A stretch of 48,943 bases of DNA, taken from Myxococcales bacterium (GTDB taxonomy: Bacteria; Myxococcota_A; Polyangia; Polyangiales; Houyiibacteriaceae). The position numbers and the translations under genes were made by a program. Shown here piece after piece: positions 1 to 48,943 of the stretch. Position 1 is the first letter of the stretch. Every line of letters starts with the position of its first letter. The stretch covers positions 1 to 48,943 of the forward strand of contig JASFKY010000001.1 of assembly GCA_050118395.1 (NCBI GenBank). Direction: 5' to 3'. The notes under the pieces are model-generated. The model searched no databases and was not told the origin of the DNA. It saw only the letters and a program-made list of their open reading frames with translations.

Positions 1-684
1 CAGATGACGGATGCGGAGATCGTGGCCCAGGTGCTGCTCGGTAGGCGCGAGCTCGAACCCGAGCAGCGAATTCGCAACGTGGTTTTCATGGGGATGGGCG
101 AACCGCTTCACAACTACGAGGCGGTGGCGCGCACGCTGGTTCTGTTGACGCATCCGCAAGGTTTGGATCTGTCCAAGCGACGCGTCACCGTGTCGACGAG
201 CGGGCTGGTGCGCCAAATCGATCGACTGGGTGAGGATTTCGGAGGCCAAGTGCAGCTCGCGATTTCTCTTCATGCCGTCCGGGATGCCGACCGCAGTCAG
301 ATTATGCCGGTGAACCGCAAGCATGGGCTCCAACAGCTCACCAATGCATTGCGGCGCTACCCGCTTTCGAAGCGACAGCGCATCACGATCGAATACACGC
401 TGATTCAGGGTGTCAACGACTCAGTCCAAGACGCGATCGAGATGACCGAGCTGCTTCGGGGAATTCCCGTGAAGATCAACCTGATTCCGATGAATCCAAT
501 TTCGGGATCCGACCTGCGCGCGCCACAAGACAGTCACGTCACGCGTTTCCAAGACGAGCTCAGCCGACGTGGTTTCTCGGTGTTCATCCGAAAGACCCGA
601 GGAGACGACGTGGCGGCTGCATGCGGGCAGCTCGCCTTTCATGGCGAATCACGCCGCACGGCAGGTCACGCTCGGGGCGCGTGA
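1..684 (+). CDS. rlmN: 23S rRNA/tRNA m2A methyltransferase RlmN, radical SAM; C-terminal part, 5' end outside the window
   Basis: The frame is open from nt 1. Motifs NVVFMGMGEPL, VSTSG, LAISLHA, IEYTLIQGVND and INLIPMNP are typical of the RlmN/Cfr family. Confidence 0.88.
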   Translation, partial: QMTDAEIVAQVLLGRRELEPEQRIRNVVFMGMGEPLHNYEAVARTLVLLTHPQGLDLSKRRVTVSTSGLVRQIDRLGEDFGGQVQLAISLHAVRDADRSQIMPVNRKHGLQQLTNALRRYPLSKRQRITIEYTLIQGVNDSVQDAIEMTELLRGIPVKINLIPMNPISGSDLRAPQDSHVTRFQDELSRRGFSVFIRKTRGDDVAAACGQLAFHGESRRTAGHARGA

Positions 685-710
685 TCTGGAGCAGCGGCGC
701 GCTCGAACGC

Positions 711-1829
711 TCAAAGGCTCTGGCGAGCCTTTAGCGCCTTGACGATGTGAGGGAGCTCTTTGTCGACGTCTTCGGGCGTTTTGATCGGCTGAAAGCGCGC
801 GTCGGGGCCGTGTCGTTCGACGCGCAAAAACGCCGACTCGATGAAAGCCGTCAGCTCGCCGACGAGACGTTCGAACTGGATAGCGGGCCTTCCGTCGACG
901 GTCTTCTTCACCGCGAACCAGGTCAAAGGAAAATCGGTATCGATCGCTTCGGCGTCGAGGACGAACGTGTTGGTATTGAAGACGGGAATGCGCTCCTGAT
1001 CGAAGCCTTCGGGGAACCGGAACTCCTCGACGATCTGTGGTTTCCCATCGACACGAGCCGGTGCGCCGCCTTTGTCGCCCGGCTCTTTAGGCGCCATCTC
1101 CGCGGTGAGGGCAGCACCGGATTGCAGGTGTGCGCCGATGACCGCGGGATCGAGGGTCGCGGTGAGATTGTCGACGTTGGACATCATCAGGGTGCGGCCG
1201 CCTCCCTCGCGAAAGCGTTTCAGGATGCCCGAACGCCGCAGCGCGAACGTGAGGTCTCCGTGGCCCGGTGCATGCGGCGATAGAGCCCCCGAATCCTCCC
1301 GAAAGAGCTCGCCCTCCGGAGTGAGCCGTAGCGAAATGAACTGCGCAAAGGTCGTGATGGGGCATCTTTCGGTGCTCAGGGAGTCCGCCATTTCTCGAAT
1401 GATGTCGTCGGTTGCAAAGCTCGTCATGAGATACACGGGAATCGTCGCCCCGGCGCGTTCGGCCACCGAGGCGATGTCCTTGAGCTTCAAATCGAGGAAC
1501 GACTGCCCGTCGAGCACTTCGACGGCCGCTTTGACGACTCCGCCGAAGCGGGTCGCCATGCCTCCGGCCAAAATGACGGCTGCCACCTCGCCCCGACGCA
1601 TGGCTTGCTCGCCCCGTTCAGCGAGCGCTTGGCGGGTTTCGCCGCCCAGAGGAGGCAGCGCCCGCAGATCACCCTCATGGGGCGGCTCGACTTCGCCCCG
1701 GATTCGGTTTTGCGAAGCTCCAATTCGCCCCTCGATCAAGCGCGTTCTCAGCAAATCGAAGGGAATGTCGTCGAATCCGTACCTTTGAAGAAGCTGCGTC
1801 GTCTCTGCGTCTATGTCGTATGAGTCCAT
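711..1829 (-). CDS. UDPGP-family UTP--glucose-1-phosphate uridylyltransferase-like nucleotidyltransferase
   Basis: Has an ILAGGMATRFGG nucleotide-binding loop and UDPGP-like length and layout, with high GC3. The ORF track starts at a TTG (1841); the first ATG (MDSYDID...) is at 1829. Confidence 0.65.
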   Translation of the reverse strand: MDSYDIDAETTQLLQRYGFDDIPFDLLRTRLIEGRIGASQNRIRGEVEPPHEGDLRALPPLGGETRQALAERGEQAMRRGEVAAVILAGGMATRFGGVVKAAVEVLDGQSFLDLKLKDIASVAERAGATIPVYLMTSFATDDIIREMADSLSTERCPITTFAQFISLRLTPEGELFREDSGALSPHAPGHGDLTFALRRSGILKRFREGGGRTLMMSNVDNLTATLDPAVIGAHLQSGAALTAEMAPKEPGDKGGAPARVDGKPQIVEEFRFPEGFDQERIPVFNTNTFVLDAEAIDTDFPLTWFAVKKTVDGRPAIQFERLVGELTAFIESAFLRVERHGPDARFQPIKTPEDVDKELPHIVKALKARQSL

Positions 1830-1942
1830 TCGAGCTGCCAAAACCCAAGCACTTTCCAGACTCCCTGTCGAGCGGGCCGCGCCTGCTCCCCATTGGGGGG
1901 GTGACGGAAGCCGCGGCGGGGCGTAGAGATCAGGGAGGCATC

Positions 1943-3262
1943 ATGAATCGTCCAACTCGCCACGTGGCATGGTTCGTGTCGCTGCTGGCGGCGGCCGTGA
2001 GCGCGTCTGCCAGCGCCGACTACGGTGGCGCCGATGGCTATGGCCACAGCGCGCCCTCGGCCATCGACGGCTCGCAAGATGGGTACGTGCCGGACACGCC
2101 GGTGGAGGACCCCGACGAGCTCACCAACTACGTGATCATCGAGCCCGAGGACGGCACGACGGAGCAGGTCGACGGCCAAACCGTCATCGTCGTCCAAGAG
2201 CCGGAGCCGGTCGCGGTTACTGCCGAGGCGCCACCCGCGCCCAGAGCCGTCGCCGTCGCGCCCTCGATCGTGGCGTGCCCGAACGGAATCTGGGTCGATG
2301 GCTATTGGGGCTATGCGAATGGGCAGTATGTGTGGGTCGACGGACACTGCGTGGTGGAGCGCGTGAACTACGTTTTCGTGCAGCCCCGATGGGACTTCTA
2401 CGCCAACGTGTGGTGGTTCGTTCCCGGCTACTACCGACCATGCGGTGCGTACGTCGGCTTTGGTTATTACCGGCCGTGGCAGTGGTACCCACCTTACTAT
2501 CATTCGTACTACCGCACGCGCTATCCGGTTCCCGTCTATCGGAACGGTCCCCACCGGCGGACCACGGTGCAGCCGGCGCCGGCTCGCCGCCGGACGTACG
2601 TGGCCCCCGCCGCGCGTCCGGGTCGTGTGACGACGACGCGGATCGGTTCCTCTCCGACTCGGTCTGCGACCGTGATTCGTAGGCCGACGGCAAGCCCCAT
2701 TCGCACGGGGAGCGTTCGTAGTGTGCGTGGATCCCCGAGTCGGACCAGCACCGTGGTGCGCACGCCGGGCCGCAGCGGCGTGGGGCCGGTCGCGGTGGGC
2801 CGGCCGGCGGTGCGGCCTTCAGCGAGCCGAACGCCGCCGGTGGTTCGAGCTTCACCCACACGGACGGCGCCCACACGCACGGCTCCCACGGTACGGCCCT
2901 CGGTGACACGGACCGGTCCGGTGGTGCGGCCCGCAAACGGGCCGACCCGCACGAACGCCGCTCCGCGGGGGGGAAGCCCCCCAAGTGCCATCGTCACTCA
3001 GCCCCGACGAATCAGCCCTGCGCGAACGGGCACGGTGCCGCGCGCGGCGACACCGAGCGCGCGCAGCCGTGGTTGGACGGCTCCGTCCGGCTCCAGCCGT
3101 ATCGGGACCGTCGGACGCCCCACCGCAGCGCCCTCCAGGGGAAGCAACTTCGGGCGCTCGGGTTCGAGCAGCTGGGGCGGCGGTCGCAGCAGGGGGTTCA
3201 GCGGCCCCTCTTCACGCGGTTTTGGCGGGGCTCGGAGCGTGCCCACCGCCCGCGGTCGATGA
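1943..3262 (+). CDS. Secreted protein with a WxxGxW/YVWVDGHW-type aromatic motif region and a long Arg/Thr/Pro/Ser-rich polycationic C-terminal tail
   Basis: ATG at 1943 is preceded by GGGAGG. The signal peptide is MNRPTRHVAWFVSLLAAAVSASASA. The motif is GIWVDGYWGYANGQYVWVDGHCV. GC3 bias persists through the low-complexity tail. Confidence 0.6.
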   Translation: MNRPTRHVAWFVSLLAAAVSASASADYGGADGYGHSAPSAIDGSQDGYVPDTPVEDPDELTNYVIIEPEDGTTEQVDGQTVIVVQEPEPVAVTAEAPPAPRAVAVAPSIVACPNGIWVDGYWGYANGQYVWVDGHCVVERVNYVFVQPRWDFYANVWWFVPGYYRPCGAYVGFGYYRPWQWYPPYYHSYYRTRYPVPVYRNGPHRRTTVQPAPARRRTYVAPAARPGRVTTTRIGSSPTRSATVIRRPTASPIRTGSVRSVRGSPSRTSTVVRTPGRSGVGPVAVGRPAVRPSASRTPPVVRASPTRTAPTRTAPTVRPSVTRTGPVVRPANGPTRTNAAPRGGSPPSAIVTQPRRISPARTGTVPRAATPSARSRGWTAPSGSSRIGTVGRPTAAPSRGSNFGRSGSSSWGGGRSRGFSGPSSRGFGGARSVPTARGR

Positions 3263-3351
3263 AGAGCCCCGGGGCTGTCGACTCTTTGCTCTAGCCAAGG
3301 CGCAATGCAACGCTACATAAGGGGTAGTTTATCCAGCCCCACCGAGTCGTT

Positions 3352-4967
3352 GTGCGCCGCCGCTATCGAGAGCCAGTCGTCATTGCCTTCACGCTCGCGT
3401 TGATCGCGTCGCTGATGGTCCATCTGCCCGTTTACGAGGTACTCGGCGATCTCGCCGATCGGCTCCGCGCGGCCGCCGAGGAGGCCAGGAAGAACGAACA
3501 GTACAAACCCGTCGAGGTCAACTTCGAGGTGGCGCAAGGCGACAAGTCGGAGCGCGCACGCAAGAGCCCCAAGGAGCGTCAAAAGGCGGCGCCACAGGCG
3601 CGCCAGAAGGTGGCCCAGGCAGTTCCGGCGCCTGAGCAGCAGGCTCAGCAACGCCAAGAGCGGCCGCAGCAACCGCCCATCGAAGCGCCGCAAGCAGTAC
3701 AGCAGCACAGCACGAATCCAGATGTCGAGAGGCCGCAGAATGCGCGGTTCATCGCCGAGGAAAACAACCAAGTCGAGGAAGAAACCGTGGCCCGGGTCCG
3801 CAACATGGTGCGCGACGACGCGGTGCCTTCCGTCGGGCGACAGCAAAAGCCCTCCGACACGCTCCAAGAGCAGGGCAATTCCAACGAGCAGAACATCGCC
3901 GAGATGCGCAACAAGCAAGGGAGCGATGCTCGCAAGGCCACCGAAGCAGAGGCCCAGCGTCAGCGTCCCGACAAGGCGATCAAAGCGGACCCGATCAAAG
4001 CAGAGCGTGTCACGAGCCAAGCGCCCGATGGAAGGCGCGCCGATACGTCAGGCGACCGGGCCAGCCAACAGGCCGAGGACATGATCACGATCACCGATCC
4101 CGCCGGTACATTCAGCATTCGGCGTCCGAGCGGAGCGAGCCAGGGTGGTGGACAGCGGGCGATGGGACGGGGCCCCGGCGGCCAGATCGCGTGGTCTCAG
4201 TTCGAAGCGGCGGTAGGCTCCGACGAGCTCGAGCAGGATCGACGCGCGTACATCGCCGAGCAGAAATCCTCCCAAAGCGGCATCTCCCGCGAAAAGACTT
4301 GGAACGAGTTCCGCGCCGCCATCGAAAACTACGTGCCAGGGGTCAAGCCCGGCGCGGCGACGGCGCTCAATGCCGCGGCCTCGCCGTTTGCCGCCTACAT
4401 TGCGGCCGTCCATCGGCGGATTCACCGAGAGTTCGCCGACAACTTTTTGCGAAGCTTGCCGATCGGGGGCAGCCCTTATCAAGACCCGACCCTGATGACC
4501 AAGCTCGAGATCGTGCTCAACCGCGACGGCTCCGTGTATCGCGTGGGTGTGGTCCGATCCAGCGGGTTACTGCCGTTCGACTTCGGGGCGTTCAACTCCG
4601 TGCTTCGCGCCCAACCGTATCCACCGGCGCCCTCCTCGATTTTGAGCGGCGATGGTCGCGTGTACTTCCACTGGGGCTTTTGGCGAAACCAGCGTCAGTG
4701 CGGCACCTTCAACGCCGAGCCTTACATCCTTCCCAATCCCCGAGGCACACCGGGCCGGCGGAAAGGTCTGACCGACGAGCCCGATTGGGACACCGTCGTT
4801 CCGGCCGATGCGCGACCGACCTGGCAGCCCCCGGATCAAGGCTCCAAAGACGATGAGGATCGGCGGCCTTCGAAACGGCCGCCGGCCAAGTCTCCCCCGG
4901 CTCGGCCGAAGGAGCAGGAAAAAGACAGGCCCGAGGTGCCTCCGGCGCCTCCCGGCGCCAAGTTGGG

Positions 4968-4971
<4 letters not shown>
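3352..4971 (+). CDS. TonB C-terminal-domain-like membrane protein with a long charged linker
   Basis: GTG start. It has an N-terminal TM helix (VVIAFTLALIASLMVHLPVY), a K/E/Q/R-rich region, and a C-terminal segment LEIVLNRDGSVYRVGVVRSSGLLPFDFGAFNSVLRAQPYPPAP that resembles the TonB_C fold. The tail is Pro-rich. Confidence 0.6.
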
Positions 4972-8530
<3,559 letters not shown>

Positions 8531-8614
8531 GAGCGCGTGCTAACCGCAGCGAAACGGCCCGCGGTCGCACGTTCGGGGCGAAACGATCGCCGGCGCAGGG
8601 GAGGTAGGCGGCCG

Positions 8615-10864
8615 ATGCGATTGTTCCTGGGGGTGACGTTGATCCTTTCGCTGATGGCGTCTTGTAGCCGCCTCGGCGGCTCCAAACCCGATCCTTTTGC
8701 CGGTCTCGAAACGCACGCCGACCTCATGGCGCTTCGCCATCTTGCCGACGTGCGCGACGGCGGTTGGCTCATCGATTTCGGAACTCCTGCGCAAGCGAAG
8801 TACACCGTGGGCGACTGGCGCAGCGGATGGGTGGGCAGGGGATTCGAGGGCGATACGACGTACGCGTACGTCGGAATGAGGGGCCGAGTCTACTTCCAAG
8901 CCGATCGCTCCGAGGCGCTGATCGCCCGCGTTCGTCTGCGTCCTCATGGCACACAAGCGCTCACGCCCTATCTCAACAATCAGCAGCTCAAGTCGCTTCA
9001 CCTGGGTCACCCGGGCGCCTTTGCGGACTACGACATCACCCTTCCCAAAGAGCAGGTGCGCGCCGGCGAAAACTACCTGCTTCTCACGTTCGGCGGCACG
9101 GTGCCCATCGACGGACAGGACGTTTCGGTGGCGGTCGACTCCATTTGGATCCGAAACGCAGACGAAGCGGAGCCAACCGAGCGGGTGCCTGCTTACGACA
9201 CGTTGGCGGCTACCGTGCGTTTGGGCGAGGAGGAGCGTCAAGCGCTCGCTCTGTCGCGGGAGTCCACGATTCGTTACCACGTGTGGGTTCCTCCAAACGG
9301 GCTCCTCGGAGTGGGCGTGGGCGTGGAAGGCGAGGGGGAATCGCCGTTCGTCATCGAGGCGGCCGCGGACGGCGAAGGGACGACCCAGGTGCTTTCCGGA
9401 ACCGCCACCGGCCGATGGGTGGATTACAAAGCCGATCTGAGCCAGTTCGCGGGGAGAACCGTGCGCCTCGACCTGCGCGGGCAAGGCCGTGGCCCGGGAC
9501 GCTTGGCGTGGAGCGCGCCTCGAATCTTCGTACCCGCGGCTCCCGAGCAAAAACTGGAGCCGGCCCAGAACGTCGTGGTCTTGGTCGTCGATACGCTGCG
9601 TGCGGACAAGCTGCGTCCGTTCAACCCCGAGACTCGCGTCCGGACACCCGCGATCGACCGCTTCGCGACGCAAGGTGCCGTGTTCGAGTTGGCCGAGGCC
9701 CCGGAGAACTGGACCAAACCCTCGGTGGCCTCGATCCTCACCGGCCTTCACCCTCAGACCCATCAGCAAAAGACCGGTGACTCCGCTTTGCCTGGTTCGG
9801 CGGTATTGCTGAGCGAGCATCTCAAGGAGCAAGGGTTCACCACCGGTGGCTTCATCGCGAATGGTTACGTGTCCGACCGTTTCGGATTCGATCAGGGATG
9901 GGATCGATACACCAACTATATCCGCGAGGGCAAAAGCACCGAGGCAAAAGACGTGTTCGACGAGGCAGCGGCTTGGATCGAGGCGCACAAGGACGAGCGC
10001 TTCTTCGCATACATCCAGACCATCGACCCTCACGTTCCCTACGACCCTCCGGATCCCTACTTGACGATGTACGACCCAAAGCCGTACACGGGGCAGATCA
10101 AACCCAGAATGACCGGAGACCTACTCGAGAAGGCCAAGCGCAAGCCGCCGCTGGTCGTGTTCGACGCGAGGGACCAGGAACGACTGAAGGCGCTTCACGA
10201 TGGAGAGATCACGAAGCACGATCATTTCTTCGGTGGCTTTTTGGATCGCTTGGCTGCCCTCGGCTTGGACGAGAACACGTTGGTGGTCGTCACGGCCGAC
10301 CACGGCGAGGAGTTCAACGATCACGGGTCTTGGGGTCACGGGCATTCGGTGTACCAAGAGTTGCTGCATGTGCCGTTGATGTTTCGACTCCCCAATCGCG
10401 TTCCCGCAAGGACGAGGGTTCCGTATGCCGTCAGCACGTTGGACGTCTCCGCGACCGTCACCGATCTGCTCGGTGTTCCGCCCATGTCTCAAAACGAAGG
10501 GCATACCTTGGTCGGCTTGATGCTCGGACAGATGCCGCGCAGACCCTTGGTCGCGTTCAGTGACTTTCAAGATGATCGCCGCGTGGTCACCACCGGTCGA
10601 TGGAAGCTCGTTCTTCGCGGCAACCTCACGTCCAGCCTGTTCGACCTGGCCCACGATCCCATGGAGCGCCAGGAGCTCGATGGGGCCTCTTTCCCCATCG
10701 GCCAGCGTTACGCGCGGATTTTGCTCGGGCAGTTCTTGGGCGCGACCGATCGGGCCGACTGGTTGAGCGCGGAGCAGAAGGGCGGTACACAGCTCGAGCG
10801 GGAAAACGCCCCGATGGACGACACGATTCGCGAGCAGCTCCGCGCGCTCGGCTACGCGCATTGA
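8615..10864 (+). CDS. Sulfatase-like (alkaline-phosphatase superfamily) hydrolase/transferase lipoprotein with a ~320 aa N-terminal domain of unknown function
   Basis: ATG at 8615 follows GGGGAGG. The signal and lipobox-like sequence is MRLFLGVTLILSLMASC. The metal-site motif is VVVLVVDTLRADKL. The nucleophile position reads ENWTKPSVASILTG (Thr, not Cys/Ser-x-P-x-R). TADHGEE and GHGHS motifs lie downstream. Confidence 0.75.
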   Translation: MRLFLGVTLILSLMASCSRLGGSKPDPFAGLETHADLMALRHLADVRDGGWLIDFGTPAQAKYTVGDWRSGWVGRGFEGDTTYAYVGMRGRVYFQADRSEALIARVRLRPHGTQALTPYLNNQQLKSLHLGHPGAFADYDITLPKEQVRAGENYLLLTFGGTVPIDGQDVSVAVDSIWIRNADEAEPTERVPAYDTLAATVRLGEEERQALALSRESTIRYHVWVPPNGLLGVGVGVEGEGESPFVIEAAADGEGTTQVLSGTATGRWVDYKADLSQFAGRTVRLDLRGQGRGPGRLAWSAPRIFVPAAPEQKLEPAQNVVVLVVDTLRADKLRPFNPETRVRTPAIDRFATQGAVFELAEAPENWTKPSVASILTGLHPQTHQQKTGDSALPGSAVLLSEHLKEQGFTTGGFIANGYVSDRFGFDQGWDRYTNYIREGKSTEAKDVFDEAAAWIEAHKDERFFAYIQTIDPHVPYDPPDPYLTMYDPKPYTGQIKPRMTGDLLEKAKRKPPLVVFDARDQERLKALHDGEITKHDHFFGGFLDRLAALGLDENTLVVVTADHGEEFNDHGSWGHGHSVYQELLHVPLMFRLPNRVPARTRVPYAVSTLDVSATVTDLLGVPPMSQNEGHTLVGLMLGQMPRRPLVAFSDFQDDRRVVTTGRWKLVLRGNLTSSLFDLAHDPMERQELDGASFPIGQRYARILLGQFLGATDRADWLSAEQKGGTQLERENAPMDDTIREQLRALGYAH

Positions 10865-10869
10865 GACCG

Positions 10870-12741
10870 ATGCTTCTCATCGAACAGACCCGAGAGCGAT
10901 ATCTGAGAAGTCCGAGGTTGGAGGCGATAGACGACAGCGGCGCGCTCTTGCACGTGTTGGCCTGGTCCGGTGAGCAAGAGTACGTGCTCCGATTTCACCT
11001 CGGTCGCGACGGAAGCCTGCAAGGCGAGCCCATCGCGACCGACCACTCCGAGGCCATCATGGGCTGGGCTCCCGACGCGCCTCGGCCGAGCAACGATCCG
11101 AATGCCGAGCTCAGAGCGGAAAGCCAAGGCTGGTGGGTGGAAGCGCGTTACGCGGGTCCGCATTCCAGCATCGTGGTGACGGCGCCTTCAGGTGGCGAGT
11201 TCTTGGTATGGAAGGCGTGTGGTATCGCGGCGGCTCCCTGTATCGCGGCGGCGCCAGGCGGCGCGTGGGTGGCATTTCATCACGACGTCCGCGAGGATAC
11301 GGGGGCGGCCGACGTCTCCAAATGGATCGCCCTTCGCTTCGTCGACATGGAGGGCAAGGTCTTCGAGCCTGCGGGGCCGATGACGGGCCGCAACCGCGAC
11401 CTCGATGGCGAGGAGCAGGGGTTCGAGTTTCCCGCCCTGGTGGTCGGTGACGATGGCGCGGTCGACCTCTTCGGACGAGGCTCCCACAATTTTTATCGAC
11501 AGCGTCTCAACGCAAGTGGATTTGGGGATCGAGAGCCCATCGACGATGGACAGTGGGGTTGTCGCGGCCGTCGGATCAGTGCGGTCCGTCTCGCAGAGGG
11601 AGGCGTTCTCACCGCACGGCGCGGTCGCAAGGGCATCCAAGTGCAGGCGTTCGATGCGCCCACCGGTGGCGCGCCAGAGTTGGTGCGCGTAGCCGCCGAG
11701 CTTGCCGACCAAAGGGCCAAGGCCTCGCACGGGCCCACCTGGTCGGGTCCCCAGGTTTTGTTCGGCGACATTCAGCAACACAGCGCGCATTCCGATGGTG
11801 TGGGGAGCGCGGACGAGGCGTATTTGCGCGGTCGATATCGCTATGGAGACGATTTTGCCGCATTGACCGACCACGAATCGTTTCTCGGAAAACGCATCGG
11901 ACCGGGCGAATGGTCCTACTTGCAAACCATCGCCGAGCGTCACGATGATCCCGGAGAGTTCGCCACCATCGTCGCATACGAGTGGACCGGTAAGGCGTAT
12001 CCGGGCCCCGGGCACAAATGCATCTATCTGCCCGGTCCGGGCTTTCCGATCATCTCTCGCGACGACGTGCCGCACGGGCGCGACATCGTCGCCCGCATCG
12101 CCGCCCAAGGGGCGTTCACCGGGCCTCACCACATCGGCTGGACGGGCGCCGACGTGGAAGGTCACGATCCGAATGGGCAGCCTGTGTGGGAGATCTGCTC
12201 GTGCCATGGCTGCTACGAGCATCCCGACCATCCACTCGGTTACCGCGGCGACCTCGTCGATCAATTTGCCAAGCCCTTGCTCGATCGCGGGTTGCGGTTC
12301 GGTTTCATCGCCAACTCCGACAGCCATGGTCTGCTTTGGCATCACGGCGAGTGCCGCAAGCGCGATCCGTTTCGCACGGGTCTGACCGCGGTGCTGAGCG
12401 CAAGCCGCACACGAGAAGCGATCCTCGAAGCCATCCGGGGTCGACGATGCTACGCCACCAGCGGCGCCAAGATTTTGCTCGAAGTCGACGTGGCTGGGTT
12501 CCCCATGGGGAGCGAGCTCGACATCGAGGGGCCGGTCGATGTGCATGTCCGTGCTTTGGGGACGACGGACATCGCGCGCGTCGAGCTGATGACGCCGCAA
12601 GGGGTAGCAGCCGCGGACGAGCCCGGCTCTCCGTCGGTTTCCTTCGTCGGCGAGGTCGACGCGGACTACGTGTATTGCCGAGTGACCCAAGCCGATGGCG
12701 AGATGGCTTGGTCGAGTCCCATCTTTTTCAATCGATCCTAG
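10870..12741 (+). CDS. PHP-superfamily metallohydrolase (DUF3604/CehA-like) with a ~370 aa N-terminal beta-rich domain
   Basis: Motifs are FGDIQQHSAHSDG, ALTDHESF, YEWTG, GPHHIGW, NSDSHG, TREAILEAIRGRRCYATSG and a terminal YVYCRVTQADGEMAWSSPIFF. The start lies 5 nt after the upstream gene's stop. Confidence 0.62.
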   Translation: MLLIEQTRERYLRSPRLEAIDDSGALLHVLAWSGEQEYVLRFHLGRDGSLQGEPIATDHSEAIMGWAPDAPRPSNDPNAELRAESQGWWVEARYAGPHSSIVVTAPSGGEFLVWKACGIAAAPCIAAAPGGAWVAFHHDVREDTGAADVSKWIALRFVDMEGKVFEPAGPMTGRNRDLDGEEQGFEFPALVVGDDGAVDLFGRGSHNFYRQRLNASGFGDREPIDDGQWGCRGRRISAVRLAEGGVLTARRGRKGIQVQAFDAPTGGAPELVRVAAELADQRAKASHGPTWSGPQVLFGDIQQHSAHSDGVGSADEAYLRGRYRYGDDFAALTDHESFLGKRIGPGEWSYLQTIAERHDDPGEFATIVAYEWTGKAYPGPGHKCIYLPGPGFPIISRDDVPHGRDIVARIAAQGAFTGPHHIGWTGADVEGHDPNGQPVWEICSCHGCYEHPDHPLGYRGDLVDQFAKPLLDRGLRFGFIANSDSHGLLWHHGECRKRDPFRTGLTAVLSASRTREAILEAIRGRRCYATSGAKILLEVDVAGFPMGSELDIEGPVDVHVRALGTTDIARVELMTPQGVAAADEPGSPSVSFVGEVDADYVYCRVTQADGEMAWSSPIFFNRS

Positions 12742-14006
12742 GGTCGGTCCCCGGCCAGAAGAGCTCGTGCACGTTCGGCTGCACGTGCCCGTGGGATCTG
12801 CACTTGCGTCTGCTGTTGAAGGTCTTTGAGTTGGACGACGCCTTGCTCTACCTCGGATTGGCCGAGGATCATGGCGATGCGTGCGCTCATCTTGTCCGCG
12901 CGCCGTAGCTGACTCTTGAGCGAGCTGCCCCTGAGATCGCTCTCGACCCGAAGCCCCGCATCACGCAGCTCTCGGCCCAGCAGAGTCGCCTCGGCGCGAA
13001 CCTCCGGTTGGGCCGCCACCACGAAGACGTCGACGTGAGAGGTGGGCGACGGATCGGGCATCGCCATCATCAGCCTCTCGAGTCCCATGGCGAAGCCGAT
13101 GGCCGGCGTGGCGGGTCCGCCGAGGCTTTCCACCATGTGGTCGTATCGGCCTCCTCCGAGCAAGGCATTTTGCGCGCCTAGCCCCTCGCCTTTGCCGAGC
13201 ACCTCGAAAAGCGTCCGAGTGTAGTAATCGAGGCCTCGCACCAGCGAACCTTCGACGCGATACGGGGTGCCTAGCAACGTCAGCGTTTCCTGGAGCCCTT
13301 CGAAGTGCGCACGATCTTCGTCGGTCAGATATTGAAGGATCGAGGGCGCCTGCGCGGCGATCTCTGCGCAACGCGGCACCTTGCAATCGAGCACGCGAAG
13401 CGGATTGGCGTCCATGCGGCGCTGACAGTCGCTACAGAGCTCCTGGCGGTGGGGTTCGAGATACGCGAGCAGCGCTTCGCGATAACGCGCGCGCGTTTCG
13501 GCTCCGCCAATCGAGCCCACCAAGACCTCCACCTCGCTGATGCCCAGGCTCGAGATGAAGCCGACGACCATGTCGATGACCTCGGCGTCGACGAACGGGC
13601 CGGGATCGCCGAACACCTCGATGCCGGCTTGGTAGAACTGTCGATAGCGTCCCTTCGCCGGACGCTCCCGCCGATACATCGGACCGACGTAATACCACTT
13701 GGTGACCGGCTCTTTGGCCTGGATGCTGTGCTGAATGTACGCGCGTACCGCCGAAGCGGTGCCTTCGGGCCGGAGCGTGAGCGACTTCTCCGCCCGATCG
13801 GTGAAGGTGTACATCTCTTTTTCGACGATGTCGGTCGTCTCGCCGATCGAGCGCACGAACAAAGACGTGGGTTCGACGATGGGAAAGCGGGCCTCTCGGA
13901 ACCCATAGCTCTCCACCCGCTGGCGAAAAGCCTCTTCGAGACGGTGCCATTTGGCGATCTCGTCGGGCAGGATGTCCTTCATCCCCTTGACGGCGCGCAA
14001 GCTCAT
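12738..14006 (-). CDS. hisS: Histidine--tRNA ligase
   Basis: MSLRAVKGMKDILPDE..., FRYEQPQ-like MYRRERPAKGRYRQFYQ, and GGGRYD; class II HisRS motifs. Confidence 0.95.
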   Translation of the reverse strand: MSLRAVKGMKDILPDEIAKWHRLEEAFRQRVESYGFREARFPIVEPTSLFVRSIGETTDIVEKEMYTFTDRAEKSLTLRPEGTASAVRAYIQHSIQAKEPVTKWYYVGPMYRRERPAKGRYRQFYQAGIEVFGDPGPFVDAEVIDMVVGFISSLGISEVEVLVGSIGGAETRARYREALLAYLEPHRQELCSDCQRRMDANPLRVLDCKVPRCAEIAAQAPSILQYLTDEDRAHFEGLQETLTLLGTPYRVEGSLVRGLDYYTRTLFEVLGKGEGLGAQNALLGGGRYDHMVESLGGPATPAIGFAMGLERLMMAMPDPSPTSHVDVFVVAAQPEVRAEATLLGRELRDAGLRVESDLRGSSLKSQLRRADKMSARIAMILGQSEVEQGVVQLKDLQQQTQVQIPRARAAERARALLAGDRP

Positions 14007-14049
14007 GGCGTCCGGTTACTCGATGCGCCCAGAACGGGCAAGCTCAGGC

Positions 14050-14532
14050 TCAAGGAGCGAAATCGACGAAGACGTAGTTGAAACCGTCTTTGCCCTTTTC
14101 CTGTGTGACGGTGGGCGTGGCCGGGACTCGAAGCTCGAAGACCATGGCGAGGTTTTTCTTCCCTCGGCGCTGCACGGTGGCCCGTGTGACGGGCGTCTTG
14201 AAGAACTCCGTCTCGAGAGGCCGAAAGTTGTTCTTGAGATACACTCGGGTGTCCCGCAGGATCAGCTCGAAACGTCCCTCGGACTGGTGGGTCGCAATTT
14301 CGACCGGCCGAGAAGTCTGCACGAAAAAGCGGGACCCCCCCTCCTTGCGCATCATGAATCCCGGCCAGGTCAGCATCGCGGCGCCTTCGGGAATTTCCTC
14401 GGCCTTGGGCGGCAGATTGGCCGAGCCATCCGAGCCCGGTGTCACGCCTCCGTACGGCGCGCCGTCGTCGGCGGCCACCCCGGAAGCCGCCCACACGACG
14501 AGCAGCATTGCGACCGTGATCGTCTTCCCCAC
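14050..14532 (-). CDS. Secreted AMIN-domain-like protein
   Basis: GTG start at 14532 (alternative ATG at 14508). The signal peptide is TITVAMLLVVWAASGVAA. The segment SRFFVQTSRPVEIATHQSEGRFELILRDTRVYLKNNFRPLETEFFKTPVTRATV...VFVDF resembles AMIN domains of PilQ/AmiC-type proteins. Confidence 0.5.
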   Translation of the reverse strand: MGKTITVAMLLVVWAASGVAADDGAPYGGVTPGSDGSANLPPKAEEIPEGAAMLTWPGFMMRKEGGSRFFVQTSRPVEIATHQSEGRFELILRDTRVYLKNNFRPLETEFFKTPVTRATVQRRGKKNLAMVFELRVPATPTVTQEKGKDGFNYVFVDFAP

Positions 14533-14597
14533 GCTCTCAGGGTAAGCGACCAGTGGGGTGGGGCCCAAATTTCGCACGGGCCTGCCTTCGGCACGCC

Positions 14598-15809
14598 TCA
14601 GTGGCCTCGGCCGCCCTTGATGAGGTGGGCCACCCCTTCGCCCAGACCTTCCAAGGTGAGCGGGAACATGTCGAAGACCTGGCGGACGTAGTCGATTGTA
14701 TTGCCCGTCCAGTATCGTTGCGGCTCGGGATTGAGCCAGATGCCTCGGCGAAAATGCTGGCTGAGCATCATGAGCCATTGCAAGCCCTCGATCCCTCGGT
14801 CATCCCCGAGGTCGAGCGAGCCACCGGCCGCCAAGAGCTCGTACGGCGCCATGAGCGCATCGCCGACCATGATCAATTTGTAGTGCGGGCCGCATTCGTG
14901 AAGAAGGTCGCGCACCCGAATCGGCGTGTCGAAGCGTTCCGTCTTGTAAACGTGGCCGTACACGCAGTTATGGAAGTAGTACGTTCGCAGCTCTTTGAAG
15001 TGCGTCGACTTCTTCGCCGCTGAAAAAAGCCGCGAGCACAGATGTGCAAAGGGGTCCATCGATCCCCCGACATCCATCATCAAAATGATGCGCGTATTGT
15101 GGCGCCGAGGCGGCCTGGTCACGACCTCGAGCTCACCGGCGTTTTTCGCGGTTGCGTCGATCGTTCCATCGAGGTCGAGCTCCTCGTCACCGCCTTCCCG
15201 TGCAAAGGCGCGAAGCTTGCGAAGCGCGACCTGCATTTGCCGAACGTCGAGAGTCAGATCTTGCCGGTAAGGTCGATAGAGCCTGGCGTCTGCGACTTTG
15301 ACGGCGCTGCGACCGCCGCCGGAGCCACCGATACGAAACCCTTTGGGAGAGCGTCCCCCATGACCAAACGGAGACGTGCCGCCCGTGCCGATCCACTTGG
15401 TGCCACCATGGTGCTCTTCCTCTTGCTCGGCCAGCCTCTCTTCGAAGAGCTTGCGGAGCTCGTCTAGATCGAGGCTCTCGACGAATTGGCGCTGCTCCTC
15501 GGTGAGCTCGGCCATGTTCTCTTTGGCTTGCTGCAGCCACTCCCAGAGCTCGTCTTTGAGCTTCTTGGATTCGATCTCGACGCCTTTGAAAAACGACAAA
15601 AATGCTTCGTCGAACGAGTCTAGGTGCGCTTCGCTGTGAATCATCACGGCGCGGGCGACGTTGTAGAAGCCCTCGAGCGAGCTTTCATGAAGCCCCGCTT
15701 CGAGGGCCTGTGCGAGCGCGAGGACCTCTTGCGTTCCCACCGGAACGCCGCGACCGCGAAGCTCGTACATGAAAGGGACTAGAATTTCAGCTTCTCCATT
15801 GTCGGCCAC
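14598..15809 (-). CDS. VWA domain protein, CoxE-like partner of MoxR ATPases
   Basis: N-terminal FMYELRGRGVPVGTQEVLALAQAL is typical of CoxE-like proteins. The C-terminal VWA has a MIDAS-like IILMMDVGGSMDP. GTG start. It overlaps the upstream moxR-like gene by 23 nt. Confidence 0.8.
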   Translation of the reverse strand: MADNGEAEILVPFMYELRGRGVPVGTQEVLALAQALEAGLHESSLEGFYNVARAVMIHSEAHLDSFDEAFLSFFKGVEIESKKLKDELWEWLQQAKENMAELTEEQRQFVESLDLDELRKLFEERLAEQEEEHHGGTKWIGTGGTSPFGHGGRSPKGFRIGGSGGGRSAVKVADARLYRPYRQDLTLDVRQMQVALRKLRAFAREGGDEELDLDGTIDATAKNAGELEVVTRPPRRHNTRIILMMDVGGSMDPFAHLCSRLFSAAKKSTHFKELRTYYFHNCVYGHVYKTERFDTPIRVRDLLHECGPHYKLIMVGDALMAPYELLAAGGSLDLGDDRGIEGLQWLMMLSQHFRRGIWLNPEPQRYWTGNTIDYVRQVFDMFPLTLEGLGEGVAHLIKGGRGH

Positions 15810-16647
15810 CCGAAAGCTGATCGGCGTAGGCGACGAGGTCTTGTTCCTTCTTCAGCAAGGCACCGAGGAAAGGCAGGTTTTCCTCGAGCTGTACGCTTTG
15901 AATGCCCGCGCGCTGAAGCACTGCGATCCAATCGACGAGCTCACTGGTGCTTGGGCGCTTCCTCAAGCGGCGCATGCTGCGAATTTCGTAGAAGGTCTTG
16001 AGCGCCTGCTCGACGAGGCTCTGGTGAACTTTGGGATGATGGACGCGAACGATGTCAGCCATCAGCTCGGGCGTGGGAAAATCGATGAAGTGAAAGACAC
16101 AACGCCGAAGAAACGCGTCTGGTAGCTCCTTTTCGGCGTTGCTCGTGATGATGACGATCGGTCGCTCGGTGGAGACGATGTCTTGCTGGGTTTCGTCGAT
16201 GTGAAAGCGCATCCGGTCGAGCTCGTTCAGCAGGTCGTTGGGGAACTCGACGTCGGCCTTGTCGATCTCGTCGATCAGCAGGACGACCCGCTCCTTCGCG
16301 GCAAATGCCTCGCCCATCGGACCGAGCTTGATGTACTGGCTGATGTCGTTGACGTCCTTGTCCCCAAAGCGGGAGTCGTAGAGCCGCTGCACGGTGTCGT
16401 AGACGTAGAGGCCGTCCTGTGCGCGGGTGGTGCTCCGGATGTTCCACCGCAGCAGCCGCATCTGCAGGGCTTCCGCCACGGCTTCGGCAAGTAACGTCTT
16501 GCCCGTGCCTGGCTCCCCGCGAACGAGAAGGGGGCGTTCCAAAACCACGGCGCAGTTGACCGCGGACTCCAGCCCCTCGCTCGTGAGATACGTCGGGGTG
16601 CCGGAAAAGCGTCGAAAATCTTCAACCATGGAGCCGAAAGCTAACAT
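15787..16647 (-). CDS. MoxR/CoxD-like AAA+ ATPase
   Basis: Walker A is LLVRGEPGTGKTLLAEAVAEAL and Walker B is VVLLIDEIDKA. The size (~286 aa) fits the MoxR family. An alternative ATG is at 16629. Confidence 0.85.
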   Translation of the reverse strand: MLAFGSMVEDFRRFSGTPTYLTSEGLESAVNCAVVLERPLLVRGEPGTGKTLLAEAVAEALQMRLLRWNIRSTTRAQDGLYVYDTVQRLYDSRFGDKDVNDISQYIKLGPMGEAFAAKERVVLLIDEIDKADVEFPNDLLNELDRMRFHIDETQQDIVSTERPIVIITSNAEKELPDAFLRRCVFHFIDFPTPELMADIVRVHHPKVHQSLVEQALKTFYEIRSMRRLRKRPSTSELVDWIAVLQRAGIQSVQLEENLPFLGALLKKEQDLVAYADQLSGGRQWRS

Positions 16648-16770
16648 GCTCCTGCAAAATGGCGACCGGGAGAGGGCCGCGAGGCAGGCAAGACCTGCAG
16701 GGGCGCAGCCTCGGGGGACCCCGGTCTAGGCCGGGCTCGGAAAAAGCGCGACACGGACTTGCGGGGGACG

Positions 16771-16827
16771 GAGCGGCTTGCATGGGTGGTCCGATGCACT
16801 TGTTGGCTTCGACCACGCAAGCCGCTC
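16771..16827. repeat. Long imperfect inverted repeat (hairpin) in the moxR/yceD intergenic region
   Basis: The outer arms are gagcggcttgc (16771-16781) and gcaagccgctc (16817-16827), 11 bp and perfect. An inner 6-bp stem is gtggtc (16786-16791) with gaccac (16811-16816). Confidence 0.6.
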
Positions 16828-16857
16828 CTCGGGCGGCGCGCCAATCGGAAGTGGTTG

Positions 16858-16905
16858 CAGCGTCAGAGCCAGCGTCAGAGCCAGCGACAGTGTCAGCGAC
16901 AGCGC
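16858..16905. repeat. Four tandem 12-nt units (cagcgtcagagc x2, cagcgacagtgt, cagcgacagcgc)
   Basis: Read directly from the sequence. It lies in a region of low GC3 that I judge non-coding. Confidence 0.8.
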
Positions 16906-16980
16906 GGCGCTGGCGTCAGGGCTGTGAATTGCGTCGAATTACAGAATGTTATCCCGACTCAGGCCGGGTGGCGACCCTCC

Positions 16981-17009
16981 TTGACAGCGACATCGGCACG
17001 ACGAATAGT
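16981..17009 (+). promoter_or_regulatory. Candidate sigma-70-type promoter for yceD-rpmF-fab operon
   Basis: TTGACA (16981-16986), a 17-nt spacer, then AATAGT (17004-17009), ~58 nt upstream of the yceD ATG. Confidence 0.4.
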
Positions 17010-17066
17010 TCCCCGCTATCGTGCCCTTGGAGGGTTGCTTGGCGGTCGCCTGTCGCGTGCAATTCC

Positions 17067-17621
17067 ATGTCTGCTTTCGTCCTACAGATCCAGGACCTCG
17101 ACGAGTCCGGGAGAGATTGGAGCTTTGCCATCGGCGAAGCATGGCTCGCGTCCGCGTTGGCCGACACGGAGCTGAGGCCGGCTAGCGGCGAAGGGCGGCT
17201 GAGCGTGCACGCTCAGCGCAACGGCCCAGACGTGCTGATTCAAGGGCGCATCGAGGCCCGCCTCCTCGCGACGTGCGCTCGCTGTTTGGGTGACGCGCCG
17301 CTGAACGTCGACCTCGCGCTCGCGGCTCTTTTTAGCCCGGAGCACACGCGGCCTCACGACGGGGAGGACCCAGTCGACGTTCGGTTGGACGAAGTCAACC
17401 GAGACTACTACGGAGGCAGGGAAATCGTCTTGGATCCGATGATCCGCGAATACTTGTTGCTAGAGGCACCCATGAAGCCTTTGTGCTCGGAGACTTGCGA
17501 GGGGATTTCCGTTCCCGCGCACCTCCGGCCACCAGAGGCGGTTTTTGGGGCGTCCGCGCCCGACGCGCGCTTCGCCCCCCTACTCAAGCTCAAAGAAGCG
17601 CTTACGAAGAACGAGGAGTGA
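17067..17621 (+). CDS. yceD: YceD/DUF177 family protein (large-subunit rRNA accumulation protein)
   Basis: Has CARCLGDAP...C-terminal acidic Cys motif CSETCEGI and sits in the conserved position immediately upstream of rpmF. Start chosen at the ATG at 17067 (MSAFVLQIQDL). The longer in-frame ORF from 16659 has poor GC3. Confidence 0.78.
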   Translation: MSAFVLQIQDLDESGRDWSFAIGEAWLASALADTELRPASGEGRLSVHAQRNGPDVLIQGRIEARLLATCARCLGDAPLNVDLALAALFSPEHTRPHDGEDPVDVRLDEVNRDYYGGREIVLDPMIREYLLLEAPMKPLCSETCEGISVPAHLRPPEAVFGASAPDARFAPLLKLKEALTKNEE

Positions 17622-17625
17622 TTCC

Positions 17626-17820
17626 GTGGCAGTACCAAAACGTAGAACCAGCCCGATGAAGCGCGATCAGCGCCGGGCCCAGCACGACAAAGTCACCGCA
17701 CCCAACGTGATTCCCTGCCCAAACTGCGGCGACGTCATGATGCCGCATCGGGCCTGTCCCGCTTGCGGATACTACAAGGGGCGGCAAGTTACCAAGGGCC
17801 AGGCGGACGAGCTCGAGTAG
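17626..17820 (+). CDS. rpmF: 50S ribosomal protein L32
   Basis: (V)AVPKRRTSPMKRDQRRAQH...CPNCGDVMMPHRACPACGYYKGRQV. The GTG start is preceded by GAGGAG. Confidence 0.9.
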   Translation: MAVPKRRTSPMKRDQRRAQHDKVTAPNVIPCPNCGDVMMPHRACPACGYYKGRQVTKGQADELE

Positions 17821-17824
17821 GCGC

Positions 17825-18571
17825 GTGTTCGCCTTGGCGGGAAAGATCGCCATCGTCACGGGGGGGTCTCGAGGTATCGGACGTGCAACGTGCGTCGCCC
17901 TGTCTCGGGCGGGCGCGTTCGTGCTCGTGAATTACCGCTCCAATACGGAGGCCGCTCGCGAGACCCTCCGGCTCGTCGAGGAAGCGGGTGGACGCGGCGA
18001 ATTGCTCCCTTTCGACGTCTCCGACTCCTCCTCGGTCGATCAGGCCATTCGGGGCGCTCTCGATCGTCATGGTCGAATCGACATTCTCGTGAACAACGCG
18101 GGAATCTCGCTCGACCAGCTCTTGTTGAGAATATCGCCGAGAGACCTCGAGATGACCTGGGCCACCAACGTGAACGGGGCGATGTATTGCGCCAAGGCCT
18201 GCATTCGCCCGATGATGCGGAATCGGTGGGGGCGAATCATCAACGTCTCGAGTGTGGTGGCAGAGTCCGGAAACCCAGGGCAAGTGATCTATTCAGCCTC
18301 GAAAGCGGCTCTTTTGGGCATGACCCGAACGCTGGCGCGCGAATATGCCTCTCGGGGCATCACCGTCAATGCCGTGGCTCCCGGCTTCATCGAGACGGAC
18401 ATGACCTCGGACCTGTCGGACTCGGCCAAGCAGGCGATCATCGATCAGACGCCAGTGGGACGAATTGGCCGTGCGGACGAGGTCGCTGCTGCGGTAGTGT
18501 TCTTGGCAAGCGAAGAAGCGAGCTATATCACCGGGCAAGTGGTCCGGGTCAACGGAGGCATGTACGTCTGA
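17825..18571 (+). CDS. fabG: 3-oxoacyl-[ACP] reductase FabG
   Basis: SDR motifs: GKIAIVTGGSRGIG, NNAG, and the YSASKAA catalytic Y-x3-K. Located upstream of acpP. Confidence 0.9.
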   Translation: MFALAGKIAIVTGGSRGIGRATCVALSRAGAFVLVNYRSNTEAARETLRLVEEAGGRGELLPFDVSDSSSVDQAIRGALDRHGRIDILVNNAGISLDQLLLRISPRDLEMTWATNVNGAMYCAKACIRPMMRNRWGRIINVSSVVAESGNPGQVIYSASKAALLGMTRTLAREYASRGITVNAVAPGFIETDMTSDLSDSAKQAIIDQTPVGRIGRADEVAAAVVFLASEEASYITGQVVRVNGGMYV

Positions 18572-18594
18572 GGCGTGCGTGACGGAGGAAACAC

Positions 18595-18831
18595 ATGGAC
18601 ATCGCTGAGAAGGTGAAAGAAATCGTTTCGGACAAGCTCGACGTCGATCGGGGGGAGATCGAGGAAGACAAAGACTTCGTGCAGGATCTCAAAGCCGACT
18701 CCCTCGCAATCGTCGAAGTGGTTCTGGCGCTCGAAGAGCAGTTCGAGATCGAGATTCCGGACGAGGATACCGAAAAAATCAAAACCGTCCGCGATGCCAT
18801 CGAATACATCAAGACGCACGCGGCGACCTAG
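18595..18831 (+). CDS. acpP: Acyl carrier protein
   Basis: 78 aa, with the [28 protein letters not shown] phosphopantetheine-Ser motif (DSL). Confidence 0.95.
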
Positions 18832-18861
18832 CTCGCTCGGGCTCGGAAGCAGGTTTCACTG

Positions 18862-20100
18862 ATGCGACGCGTCGTCATCACGGGGGTAGGCACCGTGAGC
18901 CCCTGCGGAGCCGACGTCCCTACGACTTGGAGTCACATCTGCGAGGGTCGCAGCGGAATCGCCAAGATACAGAGCTTCGATCCCACCGAGTTCGCTTCGC
19001 AGATCGCGGGAGAGTGTCGAGACTTCGACCCGTTGCACTACATGTCGAAGCGCAAGCTGCGCGAGGCGGCACGGTTCATCCAGCTAGCCATCGCCGCGAG
19101 CGAGCAAGCGGTCAAAGGGTCGGGCTTCGAGCCGACCGAAGAGCAAAAAGAGAGAGTGGGCACCTTCATCGGAGTGGGCTTTTGTGGTCTCGAAGTCTTC
19201 GAGGACACCTGCAAGACTCTCTTCGAAAAAGGACCACGGCGAGTTTCCCCTTATTTCGTGCCATCGGTGATCTCGAACTTGGCGCCAGGCCAGGTGAGTC
19301 TTCAATGGGGCTTCAAGGGACCGAGCTACACCCACACGAGCGCCTGCGCTTCCGGCGCCCACGCCATCGGTGATGCGTTTCGCTGGATTCAGCGGGGCGA
19401 CATCGACGCGGCCGTGGCCGGTGGAGCCGAAGCCGCCGTCACTCCGATCGGGGTCGCGGCGTTTGCTTCGATGCGCGCTCTGTCCCGAAGGAACGACGCC
19501 CCCGAGCTGGCGAGTCGCCCCTTCGACGTGGACCGCGATGGATTCGTGATCGCGGAGGGCGCCGGAGTGCTGATGCTCGAGGAGCGAGAGGCCGCCCTGG
19601 CCCGGGGGGCTTCCATCCTCGCCGAGATCATCGGTTATGCGGCCACCTCGGACGCCTACCACATGGTGCAGCCGGCGCCGGATGCGGAAGGCGCGCAGCG
19701 TGCGATGAAGCTCGCCCTGCGTGATGCCCACATGAATCCTTCAGATCTTGACTACATCAACGCGCACGGCACCTCGACGCCCATGGGCGACGAGGGCGAG
19801 CTCATCGGGATTCGAAAGGTTTTCGGGGATCACGCGACCGGCGGCCTGGCCGTATCGAGCACCAAGAGCATGACGGGACATCTGCTTGGCGCGGCGGGGG
19901 GGCTCGAGCCCTTGCTGTGCGTTCTCGCGCTCCGTGACGGCCTTCTTCCGCCGACCATCAACTTGGACCATCCCGATCCGGCCGGCGCAGGCATGAATTT
20001 GGTGCCAAACCAAGCGCAGGAGAGGCCGGTCCGCACGGTGATGAACAACTCGTTCGGCTTCGGCGGGACCAATTGCACGCTCGTGCTAAGGGCTCCCTAG
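18862..20100 (+). CDS. fabF: 3-oxoacyl-[ACP] synthase II FabF
   Basis: MRRVVITGVG..., active-site TSACASG, HGTSTP and GHLLGAAG motifs. Confidence 0.95.
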   Translation: MRRVVITGVGTVSPCGADVPTTWSHICEGRSGIAKIQSFDPTEFASQIAGECRDFDPLHYMSKRKLREAARFIQLAIAASEQAVKGSGFEPTEEQKERVGTFIGVGFCGLEVFEDTCKTLFEKGPRRVSPYFVPSVISNLAPGQVSLQWGFKGPSYTHTSACASGAHAIGDAFRWIQRGDIDAAVAGGAEAAVTPIGVAAFASMRALSRRNDAPELASRPFDVDRDGFVIAEGAGVLMLEEREAALARGASILAEIIGYAATSDAYHMVQPAPDAEGAQRAMKLALRDAHMNPSDLDYINAHGTSTPMGDEGELIGIRKVFGDHATGGLAVSSTKSMTGHLLGAAGGLEPLLCVLALRDGLLPPTINLDHPDPAGAGMNLVPNQAQERPVRTVMNNSFGFGGTNCTLVLRAP

Positions 20101-20102
20101 CC

Positions 20103-20546
20103 ATGCCCGGAGTGCTCGTCATCGGCTCGGACCACGCGGGGCTCGCTCTCAAACGCGAGCTGGCGCATCTGGCGATGGATCTTGGATGGGATGTGCGCGA
20201 CGTCGGCACCCACAGCTCGGAGTCGACCGATTATCCGGATTACGCGCATCGCGTTGCGGAGGCGGTGGCCGAAGGGCAGGGGTTGGGGCTGCTCGTCTGC
20301 GGGACTGGAATCGGCATGTCCATGGCCGCCAATCGCCACGAGGGCGTCCGAGCTGCAGTGTGCAGTGACATGTACAGCGCCACCATGAGCCGCGAGCACA
20401 ATGACGCCAACGTGCTTTGCCTCGGTGCGCGCGTCGTCGGCGTGGGTCTCGCTTCGGAGATACTCAAAGCGTTTTTGGGCGCGCGCTTCGAAGGGGGTCG
20501 GCACGCGCGCCGGGTGAGCAAGATCGAGCCCTCGCATGAAGGTTGA
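20103..20546 (+). CDS. rpiB: Ribose-5-phosphate isomerase B
   Basis: VLVIGSDHAGLALK, LLVCGTGIGMSMAANR and SREHNDANVLCLGARV are RpiB/LacAB motifs. Confidence 0.9.
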   Translation: MPGVLVIGSDHAGLALKRELAHLAMDLGWDVRDVGTHSSESTDYPDYAHRVAEAVAEGQGLGLLVCGTGIGMSMAANRHEGVRAAVCSDMYSATMSREHNDANVLCLGARVVGVGLASEILKAFLGARFEGGRHARRVSKIEPSHEG

Positions 20547-20730
20547 GCAGGACGAGCAGTTCCGGCTGCAGCGAGAGCGATTTCGGCTCAGATGGAACTG
20601 CGAGGACTGTGCGCTGTTCGATCGGGATCGTGGTTGTGCGCACGGGTTTCCCACCCATCGACACCGAAGGTCCCGCTACGATGACCCCTCGGCCGACCTC
20701 CTCTTTTGCAAGGACTTCGAGCTCTTTTAG
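20536..20730 (+). CDS. Small (64 aa) Cys/His-containing hypothetical protein
   Basis: GC3-biased ORF that overlaps the rpiB stop by 11 nt. Contains C-x2-C...C...C (NCEDCALFDRDRGCAHGFPTHRH...LLFC). Confidence 0.4.
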   Translation: MKVEQDEQFRLQRERFRLRWNCEDCALFDRDRGCAHGFPTHRHRRSRYDDPSADLLFCKDFELF

Positions 20731-20770
20731 AAGCTTGCTGGGACTGCGGTCGATCGCGCCGCCATCATGG

Positions 20771-22030
20771 CTAGTCCTCGAGGAAGCGCTTCATGACCTC
20801 GATCATCTTGGGGACGTCTGCAGCCGCCGCGAGCTCGCGGCACGAGTGCATCGAAAGCATGGGATTGCCCACGTCCACGGTGCGTATGCCGAGCTCCGCC
20901 GCCGTAATCGGGCCGATCGTGCTCCCGCAGCCGAGGTCCGAGCGAACGACGAAGCGTTGCGTGCCGACGTCGGCGGCGCGCGCCCAGCGCTCGAAAGCCG
21001 CCCAGCTTTCGCCGTCTGTGGCATACGACTGATTCACGTTGATCTTCACGACCGGGCCCGCTCCGAGCAGGGGCTGATGCTTGGGCTCGTGAAGGTCGGC
21101 ATAGTTCGGGTGCAGGGCATGGGCCATGTCTGCGGAGATTAGAAACGAGCGCGCCACGGCTCGGTGATAGTGCTCTAACGAATCGCCCGAGAGCCGGTGC
21201 AAGCAACTGCGAAGAAAGTCCGAAGCAGCGCCTTGGGCGCTGCGGCTGCCGACCTCCTCGTGATCGTAGAGCACGATGCCCCGGGTGCGCTCGGCATCGG
21301 TGTCGCTCGCGGTCAACGCCGTGACGGCCGCGTGGCAGCTGGCGAGGTTGTCGAGCCTGCCTGCATGCACGAGCTCGCGGGACGGACCGCTCAACGTCGC
21401 CGGCTGCAAGTCGTAGGCCATCAAGTCCCAAGCGAGGATTTGCTTGGCCGTGACGTCGCCCAGCTCCTCGGCGACCAGGGTGCGCAGATCGAAGTCCTGC
21501 AGCCCGTTCAGCCCAACCACCGGCGCCATGTGCTTTTGCGCATTGAGTTGCAGGCCCTCGACATTCACTTTCCGATTCAAATGAATCGCGAGCGATGGAA
21601 CCCGCATCAACGCGCGCGCGAAGTCGATCAGACGCGCGCTTCCGTCTTCGAGCCAAACCCGGCCGGCTAGGGAAAGGTCGCGATCGAGCCAGGTGTGGAG
21701 GAGCAAACCTCCATACGGCTCCACACCGAGTTGCATCGTACCGGCTTGCTTCAGCTCTGGGTTGGGCTTGATGCGAAGGTTTGGAGAGTCGGTGTGGGCG
21801 CCGATGACGTGGAACCCGGCTTCTCGAGGGGGCGAAGCCCCGAAGTGAAACGCTGCCAGCGAGCCGCCGCCTCGGATGACGTAGACCTTGTCCCCGGCCT
21901 CGACGTTCCAGCGATTCGCCTCGTCGAGCTCCACGTACCCTCGAGACTCGAGCCGCTTGACGGTCTCTCTGACCGCATGAAACGGGGTCGGGGAGGCGTT
22001 GATGTAGTCGAGGAGATCTTGGACTGCCAC
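20771..22030 (-). CDS. apeB: M18 family aminopeptidase (aspartyl aminopeptidase-like)
   Basis: LLDYINASPTPFHAV, IGAHTDSP, YDHEEVGS and SADMAHALHPNY motifs. The GTG start is preceded by AAGGAG. Confidence 0.88.
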   Translation of the reverse strand: MAVQDLLDYINASPTPFHAVRETVKRLESRGYVELDEANRWNVEAGDKVYVIRGGGSLAAFHFGASPPREAGFHVIGAHTDSPNLRIKPNPELKQAGTMQLGVEPYGGLLLHTWLDRDLSLAGRVWLEDGSARLIDFARALMRVPSLAIHLNRKVNVEGLQLNAQKHMAPVVGLNGLQDFDLRTLVAEELGDVTAKQILAWDLMAYDLQPATLSGPSRELVHAGRLDNLASCHAAVTALTASDTDAERTRGIVLYDHEEVGSRSAQGAASDFLRSCLHRLSGDSLEHYHRAVARSFLISADMAHALHPNYADLHEPKHQPLLGAGPVVKINVNQSYATDGESWAAFERWARAADVGTQRFVVRSDLGCGSTIGPITAAELGIRTVDVGNPMLSMHSCRELAAAADVPKMIEVMKRFLED

Positions 22031-22039
22031 GTGGCTCCT

Positions 22040-22960
22040 TTACCTGGCGAGTGACCGAACGCCTGCGCGATGCACTTTCCCCGGCAGCTCGCGGCCCACG
22101 ATGGCTTCTGCAACCTGGCCCGCCTGCCACAGCTTCGGCAAATCGATGTCGGTTTCGATGCCCATGCCGTGAAGCGTATATACCAAATCCTCGGTGGCGA
22201 GGTTGCCCGCGGCGCCTGGGGCATAAGGGCAACCGCCCAAGCCTGCCACGGATGCGTCGAAAGTGGTGACCCCCATCTGCAGCCCCATCAAAACGTTCGC
22301 CAGAGCCGTGCCCCGCGTGTCGTGCAGGTGCAATGCGATCTGCTCGGCCGGCACGTGGGCCATGAAGAGCTCGAGGATACGCTGTGTTTGAAGCGGTGTG
22401 CCGACCCCGATCGTGTCGCCGAGGGAGACTTGGTAGCAGCCCTCGGCCAAGAGGTGCTGCGCTAGGTCGAGGCCGCGCCGTGGGTCCACCTCGCCTTCGT
22501 AGGGGCACCCCCACATCGTGGATACGTAGGCTCGCACCCTGAGCCCGTGATCGACTGCGGGTCCGATCACAGGCTCGAAGGTCTTGAGCGTTTGCGCGAT
22601 CGTCTTGTTGACGTTCTTGAGGTTATGCGTCTCGCTGGCGCTGACGAAGACGGCGACTTCGTCGAGCTTGGCGGCGATGGCGCGCTCGAGGCCGCGTGCG
22701 TTCGGACAAAGCCCTGCGTAGGTGACGCCCGAACGGCGCTCGATCATGCGGCACACCTGATCGGCATCGGCCATTTGTGGAACCCACTTGGGTGACACGA
22801 AGCTTCCCACCTCGATGCGCTTGATGCCCGCATCGACCAACGCCTCGATGAGGCGGACTTTGGCGTGCGTGGCGACCTGTGCGCTTTCGTTTTGAAGCCC
22901 ATCGCGGGGCGCGACCTCGTAGACCGACACGCGAGAAGGAAAGCTGGCGTCAGAAACCAT
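22040..22960 (-). CDS. Hydroxymethylglutaryl-CoA lyase
   Basis: VSVYEVAPRDGLQNE, GSFVSPKWVPQM, HLHDTRGTALAN and GLGGCPYAPGAAGN motifs. Only 9 nt separate it from the downstream aminopeptidase gene. Confidence 0.9.
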   Translation of the reverse strand: MVSDASFPSRVSVYEVAPRDGLQNESAQVATHAKVRLIEALVDAGIKRIEVGSFVSPKWVPQMADADQVCRMIERRSGVTYAGLCPNARGLERAIAAKLDEVAVFVSASETHNLKNVNKTIAQTLKTFEPVIGPAVDHGLRVRAYVSTMWGCPYEGEVDPRRGLDLAQHLLAEGCYQVSLGDTIGVGTPLQTQRILELFMAHVPAEQIALHLHDTRGTALANVLMGLQMGVTTFDASVAGLGGCPYAPGAAGNLATEDLVYTLHGMGIETDIDLPKLWQAGQVAEAIVGRELPGKVHRAGVRSLAR

Positions 22961-23081
22961 ACATTCCCATCTACAGCGAGTCGGTGTCGGTGAAAAGCCG
23001 GTGACCTGCTTCCATCATTTTCGGGGCGGGTCCGGTTCGATCCCTGGCCCTGCCGGCGGTTATGGTAGATACTGCGCCGCC

Positions 23082-23774
23082 ATGGCCACCCTGACCGCCT
23101 TGATGCTGGCGACGCCGTTGTTCGGGCTGACGCTGCAAATCGATTCAGCCCTTCTCGAAGCGCCGGCCCTTGCCGTCGATCCCGGAGTCGCGCTCGCCGT
23201 CGAGACTCAGACGGTGTTGGAGGAGCCTCACCGGCCGACCACCGCCGACCTGGTCCGCAAGCGCAACAAGATCAAGAAAATCCACAAAGGCTTTGGTCTG
23301 GCCACTTGGTCGCTGATGACCCTGTCGGTGGTCTCTGGTTTCATTCAGTTCCACAACCAATACGGCTGGTGGCAGAGCCAAGCCACCAATCCTTGCGTGC
23401 AGGGCACCGCGATCTTCTCCCAAAAGGCCTGTAGCGGCGTTCCGATCGCCCACGCCAGCCTCATTGCGGCGACCTCGGCTGCATACTTCACCACCTTTGG
23501 GCTGTCGTTCGCCATGCCCGATCCCCTCGAGGTCAGCAAGGGCGACAGCCCCTTTGCCCGCAAGCTACGGGCTCACAAGGCGCTCCGCTGGGTGACGTTT
23601 GCGGGCATGCTCACCCAAATTGCCCTCGGGATCGTCTCGGCGAACGGCCAGTGGTTCGGGCTCGATCGCGCCAACGATTACAAGGCCCTGCGCGGTCTTG
23701 CGACCGCTCATCTGGCCGTGAGCCTGGTGACCTACGGTGCGCTCACCGGGGCCGGGGTCATCATGCTTTTCTGA
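23082..23774 (+). CDS. Integral membrane protein, ~4 TM helices each beginning near a His
   Basis: Hydrophobic N-terminus MATLTALMLATPLFG. Four hydrophobic helices follow, preceded by KIHKG, PIAHAS, RAHKAL and TAHLAV. No family recognised. Confidence 0.55.
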   Translation: MATLTALMLATPLFGLTLQIDSALLEAPALAVDPGVALAVETQTVLEEPHRPTTADLVRKRNKIKKIHKGFGLATWSLMTLSVVSGFIQFHNQYGWWQSQATNPCVQGTAIFSQKACSGVPIAHASLIAATSAAYFTTFGLSFAMPDPLEVSKGDSPFARKLRAHKALRWVTFAGMLTQIALGIVSANGQWFGLDRANDYKALRGLATAHLAVSLVTYGALTGAGVIMLF

Positions 23775-23831
23775 GAGCGACCTCACCAACCTCCAGGTTC
23801 GCCCGACTTTCTGGAAATTCAGGGCTTGCCC

Positions 23832-23900
23832 AAGGATCCGCGGCCCCGCTAACATCTAAGATGCCTGCGGAGTGGGGAGCTTAGGCCGCAGGATCCTTTT
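23832..23900 (+). terminator. Long imperfect hairpin followed by TTTT; candidate intrinsic terminator of the upstream gene and/or leader structure of the giant ORF
   Basis: aaggatccgcggcc (23832-23845) pairs with ggccgcaggatcctt (23884-23898) with one bulged base. The T-run is 23897-23900. Confidence 0.35.
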
Positions 23901-23969
23901 GAATTTGGGGGTTTCATGAGATCACCGAAGGGTGCAAAAATCCTTCCCAATCGGCGGGCGGGCGCGCAG

Positions 23970-26900
23970 ATGTCCGAGCTGACGGTTGCCAACTACCTGG
24001 GCTTGCTGCTCGACGACCCCTACGACTTCCAGCTGATCGAGGGGTTGCGCGAGTCGTTGCGCGGACCCGCACCCGCCAACGAAGGTCAAGATCCTCTCCG
24101 TTTGCTGGAGGCGGCTCGTGGTGGACACGAACGGCGTGGAGAATTTCTCGCCGCGTCGTGGTTGATCGAGCTCGAGTGCGAGCTGGTCATCGACGATCCC
24201 GAGTTTCAAAAGGTGCTGGTCAAAGAGCTCGGCCGTTTGCGGCGCGACGAGCTGATGGATGATCGGGGCGCCTTGTGCGCGTACGAAAAGCTCGGGGGCT
24301 TGGAGTCCGACGATCCCGAGGTTCTGCAGGCTGTCGATCAGATCCATCAGCTCGAGGAAAAGTGGCGCGAGGTGGCGGATCGGTTCATCGAGGAGGCGCG
24401 TGACGCTGCAGACCCTCGCCTCAAGACGTCGCTGCTGACCCGCGCGGCTTCGCTGATGTGGCAGTACGGCGGCAACGACCTCTGCGAGGAAGCAGATGCC
24501 ATCTTCGACGAGGCGTTGGCTGCCGATCCTTCGCACATGCGTACCGCGCGCCAGTATGCGCTCAGCCTTCGGGAGCGAGGTCGTTGGGAAGACGTCGTGT
24601 CCGTCTTCATGCGCGCCGCCAAAGCCGCGCGGACCCGTGACGAGAAGGCCAGCGCGTGGTTGCAGGCAGCCCGGGTGCAGCGCCGTTCCCTCGACGACGC
24701 CGAAGGCGCCGCGGATGCATATCGGAAGGTTCTGGAGCTCACGCCGACCGACCAGGAAGCGCTCGAAGCGCTGGTGCAGCACTACACCGACCTCGAGGCT
24801 TGGGACGAGCTGGCGTCGATGTACGAGAGCGCGTTGCGGTCACGACAAAAGCTCGAAGACGAAAAGGGGATGTTGCTTCAATTGGCCATGGTGCACTGGA
24901 AGTTCCGCAGGGACTCCGATGCGGCCGAGCCTTTTTTCGCGCGTCTTCGCAAGATTGATGCGGCGCACCCCGGGATGCTCCAGTTCTATCGGGAGCAGAT
25001 CGGCGACGATGATCCCAGCGGGCGTTTGCTGACGATCATCGGGGATGCGCTTCGCACGACCACGGACTCCGAGCATCAGCTTCAGCTGGCCAGAGAGCTC
25101 GGCCTCAGAGCGCAAAAAGCAGACCGGCCCGAGCGGGCGCTCGAAGCGTGGAAGATGGTGGAGCGACTCGCGCCGGGAGACCTCGACGCGCGAACTGCAT
25201 TGCAGCAGCTCTACCAGAGCAGCGGCAAATGGAACGCGCTGTCCGAATCGATTCGCGGCGAGATCGAGGCGCTGTCGAGCGACGCGAACGAGCAGAAGAT
25301 CCGGCTGCTGCGAGACCTGGTTCCGATCTATCGCGATGCGTTGAAGCTCGATTCGATGCTGATCCAGGTGTACGGCGAGATCCTGGCCCTGTCGCCGTAC
25401 GACGGAGAAGCGCTCACCGCGCTCGGGGCGCTCTACGAAGACGCCGGCCGCTGGAATGAGCTGATTCAAGTTCTGGAACGTCAGGCCGAGTTGGCCGCGG
25501 AGTTGCCCGACAAAGTGCGCTTGTACCTTCGAGTGGCCCATTTATGGCTGGACCGCTTCGCCAATCTCAATCAGGCGGTGGGGCCGCTCGAGCGCGTCGT
25601 GCGGTTGCAGCCGGACCACGCGGAGGCGCTCGCCCAACTCAAGGACATCTATACGCGCAAACGCAAATGGGAAGCGCTCTTCGGCGTCTTGGGAAGGGAA
25701 GCGGAGCTCGAAACCGAGCCCGCCGCACGACTCGAAAAGAAGATCGAAATGGCCGAGCTCTGCTCGGAGCGACTTCACCACAACGGTGCCGCCATCGCGT
25801 TGTGGAAAGAGATTCTCGACGAACATCCCGAAAGCGAGCGGGGTCTCGACACGCTGGAGAGCCTGGCAGAGCGCGAAAAGGACTGGGACACCTTGGTCGA
25901 GGCCCTTCGCATGCGCGCCGAGGCCTCTTCGAGCGAAAGCGTTCGCCGTGAGCTCTTGCAGCGCATCGGGATGCTTCTCATGGAGCGGCTGGCCAAGCCT
26001 GCGGAGGCGATCGAAGCATGGGAGGCGGTGCTCTCGCTCGATCCGCAAAACAGCCGTGTTCGCCGAATGCTCAGGGACGCGTACGTCAGCCAAGGCGACT
26101 GGGTCTCGCTGCAAGCCCTGTACGAGCGATACGACGATTGGTCCGGTCTGGCCGAGGTGCTGAGCCAAACCGCAGAGCAAGTGGACGAACCGGCAACGAT
26201 CACCACGCTCAGTCTGAGGGCCGCCGAGATCTACCGGGATCGTCTCGACGATCCGAGTCGGGCGGCGCGATGCTACGAGCGAGCGCTCAGGGCCGATCCG
26301 CAAAACGTGGAGGCGGCGACTGGGCTGCTCCCCATGTACGAGCGCGACCGCAAGTGGTCGGAGTACGTGCGCATGCTGGAAATCGTCGTTGCGCACGCCG
26401 CTCCCGACGAAGACGTGGCCTCGTCCCTGAAGCGGCTCGGGTCGCTTCGGAGCGCATGTCTGCACCGTCTGCGCGATCCCGAGGCTTCGCTCGGCTGGGC
26501 GACACGGGCGTATCTATTGGCCCCCGGGGAGCCTGAGGTGGTGGCCGGACTCGAAGAATCGGCCGAGGCCGCCGGCGCCCACGCAGACCTGGTGGCCCTG
26601 TTTCGAGACCGCCTGGAAAATTCCGCCCTCGATCAAGCCGAGCGGCTGGATTTGCAGAGACGCATCGCAGCCATCGCAGGCGAGCGATTGGGCGAGTCCG
26701 AGGAGTCGATTCGGCAGCTCGAGGCCATCCTGCGGGTCGAGCCCGACGATGCAGAAGCCATGGCGGTGCTCGACCGCTTGTACAGGGCCGTACGCCGTTT
26801 TGCCGATTTGCGCGCTCTCTATGAACGCCGACTCGAAAAGGCAACCGATTCGGCCGAGCGGTGGGTGCTTCTGAACGAGGTTGCCCAGGTCGAAGAGGAG

Positions 26901-29900
26901 CAGCTCGGAGACCTCCCGGCGGCCGCCGAAAGGCACTGGCAGATCCTCGAGAGCAATCCGCACGACGTCGATGCGCTGCTCGCGGTCGAGCGGCTCTCCC
27001 AGCAGCTCAAGCAATGGGACAGGCTCGACGCCGCGCTCGCGCGACGGTTGCAGTCCAAGATGAGCGACGAAGACCGTCTGTCGGTGTATCTGCAGCTCGC
27101 CGATCTGCGGCGCATTCATTTGGGGGACGCTGCGGGTGCGCTCGAGTGTTATCGCAGCGCGCTCGATCTCGATGGACGCAACGAGGTGGCCATCGCGGGC
27201 CTCGAGGCGCTGTCGGCCGAGGGCGGAGGAGTCGGAGTCGAGGCGATCGACCTCTTGGAGCCTGCCTACGCAAAGCGTGGTCACTTCGACCGGCTCGCGG
27301 GGCTCCTGCACAAGCGGCTGGAGCAAGCCGAGGGCGCAGAGGAGCGTCGTGTGCTTCAGCTGCGTCTTGCCGACCTTGCGGGCTCCGAGCTCGGTGATGC
27401 CCGGGGGGCTTATCAGGCGGTCGAATCCGCTTTTCTCGACGATCCCACCGACCTCGATTTGTTCGAACGCCTCGGCGGGGTTGCCGAAGCAGCCGACATG
27501 CACGAGGCCTTTGCCCGGGCACTGAGCAAAGCTGTCGACGGAGCGGCTGCCGGTAGCGACATCGAGCTGACTCTATGCCGGCGAGCCGCAGAGCTCTTCG
27601 ACGTGATGCTCGGCCTTCCCGAGGATGCCGCCCGCTTCCACCGGCGCGTGTTGGAACGAGAGCCCGGCGATACTGCGGCTTTTACCGCCCTCAAACAGCT
27701 CTACACCAAGCAGGAGGAGTGGGACGATTTGCGCGCGCTCTATCAGCAGCGCATCGAGGCGACGACTGACGCGACGACCAAGCTCGACTTGCTCCTGCAG
27801 CTGTGTTTCCTCTTCGAAGAGATCCTCGACGAGCCCAAGCAGGCCATCGCGAGCTACGAGGAGGCCGTCGAGCTCGATCCGACGCACACGCCGTCCCGTC
27901 GCGCGCTTCAGCGCTTGTACGCGCGGCTCGGTCGTTGGTCGGAGCTGTCCGAGCTGCTTCAGCGCGACCTCGACGAGGCGGAAGGGCAGGAGGCCGTCGA
28001 TCTGGCCTACGAGCTGGCCACGATCTATGAAACGCGGCTGGACCGGTTCGTCGACGCGGTCGACCACTACGAGCGGGTGCTCGAATCCAGCCCGACCCAC
28101 CTTCGAGCGCAGGAAGGTTTGCAACGGCTCATGGAAAAGCGCGACCAGCGGCAGCGCGTCGCGGCAATCCTACAGCCGATCTTCGAGAGCCAGGGTGCTT
28201 GGGGTGAGCTTGCGAAGGTGCTCGAGGTGCAGCTCGAAGACCTCACCGAGCCTGCTTCGCGGGCCGCGCATCTGAGCCGGCTGGGCGAGCTGAGCGAAAT
28301 CAAGCTTCGGGATGACGGGTTGGCCTTTGCCGCTTATGCGCGGGCGGTTCGTGAAGACGTGGCCGATGGGAGCGCACGAGCCGATCTGGCTCGTTTGGCT
28401 TCGAAGCTCGACCGGCATCCGGAGCGCGCCGAGCTATTGGAATCGGGGCTCGACGCAGTCGGGGACGACTTCGTACGAACCGAGGTTCTGCTCGAGCTGG
28501 CGGAGCTTTGGGACGTTTCGGCCCCCGATCCCGAGCGTGCCGAGCGAGCGTACCAGCAGCTGATCCGCTTCGAACGCGACAACCCCGACATCGTGTTGAA
28601 AGCCTCCCGCGCGCTCGAGCGTTTGCATCGAGCCGGGGGACGACATGGAGACCTTGCCCAGGACCTTCGGCGCCAGATTCGCTTCGAAGAGGACGAGTCG
28701 CGTCGAGATGAGCTCTTCCCCATGCTCGCAGAGCTGCTCGAAACCGAGCTCGGGGACCCCGAGGCCGCGATCGAGGTTCACGAGCAGAGACTGGAGCTCG
28801 ATCCCACCCAAACCGAGGCTTTGTCGGCGCTGGAGCGCCTTTACGAGCAGCAGGGCCGCTGGGAGCCGTTGGTGGGCGTGCTGGAACGCAAGGTCGAGCT
28901 CAGCACGGACGAGCATGACCAGCTCGTGCTGTGCCGTCGAATCGCCGAGACCTACGAGCAGAAACTCGGCAGCATCGACCGGGCCGTCGATTCCTACCGG
29001 GACGTCATTTCGAGGTTCGGATCGGACGACAGCAGTCTTCGCGCGCTTTCGCGGCTCTATCGGCAAACGGAGCGTTGGCACGAGTTGCTCGACGTCGCCG
29101 AAATCCGCGCAGAAGCTGCCGCGGATCCCGAGGAGCGGATCGCGCATCGATTCGAGGCCGCAGAGCTCATGAGGACTCGCACCGCGGAGACCGAGCGGGC
29201 ATTTTCGGCGTATGGCGAGATTTTGGTCGACAGCCCGGGGCACGGGCCCACGCTGCAAGCCCTCGAAGAGATGACGACGGGGGCGGACCGCCCCTTGCGC
29301 TTTGCGGCCGCCAACACGCTCTTCGAGCAGTATCAGAGCGACGGACGCCACGCCGACCAGATCCGCATGCTCGAGGTCATCGCGGCCGGCGACGAACCGA
29401 TCGAGCGCGTGCGCGCGCTGCTTCGAGCGGCCGAGATCAGCGAAACCGGACGCGAGGACATCGATGCTGCTTTCGTGTTCACCGGAAGAGCGCTGCGGGA
29501 CGGCGTCGACTTGGACGATCTCGAACGGGTCCTCGCCGAGTACGGACGACAGGCCGACACCACCGGGCGTTTTTCCGAGCAGGTCGCCACGTTAGCGACC
29601 ATCGCACCCGAGCTCCTCGATGCCGAGCTGCGAACCAAGGTGCGAATGCAGGCAGCCCGGGTTGCGATGGAGCACCTCGGAGACGCCGATTTCGCGCGGG
29701 CCCAATATCAGCGTGTCCTCGAGGAGCAGCCCGACCACCGGACCGCGCTCGATGCGCTGCTCACACTGGTCGAGGAGGTCGGCGCAACCCGGGAGCTGGC
29801 GGAGCTCCTACGACGGAAGATCGAGCTGTCGGATGACCCGGAAGAGCGTGCAGAGCTGCTGGTGCGCCAGGCGCATCTCTTTCAAAGCGAGCTCGACGAC

Positions 29901-32900
29901 CCCGACTCCGCCATCGAGGCGCTCGACCAGGCGCTCAGCGAGAACGAACATCCCCTGGCGTACGAAGGTCTGGAACGACTCTATCGACGCACGCGCCAAT
30001 GGGACGCCCTCGCCACCCTGTACGAGCGGGAAATCGACCAACGCGTGGGGGACCCCGCGGCGGTGCGATACGAGCTCGGCGAGATCTGCCTGCAGCGGCT
30101 AGACGAGCCGTGGCGAGCCATCGACCAGTTTCGGGAGGCGCTGAGCCAAAGTCCCGAGCACGAGCCGACGGTGCGCGCGCTGGAGTCGTTGGTGGAGCGA
30201 TCCGAATATCGAGGCGCCGCAGCCGAGCTGCTCGAGCCTTTGTACCTGCGACGGATGGAGTGGGACAAAGTGACCCGCATTCTCGAGGCGCGGCTCGAAG
30301 GAGAAACGAACCCGGCGCAGCGCTTGGAGCTCTTGCGGCACTTGGGCGACGTGCAGGAGTCGCACCTCGAAGATCTCGATGGTGCGCTCGAGACATACGG
30401 GCGCCTCTTTTCGGAGGACCCCCACGACGAGCACAGCAAGGAGACCCTCACGCGGCTGGCGCGCTCGCTCGGCCGATGGGATCGGCTGGCGGCCATTTTC
30501 GACAAGACCCTGCGGGCGGTGGAGGTCGATGACGGCGACACCGCGGCCTTGGCGCTGACCACCGCCAAGCTCTACGACGAACGGCTCGAAGAGCTCGACC
30601 GGGCTGGCTACTTCTATCAGCGGGCGCTCACCTACGACCCGAGCCACAAGGAAGCGGGTCGGGCCCTGGCCTCGGTCTATGCTCGAAGCGCACGCTGGGA
30701 TGCGCTGCTCGAGCTCGACCGGGAGCGGGAGAGCTTTTCCGATTCGGATGCGGAGCGGGTCGCGATTCTGCACGAAATCGCCCGGATCGAAGTCGACGAG
30801 CTCGGCTTGTCGGAGGACGCGATCATCACGTTTCGGCGCATCGTCGAGGTGGATCCCAAGGACAAGGAAGCGATCCGCCGGCTCGACGAGCTACTCGAAG
30901 CGGCCGAGCGCTGGGAAGACCTCGCCGCGCACGTCGAGTTTCAAATCGACAATGCCCCCGACGGGCGTACGGGGCTCGAGCTCCGTCAACGGTTGGGGTC
31001 CCTCACTGAAAGCAAGCTCCAAAACCCGGCCTCCGCGCTCGACATCTTCGAAGACATTCTCGCCGATCGACCAGACTACGAGCCCGCGCTCCAGGCCGTC
31101 TCGCGCTGGGTGAGCGATGCCGACCACGGCCCGCGCGCAGTCGACATTCTAGAGCCGATCCACCGGCAGGCCGACGACTGGAAGGCACTGGCCGAGGTGT
31201 TGCGTTCCAAGGCCGAGCAGGGAACCGATTCCTTCGAGCGTGCCGAGATTTGGCGCGAAATCGCCCAGATCCGGGAGGGAAGGGGCCGGGACGCCGAAAG
31301 CGCTTTCGACGCATGGGGCCGCGCATGGGTAGCCGAGCCCGCCGACGAAACCACCCGCGCCGAGGTGTACCGCCTGGCCGCCTCGCTGCGCTGCTGGGAA
31401 GCGTACATCGAAACGTGCGAGCGCGCGGTTTCGGCGACGGAGGAGCCGGCGCTTCGGGGCTCCATCCTCCGGAGCGTGGCGGAGACTCGAGACCAGGAGC
31501 TCGGGGACCCACGCGGCGCCATCGACACCCACCGACGGGTATTCGAGGCTGATCCTGACGCCGAGGAAAGTCTCGACCAGCTGGAAGGCTTGCAAGTCAT
31601 GGTCGGAGATTGGCAAGGGCTTGCATGGGTTTACGAGAGAAAGCTCGATCGCGCCCACGATGCCGAGGCGCGAGCCCAGCTCCTCAATCGGCTGGGCGCC
31701 CTCTACGAGGAACAGCTCTCGGACCCGGAGCGCGCCGTGTCGTACTTCGAGCAGGCCACCGGGGAGAGCCCTGACGACCCGGACGCCTACGTGGCCCTCG
31801 ATCGCCTCTTCGCATCGGTCAACGACTCGGAGAGGCTGGCGGGGGTGCTCGAGCGCCGCATGCAAATCGAAATCGACCCTGAGGTCGTGGTGGAGCTCGG
31901 GCTTCGCCTCGCGGAGCTGTACGAGGCGCAGCTCGGACGGCCCGATGCGGCCTGCGACGCGCTCCGAGCGGTCGTCGAGGCCGACCCCGAGCATCGAGGC
32001 GCCCTCGAGGGGCTGAGCCGGCTCTATGAGCGTCAGGCCCAGTGGCCGGAGCTGGTCGATGTGCTTCGGCAGCGGGCGGATGCCGCGATCCACGAATCCG
32101 AGAGGGTCCTACTCACCCATCAGCTCGGCAACGTCTTGGAGCGCGAGCTCGATGACGAGCTGAGCGCCATCGCGGTCTACGGTCAGGTCCTGCGGATCGA
32201 TCCGACGCACGAGCCTTCGGTGCGAGCGCTGCTGCGAATCACCAAGCTCGACGACTATCGCGAAGATGCCGCGGCCGTGGTGGAGCCCCATCTGCGGGCG
32301 CAGGCTCGGTGGAACGACCTCGCGACCCTTCTTCGGTTGCGCGCCGATGCAATGACCGACCCCCACCAAAAGGCCGAGCAACTGGTGGCGCTGGCGGACG
32401 TGCATGAGCAGGGTCGCCAAGATCCCAATGCGGCGCTCGATGCGCTCTTGCAGTCGATCGGCGAGCGTGCCGACGATGACGAGATCCTCGATCGCGCCGA
32501 ACAGCTGGCCCGAAGCCTGCAGCGTTGGTCGGATTTGATCGACGTGTTGTTCACGGAGGCGAGCGCCAACTTGGATGCGGATCGCGGCGCGGCGCTTTAC
32601 CGGCGCGTAGCCCGAATTTGTGAAGAGGATCTGCGTGACTTGAGCCGAGCGATCGAAGCGCACGAACGCGCCCGCTTGCTGCTCGGGGACGAACCTTCGA
32701 CGTTGGAGGCGCTCGATCGGCTCCTCCAAGCCACCGGTCAATGGGAACGGCTGCACGACGTGATCTCGCGGCGCTTGGACCTGCAGGATGCAGATCGCCC
32801 TACGTTGCTGCTCCGACAGGGTCGGCTTCGGGCAAGCCATCTCGGGGACTTCGAGGGAGCTCTGGGAGCCTATCAGAGGGCCATGGAGCAGGATCCAGGG

Positions 32901-35153
32901 CGCGACGATGCTCTCATCGCCGTGCGCGGCTTGGCACAAAAGCCCGAGGTCGCAGGCAACGCGCTTGCTCTGCTTGAGGAGTACTACCGGGGAGCGGGCG
33001 ACCTCGAGCAAGTCGTGCGACTTTACGATCAGCGAGTCGAGCTGGCGGCGACCGACGCCGATCGGGTCGCTCTGTTGACGGAAGCAGCCACGATCTGGGA
33101 AGAGGAGCTCGGTCGTCTCGACCAAGCACTCGCGGTGACGCGCGAGGCGGTTCGCATCGACCCTCGCGATCGCCTGCTGATCGATTCGCTCGAGCGGCTT
33201 GCAGAGCTGTCCGGAGGATGGGCGGAGCTCGATGGGCTCGTCGACGACATCGCGGCACGCGGAGACTTGGATCGCCGCGAGCTCTACGAGCTGAGGTTGC
33301 GCTCGGCCGCCTGGGCGCGCGACCGCATGGGAGACTCCACCCGAGCCGAGCGCGCGCTCAACGAGGCCCTCCAGATCGATCCCGAGCCCGTCGAGGCCTA
33401 CGAGCAACTGGCGGCGCTTTTGCGTCAACAGGGTCGGGCTGCGGACCTGGTGACCATGCTGCGCGCTTGGGCCGACGTCGAGCCCAGTCCGGATCAGCGT
33501 GTCGCGCTTCTGCGGGAAGCGGCCGAACGCGCCCGCGAGGAGCTGTCTCACGGCGAGCTGGCAGCCGATTGTTATCAGGCGCTCATCGCGATCGAGCACG
33601 ATGACATGGAGGCGCTGTGCGCTCTTTGCGAGATCCGCAGCGGCCAGTCCCGATGGAACGAGGTGGTCGGGTTGCTGGAGCGGCAGCTCGAGGTCGCGGC
33701 AGACGACCAACGCGCCTCGATTGCTCGCTCCATGGGCGAGGTCTACCGAGACCGATTGAACGACCCCAGAGCAGCCATCTCGGCGTACGAAAGAGCACTC
33801 GATTTGGACGAGCACGACGCATCGGCCATGGACGCGCTCGAGGGGCTATACCGGGATCACGATCGGCTCGAGGCGTTGCGAGCTCTGCTCGAACGACGCG
33901 CCGAACGGGCGACGGGGCCGGAGCTCACCGCGTTTCAACTCCGGTTGGCGCAGCTCTACGAGCATTCCTTCCGCGACCAGCACGCGGCCATCACGATGTT
34001 CCAGCGAGTGCTGGAAGTCGATCCGGAAAACGACACCGCCCAAGCAGACCTCGAACGACTCTTCGAGGCCACCGGAGCCTGGGACGATTTGATCGCCTTG
34101 CTCTCGTCGAGGCTGGGCCTCGAGTCCGAAGAGAGCCAGCGACGCTTGCTCGAGCGCATCGGTCACATCCACGACGCCAAGCGTGACGATACGGATGCCG
34201 CGATCGCGGCGTTCCAGCGCATCCACGAAGATCTCGGAGCAGACGAGCGCTCGTTGCAAGCGCTGGCGGCTCTCTACGAACGGAAGCAGAGCTGGACCCA
34301 AGTGGCGGACGTGCTCGAACGACTGGCCGGACACGTCGAGGGTACGGAGGCGATCGATCTTTTTCACCGCGTGGCGGATCTTTGGGAGCAGCACATCGGC
34401 GACGCCGAGCAGACGGGAAGGGCGCTCCGCGCCGCTTATGGTCGATTCCCGCAGGATCGAGCCACGGTCGATCGATTCAAGCGCCATTTGGAGGCGCGCG
34501 GCGACTATCGCGCTCTTGCCGAGGTGCTCGATGCCGAGCTCCAATCTGCCGGATCCGAAGCTGCCGAGCTGGCGTTGCTTCGCCAGATCTCCGATGTGTA
34601 CCGGGATCGACTCGACGATCCAGCTGCAGCCGCAAGCTATCTCGAGCGGGCCGTGGCCCTCGATCCCGAGAACCGCGGCGCCCTGGTGCCGCTTTGCGAC
34701 CTGTACATGGCGGCTGGACGTCAGCAGGACGCCGTTCCGATTTTGCGCAGGATCATCGAAAGCTTCGGGAGGCAGCGCGGGAAGGAGCTAGCGCTGCACC
34801 ATCATCGCTTAGGTCAAGCCCTGGCCGCAGCAGGCGACACCGCGGGCGCCCTCGAGGCGTACGACGCGGCCTTCAAGATCGATCTGACCAACGTGGCGAT
34901 CCTTCGTGACCTGGGCAAGCTCACCCATGCCACGGGCGATTTGGACCGGGCCCAAAAGAGCTTTCGGGCACTCTTGCTGCAAAAGCTCGAGCCCGACTCG
35001 GGTATCCACAAGGCGGACGTGTACTACTACCTAGGCGACATCGCCGCCCAACAGAACGATCCGCGGAAGGCCATCACCATGTTGGAAAGGGCCCTTGCCG
35101 AGGACGCCAGCCACGCGCAGGCTTCCGAGCTCCTCGGTAGACTCAAGGGCTGA
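23970..35153 (+). CDS. Giant (~3,700 aa) all-TPR-like repeat protein
   Basis: Uninterrupted ORF with consistent GC3 bias. It has dozens of units of the type A-[IL]-x2-[YW]-E-x-[VA]-L-x2-[DE]-P-x5-A-L-x2-L-x2-[LI]-Y-x4-[RK]-W-x-[DE]-L. Trp codons at 25452, 25668, 25884 and 26100 are exactly 216 nt apart. The ATG at 23970 (MSELTVANYL) is preferred over 23916 because codons 23916-23969 have poor GC3. Confidence 0.85.
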   Translation: MSELTVANYLGLLLDDPYDFQLIEGLRESLRGPAPANEGQDPLRLLEAARGGHERRGEFLAASWLIELECELVIDDPEFQKVLVKELGRLRRDELMDDRGALCAYEKLGGLESDDPEVLQAVDQIHQLEEKWREVADRFIEEARDAADPRLKTSLLTRAASLMWQYGGNDLCEEADAIFDEALAADPSHMRTARQYALSLRERGRWEDVVSVFMRAAKAARTRDEKASAWLQAARVQRRSLDDAEGAADAYRKVLELTPTDQEALEALVQHYTDLEAWDELASMYESALRSRQKLEDEKGMLLQLAMVHWKFRRDSDAAEPFFARLRKIDAAHPGMLQFYREQIGDDDPSGRLLTIIGDALRTTTDSEHQLQLARELGLRAQKADRPERALEAWKMVERLAPGDLDARTALQQLYQSSGKWNALSESIRGEIEALSSDANEQKIRLLRDLVPIYRDALKLDSMLIQVYGEILALSPYDGEALTALGALYEDAGRWNELIQVLERQAELAAELPDKVRLYLRVAHLWLDRFANLNQAVGPLERVVRLQPDHAEALAQLKDIYTRKRKWEALFGVLGREAELETEPAARLEKKIEMAELCSERLHHNGAAIALWKEILDEHPESERGLDTLESLAEREKDWDTLVEALRMRAEASSSESVRRELLQRIGMLLMERLAKPAEAIEAWEAVLSLDPQNSRVRRMLRDAYVSQGDWVSLQALYERYDDWSGLAEVLSQTAEQVDEPATITTLSLRAAEIYRDRLDDPSRAARCYERALRADPQNVEAATGLLPMYERDRKWSEYVRMLEIVVAHAAPDEDVASSLKRLGSLRSACLHRLRDPEASLGWATRAYLLAPGEPEVVAGLEESAEAAGAHADLVALFRDRLENSALDQAERLDLQRRIAAIAGERLGESEESIRQLEAILRVEPDDAEAMAVLDRLYRAVRRFADLRALYERRLEKATDSAERWVLLNEVAQVEEEQLGDLPAAAERHWQILESNPHDVDALLAVERLSQQLKQWDRLDAALARRLQSKMSDEDRLSVYLQLADLRRIHLGDAAGALECYRSALDLDGRNEVAIAGLEALSAEGGGVGVEAIDLLEPAYAKRGHFDRLAGLLHKRLEQAEGAEERRVLQLRLADLAGSELGDARGAYQAVESAFLDDPTDLDLFERLGGVAEAADMHEAFARALSKAVDGAAAGSDIELTLCRRAAELFDVMLGLPEDAARFHRRVLEREPGDTAAFTALKQLYTKQEEWDDLRALYQQRIEATTDATTKLDLLLQLCFLFEEILDEPKQAIASYEEAVELDPTHTPSRRALQRLYARLGRWSELSELLQRDLDEAEGQEAVDLAYELATIYETRLDRFVDAVDHYERVLESSPTHLRAQEGLQRLMEKRDQRQRVAAILQPIFESQGAWGELAKVLEVQLEDLTEPASRAAHLSRLGELSEIKLRDDGLAFAAYARAVREDVADGSARADLARLASKLDRHPERAELLESGLDAVGDDFVRTEVLLELAELWDVSAPDPERAERAYQQLIRFERDNPDIVLKASRALERLHRAGGRHGDLAQDLRRQIRFEEDESRRDELFPMLAELLETELGDPEAAIEVHEQRLELDPTQTEALSALERLYEQQGRWEPLVGVLERKVELSTDEHDQLVLCRRIAETYEQKLGSIDRAVDSYRDVISRFGSDDSSLRALSRLYRQTERWHELLDVAEIRAEAAADPEERIAHRFEAAELMRTRTAETERAFSAYGEILVDSPGHGPTLQALEEMTTGADRPLRFAAANTLFEQYQSDGRHADQIRMLEVIAAGDEPIERVRALLRAAEISETGREDIDAAFVFTGRALRDGVDLDDLERVLAEYGRQADTTGRFSEQVATLATIAPELLDAELRTKVRMQAARVAMEHLGDADFARAQYQRVLEEQPDHRTALDALLTLVEEVGATRELAELLRRKIELSDDPEERAELLVRQAHLFQSELDDPDSAIEALDQALSENEHPLAYEGLERLYRRTRQWDALATLYEREIDQRVGDPAAVRYELGEICLQRLDEPWRAIDQFREALSQSPEHEPTVRALESLVERSEYRGAAAELLEPLYLRRMEWDKVTRILEARLEGETNPAQRLELLRHLGDVQESHLEDLDGALETYGRLFSEDPHDEHSKETLTRLARSLGRWDRLAAIFDKTLRAVEVDDGDTAALALTTAKLYDERLEELDRAGYFYQRALTYDPSHKEAGRALASVYARSARWDALLELDRERESFSDSDAERVAILHEIARIEVDELGLSEDAIITFRRIVEVDPKDKEAIRRLDELLEAAERWEDLAAHVEFQIDNAPDGRTGLELRQRLGSLTESKLQNPASALDIFEDILADRPDYEPALQAVSRWVSDADHGPRAVDILEPIHRQADDWKALAEVLRSKAEQGTDSFERAEIWREIAQIREGRGRDAESAFDAWGRAWVAEPADETTRAEVYRLAASLRCWEAYIETCERAVSATEEPALRGSILRSVAETRDQELGDPRGAIDTHRRVFEADPDAEESLDQLEGLQVMVGDWQGLAWVYERKLDRAHDAEARAQLLNRLGALYEEQLSDPERAVSYFEQATGESPDDPDAYVALDRLFASVNDSERLAGVLERRMQIEIDPEVVVELGLRLAELYEAQLGRPDAACDALRAVVEADPEHRGALEGLSRLYERQAQWPELVDVLRQRADAAIHESERVLLTHQLGNVLERELDDELSAIAVYGQVLRIDPTHEPSVRALLRITKLDDYREDAAAVVEPHLRAQARWNDLATLLRLRADAMTDPHQKAEQLVALADVHEQGRQDPNAALDALLQSIGERADDDEILDRAEQLARSLQRWSDLIDVLFTEASANLDADRGAALYRRVARICEEDLRDLSRAIEAHERARLLLGDEPSTLEALDRLLQATGQWERLHDVISRRLDLQDADRPTLLLRQGRLRASHLGDFEGALGAYQRAMEQDPGRDDALIAVRGLAQKPEVAGNALALLEEYYRGAGDLEQVVRLYDQRVELAATDADRVALLTEAATIWEEELGRLDQALAVTREAVRIDPRDRLLIDSLERLAELSGGWAELDGLVDDIAARGDLDRRELYELRLRSAAWARDRMGDSTRAERALNEALQIDPEPVEAYEQLAALLRQQGRAADLVTMLRAWADVEPSPDQRVALLREAAERAREELSHGELAADCYQALIAIEHDDMEALCALCEIRSGQSRWNEVVGLLERQLEVAADDQRASIARSMGEVYRDRLNDPRAAISAYERALDLDEHDASAMDALEGLYRDHDRLEALRALLERRAERATGPELTAFQLRLAQLYEHSFRDQHAAITMFQRVLEVDPENDTAQADLERLFEATGAWDDLIALLSSRLGLESEESQRRLLERIGHIHDAKRDDTDAAIAAFQRIHEDLGADERSLQALAALYERKQSWTQVADVLERLAGHVEGTEAIDLFHRVADLWEQHIGDAEQTGRALRAAYGRFPQDRATVDRFKRHLEARGDYRALAEVLDAELQSAGSEAAELALLRQISDVYRDRLDDPAAAASYLERAVALDPENRGALVPLCDLYMAAGRQQDAVPILRRIIESFGRQRGKELALHHHRLGQALAAAGDTAGALEAYDAAFKIDLTNVAILRDLGKLTHATGDLDRAQKSFRALLLQKLEPDSGIHKADVYYYLGDIAAQQNDPRKAITMLERALAEDASHAQASELLGRLKG

Positions 35154-35156
35154 CGC

Positions 35157-36035
35157 ATGCTGACAGGAAAGGTTTCGATCGACGGCCGCCTCGTCGAAAG
35201 CCGCGAAGCGCGCGTGTCGGTGTTCGATCGGGGCTTCTTGTACGGGGACAGCGTGTTCGAGGTGTTTCGGACCTACGAGGACGTGCCTTTCGCAGAGAGG
35301 GAGCATCTGGAGCGTCTGGCTCGCTCCGCCGAGCTGCTGATGATTTCTCTGCCGGTTTCGCTCGAAGCGCTTTCGAACGAAATACGAGAAACCTTGCGAG
35401 CCGCCGGTCCGGGCGATTGGTACGTGCGCGTGGTGATCACCCGCGGGAGTGGGCCACTCACTTACGACCCATCCACCGCCACGACGCCGCTTCGCGTCGT
35501 CATCGTGGCGCCGCTGTCGCTTCCGCCGTCGCACTACTACGAGCGAGGCATCGCCGTGTCGCTGATGCATGCATCGAGACCGACCGACGATGCCCGCGCC
35601 TCCGGTGCCAAGGCGTCGAACTACCTGGCCAATCTTCTAGCGGTTCACGAGGCCAAGCAAAAAGGGGCGCAAGAGGCCCTGATGCTCGGGCGTCGCGGCC
35701 AAATCCTGGAGGGCGCCTCGAGTAATCTCTTCATCGTGAAAGACGGAAAGGTTCGAACGCCCGAGCCCGAGCCGGGGATCCTCGTGGGAATCACCCGGGC
35801 GACGATTCTGGCGGCCGCATCCGAGGAGGGCATCGAGGTCGAGGAAACCGAGGTCCGGCCCGACGATCTCTACGGCGCGGACGAGGCGTTCATCACGAGC
35901 AGCATCCGGGAGGTGATGCCGGTCGTGTCGGCGGATGGGCGCACCATCGGTGACGGCGCACCCGGACCCGTGACCGGACGTCTTCGCGCGGCCTATCGGA
36001 GGGCCGTCGATGCCGCGATCCGGACCGGGGTTTGA
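35157..36035 (+). CDS. Class IV (fold type IV) PLP aminotransferase: branched-chain/D-amino-acid aminotransferase or aminodeoxychorismate lyase family
   Basis: VSVFDRGFLYGDSVFEVFRTY, the ASNYLANLLA motif region, GITR and EAFITSSIREVMPV. The ATG lies 3 nt after the giant ORF's stop. Confidence 0.85.
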   Translation: MLTGKVSIDGRLVESREARVSVFDRGFLYGDSVFEVFRTYEDVPFAEREHLERLARSAELLMISLPVSLEALSNEIRETLRAAGPGDWYVRVVITRGSGPLTYDPSTATTPLRVVIVAPLSLPPSHYYERGIAVSLMHASRPTDDARASGAKASNYLANLLAVHEAKQKGAQEALMLGRRGQILEGASSNLFIVKDGKVRTPEPEPGILVGITRATILAAASEEGIEVEETEVRPDDLYGADEAFITSSIREVMPVVSADGRTIGDGAPGPVTGRLRAAYRRAVDAAIRTGV

Positions 36036-36079
36036 CGGGCCGCCCCCGAAGCACTACATGCAACCGCCAGGACGTTTTC

Positions 36080-36226
36080 ATGTCGGATACCAGCAAGACC
36101 GAATCGCGGCGGCGCAGAAAAAAGGCCGCCCAGGGCAAAGACCGGAAGAAGACCCTCGAAAAGCAGGGGACGACTCCGAAGTTTCCCATTCATCCGGACG
36201 ACGAGGCGAGCCGCGCCGAGGCCTGA
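36080..36226 (+). CDS. Small (48 aa) highly basic hypothetical protein
   Basis: ATG at 36080 with GC3-biased codons. Sequence MSDTSKTESRRRRKKAAQGKDRKKTLEKQG.... No family recognised. Confidence 0.3.
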   Translation: MSDTSKTESRRRRKKAAQGKDRKKTLEKQGTTPKFPIHPDDEASRAEA

Positions 36227-36253
36227 GGGCTCGCGGGCGGTTGCGGCCCGAGC

Positions 36254-37333
36254 TCAGTGAAGGGTGTGTGATTCGCCGTCGTGTTCCACGATCGGCACGC
36301 CGCCTTCCGAAAGCCGCTCGGTGCGACCCAACGTGGGTGCCGGAGGGGGCTCGGTGGCAGCCTGCAGGGCTTCGAGCTGCTCGCGGTGAGCCATCTGTGC
36401 GAGCTTGAGGTGATGGTAGCGGCGGCGGCGTCGGTAGGCCACGACGACCAAAATTGCAGCCGCCACCCAGATCGTCGTTCCCGTCAGCAAGGCGGGCACG
36501 ATCCGGTAACGGGTCCGCAGGCTTTCCCGCCACTCCCGCTCGAGACCCACTCGAGTCCAGCCGTAGGCATCGGCCAGGGCCGCGTCGAACGTCTCTCCGT
36601 TTCGCAGTAGATGGATCATCCGTTGAAATCGTCGCTCGTCGCTATCGCTGCGGCGAAGGAAGCCCACGACGTCGGCGCTCTGTGCGTAGGCGAGATTGAC
36701 CTCGTAGGGACGGGTCGGAAAATGCTGGTCGAGCTCTGAAAGCCGGAGCATCGATCGCTGGGCGGCGGCGCGCAGTAGCGACTCCATTCGCGGAAGCAAG
36801 CGCACCTCCGATTGCTGGATGGCGACGCCTTCGCCGAACCAGCGAGGGACTTGGTGGCCGAGCACCGCGCGATGAAACGCCACATGGGACAGCTCGTGGA
36901 CGAGGACGACCTCGAGGTCCGGAGGTTCCCATGTCCGTGGAGCAGACATGCTCAGAACGATCACGCCCCAGGGGGGATACGCAACGCCGGTCGCGTAGTC
37001 GGGCGGTGGTGAGCCGATCGGCGCCAAGGCGCGCATCTCCTGGGGGTTGCGAGCGATGCGTATCACGAGCTGATCGTCGATGGGGACGCCGAACTCCGCC
37101 ACGACACGGCTCCAATGATCGTCGAAACCATCGATGAGCTTCGAGGCGCGATCCTGGAGCGATTCGGGAAACGTCCAGACCACCGACCCGATCCGTTCGG
37201 TGCGATAACCTTCCGGGGCGGCAGGCAACGCGAGCTCGGTTGCTTCCTGAGCGGCGGCGACCGCGGGAAGTGCGAGCCCCGCCCACACCGAGAAGGCTAC
37301 CGAGAGAAAAGCTTGATGGGACCTACTCTTCAC
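36254..37333 (-). CDS. Peptidase MA-like zinc metalloprotease with signal peptide and C-terminal TM anchor
   Basis: HELSH (VLVHELSHVAFH) followed by FGEGVA. The signal peptide is AFLSVAFSVWAGLALPAVAAA. The C-terminal TM is ALLTGTTIWVAAAILVVVAY, followed by RRRRRY. Confidence 0.68.
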   Translation of the reverse strand: MKSRSHQAFLSVAFSVWAGLALPAVAAAQEATELALPAAPEGYRTERIGSVVWTFPESLQDRASKLIDGFDDHWSRVVAEFGVPIDDQLVIRIARNPQEMRALAPIGSPPPDYATGVAYPPWGVIVLSMSAPRTWEPPDLEVVLVHELSHVAFHRAVLGHQVPRWFGEGVAIQQSEVRLLPRMESLLRAAAQRSMLRLSELDQHFPTRPYEVNLAYAQSADVVGFLRRSDSDERRFQRMIHLLRNGETFDAALADAYGWTRVGLEREWRESLRTRYRIVPALLTGTTIWVAAAILVVVAYRRRRRYHHLKLAQMAHREQLEALQAATEPPPAPTLGRTERLSEGGVPIVEHDGESHTLH

Positions 37334-38126
37334 CGGGCCTAAATCTTAGCAGTGGCGGCTTCACCTCGTTAGCACTACGTCGGTCAATGATGAGGTAGGT
37401 TACACCTCCAGCCAGGAGCGCTCCAGCGACGACGTAAGGCCAGGCTTTTTTCCACCTCCGTTTGGCTCGCGACGGCTCCCCCTCGTCTCGTTTGGCCTCG
37501 GGCTGCTTCGCCTCGGGCGCCTTGGATGCGGGGGTTGCGGGTGGCGGTTCCGACCATCGAAGCTGGGCTTGGTCGGCTCGGCTGCGAATGAAACCGATGC
37601 GCTGCTCGCTCGTGCTGTCATCGAATGTGACCATCCCCTTGTAGAACTGCGCGGCGCTCACGTCGAACACCTCGATCACGACGCTGCCTTCGCGCCGGAC
37701 GACCACCAGTGCATCGGCCCCCGCGATCAACCCAATGCGCTTGTACGATGCGAGGTCCTTGCGAGGATCGAGCCCGAGGCCTCGACGAATCGAGCGCAAC
37801 CCTTCGAGACCATCTTCTCCACTCGGCGACTCGCCTCGCATGGCCGCGCTCAACGCAGGATCGGTGGGCGTGCGCATTCCCGAACCCTTGCACTCGGCTT
37901 CGAGGAACGACGCAATCTCGCGCAAGGTCTCGTCGGGATCCCCAGCCACGACGACGGCGACCTTCGGAGGGAGGGGAGGGGGCGCATCGGAGTCAGAGTG
38001 AGAGTCAGCGACAGTGCCAGCGCTAGCGTCAGCGTCAGAGTCAGTGCCAGCGTCGGCGCCGGAGCCCTGCGCCCGCGCGGGATTTGCCGCCATCAGGACT
38101 CCCGCTATCGCCAACCACCACGGCAC
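37323..38126 (-). CDS. Secreted, C-terminally TM-anchored hypothetical protein with acidic Ser/Asp/Thr low-complexity N-terminus
   Basis: GTG start. The signal peptide is PWWLAIAGVLMAANPARA, the low-complexity region is GADAGTDSDADASAGTVADSHSDSD, and the C-terminal TM is WPYVVAGALLAGGVTYLII. It overlaps the peptidase gene by 11 nt. Confidence 0.55.
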   Translation of the reverse strand: MPWWLAIAGVLMAANPARAQGSGADAGTDSDADASAGTVADSHSDSDAPPPLPPKVAVVVAGDPDETLREIASFLEAECKGSGMRTPTDPALSAAMRGESPSGEDGLEGLRSIRRGLGLDPRKDLASYKRIGLIAGADALVVVRREGSVVIEVFDVSAAQFYKGMVTFDDSTSEQRIGFIRSRADQAQLRWSEPPPATPASKAPEAKQPEAKRDEGEPSRAKRRWKKAWPYVVAGALLAGGVTYLIIDRRSANEVKPPLLRFRPGEE

Positions 38127-38179
38127 CCCGAACGATAGGCAACGGGGCGCATTCGCGCTAGCGTGCGACCGGCTCGACG

Positions 38180-39064
38180 ATGGGTGAAAAGCCTACTTTC
38201 ATGCACGGCGTGTGCCTGTGCCTCGGGTACGACGGGACGGATTTCCATGGCTGGCAGGCCCAGCCCGGGCTCCGCACCGTCCAGGGCATCCTCGAAGAGG
38301 CCATCGATGAGATGGGAATCGAGCACGGACCGGTCCGCGGTTGCAGCCGGACGGATGCGGGAGTGCATGCGCTCGGGCAGCTTGCGAGCTTTGCCGCCGA
38401 AATCGAGGTGCCGCCCGAGGGCTGGATGAGCGGGCTCAATACGCGGCTCCCCGAGGATGTCGTGATCCACGACGCCCGGGCGTGCTTTCGCCGCTACAAC
38501 CCTCGCTTTCATGCCGCGTACAAACGGTATCGTTACCTCATTCGCTGCGGGCCGCGGCGAGACCCCATGATCCGTCGGCAGGCTTGGCAGCTCGGCCCGC
38601 GTGGAATGCGCAAGGACGTGAGGAAGCGGGGCGAGCGCGTCGAAGACTATCTCGACGTCGATGCCATGCGCGCAGCCAGTGCCCATTTCGTCGGCGAGCA
38701 CGACTTTCGCGCGTTTCGTCAGTCGGGCGATCAGCGCGAGGTCTTGGTCCGCGAGATGTTCCAAGTCCAAGTGACTCCGCATTCGAACGGGCGGCCCGAT
38801 CTTTTGGCCATCGAGGTCGTCGGCAACTCCTTCATGAAGAACATGGTGCGGATCATGGTGGGGACGCTCGTCGACGTGGGGCGCGGGCGGCTGTCAGCGG
38901 ACGACGTGCCCGGCATGCTGAGCGACACGGCGGAACGATCTGCAGCAGGTCAGACGGCGCCCGCACAAGGACTCACCCTGGTCGAGATCGTCTTGTCACG
39001 TTTCGATGGCCCGGGAGACGCCTTCGACCGTCCCACGCCGGCCGAGCCTCCCTGCAGGGGCTAG
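38180..39064 (+). CDS. truA: tRNA pseudouridine(38-40) synthase TruA
   Basis: LCLGYDGTDFHGWQAQPG and the catalytic GCSRTDAGVHA. An alternative start ATG at 38201 (MHGVCLCLGYDG) would give a more typical N-terminus. Confidence 0.9.
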   Translation: MGEKPTFMHGVCLCLGYDGTDFHGWQAQPGLRTVQGILEEAIDEMGIEHGPVRGCSRTDAGVHALGQLASFAAEIEVPPEGWMSGLNTRLPEDVVIHDARACFRRYNPRFHAAYKRYRYLIRCGPRRDPMIRRQAWQLGPRGMRKDVRKRGERVEDYLDVDAMRAASAHFVGEHDFRAFRQSGDQREVLVREMFQVQVTPHSNGRPDLLAIEVVGNSFMKNMVRIMVGTLVDVGRGRLSADDVPGMLSDTAERSAAGQTAPAQGLTLVEIVLSRFDGPGDAFDRPTPAEPPCRG

Positions 39065-39732
39065 AACGTGAGTCCGAGCCCACCCGTGAAGTAGAGCTTG
39101 TCGCCCAAGGCTGCCCCGCTCTTGTCGTTGACGCCCGCCAACTCGAAAAAGAAAAACGAGCTGTTGATGCCCCAGTCCTCGTCGAGCGCATTGGCACGCC
39201 GCGGATTGATGAAGTTGAGCTCCAGGGCGAACCGCGCCGCCCACCCGAGGCCACCGCTTCGTCCGCCTTGCTTTCCGGCGCCCGTGTTCTCGTTGTAGAA
39301 TAAGTTGGTGTAGCCGATCTTCCCGCTGAACACGAAGGGCACCGGCGTTTCTCGTGCGAGGGCGTCGATTCGAAGCACGACCATGGTGTTGAGGGGAAAG
39401 ATGCTGAACTTCAACGTTTGCGTGGAGGGAGGGGCGGTGCCTTTGTACCCGGCCCAGCCGCCCGCAATGTCGATGCCGATGGGGCCGACGAAGGGAATGC
39501 GGTACAGGAAGAAATCGAACGTGACGAGGAGCAGCGGGCCGTTTTCGCCCGAGTAAAACTGATCGAAGGCCTCGTTTCCAGAGGGATGATAGGCGCCCAC
39601 GCCCAACGACAAGAGATAGCCTTCCGGGCTCCAACCCTCTTTTTCGGCCTGGCCAACCGGTTGTGCGTGCGCGGTTGCGACGCACAAGCTCATGGCCGCC
39701 ATGACCACGAGGACCGAAGCCGCAGGTTTCAC
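39061..39732 (-). CDS. Outer-membrane beta-barrel protein, probably the family I recall as 'MXAN_2562 family'
   Basis: GTG start overlaps the upstream stop (GTGA). The signal peptide is KPAASVLVVMAAMSLCVATAHA. It shows an alternating aromatic/Gly beta-strand pattern and ends in ...YFTGGLGLTF, a terminal Phe typical of OMPs. Confidence 0.62.
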   Translation of the reverse strand: MKPAASVLVVMAAMSLCVATAHAQPVGQAEKEGWSPEGYLLSLGVGAYHPSGNEAFDQFYSGENGPLLLVTFDFFLYRIPFVGPIGIDIAGGWAGYKGTAPPSTQTLKFSIFPLNTMVVLRIDALARETPVPFVFSGKIGYTNLFYNENTGAGKQGGRSGGLGWAARFALELNFINPRRANALDEDWGINSSFFFFELAGVNDKSGAALGDKLYFTGGLGLTF

Positions 39733-40868
39733 CGGCGTAGCCTCCACACCGCGAGAGCTGCCAGCAGCAACCCAGCCATCCACAGCCCCTCACCCGGCTC
39801 ACCGTTGGGCAGGACCATGGGGGAGGCCGAGCAGCCGGAGCAATCACCCGTCGTTTCGCAGAATCCCCCCACCTCTGCGTAAGTGACGGGTACCGGACTC
39901 GAAAGCTCGCTCAAGTTGGCTTGTGCTTGCACGTTGTCTACGGACACAAACGCCTGATCATAGGCGGCCACGTACACGAAGGCCGACTCGCCGACCGTAA
40001 GCCCTAGGTCGTTCACCGCCGAAATCGTCTGGCTAAAGTCGCTCAAGCCGGCGGTGATGCCCAGGGGCTCGGCATTGGCCGGATCGGGGGTAGCGCCGTA
40101 CGAAGCATAGACGCTCCACTGCTGAATCAGATCTGGCGGATCGGGGTTGGCCCAGGTGATGTTGAAGTTCGTTTGGAGCTGGGGTGTGGTGTTGACGTTG
40201 GGCGGAGCAGGTGGTTCGACGTCCACATAGAACGGTGCGATTCCGTAGTTGCTGGCGTCGACGTCACCGCCACCCGGCGCCGTGTTTCGAAACGCGTAAA
40301 TCTCGTAGGGTGTGCCTTTGAGGCCTGAGGAGTCGCAGGTTACGATCGAGTTGCTGCCTGCCTGCGCATTCAAGAGGTCCTGCAGGGTCAAGCCGCTCAC
40401 CAAGAAGTTGCTACCCACCACGTACGGATTACCCGCGAGTTCCGCGCACGGCGCGTTGGTTTGATTTCGATTTTGCAGGAGTTGGCACTGCGCACCCTGT
40501 CCGCCGACCCAGAGGAACACCTGGCTAATCGCACCGCCCGAGTTGTCCAAGCGGATCTGGAACGTGGTTTCCTCAGGGCTGCCCTTGGGTGACGCGAACG
40601 CCAGGCTGCCTCCGGCGCCGCCCGTGCCTCCGGCCCCTGCAGTGCCCCCCGCGCCACCCGCACCGCCGGTCCCCCCGGTGGCGGTCGTCTCCCCTTGCTG
40701 CGGAAGCCCGCAATCCAGCCGGTTGAAGTAGCGGAACTGGGTGTTGCTTTGGAAGCCGTTGTCGCCGTTGATCTCGCTGATGAGATCCGTGAGCTGGGCC
40801 GAGGCGGTGAGCGGAAACGCCCCCAGCACGCAAGCGACCAGCGAAAGAAGGGTCCGACGAAACTGCAT
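39729..40868 (-). CDS. Secreted protein with Gly-rich insert, FN3-like region and MYXO-CTERM-type C-terminal sorting tag
   Basis: The ATG at 40868 gives the signal peptide MQFRRTLLSLVACVLGAFPLTASA. The poly-Gly stretch is TGGTGGAGGAGGTAGAGGTGGAGG. The C-terminus is GDCSGCSASP...GLWMAGLLLAALAVWRLRR: a Cys motif, then a TM helix, then an Arg cluster. Confidence 0.7.
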   Translation of the reverse strand: MQFRRTLLSLVACVLGAFPLTASAQLTDLISEINGDNGFQSNTQFRYFNRLDCGLPQQGETTATGGTGGAGGAGGTAGAGGTGGAGGSLAFASPKGSPEETTFQIRLDNSGGAISQVFLWVGGQGAQCQLLQNRNQTNAPCAELAGNPYVVGSNFLVSGLTLQDLLNAQAGSNSIVTCDSSGLKGTPYEIYAFRNTAPGGGDVDASNYGIAPFYVDVEPPAPPNVNTTPQLQTNFNITWANPDPPDLIQQWSVYASYGATPDPANAEPLGITAGLSDFSQTISAVNDLGLTVGESAFVYVAAYDQAFVSVDNVQAQANLSELSSPVPVTYAEVGGFCETTGDCSGCSASPMVLPNGEPGEGLWMAGLLLAALAVWRLRR

Positions 40869-40992
40869 GCGTCGCTTGCCGTGCAATCCCCGGGCCAAGT
40901 TGGGCTCCGGAAAACCCTCGTGGTTTCGGTATATGAGCGGACAAACTGGCATGATTTGCCCCTCTTCTACGCCAAGTGCTGACATTTCGTCA

Positions 40993-42000
40993 CTATAACA
41001 GAACGCGCTCGGCGATCTGGATGGCGTTCAGGGCCGCGCCCTTTCGGAGATTGTCCGAGACGACCCACATCTGGATGCCCCCCGGATGTCCGATGTCTTC
41101 GCGGATCCGGCCCACGTAGACCGGGTCGCGCCCCGCGGCGTCGATGGGCTGGGGGTAGATGCCATGGGCGAAATCATCGACGACCTGCACGCCTTCGGCC
41201 TGACTGAGCAGCTCCCGGGCCCGGGCCGCCGTGAGCGGCTTGTGCATCTCGACGGTGATCGACTCGCTGTGAGCCGTCACCACGGGGACGCGTACCGCCG
41301 TCGGCGAGACCGCAATGGAGGGATCGCCAAAAATCTTGCGGGTCTCCGAGATCATCTTGAGCTCTTCCTCTTGGTAGCCCGACTCGGGATCGGGCTTCCA
41401 ATGCATGAGAAGATTGCGGCTCAACTGACCGGAAAGCTTTTGCTTGTCGACTTGCGCACCGCGCACGGTCGCGGCCTCTTGCGCCTCGAAGGCCGCCACG
41501 GCCTGGGCGCCAGCGCCGCTGATCGCCTGATACGTGGAGACGATGACGCGCTTGAGGCGGGCTTCGTCGTGGAGTGGTTTGAGCGCCACGACCATTTGAA
41601 TGGTCGAGCAGTTGGGGTTGGCGATGATGCCCTTCGGGCGATCGGCTGCTGCGTCGGCATTGACCTCGGGGACGACCAAGGGAACTTCGGGATCGGCCCG
41701 GAACGCCGAGGAGTTGTCGACCACGATGGCCCCCTTGCTGACGGCCACCGGAGACCACTGCTTGGAGGTGCCGCCCCCGGCCGAGAAGAGAGCCAAGTCA
41801 CAGCCCTCGAATGCCTCGGGCGAAATCTCGACCACCGTGTGTGCGGTTCCACGGAACATGACTGTCTTGCCGGCGCTTCGAGCCGATGCCACCGGCACCA
41901 GCTCTCGCACCGGAAATGCGCGCTGCTCGAGCACGCGCAGCATCTCCGCACCCACCATTCCAGTGGCGCCGGCCACCGCAACCTTGAGTCCCTGAGCCAT
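40993..42000 (-). CDS. asd: Aspartate-semialdehyde dehydrogenase
   Basis: KVAVAGATGMVG, IIANPNCSTIQM (active-site Cys) and SGAG motifs. Confidence 0.95.
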   Translation of the reverse strand: MAQGLKVAVAGATGMVGAEMLRVLEQRAFPVRELVPVASARSAGKTVMFRGTAHTVVEISPEAFEGCDLALFSAGGGTSKQWSPVAVSKGAIVVDNSSAFRADPEVPLVVPEVNADAAADRPKGIIANPNCSTIQMVVALKPLHDEARLKRVIVSTYQAISGAGAQAVAAFEAQEAATVRGAQVDKQKLSGQLSRNLLMHWKPDPESGYQEEELKMISETRKIFGDPSIAVSPTAVRVPVVTAHSESITVEMHKPLTAARARELLSQAEGVQVVDDFAHGIYPQPIDAAGRDPVYVGRIREDIGHPGGIQMWVVSDNLRKGAALNAIQIAERVLL

Positions 42001-42085
42001 GGTGTTTGGCTATAGGTTAGCGTCGCGGACACGGCAAGGTGGCTCCTCTTCCAGTCCCGTATCATGCCTCTGGTAAGGAGCCTTC

Positions 42086-43573
42086 ATGAGCATTCATCGA
42101 GTTACGGTCGGAATCGGCGTCGCCTTCGTCATCTCCTCCCTGTCCACGCTCCACACTCAAGCGCAGGCGCCGCCGGGATTCGGTGTCCCCACGGACATGC
42201 AATCATCGACGGGTCAAGATGCAGCGGACAAAGCGCTCCGTTCGCTTTACGTGCCGGAGGGGTTGACGTCGGACGCGGCCGTCGAGCGGGTCCTCGCCAT
42301 CTCGCCGGATATCCGTCGGACCACGGCCCTTTTGTTGGTGGCCAAGGGCGCTGCGCTGCAAGCGATGGCGGGACTCGTCCCTCGCCTCGAGCTCCTCGGA
42401 CGTTACTCGCAGCTAAGCCCCGTGCAGACCGCGGGCATCACCACCGGCAGCAACGTCCCCGTCGATACACTGATCTCGCAGCTCCAGGACCCCATCGCGC
42501 AGCAACTCTGGACCGGCCTCACGAGCTACAAGTTCCCATCGCTCACGCGGCAAACCGCCACCGATGCCACCCTGAGCTATTCGTTCACCGGCTCGTTGGC
42601 GCAGTCGCTCCCCGCGTATCGGGCTGCCAAAGACAACAAGCGAGCGGCCAATTATCAGATCGAAGCCCAAAACAACAACGTCGCGCTCGACGGACGCCAG
42701 GCCTATTACGAGTACGCTCGTGCCGAAGCCGGGCTGGCGGTGGCCAAGTTTCAGCTCGACGCAGCGGTTTCGCAGCGGACAGAGACGGCAGCTTTGGTCA
42801 ATGCAGGCTCGGCCGCCAGGGTCGACCTGCTTCGCGTGCAGGCACAAGAAGAAGCGGCGCGGGTGGCAGTCGAACAGGCCAACCTCAGCTTGCAGGTCGC
42901 CAAGCGGGCGCTTCAAGCGTTGATGCTCTCCGACGAGCTTCCCTCCCTCGGCGAAGATCTCTCTCGGCCCGTCGCGGGGATTCCCCAGGGCAGCCAAGAG
43001 GAGCTTCAAGACCAGGCCTACCAGAATCGGCCCGATCTCCTCGCCCTGCGCACGTACGTGGAAGCCAAGCAACACCAGCTCAAATCGGCCAATGGCGGGC
43101 GATTGCCCGACATTTTGGTCCGTGCCTCGGCCGAGTATTCCAATCCAAACCTCCGCGTCATTCCGCAACAGCAACGCTTCATCGGCACCTGGGAGGTGGG
43201 AGCCGTCGTTCGCTGGTCTCCCAACGACACGATCAGCGCGCAGGGACGGTCGCGGCAGATCCAGGCGGAGCTCGAGCAAGCCTACGCCGATGTGACCAAG
43301 CTCGAGCAGCAGATCCAAGTCGACGTCGCGCAGGGCTATCACGGGATCGAGGCGGCGCAAAAGGCCATGGAGTCGGCGCGGCTCGGGCTGGAGTCGGCGC
43401 GAGAGGGCTATCGGGTCACCCGCGAGCAGCTCCAAGCCGGCATCGTCAACACGACGACTCTGCTGCAGGCGCAATCCGAGCTCATTCGCGCCCAGGTCGA
43501 CGTGGTCGATTCGGCGATCGGTCTCCGACTGGCCAAGGCCAAGCTCCTTTACGCCATCGGGGAGATGCCCTGA
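42086..43573 (+). CDS. TolC-family outer membrane efflux protein
   Basis: ATG preceded by AAGGAG. The signal peptide is IGVAFVISSLSTLHTQAQA. It has two long coiled-coil repeat halves with TolC-like motifs (AAKDNKRAANYQIEAQ..., LESAREGYRVTREQLQAGIVNTTTLLQAQSEL). Confidence 0.82.
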   Translation: MSIHRVTVGIGVAFVISSLSTLHTQAQAPPGFGVPTDMQSSTGQDAADKALRSLYVPEGLTSDAAVERVLAISPDIRRTTALLLVAKGAALQAMAGLVPRLELLGRYSQLSPVQTAGITTGSNVPVDTLISQLQDPIAQQLWTGLTSYKFPSLTRQTATDATLSYSFTGSLAQSLPAYRAAKDNKRAANYQIEAQNNNVALDGRQAYYEYARAEAGLAVAKFQLDAAVSQRTETAALVNAGSAARVDLLRVQAQEEAARVAVEQANLSLQVAKRALQALMLSDELPSLGEDLSRPVAGIPQGSQEELQDQAYQNRPDLLALRTYVEAKQHQLKSANGGRLPDILVRASAEYSNPNLRVIPQQQRFIGTWEVGAVVRWSPNDTISAQGRSRQIQAELEQAYADVTKLEQQIQVDVAQGYHGIEAAQKAMESARLGLESAREGYRVTREQLQAGIVNTTTLLQAQSELIRAQVDVVDSAIGLRLAKAKLLYAIGEMP

Positions 43574-43574
43574 G

Positions 43575-43976
43575 GTGCCCATCATCGTTGCAGCGGCGGT
43601 GCTGGTCGAGGATGGCCGGGTGCTTCTCACCCAGCGCCACGAACACCAGCATCTGGGAGGCTTGTGGGAGTTTCCGGGAGGCAAGCTAGAAAAGGGTGAG
43701 TCACCCGAGGAAGCGCTCGTTCGGGAATGCCGCGAGGAGTGCGGGATCGAGGTGACCGTGGCCGAGGTGCTCGAGGTAACGCACCATCGATATCCCGAAA
43801 AAGAGGTGCTGCTGCTTTTCTACCGCTGCGAACTTCGCGAGGGGGAGGTGCGCCATTTGCAGGTCGCCGACCATGCTTGGGTGGCTCCCGCGGAGCTCGG
43901 TCGGTATCCCCTCCCAGCCGCGGACGCGCGCGTCGTCGAGCGGATTCAACGACTGCTGGGCGACGACCAGGCTTAG
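43575..43976 (+). CDS. mutT: NUDIX hydrolase, MutT-like (8-oxo-dGTP diphosphatase family)
   Basis: The Nudix box is GLWEFPGGKLEKGESPEEALVRECREECGIEV. GTG start lies 2 nt after the tolC-like stop. Confidence 0.82.
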   Translation: MPIIVAAAVLVEDGRVLLTQRHEHQHLGGLWEFPGGKLEKGESPEEALVRECREECGIEVTVAEVLEVTHHRYPEKEVLLLFYRCELREGEVRHLQVADHAWVAPAELGRYPLPAADARVVERIQRLLGDDQA

Positions 43977-44491
43977 CGAGTCGGGGCGCCTTCGAGGATG
44001 ATTCGATGGACCAGGCTTCCTTCTTCGGCCGGCAGCGAGACCGGCTCTGCGAGGATGAGGATGCTCGCTCCCGTGGCGTGTGCGTCGTAGCGATAGAGCA
44101 TGCCCTTGGGAACCTGCTGCGGAGGTCCAAAGGCAGCGCTGAGCTGACCGATGGTAGGCTTGGCTTCGACCAGGTCGAAGGTGATTTGGGTCACGTGATT
44201 AGCGGGTGTGGTGAGCGTGGCACGATACCCGTCGTACTTCATCAGTGTTTGGCTCTTGGTACGAGCTCTGATCGCACCTTCCATCTTGGCCGCGACGAAA
44301 TCGATCGTCGGCCCTGGCTCGGCGAGGGCGCGCGCCGCCTCGCGTACCCGATCGATGCAAGCAGCGTCGCCAATGGCGATCGACTCCGCTGAGTCACCAT
44401 CTTCGCCGCCCGGTCCGGCGCCGCGCGAGCACGCAGCGCACCCGAGCAAGGTCACCAACCACAAGAGTTTGAGGGGAGGGTGCTTCGACAC
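43973..44491 (-). CDS. Hypothetical lipoprotein
   Basis: GTG start with lipobox LLWLVTLLGCAAC. No family recognised. Its stop overlaps the stop of the convergent NUDIX gene. Confidence 0.5.
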   Translation of the reverse strand: MSKHPPLKLLWLVTLLGCAACSRGAGPGGEDGDSAESIAIGDAACIDRVREAARALAEPGPTIDFVAAKMEGAIRARTKSQTLMKYDGYRATLTTPANHVTQITFDLVEAKPTIGQLSAAFGPPQQVPKGMLYRYDAHATGASILILAEPVSLPAEEGSLVHRIILEGAPTR

Positions 44492-44554
44492 GACCGATCC
44501 AGGCTCCGAGTTTGTACCCCGAAACCCCTCGACATCCCAAAAAGAGCGCGGCTG

Positions 44555-45118
44555 CTAGCTTCGAGCCAACGCATCGGTGACGCGGGCCGTGCTTCCCGTG
44601 CGGATGCAAACCGCGAAAGGATCGCGCGGCGAACCGACTCGTTCGAGCTCCGGTGCGCCGCCGAACAAAGCAGCGGCCGTCCGTTCCAACACCGGCGCGT
44701 ACGTTTCGTAGGTCGCATCCTCGTTTGGAGCGCGCAAACGATCCTGCACGCGGAAGAAGACCTCGTTCGTGGCGAATTCGAAGCCGAGCCCGGGCTCGTC
44801 TTCCAAGAGCCGACATGCGCGAAGCGCTCTGCGAAACGCATCGTCGATGCCTGCTTCGAGGCCCCCCTCGAAGCCGCGCTTGCGGCTGTAGAGAAGCCCC
44901 GGACGGTTGTCGGCGACGTCGAGGTAATAGTCCGATTGATGGCCGATCAGCACCACGCCGGGGCCTTGCGGCACGTGCGCGTAATCGGCCACGTCGATGA
45001 GCAGCTCATCCGGAATCTTCTTCTTTCGAATCCACTCGTGGAAAACCGGGATCAGCGTTTCGAGCTCGATGTCACCGGCCTTGGTGTAGAGCTTCACCTG
45101 AAATTTACTGGCGTGCAT
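44555..45118 (-). CDS. Hypothetical protein (187 aa) co-oriented 10 nt downstream of the sulfite/nitrite reductase gene
   Basis: ATG start with GC3-biased codons. Sequence MHASKFQVKLYTKAGDIELETLIPVFHEWIRKKKIPDELLIDVADY.... No family recognised. Confidence 0.5.
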   Translation of the reverse strand: MHASKFQVKLYTKAGDIELETLIPVFHEWIRKKKIPDELLIDVADYAHVPQGPGVVLIGHQSDYYLDVADNRPGLLYSRKRGFEGGLEAGIDDAFRRALRACRLLEDEPGLGFEFATNEVFFRVQDRLRAPNEDATYETYAPVLERTAAALFGGAPELERVGSPRDPFAVCIRTGSTARVTDALARS

Positions 45119-45128
45119 GTGGCCTTGT

Positions 45129-47378
45129 TCACTCTGCCGCGGCGGCGGCCGTGGACTTTTCGGTCAGACGCTGATAGCACGCGTGCGCTGCTTCGATGAA
45201 CAGCTGTGCCTCGTCCAGAGTGCGGTGCGCGATTTCCGGATCGTCGCTTTCATGGGATTTGTCGCCGTGCATTTGAAGCAAGTAGTTCGCGAACTTGCCG
45301 CGCGCGAAAGGATCGTGGAACAGCTCGGTATCGTGTAGGTGTTTCTTGAAGTTGGCAACCACGTCGTCGGCGTCGTCTTTGACCTGCACTTCGAGGTGCC
45401 GGACCAGCGCTTTGGCCGCAGTCACCATGGCGTTGAAGCCGCCGGCCGCTGCCGCTGCAGCCTGACCCGCATCGAGGGCGTCTTGCGCATCGTGAAGCTG
45501 TTGCTCCGCCTCCTGAAGGCCGAACTCGACGAAGGGCACGATTTCACCGGCGCACTCGCCCACGCCGATGTCGCCGATGGTGTATTCGCGGGGGTCGCCC
45601 CAGTCGCTGTAATAGCTCGGGTCTTGCTCATAGGCGGGCGGCTTCTGAATGGGCGCAAGCACTTTGCGAAAGTCCTTCTTGCCCACCCGCGCGATGAACG
45701 CTTGGAAGGTTTCGTCACCCTCGCGGTGCTCGAGGTAGTGCTTGGTGATGAGCTCTACGGCCTTCGGAATGTTCTTGGAGGGCACCGCGCCCACCACCAA
45801 GCCGTAACTCTTGGCATTTTCGGTCCATTGGCCGCCGAGCACGACGTTGAAATGCGGCACCTTGCGGCCGCCGACTTGGCGGCTGACGCCGGTGAAACCG
45901 ATGTCGGCCACGTGGTGTTGACCGCACGAGTTGAAGCAGCCGCTGGCCTTCATACGAAGAGCCTGCACGGCCGGGTCGAGCTGGTCTTCGATGAGCGAAA
46001 GCCGCTTGCGAAGCTCGCCGGTCAGGCCGCGCGATGACGAGATGCCCAGCTTGCAAGTGTCGGTGCCGGGGCACGAGGTCATGTCGGTGATGGTGCCGGC
46101 GCCGGCGTCGGCGAGGTGGAGGGCTTCGAGGCGCTCGTAGAATGCCACCGCATCCGCACCGCTCAGCCAACGAAAGGCGAGGTTTTGCTCGACGGTGCAC
46201 CGGATCGAATCGCCGGTATACTGGCGCGCCAAACCCGCCAGTGCGCGTCCCTGTGCCGAGGTGAAGTCACCGAGCGGCATCTTCACGACGGCCACGTAGT
46301 AGCCGTCTTGCGCCTGAGGTTTGAGATTGTGCTTGGCCCACGCCTGGAAGCGAGCAGGGGCGTCGGAGGGAATCGGCCCCGCAGCGCGCGCGGGCTTTTC
46401 ATCGGTTGCGTGCAGGTCGGCAAGAAATGCCGTCCAGCGCTCGTCATGGCGAAGGCCTTCGCGCTCTTCGGCGACCAGGCGCTTGAATTCGTCCATGCCG
46501 AGCTTCTGTACCAGGAACTTGATGCGCGCGCGGGCCCGGCTCTGTTTTTCGCCTAGGCGGGCAAACACGCGTGACACGGCTTGCGCCAGCGGAAGCAGCT
46601 CTTCCTCGGGGCAGAACTCCGCGAGCACCTTGGCCTGCACCGGCACGGCGCCAAGCCCTCCACCGACCACGACGCGGAAGCCTCGTTTGCCATCTCGGAC
46701 TCGAGCCACCGCGCCGAGGTCGTGGAAGGTTACCAAACCGCAAGGATTGTCTTCGCAGCCCGAAAATGCGATCTTGAATTTGCGGCCGAAATCTTGAACG
46801 TCGGGATGCCCGAGCAGGAACTGCACCATCGCGTTGGCGTAAGGTGTCACGTCGAACGACTGCGTGTTGCACACGCCTGCGTACTCACACGCAGTTACGT
46901 TGCGGACGCTGTTGCCGCATGCTTCGCGGGTGGTGATCCCGACGGCCGCCAGACGGCGCATCATGTCGGGCGTATCTTCGATGTGAACGAAGTGAAGCTG
47001 GATGTCTTGCCGCGTCGTGACGTGCAGAATCGAGTCCGAGTATTCCTCGGCGAGCGCGCTCAGCACGTCGAGCTGCTCCGCAGTGAGCTTGCCGAACGGA
47101 ATCTTGATCCGCATCATGCCCGGCGCGTCCCAGACGGTGTCGGGCCCCTTGGTGAGATCTCCGCAGGGGAAGGCGAGGGGCTTTTGCCCCGTGCCGTCGT
47201 CGCGAAGCCCGTTGTCGTAGCGCTGCCCGTAGACGCCGCGGCGAAGACGGGTCTCGGCAAAGATCTTGTCCTCGATCTTTCCCTGCTTTTTGAGCTCGAT
47301 TTGGCCTTCGAAGAGATCGACTTCGGTGCCGAGTTGCTCCGGGATGCGATCGCTGAGCTGTTCTTTCCACGAGATCAT
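45129..47378 (-). CDS. Siroheme/[4Fe-4S] nitrite/sulfite reductase (ferredoxin-type, monomeric two-repeat architecture) with an extra C-terminal helical region
   Basis: Cluster/siroheme Cys motifs are TSCPGTDTCKLG and ASGCFNSCGQHH, with TTRQDIQLH and ACGNSVRNVTAC in the first half. AGGAG RBS. About 150 aa extend beyond the usual end of the family. Confidence 0.88.
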   Translation of the reverse strand: MISWKEQLSDRIPEQLGTEVDLFEGQIELKKQGKIEDKIFAETRLRRGVYGQRYDNGLRDDGTGQKPLAFPCGDLTKGPDTVWDAPGMMRIKIPFGKLTAEQLDVLSALAEEYSDSILHVTTRQDIQLHFVHIEDTPDMMRRLAAVGITTREACGNSVRNVTACEYAGVCNTQSFDVTPYANAMVQFLLGHPDVQDFGRKFKIAFSGCEDNPCGLVTFHDLGAVARVRDGKRGFRVVVGGGLGAVPVQAKVLAEFCPEEELLPLAQAVSRVFARLGEKQSRARARIKFLVQKLGMDEFKRLVAEEREGLRHDERWTAFLADLHATDEKPARAAGPIPSDAPARFQAWAKHNLKPQAQDGYYVAVVKMPLGDFTSAQGRALAGLARQYTGDSIRCTVEQNLAFRWLSGADAVAFYERLEALHLADAGAGTITDMTSCPGTDTCKLGISSSRGLTGELRKRLSLIEDQLDPAVQALRMKASGCFNSCGQHHVADIGFTGVSRQVGGRKVPHFNVVLGGQWTENAKSYGLVVGAVPSKNIPKAVELITKHYLEHREGDETFQAFIARVGKKDFRKVLAPIQKPPAYEQDPSYYSDWGDPREYTIGDIGVGECAGEIVPFVEFGLQEAEQQLHDAQDALDAGQAAAAAAGGFNAMVTAAKALVRHLEVQVKDDADDVVANFKKHLHDTELFHDPFARGKFANYLLQMHGDKSHESDDPEIAHRTLDEAQLFIEAAHACYQRLTEKSTAAAAAE

Positions 47379-47428
47379 GGTGCTCCTGTGCCTCCGCGCT
47401 GCGGCCTGGCGGTTGCTTGCAAGCCCTG

Positions 47429-47456
47429 ACTATTCCGTAGTTTTCCGGCAGGTCAA
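47429..47456 (-). promoter_or_regulatory. Candidate sigma-70-type promoter for the sulfite/nitrite reductase operon
   Basis: On the minus strand: TTGACC (47456-47451), a 16-nt spacer, then AATAGT (47434-47429), ~50 nt upstream of the ATG. It lies inside an AT-rich intergenic region. Confidence 0.35.
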
Positions 47457-47557
47457 GTCAACAATCGTAAAATTGTGATGCTTATTCCCGTTAAAGCAAT
47501 AAAATCAACGCAATTTACTTGACTTAAAAAGTAAAGATACTGACGGTTAGGCCGTGC

Positions 47558-47585
47558 TTGCTGCCGGAGACGTTGTCGCTATAGT
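47558..47585 (+). promoter_or_regulatory. Candidate promoter for the tRNA-Gln/tRNA-Glu pair
   Basis: TTGCTG (47558-47563), a 16-nt spacer, then TATAGT (47580-47585), ~40 nt upstream of tRNA-Gln. An AT-rich stretch lies upstream (a possible UP element). Confidence 0.3.
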
Positions 47586-47625
47586 GCCGCCGCTCGGTGC
47601 GCCGCGTTACGGTGTCGGGCACCAT

Positions 47626-47699
47626 TCGGGGATCGTCTAATGGTAGGACTCGAGATTCTGGTTCTCGCTATCTAGGTTCGAATCCTAGTCCCCGAGCCA
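47626..47699 (+). tRNA. tRNA-Gln (anticodon CTG), CCA encoded
   Basis: Folded by hand. Acceptor stem is TCGGGGA/TCCCCGA, D stem GTCT/GGAC, anticodon stem CGAGA/TCTCG with loop TTCTGGT, and T arm CTAGG-TTCGAAT-CCTAG. The discriminator is G, followed by CCA. Confidence 0.9.
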
Positions 47700-47777
47700 T
47701 ACTGCCCTCGATTCCCAGGATTACGGATGCGGGGCAGGCAGGACAGTGTTAAACACGCCCACGCAAAAGTGATTCAC

Positions 47778-47850
47778 GGCCCCATCGTCTAGTGGTCTAG
47801 GACATCGGCCTCTCACGCCGGTAACGCGAGTTCGAACCTCGCTGGGGTCA
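47778..47850 (+). tRNA. tRNA-Glu (anticodon CTC), CCA not encoded
   Basis: Folded by hand. Acceptor stem is GGCCCCA/TGGGGTC, anticodon stem TCGGC/GCCGG with loop CTCTCAC, and T arm GCGAG-TTCGAAC-CTCGC. The discriminator is A. Confidence 0.9.
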
Positions 47851-47857
47851 CCGGAAA

Positions 47858-47899
47858 AACAAGGGATCGCGTCGGTCGGCGCGGTCCCTTGTTAGTTTA
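47858..47899 (+). terminator. Intrinsic-terminator-like hairpin after tRNA-Glu
   Basis: aacaagggatcgcg (47858-47871) pairs with cgcggtcccttgtt (47880-47893), 14 bp with one G-U. The loop is 8 nt and the hairpin is followed by agtttat. Confidence 0.6.
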
Positions 47900-48452
47900 T
47901 GGCACCCTCGTGTCAGTGGATTGCATCGTGACCTGCCGGCACCTGAACGGTTGCAAAGCGGTCCGGGAGGTCGAGCACGAGCGGCGCGGAGCTTCTTGCC
48001 GGGTCGAGGTGCGAGATGTCAGCGACGGGGCCGTCGTTAAGCTCGCCACGGAGCGCAAGCACTTGATCAACCTCCTCAAGATGGTGGCATACCAGGCCGA
48101 GAGCGACCTCCTCGCGCTGCTGCGCCCCCACTACGCCCGCGCCGACCAGGAGGGCCGGACGCTGCTCCACGAGCTGTTCGCCGCGCCCGGTGGCATTCGC
48201 GTTTCCGACAGCGAGCTGCACATCACGTTGGCTCCCCTCAGCTCGCCGGATCGAACGCGCGCCGTCGAGGCCCTGTGCGACCTCCTCGATCAAACGGCGA
48301 CCACCTTCCCCGGCACTCGCCTCCGGGTGCGCTTCGCTGTGCGCCCGCGCCCACGCGTCGGGCTCGCCGCTGGAGCGCAGCGCCTCCGGACAGCCGGCTC
48401 CTCGCCCGCCGAAAGCGGACACTTTGGGGCTACCCTAGGTCAGGAGGTCTGA
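47889..48452 (+). pseudogene. Probable 5'-truncated remnant of a transposase-like gene (C-terminal portion only)
   Basis: There is no ATG; the frame opens at a TTG inside the tRNA terminator. The segment KHLINLLKMVAYQAESDLLALLRP...LHITLAPLSSPDRTRAVEALCDLLDQTATTFPGTRLRVRF resembles, from memory, the conserved C-terminal tail of a family annotated as putative transposases. The family was not pinned down. Confidence 0.35.
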
Positions 48453-48454
48453 GC

Positions 48455-48943
48455 CTAGAGCTGGTCTATCCAGCTGCGTAGGGCGCTTAGGCTCAAGCCG
48501 AATTTGACGTGACCCTTGCCCAGCCCCAACTCGTCGATGATCTGCTCGGCTGAGCATCCTCCAGTTTCGGCGATGGTGAAGACGGGGTCGTGGTCGCCGC
48601 CGGAGACGAGAGTCTCGCCTCCGTACCAGGCGTAGTGGCGGTTCTTGAGGTCGGCCGGGTCGATGGAGTCGGCGACAGTGCCGGGGCACACGTCGAAGGC
48701 GTCGGAAACGCCGTCATCGTCCGAGTCGAGGCTCAGGGCGTAGAGGCCGTTTTGGCCGGAGCCGATATAGAGGGTGCCGTTGGCGAGGGCGGGGGAGGAT
48801 TCGACGTCTCCGCCGATATCGGTTCCCCACAGGATGGCTCCGGTTTGGGCGTCGTAGGCGTAGAGGTTGGCTTCGGATCCGAGGAGGTCGGTGCGGGGTG
48901 TCCCCAGGTAGACGGTGCCGTTGTCGACCACAGGGGTGGAGTG
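48455..48943 (-). CDS. PQQ-like beta-propeller repeat protein with TSP3-like Ca-binding motif; C-terminal part only, N-terminus outside the window
   Basis: The frame stays open to the window edge (...HSTPVVDNGTVYLG). Propeller-blade motifs are LYAYDAQTGAILW and SSPALANGTLYIGS, and DSDDDGVSDAFDVCP is thrombospondin-type-3-like. Confidence 0.6.
   Translation of the reverse strand, partial: HSTPVVDNGTVYLGTPRTDLLGSEANLYAYDAQTGAILWGTDIGGDVESSPALANGTLYIGSGQNGLYALSLDSDDDGVSDAFDVCPGTVADSIDPADLKNRHYAWYGGETLVSGGDHDPVFTIAETGGCSAEQIIDELGLGKGHVKFGLSLSALRSWIDQL

Follow-up and report, generated by a model that had tools for sequence, protein, structure and literature searches.

A giant double-TPR repeat protein of a myxobacterium and its relationship to the gliding protein GltI/AgmK

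The window, that is, the whole stretch of 48,943 nucleotides analysed here, carries a gene of more than 11 kb for a protein built of TPR-like repeats, and the locus raises the question of what such an array is and what it could be for. A sequence-only reading of this DNA had described one intact ORF of about 11.2 kb encoding a protein of roughly 3,700 amino acids. This description holds, since the product is 3,727 aa long with its stop at 35153, and the gene is laid out as follows.

23970..35153, + strand, giant TPR-like CDS, 3,727 aa plus stop, GC3 0.78
23970..24206, + strand, N-terminal 79 aa before the first recognisable unit (unit 1 begins at aa 80)
24207..34784, + strand, 47-unit array, aa 80-3605, four helices per unit making two TPR-like hairpins
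34560..35150, + strand, C-terminal 197-aa end domain with more canonical TPRs (Pfam TPR_1/2/11/14/19 individually significant)

The frame is free of stops over 23916..35153 (+), which gives 3,745 codons counted from ATG 23916; this alternative in-frame start adds 18 aa ahead of ATG 23970. The 23970 start fits the closest full-length homologue (P0073), whose residue 1 pairs with residue 1 of the window protein, and the 18-aa extension is present in some fragment homologues. With either start, an exact look-up of the protein gave no match in the collection searched; its nearest relatives point to a Polyangiales/Sandaracinaceae-like source. GC at the three codon positions is 0.755/0.427/0.776, and the protein is very acidic (net charge about −277).

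A 72-residue unit and a barcode of long units

An HMM iterated on the giant protein itself found 49 unit matches with i-E values from 1e-7 to 4e-26, namely 47 full units (aa 80-3605) and two partial ones in the C-terminal TPR end. The unit has the consensus R..LL..lA.ly...L.D...Ai.ay..vL..dP.....Al.aL..ly...grW.eL..vLer.l., and none of 50 shuffled proteins gave a unit match at i-E < 0.01. The roughly 40 copies counted by eye in the earlier reading were thus too few, the HMM count being about 47-49, but the period of about 72-74 aa was right: of the 48 start-to-start intervals, 22 measure 72 aa and a further 18 fall within 69-76 aa, which leaves eight long ones, one of 85 aa and seven of 89-90 aa. 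At lag 72 the residue identity reaches 0.149, compared with 0.086 ± 0.005 in 50 shuffles. The marker Trp codons at 25452, 25668, 25884 and 26100 are indeed spaced by exactly 216 nt, and eight of the nine unit motifs quoted in that reading, among them RKWEALFGVLGRE, AQWPELVDVLRQR and SRWNEVVGLLERQ, were recovered by a motif scan; the ninth, GDWVSLQALYERY, is readable in the translation, and its Trp (aa 711) is in the motif-scan list.

The long intervals correspond to eight five-helix units, at unit positions 9, 14, 18, 23, 27, 31, 36 and 39:

25944..26198, + strand, long unit 9, 85 aa
27075..27344, + strand, long unit 14, 90 aa, extra helix with the motif A..lLEP.Y
27993..28259, + strand, long unit 18, 89 aa, modelled by AF2 with five helices
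29136..29405, + strand, long unit 23, 90 aa, modelled by AF2 with five helices
30054..30320, + strand, long unit 27, 89 aa, AAELLEPLY ranking with the family's best-conserved 9-mers
30972..31238, + strand, long unit 31, 89 aa
32103..32369, + strand, long unit 36, 89 aa
32796..33062, + strand, long unit 39, 89 aa

Similarity between units shows a weak higher-order period, with lags 4-5, 9 and 13 at about 59-61 compared with 50-54 elsewhere; the barcode of long units is the clearer higher-order signal.

The assignment to the TPR superfamily comes both from profiles and from structure. Pfam TPR_8, TPR_19, TPR_1, TPR_7, TPR_2 and others match at 1e-35 to 1e-48, values summed over many weak repeats, with the individually significant stretches mostly C-terminal, and ARM_TT21_5th matches are present as well. 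The AF2 models, with pLDDT of 92.2 and 92.4, are all-helical solenoids: aa 1342-2028 (units 18-26) form 38 helices (5+16+5+12) and aa 3177-3727 form 31, with no other element in either segment. Searching Foldseek with an AF2 model returned TPR/HAT scaffolds in every case, the best being Ctr9 (Paf1C), Ski3, IFT139/TTC21B, TTC7 and the OGT TPR domain (E 4e-13 to 1e-8). These are likewise elongated TPR solenoids that serve as assembly platforms, but the likeness is one of local fold only (TM 0.14-0.26, 12-16% identity), they are 3-5 times shorter, and they have neither a regular 72-aa super-repeat nor a long-unit barcode; nothing suggests that they share ancestry with the window protein other than as members of the TPR superfamily. 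No relative of the protein was found among solved structures, where the matches were consensus TPR designs and LapB only.

What the sequence-only reading had listed as absent is absent. Over the whole protein the highest 19-residue Kyte-Doolittle window is 1.14, which means no TM helix; there is no signal peptide, and Pfam and NCBIfam searches found TPR-type matches only, with no enzymatic domain and no specific equivalog cutoff reached. As that reading also stated, the repeats are strongly diverged at the DNA level, where self-comparison gave short 60-90% matches only and no tandem array. The picture of a cytoplasmic, all-helical giant scaffold of the TPR type is supported.

Two clades of giants, one of them GltI/AgmK

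A unit-profile search placed the protein in a family of giants of 3,200-4,200 aa with 40-52 units, which forms more than 150 clusters at 50% identity. A single motif scan of a one-genome-per-species collection with the pattern KWNAL[LIV][ED]xL[KR], taken from alignment A4, gave 223 stretches confirmed as relatives. With such numbers, the view that proteins of this kind are rare does not stand. Intact ORFs of about 3,740-3,950 codons were present in more than 40 independent loci (MAGs), single collinear HSPs span residues 1-3727 down to 26% identity, and the gap fraction across 77 full-length proteins is 2%. The proposal of an old and selectively maintained array is therefore supported by intact ORFs (about 3,700-3,900 codons) in dozens of independent assemblies and by collinearity down to 26-30% identity. 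Queries with segments of 477-700 aa returned only proteins of at most about 1,224 aa, which are contig-end or frameshift fragments, so that the index searched seems to hold no giant homologues.

The family divides into two clades, A with the window protein and B with GltI/AgmK. Pairs of clade A proteins have mean normalised scores of about 190-390 and pairs of one A and one B protein about 70-180, and sequence comparison groups the window protein in superclade A and not with the GltI orthologues; fragments from Myxococcaceae and Anaeromyxobacter group in clade B. The two clades nevertheless align in register, with an HSP of 777 bits compared with 450-530 bits for shifted registers (about 26% identity over about 3,000 residues), and the LEP.Y long unit is common to both. 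The clades differ in layout: in A, eight long units precede about 9 plain ones, and in B, 5-6 long units precede about 19. The barcode of the window protein, ........L....L...L....L...L...L....L..L........., is the modal pattern of clade A. In its strict form this pattern occurs in 52 of 87 A proteins and in 1 of 63 B proteins, and the clade B pattern in none of the 87 A proteins.

The termini separate the clades as well. Clade A has an N-terminal stretch of its own: the first 300 aa of the window protein match the N-terminus in 54 of 87 A proteins and in 1 of 64 B proteins. The conserved TPR end domain is terminal in 83/87 A and 0/64 B proteins; in clade B about 570 aa lie beyond it, which the window protein lacks. 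The latter, at 3,727 aa, fits the clade A range of about 3,700-3,900 aa, is collinear with clade A from end to end, has its specific termini and carries in unit 5 a position-specific signature of this clade:

25227..25256, + strand, KWNALSESIR, unit 5 (family consensus KWNAL[LIV][ED]xL[KR])

In the window protein KWNAL is aa 420-424, and the residues that follow depart from the scan pattern.

The identity of clade B was read from a locus (L082) in which a TPR ORF of about 300-390 aa precedes a collinear clade B giant gene. The order there is a GltE-like TPR protein, an 89-aa ORF, a 692-aa FHA protein, a 238-aa protein with the AgmX/PglI C-terminal domain, the TPR ORF and the giant, in agreement with M. 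xanthus MXAN_4870-4862 and Sorangium sce2915-2921 (PMC3169522 Table 1, Table S3). This clade B giant has GltE/F/G-like neighbours, clade B being placed beside gltE/F/G/H. The FHA protein has the AgmX/PglI C-terminal domain above cutoff and matches NCBIfam gliding_GltG from end to end with 308 bits, under the equivalog cutoff of 650 bits; NCBIfam holds no GltI model. A fragment from Myxococcaceae, listed by NCBI as "gliding motility protein", shares 49.5% identity with clade B as against 24% with A. GltI/AgmK of M. xanthus is a 3,822-aa cytoplasmic TPR protein needed for gliding and located at focal adhesions (PMC4508894, PMC3169522, PMC11761067), with orthologues of 4,074-4,104 aa (PMC3169522 Table S3). 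Clade B is thus GltI/AgmK, as shown by synteny, published lengths and one NCBI name rather than by direct alignment with M. xanthus GltI.

This result alters what the sequence-only reading had concluded. A homologue with an already assigned function, which it had named as an outcome against it, does exist. Its statement that such proteins are uncharacterised stands for clade A, which is previously undescribed, but not for the sister clade, studied in M. xanthus; and its view that function cannot be deduced from the sequence is half right, given the gliding role assigned to that sister clade. GltI/AgmK (MXAN_4863; Adeh_3311, STAU_5650, sce2920+sce2921; 3,800-4,100 aa) has the same double-TPR unit of about 72 aa as the window protein. 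Both are giant and cytoplasmic, without signal peptide, and both have five-helix A..lLEP.Y long units every 3-5 units. The window protein differs by its separate clade, its N-terminus and its long stations, eight plus about 9 plain units compared with 5-6 plus about 19. The extra stretch of about 570 aa in clade B may be the "substantial helical C-terminal domain" of GltI (PMC11761067). Other TPR proteins of the myxobacterial Agl-Glt/Nfs envelope machines, GltD/AgmU, GltE and GltC, resemble the window protein in TPR make-up, but they are exported or lipoproteins of 450-1,200 aa, whereas the window protein lacks both a signal peptide and any match at an equivalog cutoff; weak NCBIfam GltE matches occur among its relatives.

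Surroundings of the clade A genes

The gltI gene is part of the G1 glt cluster (gltD-E-F-G-H ... gltI-gltJ), whereas the window gene lies outside it, with no GltG, GltH or GltJ neighbours. Its surroundings are of the housekeeping kind (fab genes, an M18 peptidase, an HMGL-like gene), with two immediate neighbours:

23001..23774, + strand, multi-pass membrane protein, upstream, syntenic in close relatives, no NCBIfam match
35157..36035, + strand, class IV aminotransferase (branched-chain/D-amino-acid type), downstream, beginning 3 nt past the giant stop, syntenic in close relatives

Locus analyses used the best 80 of the 223 scan matches, which come from distinct Myxococcota-type MAGs, Myxococcus not being among them. 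In these, tblastn found the membrane protein upstream in 24/80 loci, and the class IV aminotransferase was downstream in 22/80; the synteny that the sequence-only reading had proposed to check is therefore kept to this extent. NCBIfam found no glt/agl equivalog within the 49-kb window, and it ruled out three candidates for GltG, GltJ or AglZ, a TonB_C protein (3352-4971), a Pro-rich ORF (1820-3262) and a REC protein (6872-8530). The clade A loci examined have the same surroundings as the window or other non-glt ones; no operon partner was kept across clade A among them, and no gltG/H/J-like genes adjoined the giants at the loci whose neighbours were examined. In five distant clade A loci a gene for a protein with a signal peptide, two PEGA domains, a poly-Pro stretch and a TM segment is tightly coupled downstream, and a short relative of 1,017 aa adjoins PilZ and bactofilin genes.

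A GltI-like platform and its alternatives

We lean towards reading the window protein as a cytoplasmic alpha-solenoid of 47 double-TPR units, from an undescribed sister clade of GltI/AgmK, that most likely works as a GltI-like multivalent platform. Clades A and B would stem from duplication of an ancestral array already of full length. Like GltI, the protein would most likely run beneath the inner membrane as a long platform on which multiple copies of a partner complex are kept a set distance apart. The eight five-helix long units with their conserved A..lLEP.Y helix come every 3-5 units and split the solenoid into modules, each about 230-380 aa long. If the array has docking stations or hinges at regular intervals, these units are the strongest candidates.

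The protein could instead be the GltI orthologue of its lineage (Sandaracinaceae-like Polyangiales) and serve the Agl-Glt motor, its gene having left the glt cluster and its array having been remodelled. The in-register, full-length homology to clade B and the LEP.Y long units of both clades agree with this, as does the distribution in Sandaracinaceae, for which the named fragments retrieved include none of clade B, compared with many fragments and loci of clade A, so that this lineage may carry clade A alone; Sandaracinus is a gliding myxobacterium. Such an orthologue is nonetheless unlikely. Clade A has a different and invariant barcode, its N- and C-termini are unlike those of clade B, and the loci examined have no gltG/H/J-like neighbours. 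Members of both clades occur in Polyangiaceae-labelled and in Haliangiales/Kofleriaceae-labelled MAGs, and the presence of A and B in one MAG is suggested by two pairs of NCBI accessions whose numbers differ by about 3,000-3,800; locus-tag prefixes, compared among fragment matches only, showed zero overlap between the clades.

It is also improbable, to our mind, that the giant organises a process unrelated to Agl-Glt-type machines, for example as a cytoskeletal or polar organiser or as an adaptor for the short cytoplasmic tails of membrane proteins such as the PEGA-domain proteins whose genes adjoin it in some lineages. The housekeeping genes around the window gene, the PEGA/TM gene of the five distant loci, the upstream membrane protein of 24 of the best 80 loci and the PilZ and bactofilin genes beside the short relative all point that way, but none of these neighbours is kept across clade A, PEGA proteins are plentiful in Myxococcota, so that their adjacency may be due to chance, and the sole relative studied experimentally is a motility scaffold. 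As for a decaying or misassembled repeat gene without function, we give it hardly any credit, and it is already contradicted. Homologues in the databases are in many cases fragments, and frameshifts are present in some long-read loci, but these fragments are accounted for by short contigs, ONT frameshifts and the apparent ceiling of about 1,200 aa in one index. The window ORF is intact with a coding GC3, intact ORFs recur in the more than 40 independent loci, length and barcode are kept at 26-30% identity, and the dissimilarity of the repeats at the DNA level makes collapse or expansion during assembly implausible.

A further and rather doubtful proposal can be made, namely that clade A proteins might be the cytoplasmic organisers of an unrecognised trans-envelope or membrane machine of Polyangia, with the five-helix LEP.Y units docking partners in both clades and six of them corresponding to the modelled GltG-FHA sites in GltI of the Myxococcia type. 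For GltI, the need in gliding, the position at focal adhesions and the binding of the GltG FHA and GltJ GYF domains have experimental and AF-multimer evidence in M. xanthus only (PMC4508894, PMC11761067), and AF models place six GltG-FHA sites on GltI (PMC4508894, PMC11761067). One protein of the family (P0184) has six long-unit stations about 305 aa apart; its agreement with the six modelled sites is a numerical coincidence. If the proposal were true, clade A proteins would have eight docking stations, and their invariant barcode would be a molecular template that sets how many complexes dock and how far apart they lie.

Among the large parts of the myxobacterial focal-adhesion motor, GltI is the one least understood, and a sister clade of the same size, widespread in Polyangia, located outside the glt clusters and with an eight-unit pattern fixed over very deep divergence, is a natural comparison for it. 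Comparing A and B shows that the 72-aa unit and the five-helix LEP.Y unit are ancestral, while tuning affects how many stations there are, how they are spaced and the extension at the C-terminus, and it yields the testable idea that the long units may be repeated partner-binding sites. The family assignment also corrects the annotation of these genes, which at present is no more specific than "tetratricopeptide repeat protein" and in some cases reads "golgin subfamily B member 1".

The giant gene and its repeat unit

The repeat array is encoded by a single open frame without interruption:

23916 to 35153, + strand, giant TPR-like ORF

Translation from the ATG at 23970 yields a protein of 3,727 aa (the window protein), and a second ATG in the same frame, at 23916, would extend it by 18 aa; the 23970 start matches the beginning of the closest full-length homologue, and the longer one is present in some fragment homologues. 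Codon-position GC was 0.755/0.427/0.776. Neither a TM helix nor a signal peptide was found in the protein, only TPR-type matches were returned by Pfam and NCBIfam, and the composition is strongly acidic (K+R = 476 versus D+E = 753).

A unit profile was seeded with ten units and iterated against the window protein itself. At convergence it gave 49 unit matches, 47 of them full (aa 80-3605) and two partial in the C-terminal end. Start to start, 22 of the 48 intervals measured 72 aa and another 18 measured 69-76 aa; the remaining 8 were long, one of 85 aa and seven of 89-90 aa. At lag 72, identity was 0.149, compared with 0.086 ± 0.005 in shuffled sequences, and no shuffle produced a significant unit match. 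The sequence-only reading had described an array of this period with about 40 copies; the array and the period hold, and the iterated profile raises the copy number to ~47-49. The Trp codons it used as markers do lie at 25452, 25668, 25884 and 26100, exactly 216 nt apart, and eight of its nine example motifs were recovered in our motif scan, the ninth being visible in the translation, so that as a description of the sequence it was accurate. At the DNA level, self-similarity of the array is limited to short 60-90% matches.

The unit consensus is R..LL..lA.ly...L.D...Ai.ay..vL..dP.....Al.aL..ly...grW.eL..vLer.l, and one unit corresponds to four helices, that is, two TPR-like hairpins. AlphaFold2 models of aa 1342-2028 (units 18-26) and aa 3177-3727 were all-helical, with mean pLDDT of 92.2 and 92.4, respectively. 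The first contained 38 helices, exactly 5+16+5+12, meaning that a normal unit has four helices and each of the two long units in this stretch has five. The window protein is a cytoplasmic acidic alpha-solenoid of ~3,700 residues. Its long units are placed as follows:

Unit positions 9, 14, 18, 23, 27, 31, 36 and 39, long units (spacings of 5, 4, 5, 4, 4, 5 and 3 units)

Their extra helix carries an A..lLEP.Y motif whose conservation is among the best in the whole family. In Foldseek, the top PDB matches were long TPR/HAT assembly scaffolds (Ctr9, Ski3, IFT139/TTC21B, TTC7 and OGT), to which the similarity is local only; a PDB sequence search found designed consensus TPRs and LapB only.

A family of giants with two branches

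We searched 1.84 billion representative proteins with a profile of 46 aligned units. The best 150 matches were all giants of 2,250-7,720 aa, mostly 3,200-4,200 aa, with 30-106 unit matches each. The nearest relatives were P0073 (3,726 aa, 73.5% identity) and then Sandaracinus sp. MAQ13170.1 (45%), so that the window probably stems from an organism of Polyangiales/Sandaracinaceae type; an exact look-up did not find the window protein itself among the collected proteins. In BLASTP, single HSPs spanned residues 1-3727 of the window protein even against proteins only 26-30% identical, and when 77 full-length members were aligned with MAFFT, gaps made up 2% of the cells in its columns, with conservation even along the length. 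Each unit therefore has a positional orthologue, and the array is not fast-evolving. Both the length of the window protein and its pattern of eight five-helix units have remained constant over very deep divergence. Expanded versions of the array also occur: the 7,720-aa P0072, with 106 unit matches, and the 5,284-aa P0196, a clade B protein with ten long units, one every four units.

One genome per GTDB species was scanned for KWNAL[LIV][ED]xL[KR]. Of 244 matching stretches, 223 encoded a relative; the best 80 of these are distinct loci, in every case from MAGs, labelled Sandaracinaceae/Sandaracinus (19), Polyangiales (9), Polyangia (8), Haliangiales (1) and, for the rest, Myxococcales/Myxococcota/delta-proteobacterial. 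Most complete loci among these 80 have intact ORFs of ~3,740-3,950 codons. A homologue search with segments as queries gave a longest match of 1,224 aa, even though that collection contains giants of 73% identity; very long proteins seem to be missing from the index searched, and such a gap can give a giant family a fragmentary or rare appearance.

All-against-all comparison of the 150 giants and the window protein separated two superclades, with the window protein in A. Superclade B can be identified as GltI/AgmK, the cytoplasmic scaffold of the Myxococcus xanthus gliding motor, from the genes at one locus (L082), the published gene order and fragment identities. At L082 the clade B gene aligns collinearly to P0122 across residues 1-3807, interrupted by long-read frameshifts, and is preceded, in order, by:

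Gene 1, GltE-like TPR protein
Gene 2, 89-aa ORF (GltF likewise has 89 aa)
Gene 3, 692 aa, FHA at residues 27-91 and an AgmX/PglI C-terminal domain above cutoff
Gene 4, 238 aa, AgmX/PglI C-terminal domain
Gene 5, further TPR ORF of ~300-390 aa, adjoining the clade B giant gene

The 692-aa protein aligns end-to-end with NCBIfam gliding_GltG at 308 bits, under the 650-bit equivalog cutoff. The order is that of MXAN_4870-4862 and of Sorangium sce2915-2921 (PMC3169522 Table 1, Table S3), where GltI is annotated as two pieces of 1,774 and 2,081 aa (PMC3169522). A Myxococcaceae "gliding motility protein" fragment and two Anaeromyxobacter fragments shared 40-50% identity with clade B group 3 (4,118-4,185 aa). 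Their best clade A identity was 24% for the former and, in the single Anaeromyxobacter case with a recorded value, 28%. Published GltI lengths for Anaeromyxobacter and Stigmatella are 4,074-4,104 aa. Three Polyangiaceae-like loci also have an FHA/sigma-54 activator (AAA+) gene a few kb 3' of the clade B giant gene:

L082, 18657-19937, - strand
L086, 15217-16560, + strand
L087, 14634-15900, + strand

Clade A compared with the gliding scaffold GltI

Judged by their alignment, the two clades are homologous in register: the best HSP between the window protein (490-3437) and P0122 (485-3460) scored 777 bits, shifted registers scored 450-530 bits, and the LEP.Y long unit is common to both. The window protein is a sister of the cytoplasmic platform protein of a trans-envelope motor. 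That it is itself a relocated GltI orthologue appears unlikely. It has eight long units, against five or six in GltI, and ~9 plain units beyond the last, against ~19. The clade A pattern of long (L) and plain (.) units, ........L....L...L....L...L...L....L..L........., was found in strict form in 52/87 proteins of clade A and in 1/63 of clade B. A 197-aa TPR end domain is terminal in 83/87 clade A proteins and 0/64 of clade B, where it lies ~570 aa short of the end in the best-matching proteins; the N-terminal 300 aa had an N-terminal match in 54/87 versus 1/64. The surroundings are housekeeping genes for clade A and the glt cluster for GltI, and no glt equivalog was found in the window with NCBIfam. 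Each clade is represented among Polyangiaceae-labelled and among Haliangiales/Kofleriaceae-labelled MAGs. Two pairs of NCBI accessions, with one member per clade, lie ~3,000-3,800 numbers apart (MBU0553488.1/MBU0550480.1; MBU1429516.1/MBU1433306.1), which suggests, short of proof, co-occurrence in one genome; locus-tag prefixes of clade A and clade B fragment matches did not overlap. The simplest history is that a giant gene, already of full length, was duplicated and that long-unit number and termini changed afterwards.

In M. xanthus, cells mutated in gltI do not move, GltI-YFP is seen in fixed focal-adhesion clusters that depend on MglA, and AglZ and MglA require GltI for their entry into the complex (PMC4508894). 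Six superimposable GltG-FHA sites have been modelled on GltI, along with two weaker ones for GltJ-GYF (PMC11761067). In P0184, which among the representatives is closest to Myxococcia GltI, six long units are 304-308 aa apart; this equals the count of modelled GltG-FHA sites, a match in number only and no more than suggestive. A consensus TPR superhelix has ~8 repeats per 72-Å turn. With this geometry ~100 TPR-equivalents, if continuous, would span ~900-1,000 Å, roughly in line with the ~1,100-Å GltI model. We regard a GltI-like multivalent platform as the somewhat favoured reading of the window protein: the clade A giant would hold several partner copies at fixed spacing, as GltI does, and the long units may be docking stations or hinges. 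A scaffold serving an unrelated process is a doubtful alternative, and a non-functional gene, for an uninterrupted frame of conserved length, is highly improbable.

The scaffold proposed in the sequence-only reading was reasonable; its view of such proteins as rare and uncharacterised is overtaken by the link to GltI. Giant TPR scaffolds of the GltI type are a known kind of protein, and we found no description of clade A in the literature, Luciano et al. giving cluster-linked GltI homologues only; clade A is thus a variant of this scaffold. For work on motility it is a natural point of comparison, and it provides a testable hypothesis on the role of the giant array's special units.

Gene surroundings and other observations

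The window genes flanking the giant gene are:

Upstream, fab genes, M18 peptidase, HMGL-like gene and multi-pass membrane protein
Downstream, class IV aminotransferase, beginning 3 nt past the giant gene's stop

Among the best 80 of 223 loci the membrane protein was syntenic in 24 and the aminotransferase in 22; neighbours vary at other clade A loci. Five distant clade A loci encode, directly 3' of the giant gene, a protein that combines a signal peptide, a pair of PEGA domains, poly-Pro, one C-terminal TM helix and a short tail:

L047, 20751-21569
L055, 21079-21747
L056, 13925-14617
L059, 21229-21933
L070, 21258-21983

At the four loci where coordinates were called, the two genes lie close together: in L055 they overlap by 4 nt, and in L047, L059 and L070 no more than ~20 nt separates them. 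This PEGA-TM protein is a possible membrane partner of the clade A giant.

A genuinely short relative, of 1,017 aa and made of the array's unit type, has a PilZ-domain gene directly after it; in L083 an 1,817-aa TPR gene and three genes for bactofilins also lie nearby:

L083, 10001-13054
L084, 8705-11758

Elsewhere in the window, a 480-aa ORF (1820-3262, +; GC2 0.67) has a signal-like N-terminus, then a middle part rich in Tyr, Trp and Pro, and a long tail rich in Pro, Arg, Thr and Ser; it matched no Pfam family, with just a weak BcpO-lipoprotein match. In the protein at 3352-4971 (+), a long charged linker rich in Gln and Pro lies between an N-terminal TM helix and a TonB C-terminal domain; the protein was rejected as a GltG/GltJ relative, not being of AgmX/PglI type. 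An unusual arrangement is seen in a 552-aa protein (6872-8530, +): it has a REC domain (aa 211-294) and a hydrophobic segment, and its C-terminal stretch looks PEGA-like. A MoxR/CoxE-type pair at 14598-16647 (-) consists of adjacent genes for an AAA ATPase (15787-16647) and a VWA/CoxE-like protein (14598-15809), and the fatty-acid synthesis cluster at 16659-20100 (+) comprises YceD, FabG, acpP (about 18591-18827, DSL motif) and FabF. Finally, at 47626-48452 (+), tRNA-Gln (CTG) and tRNA-Glu (CTC) are directly followed by a 187-aa fragment that matches only the C-terminal end of transposase family PF21804, and is likely the remnant of an insertion beside the tRNA genes.
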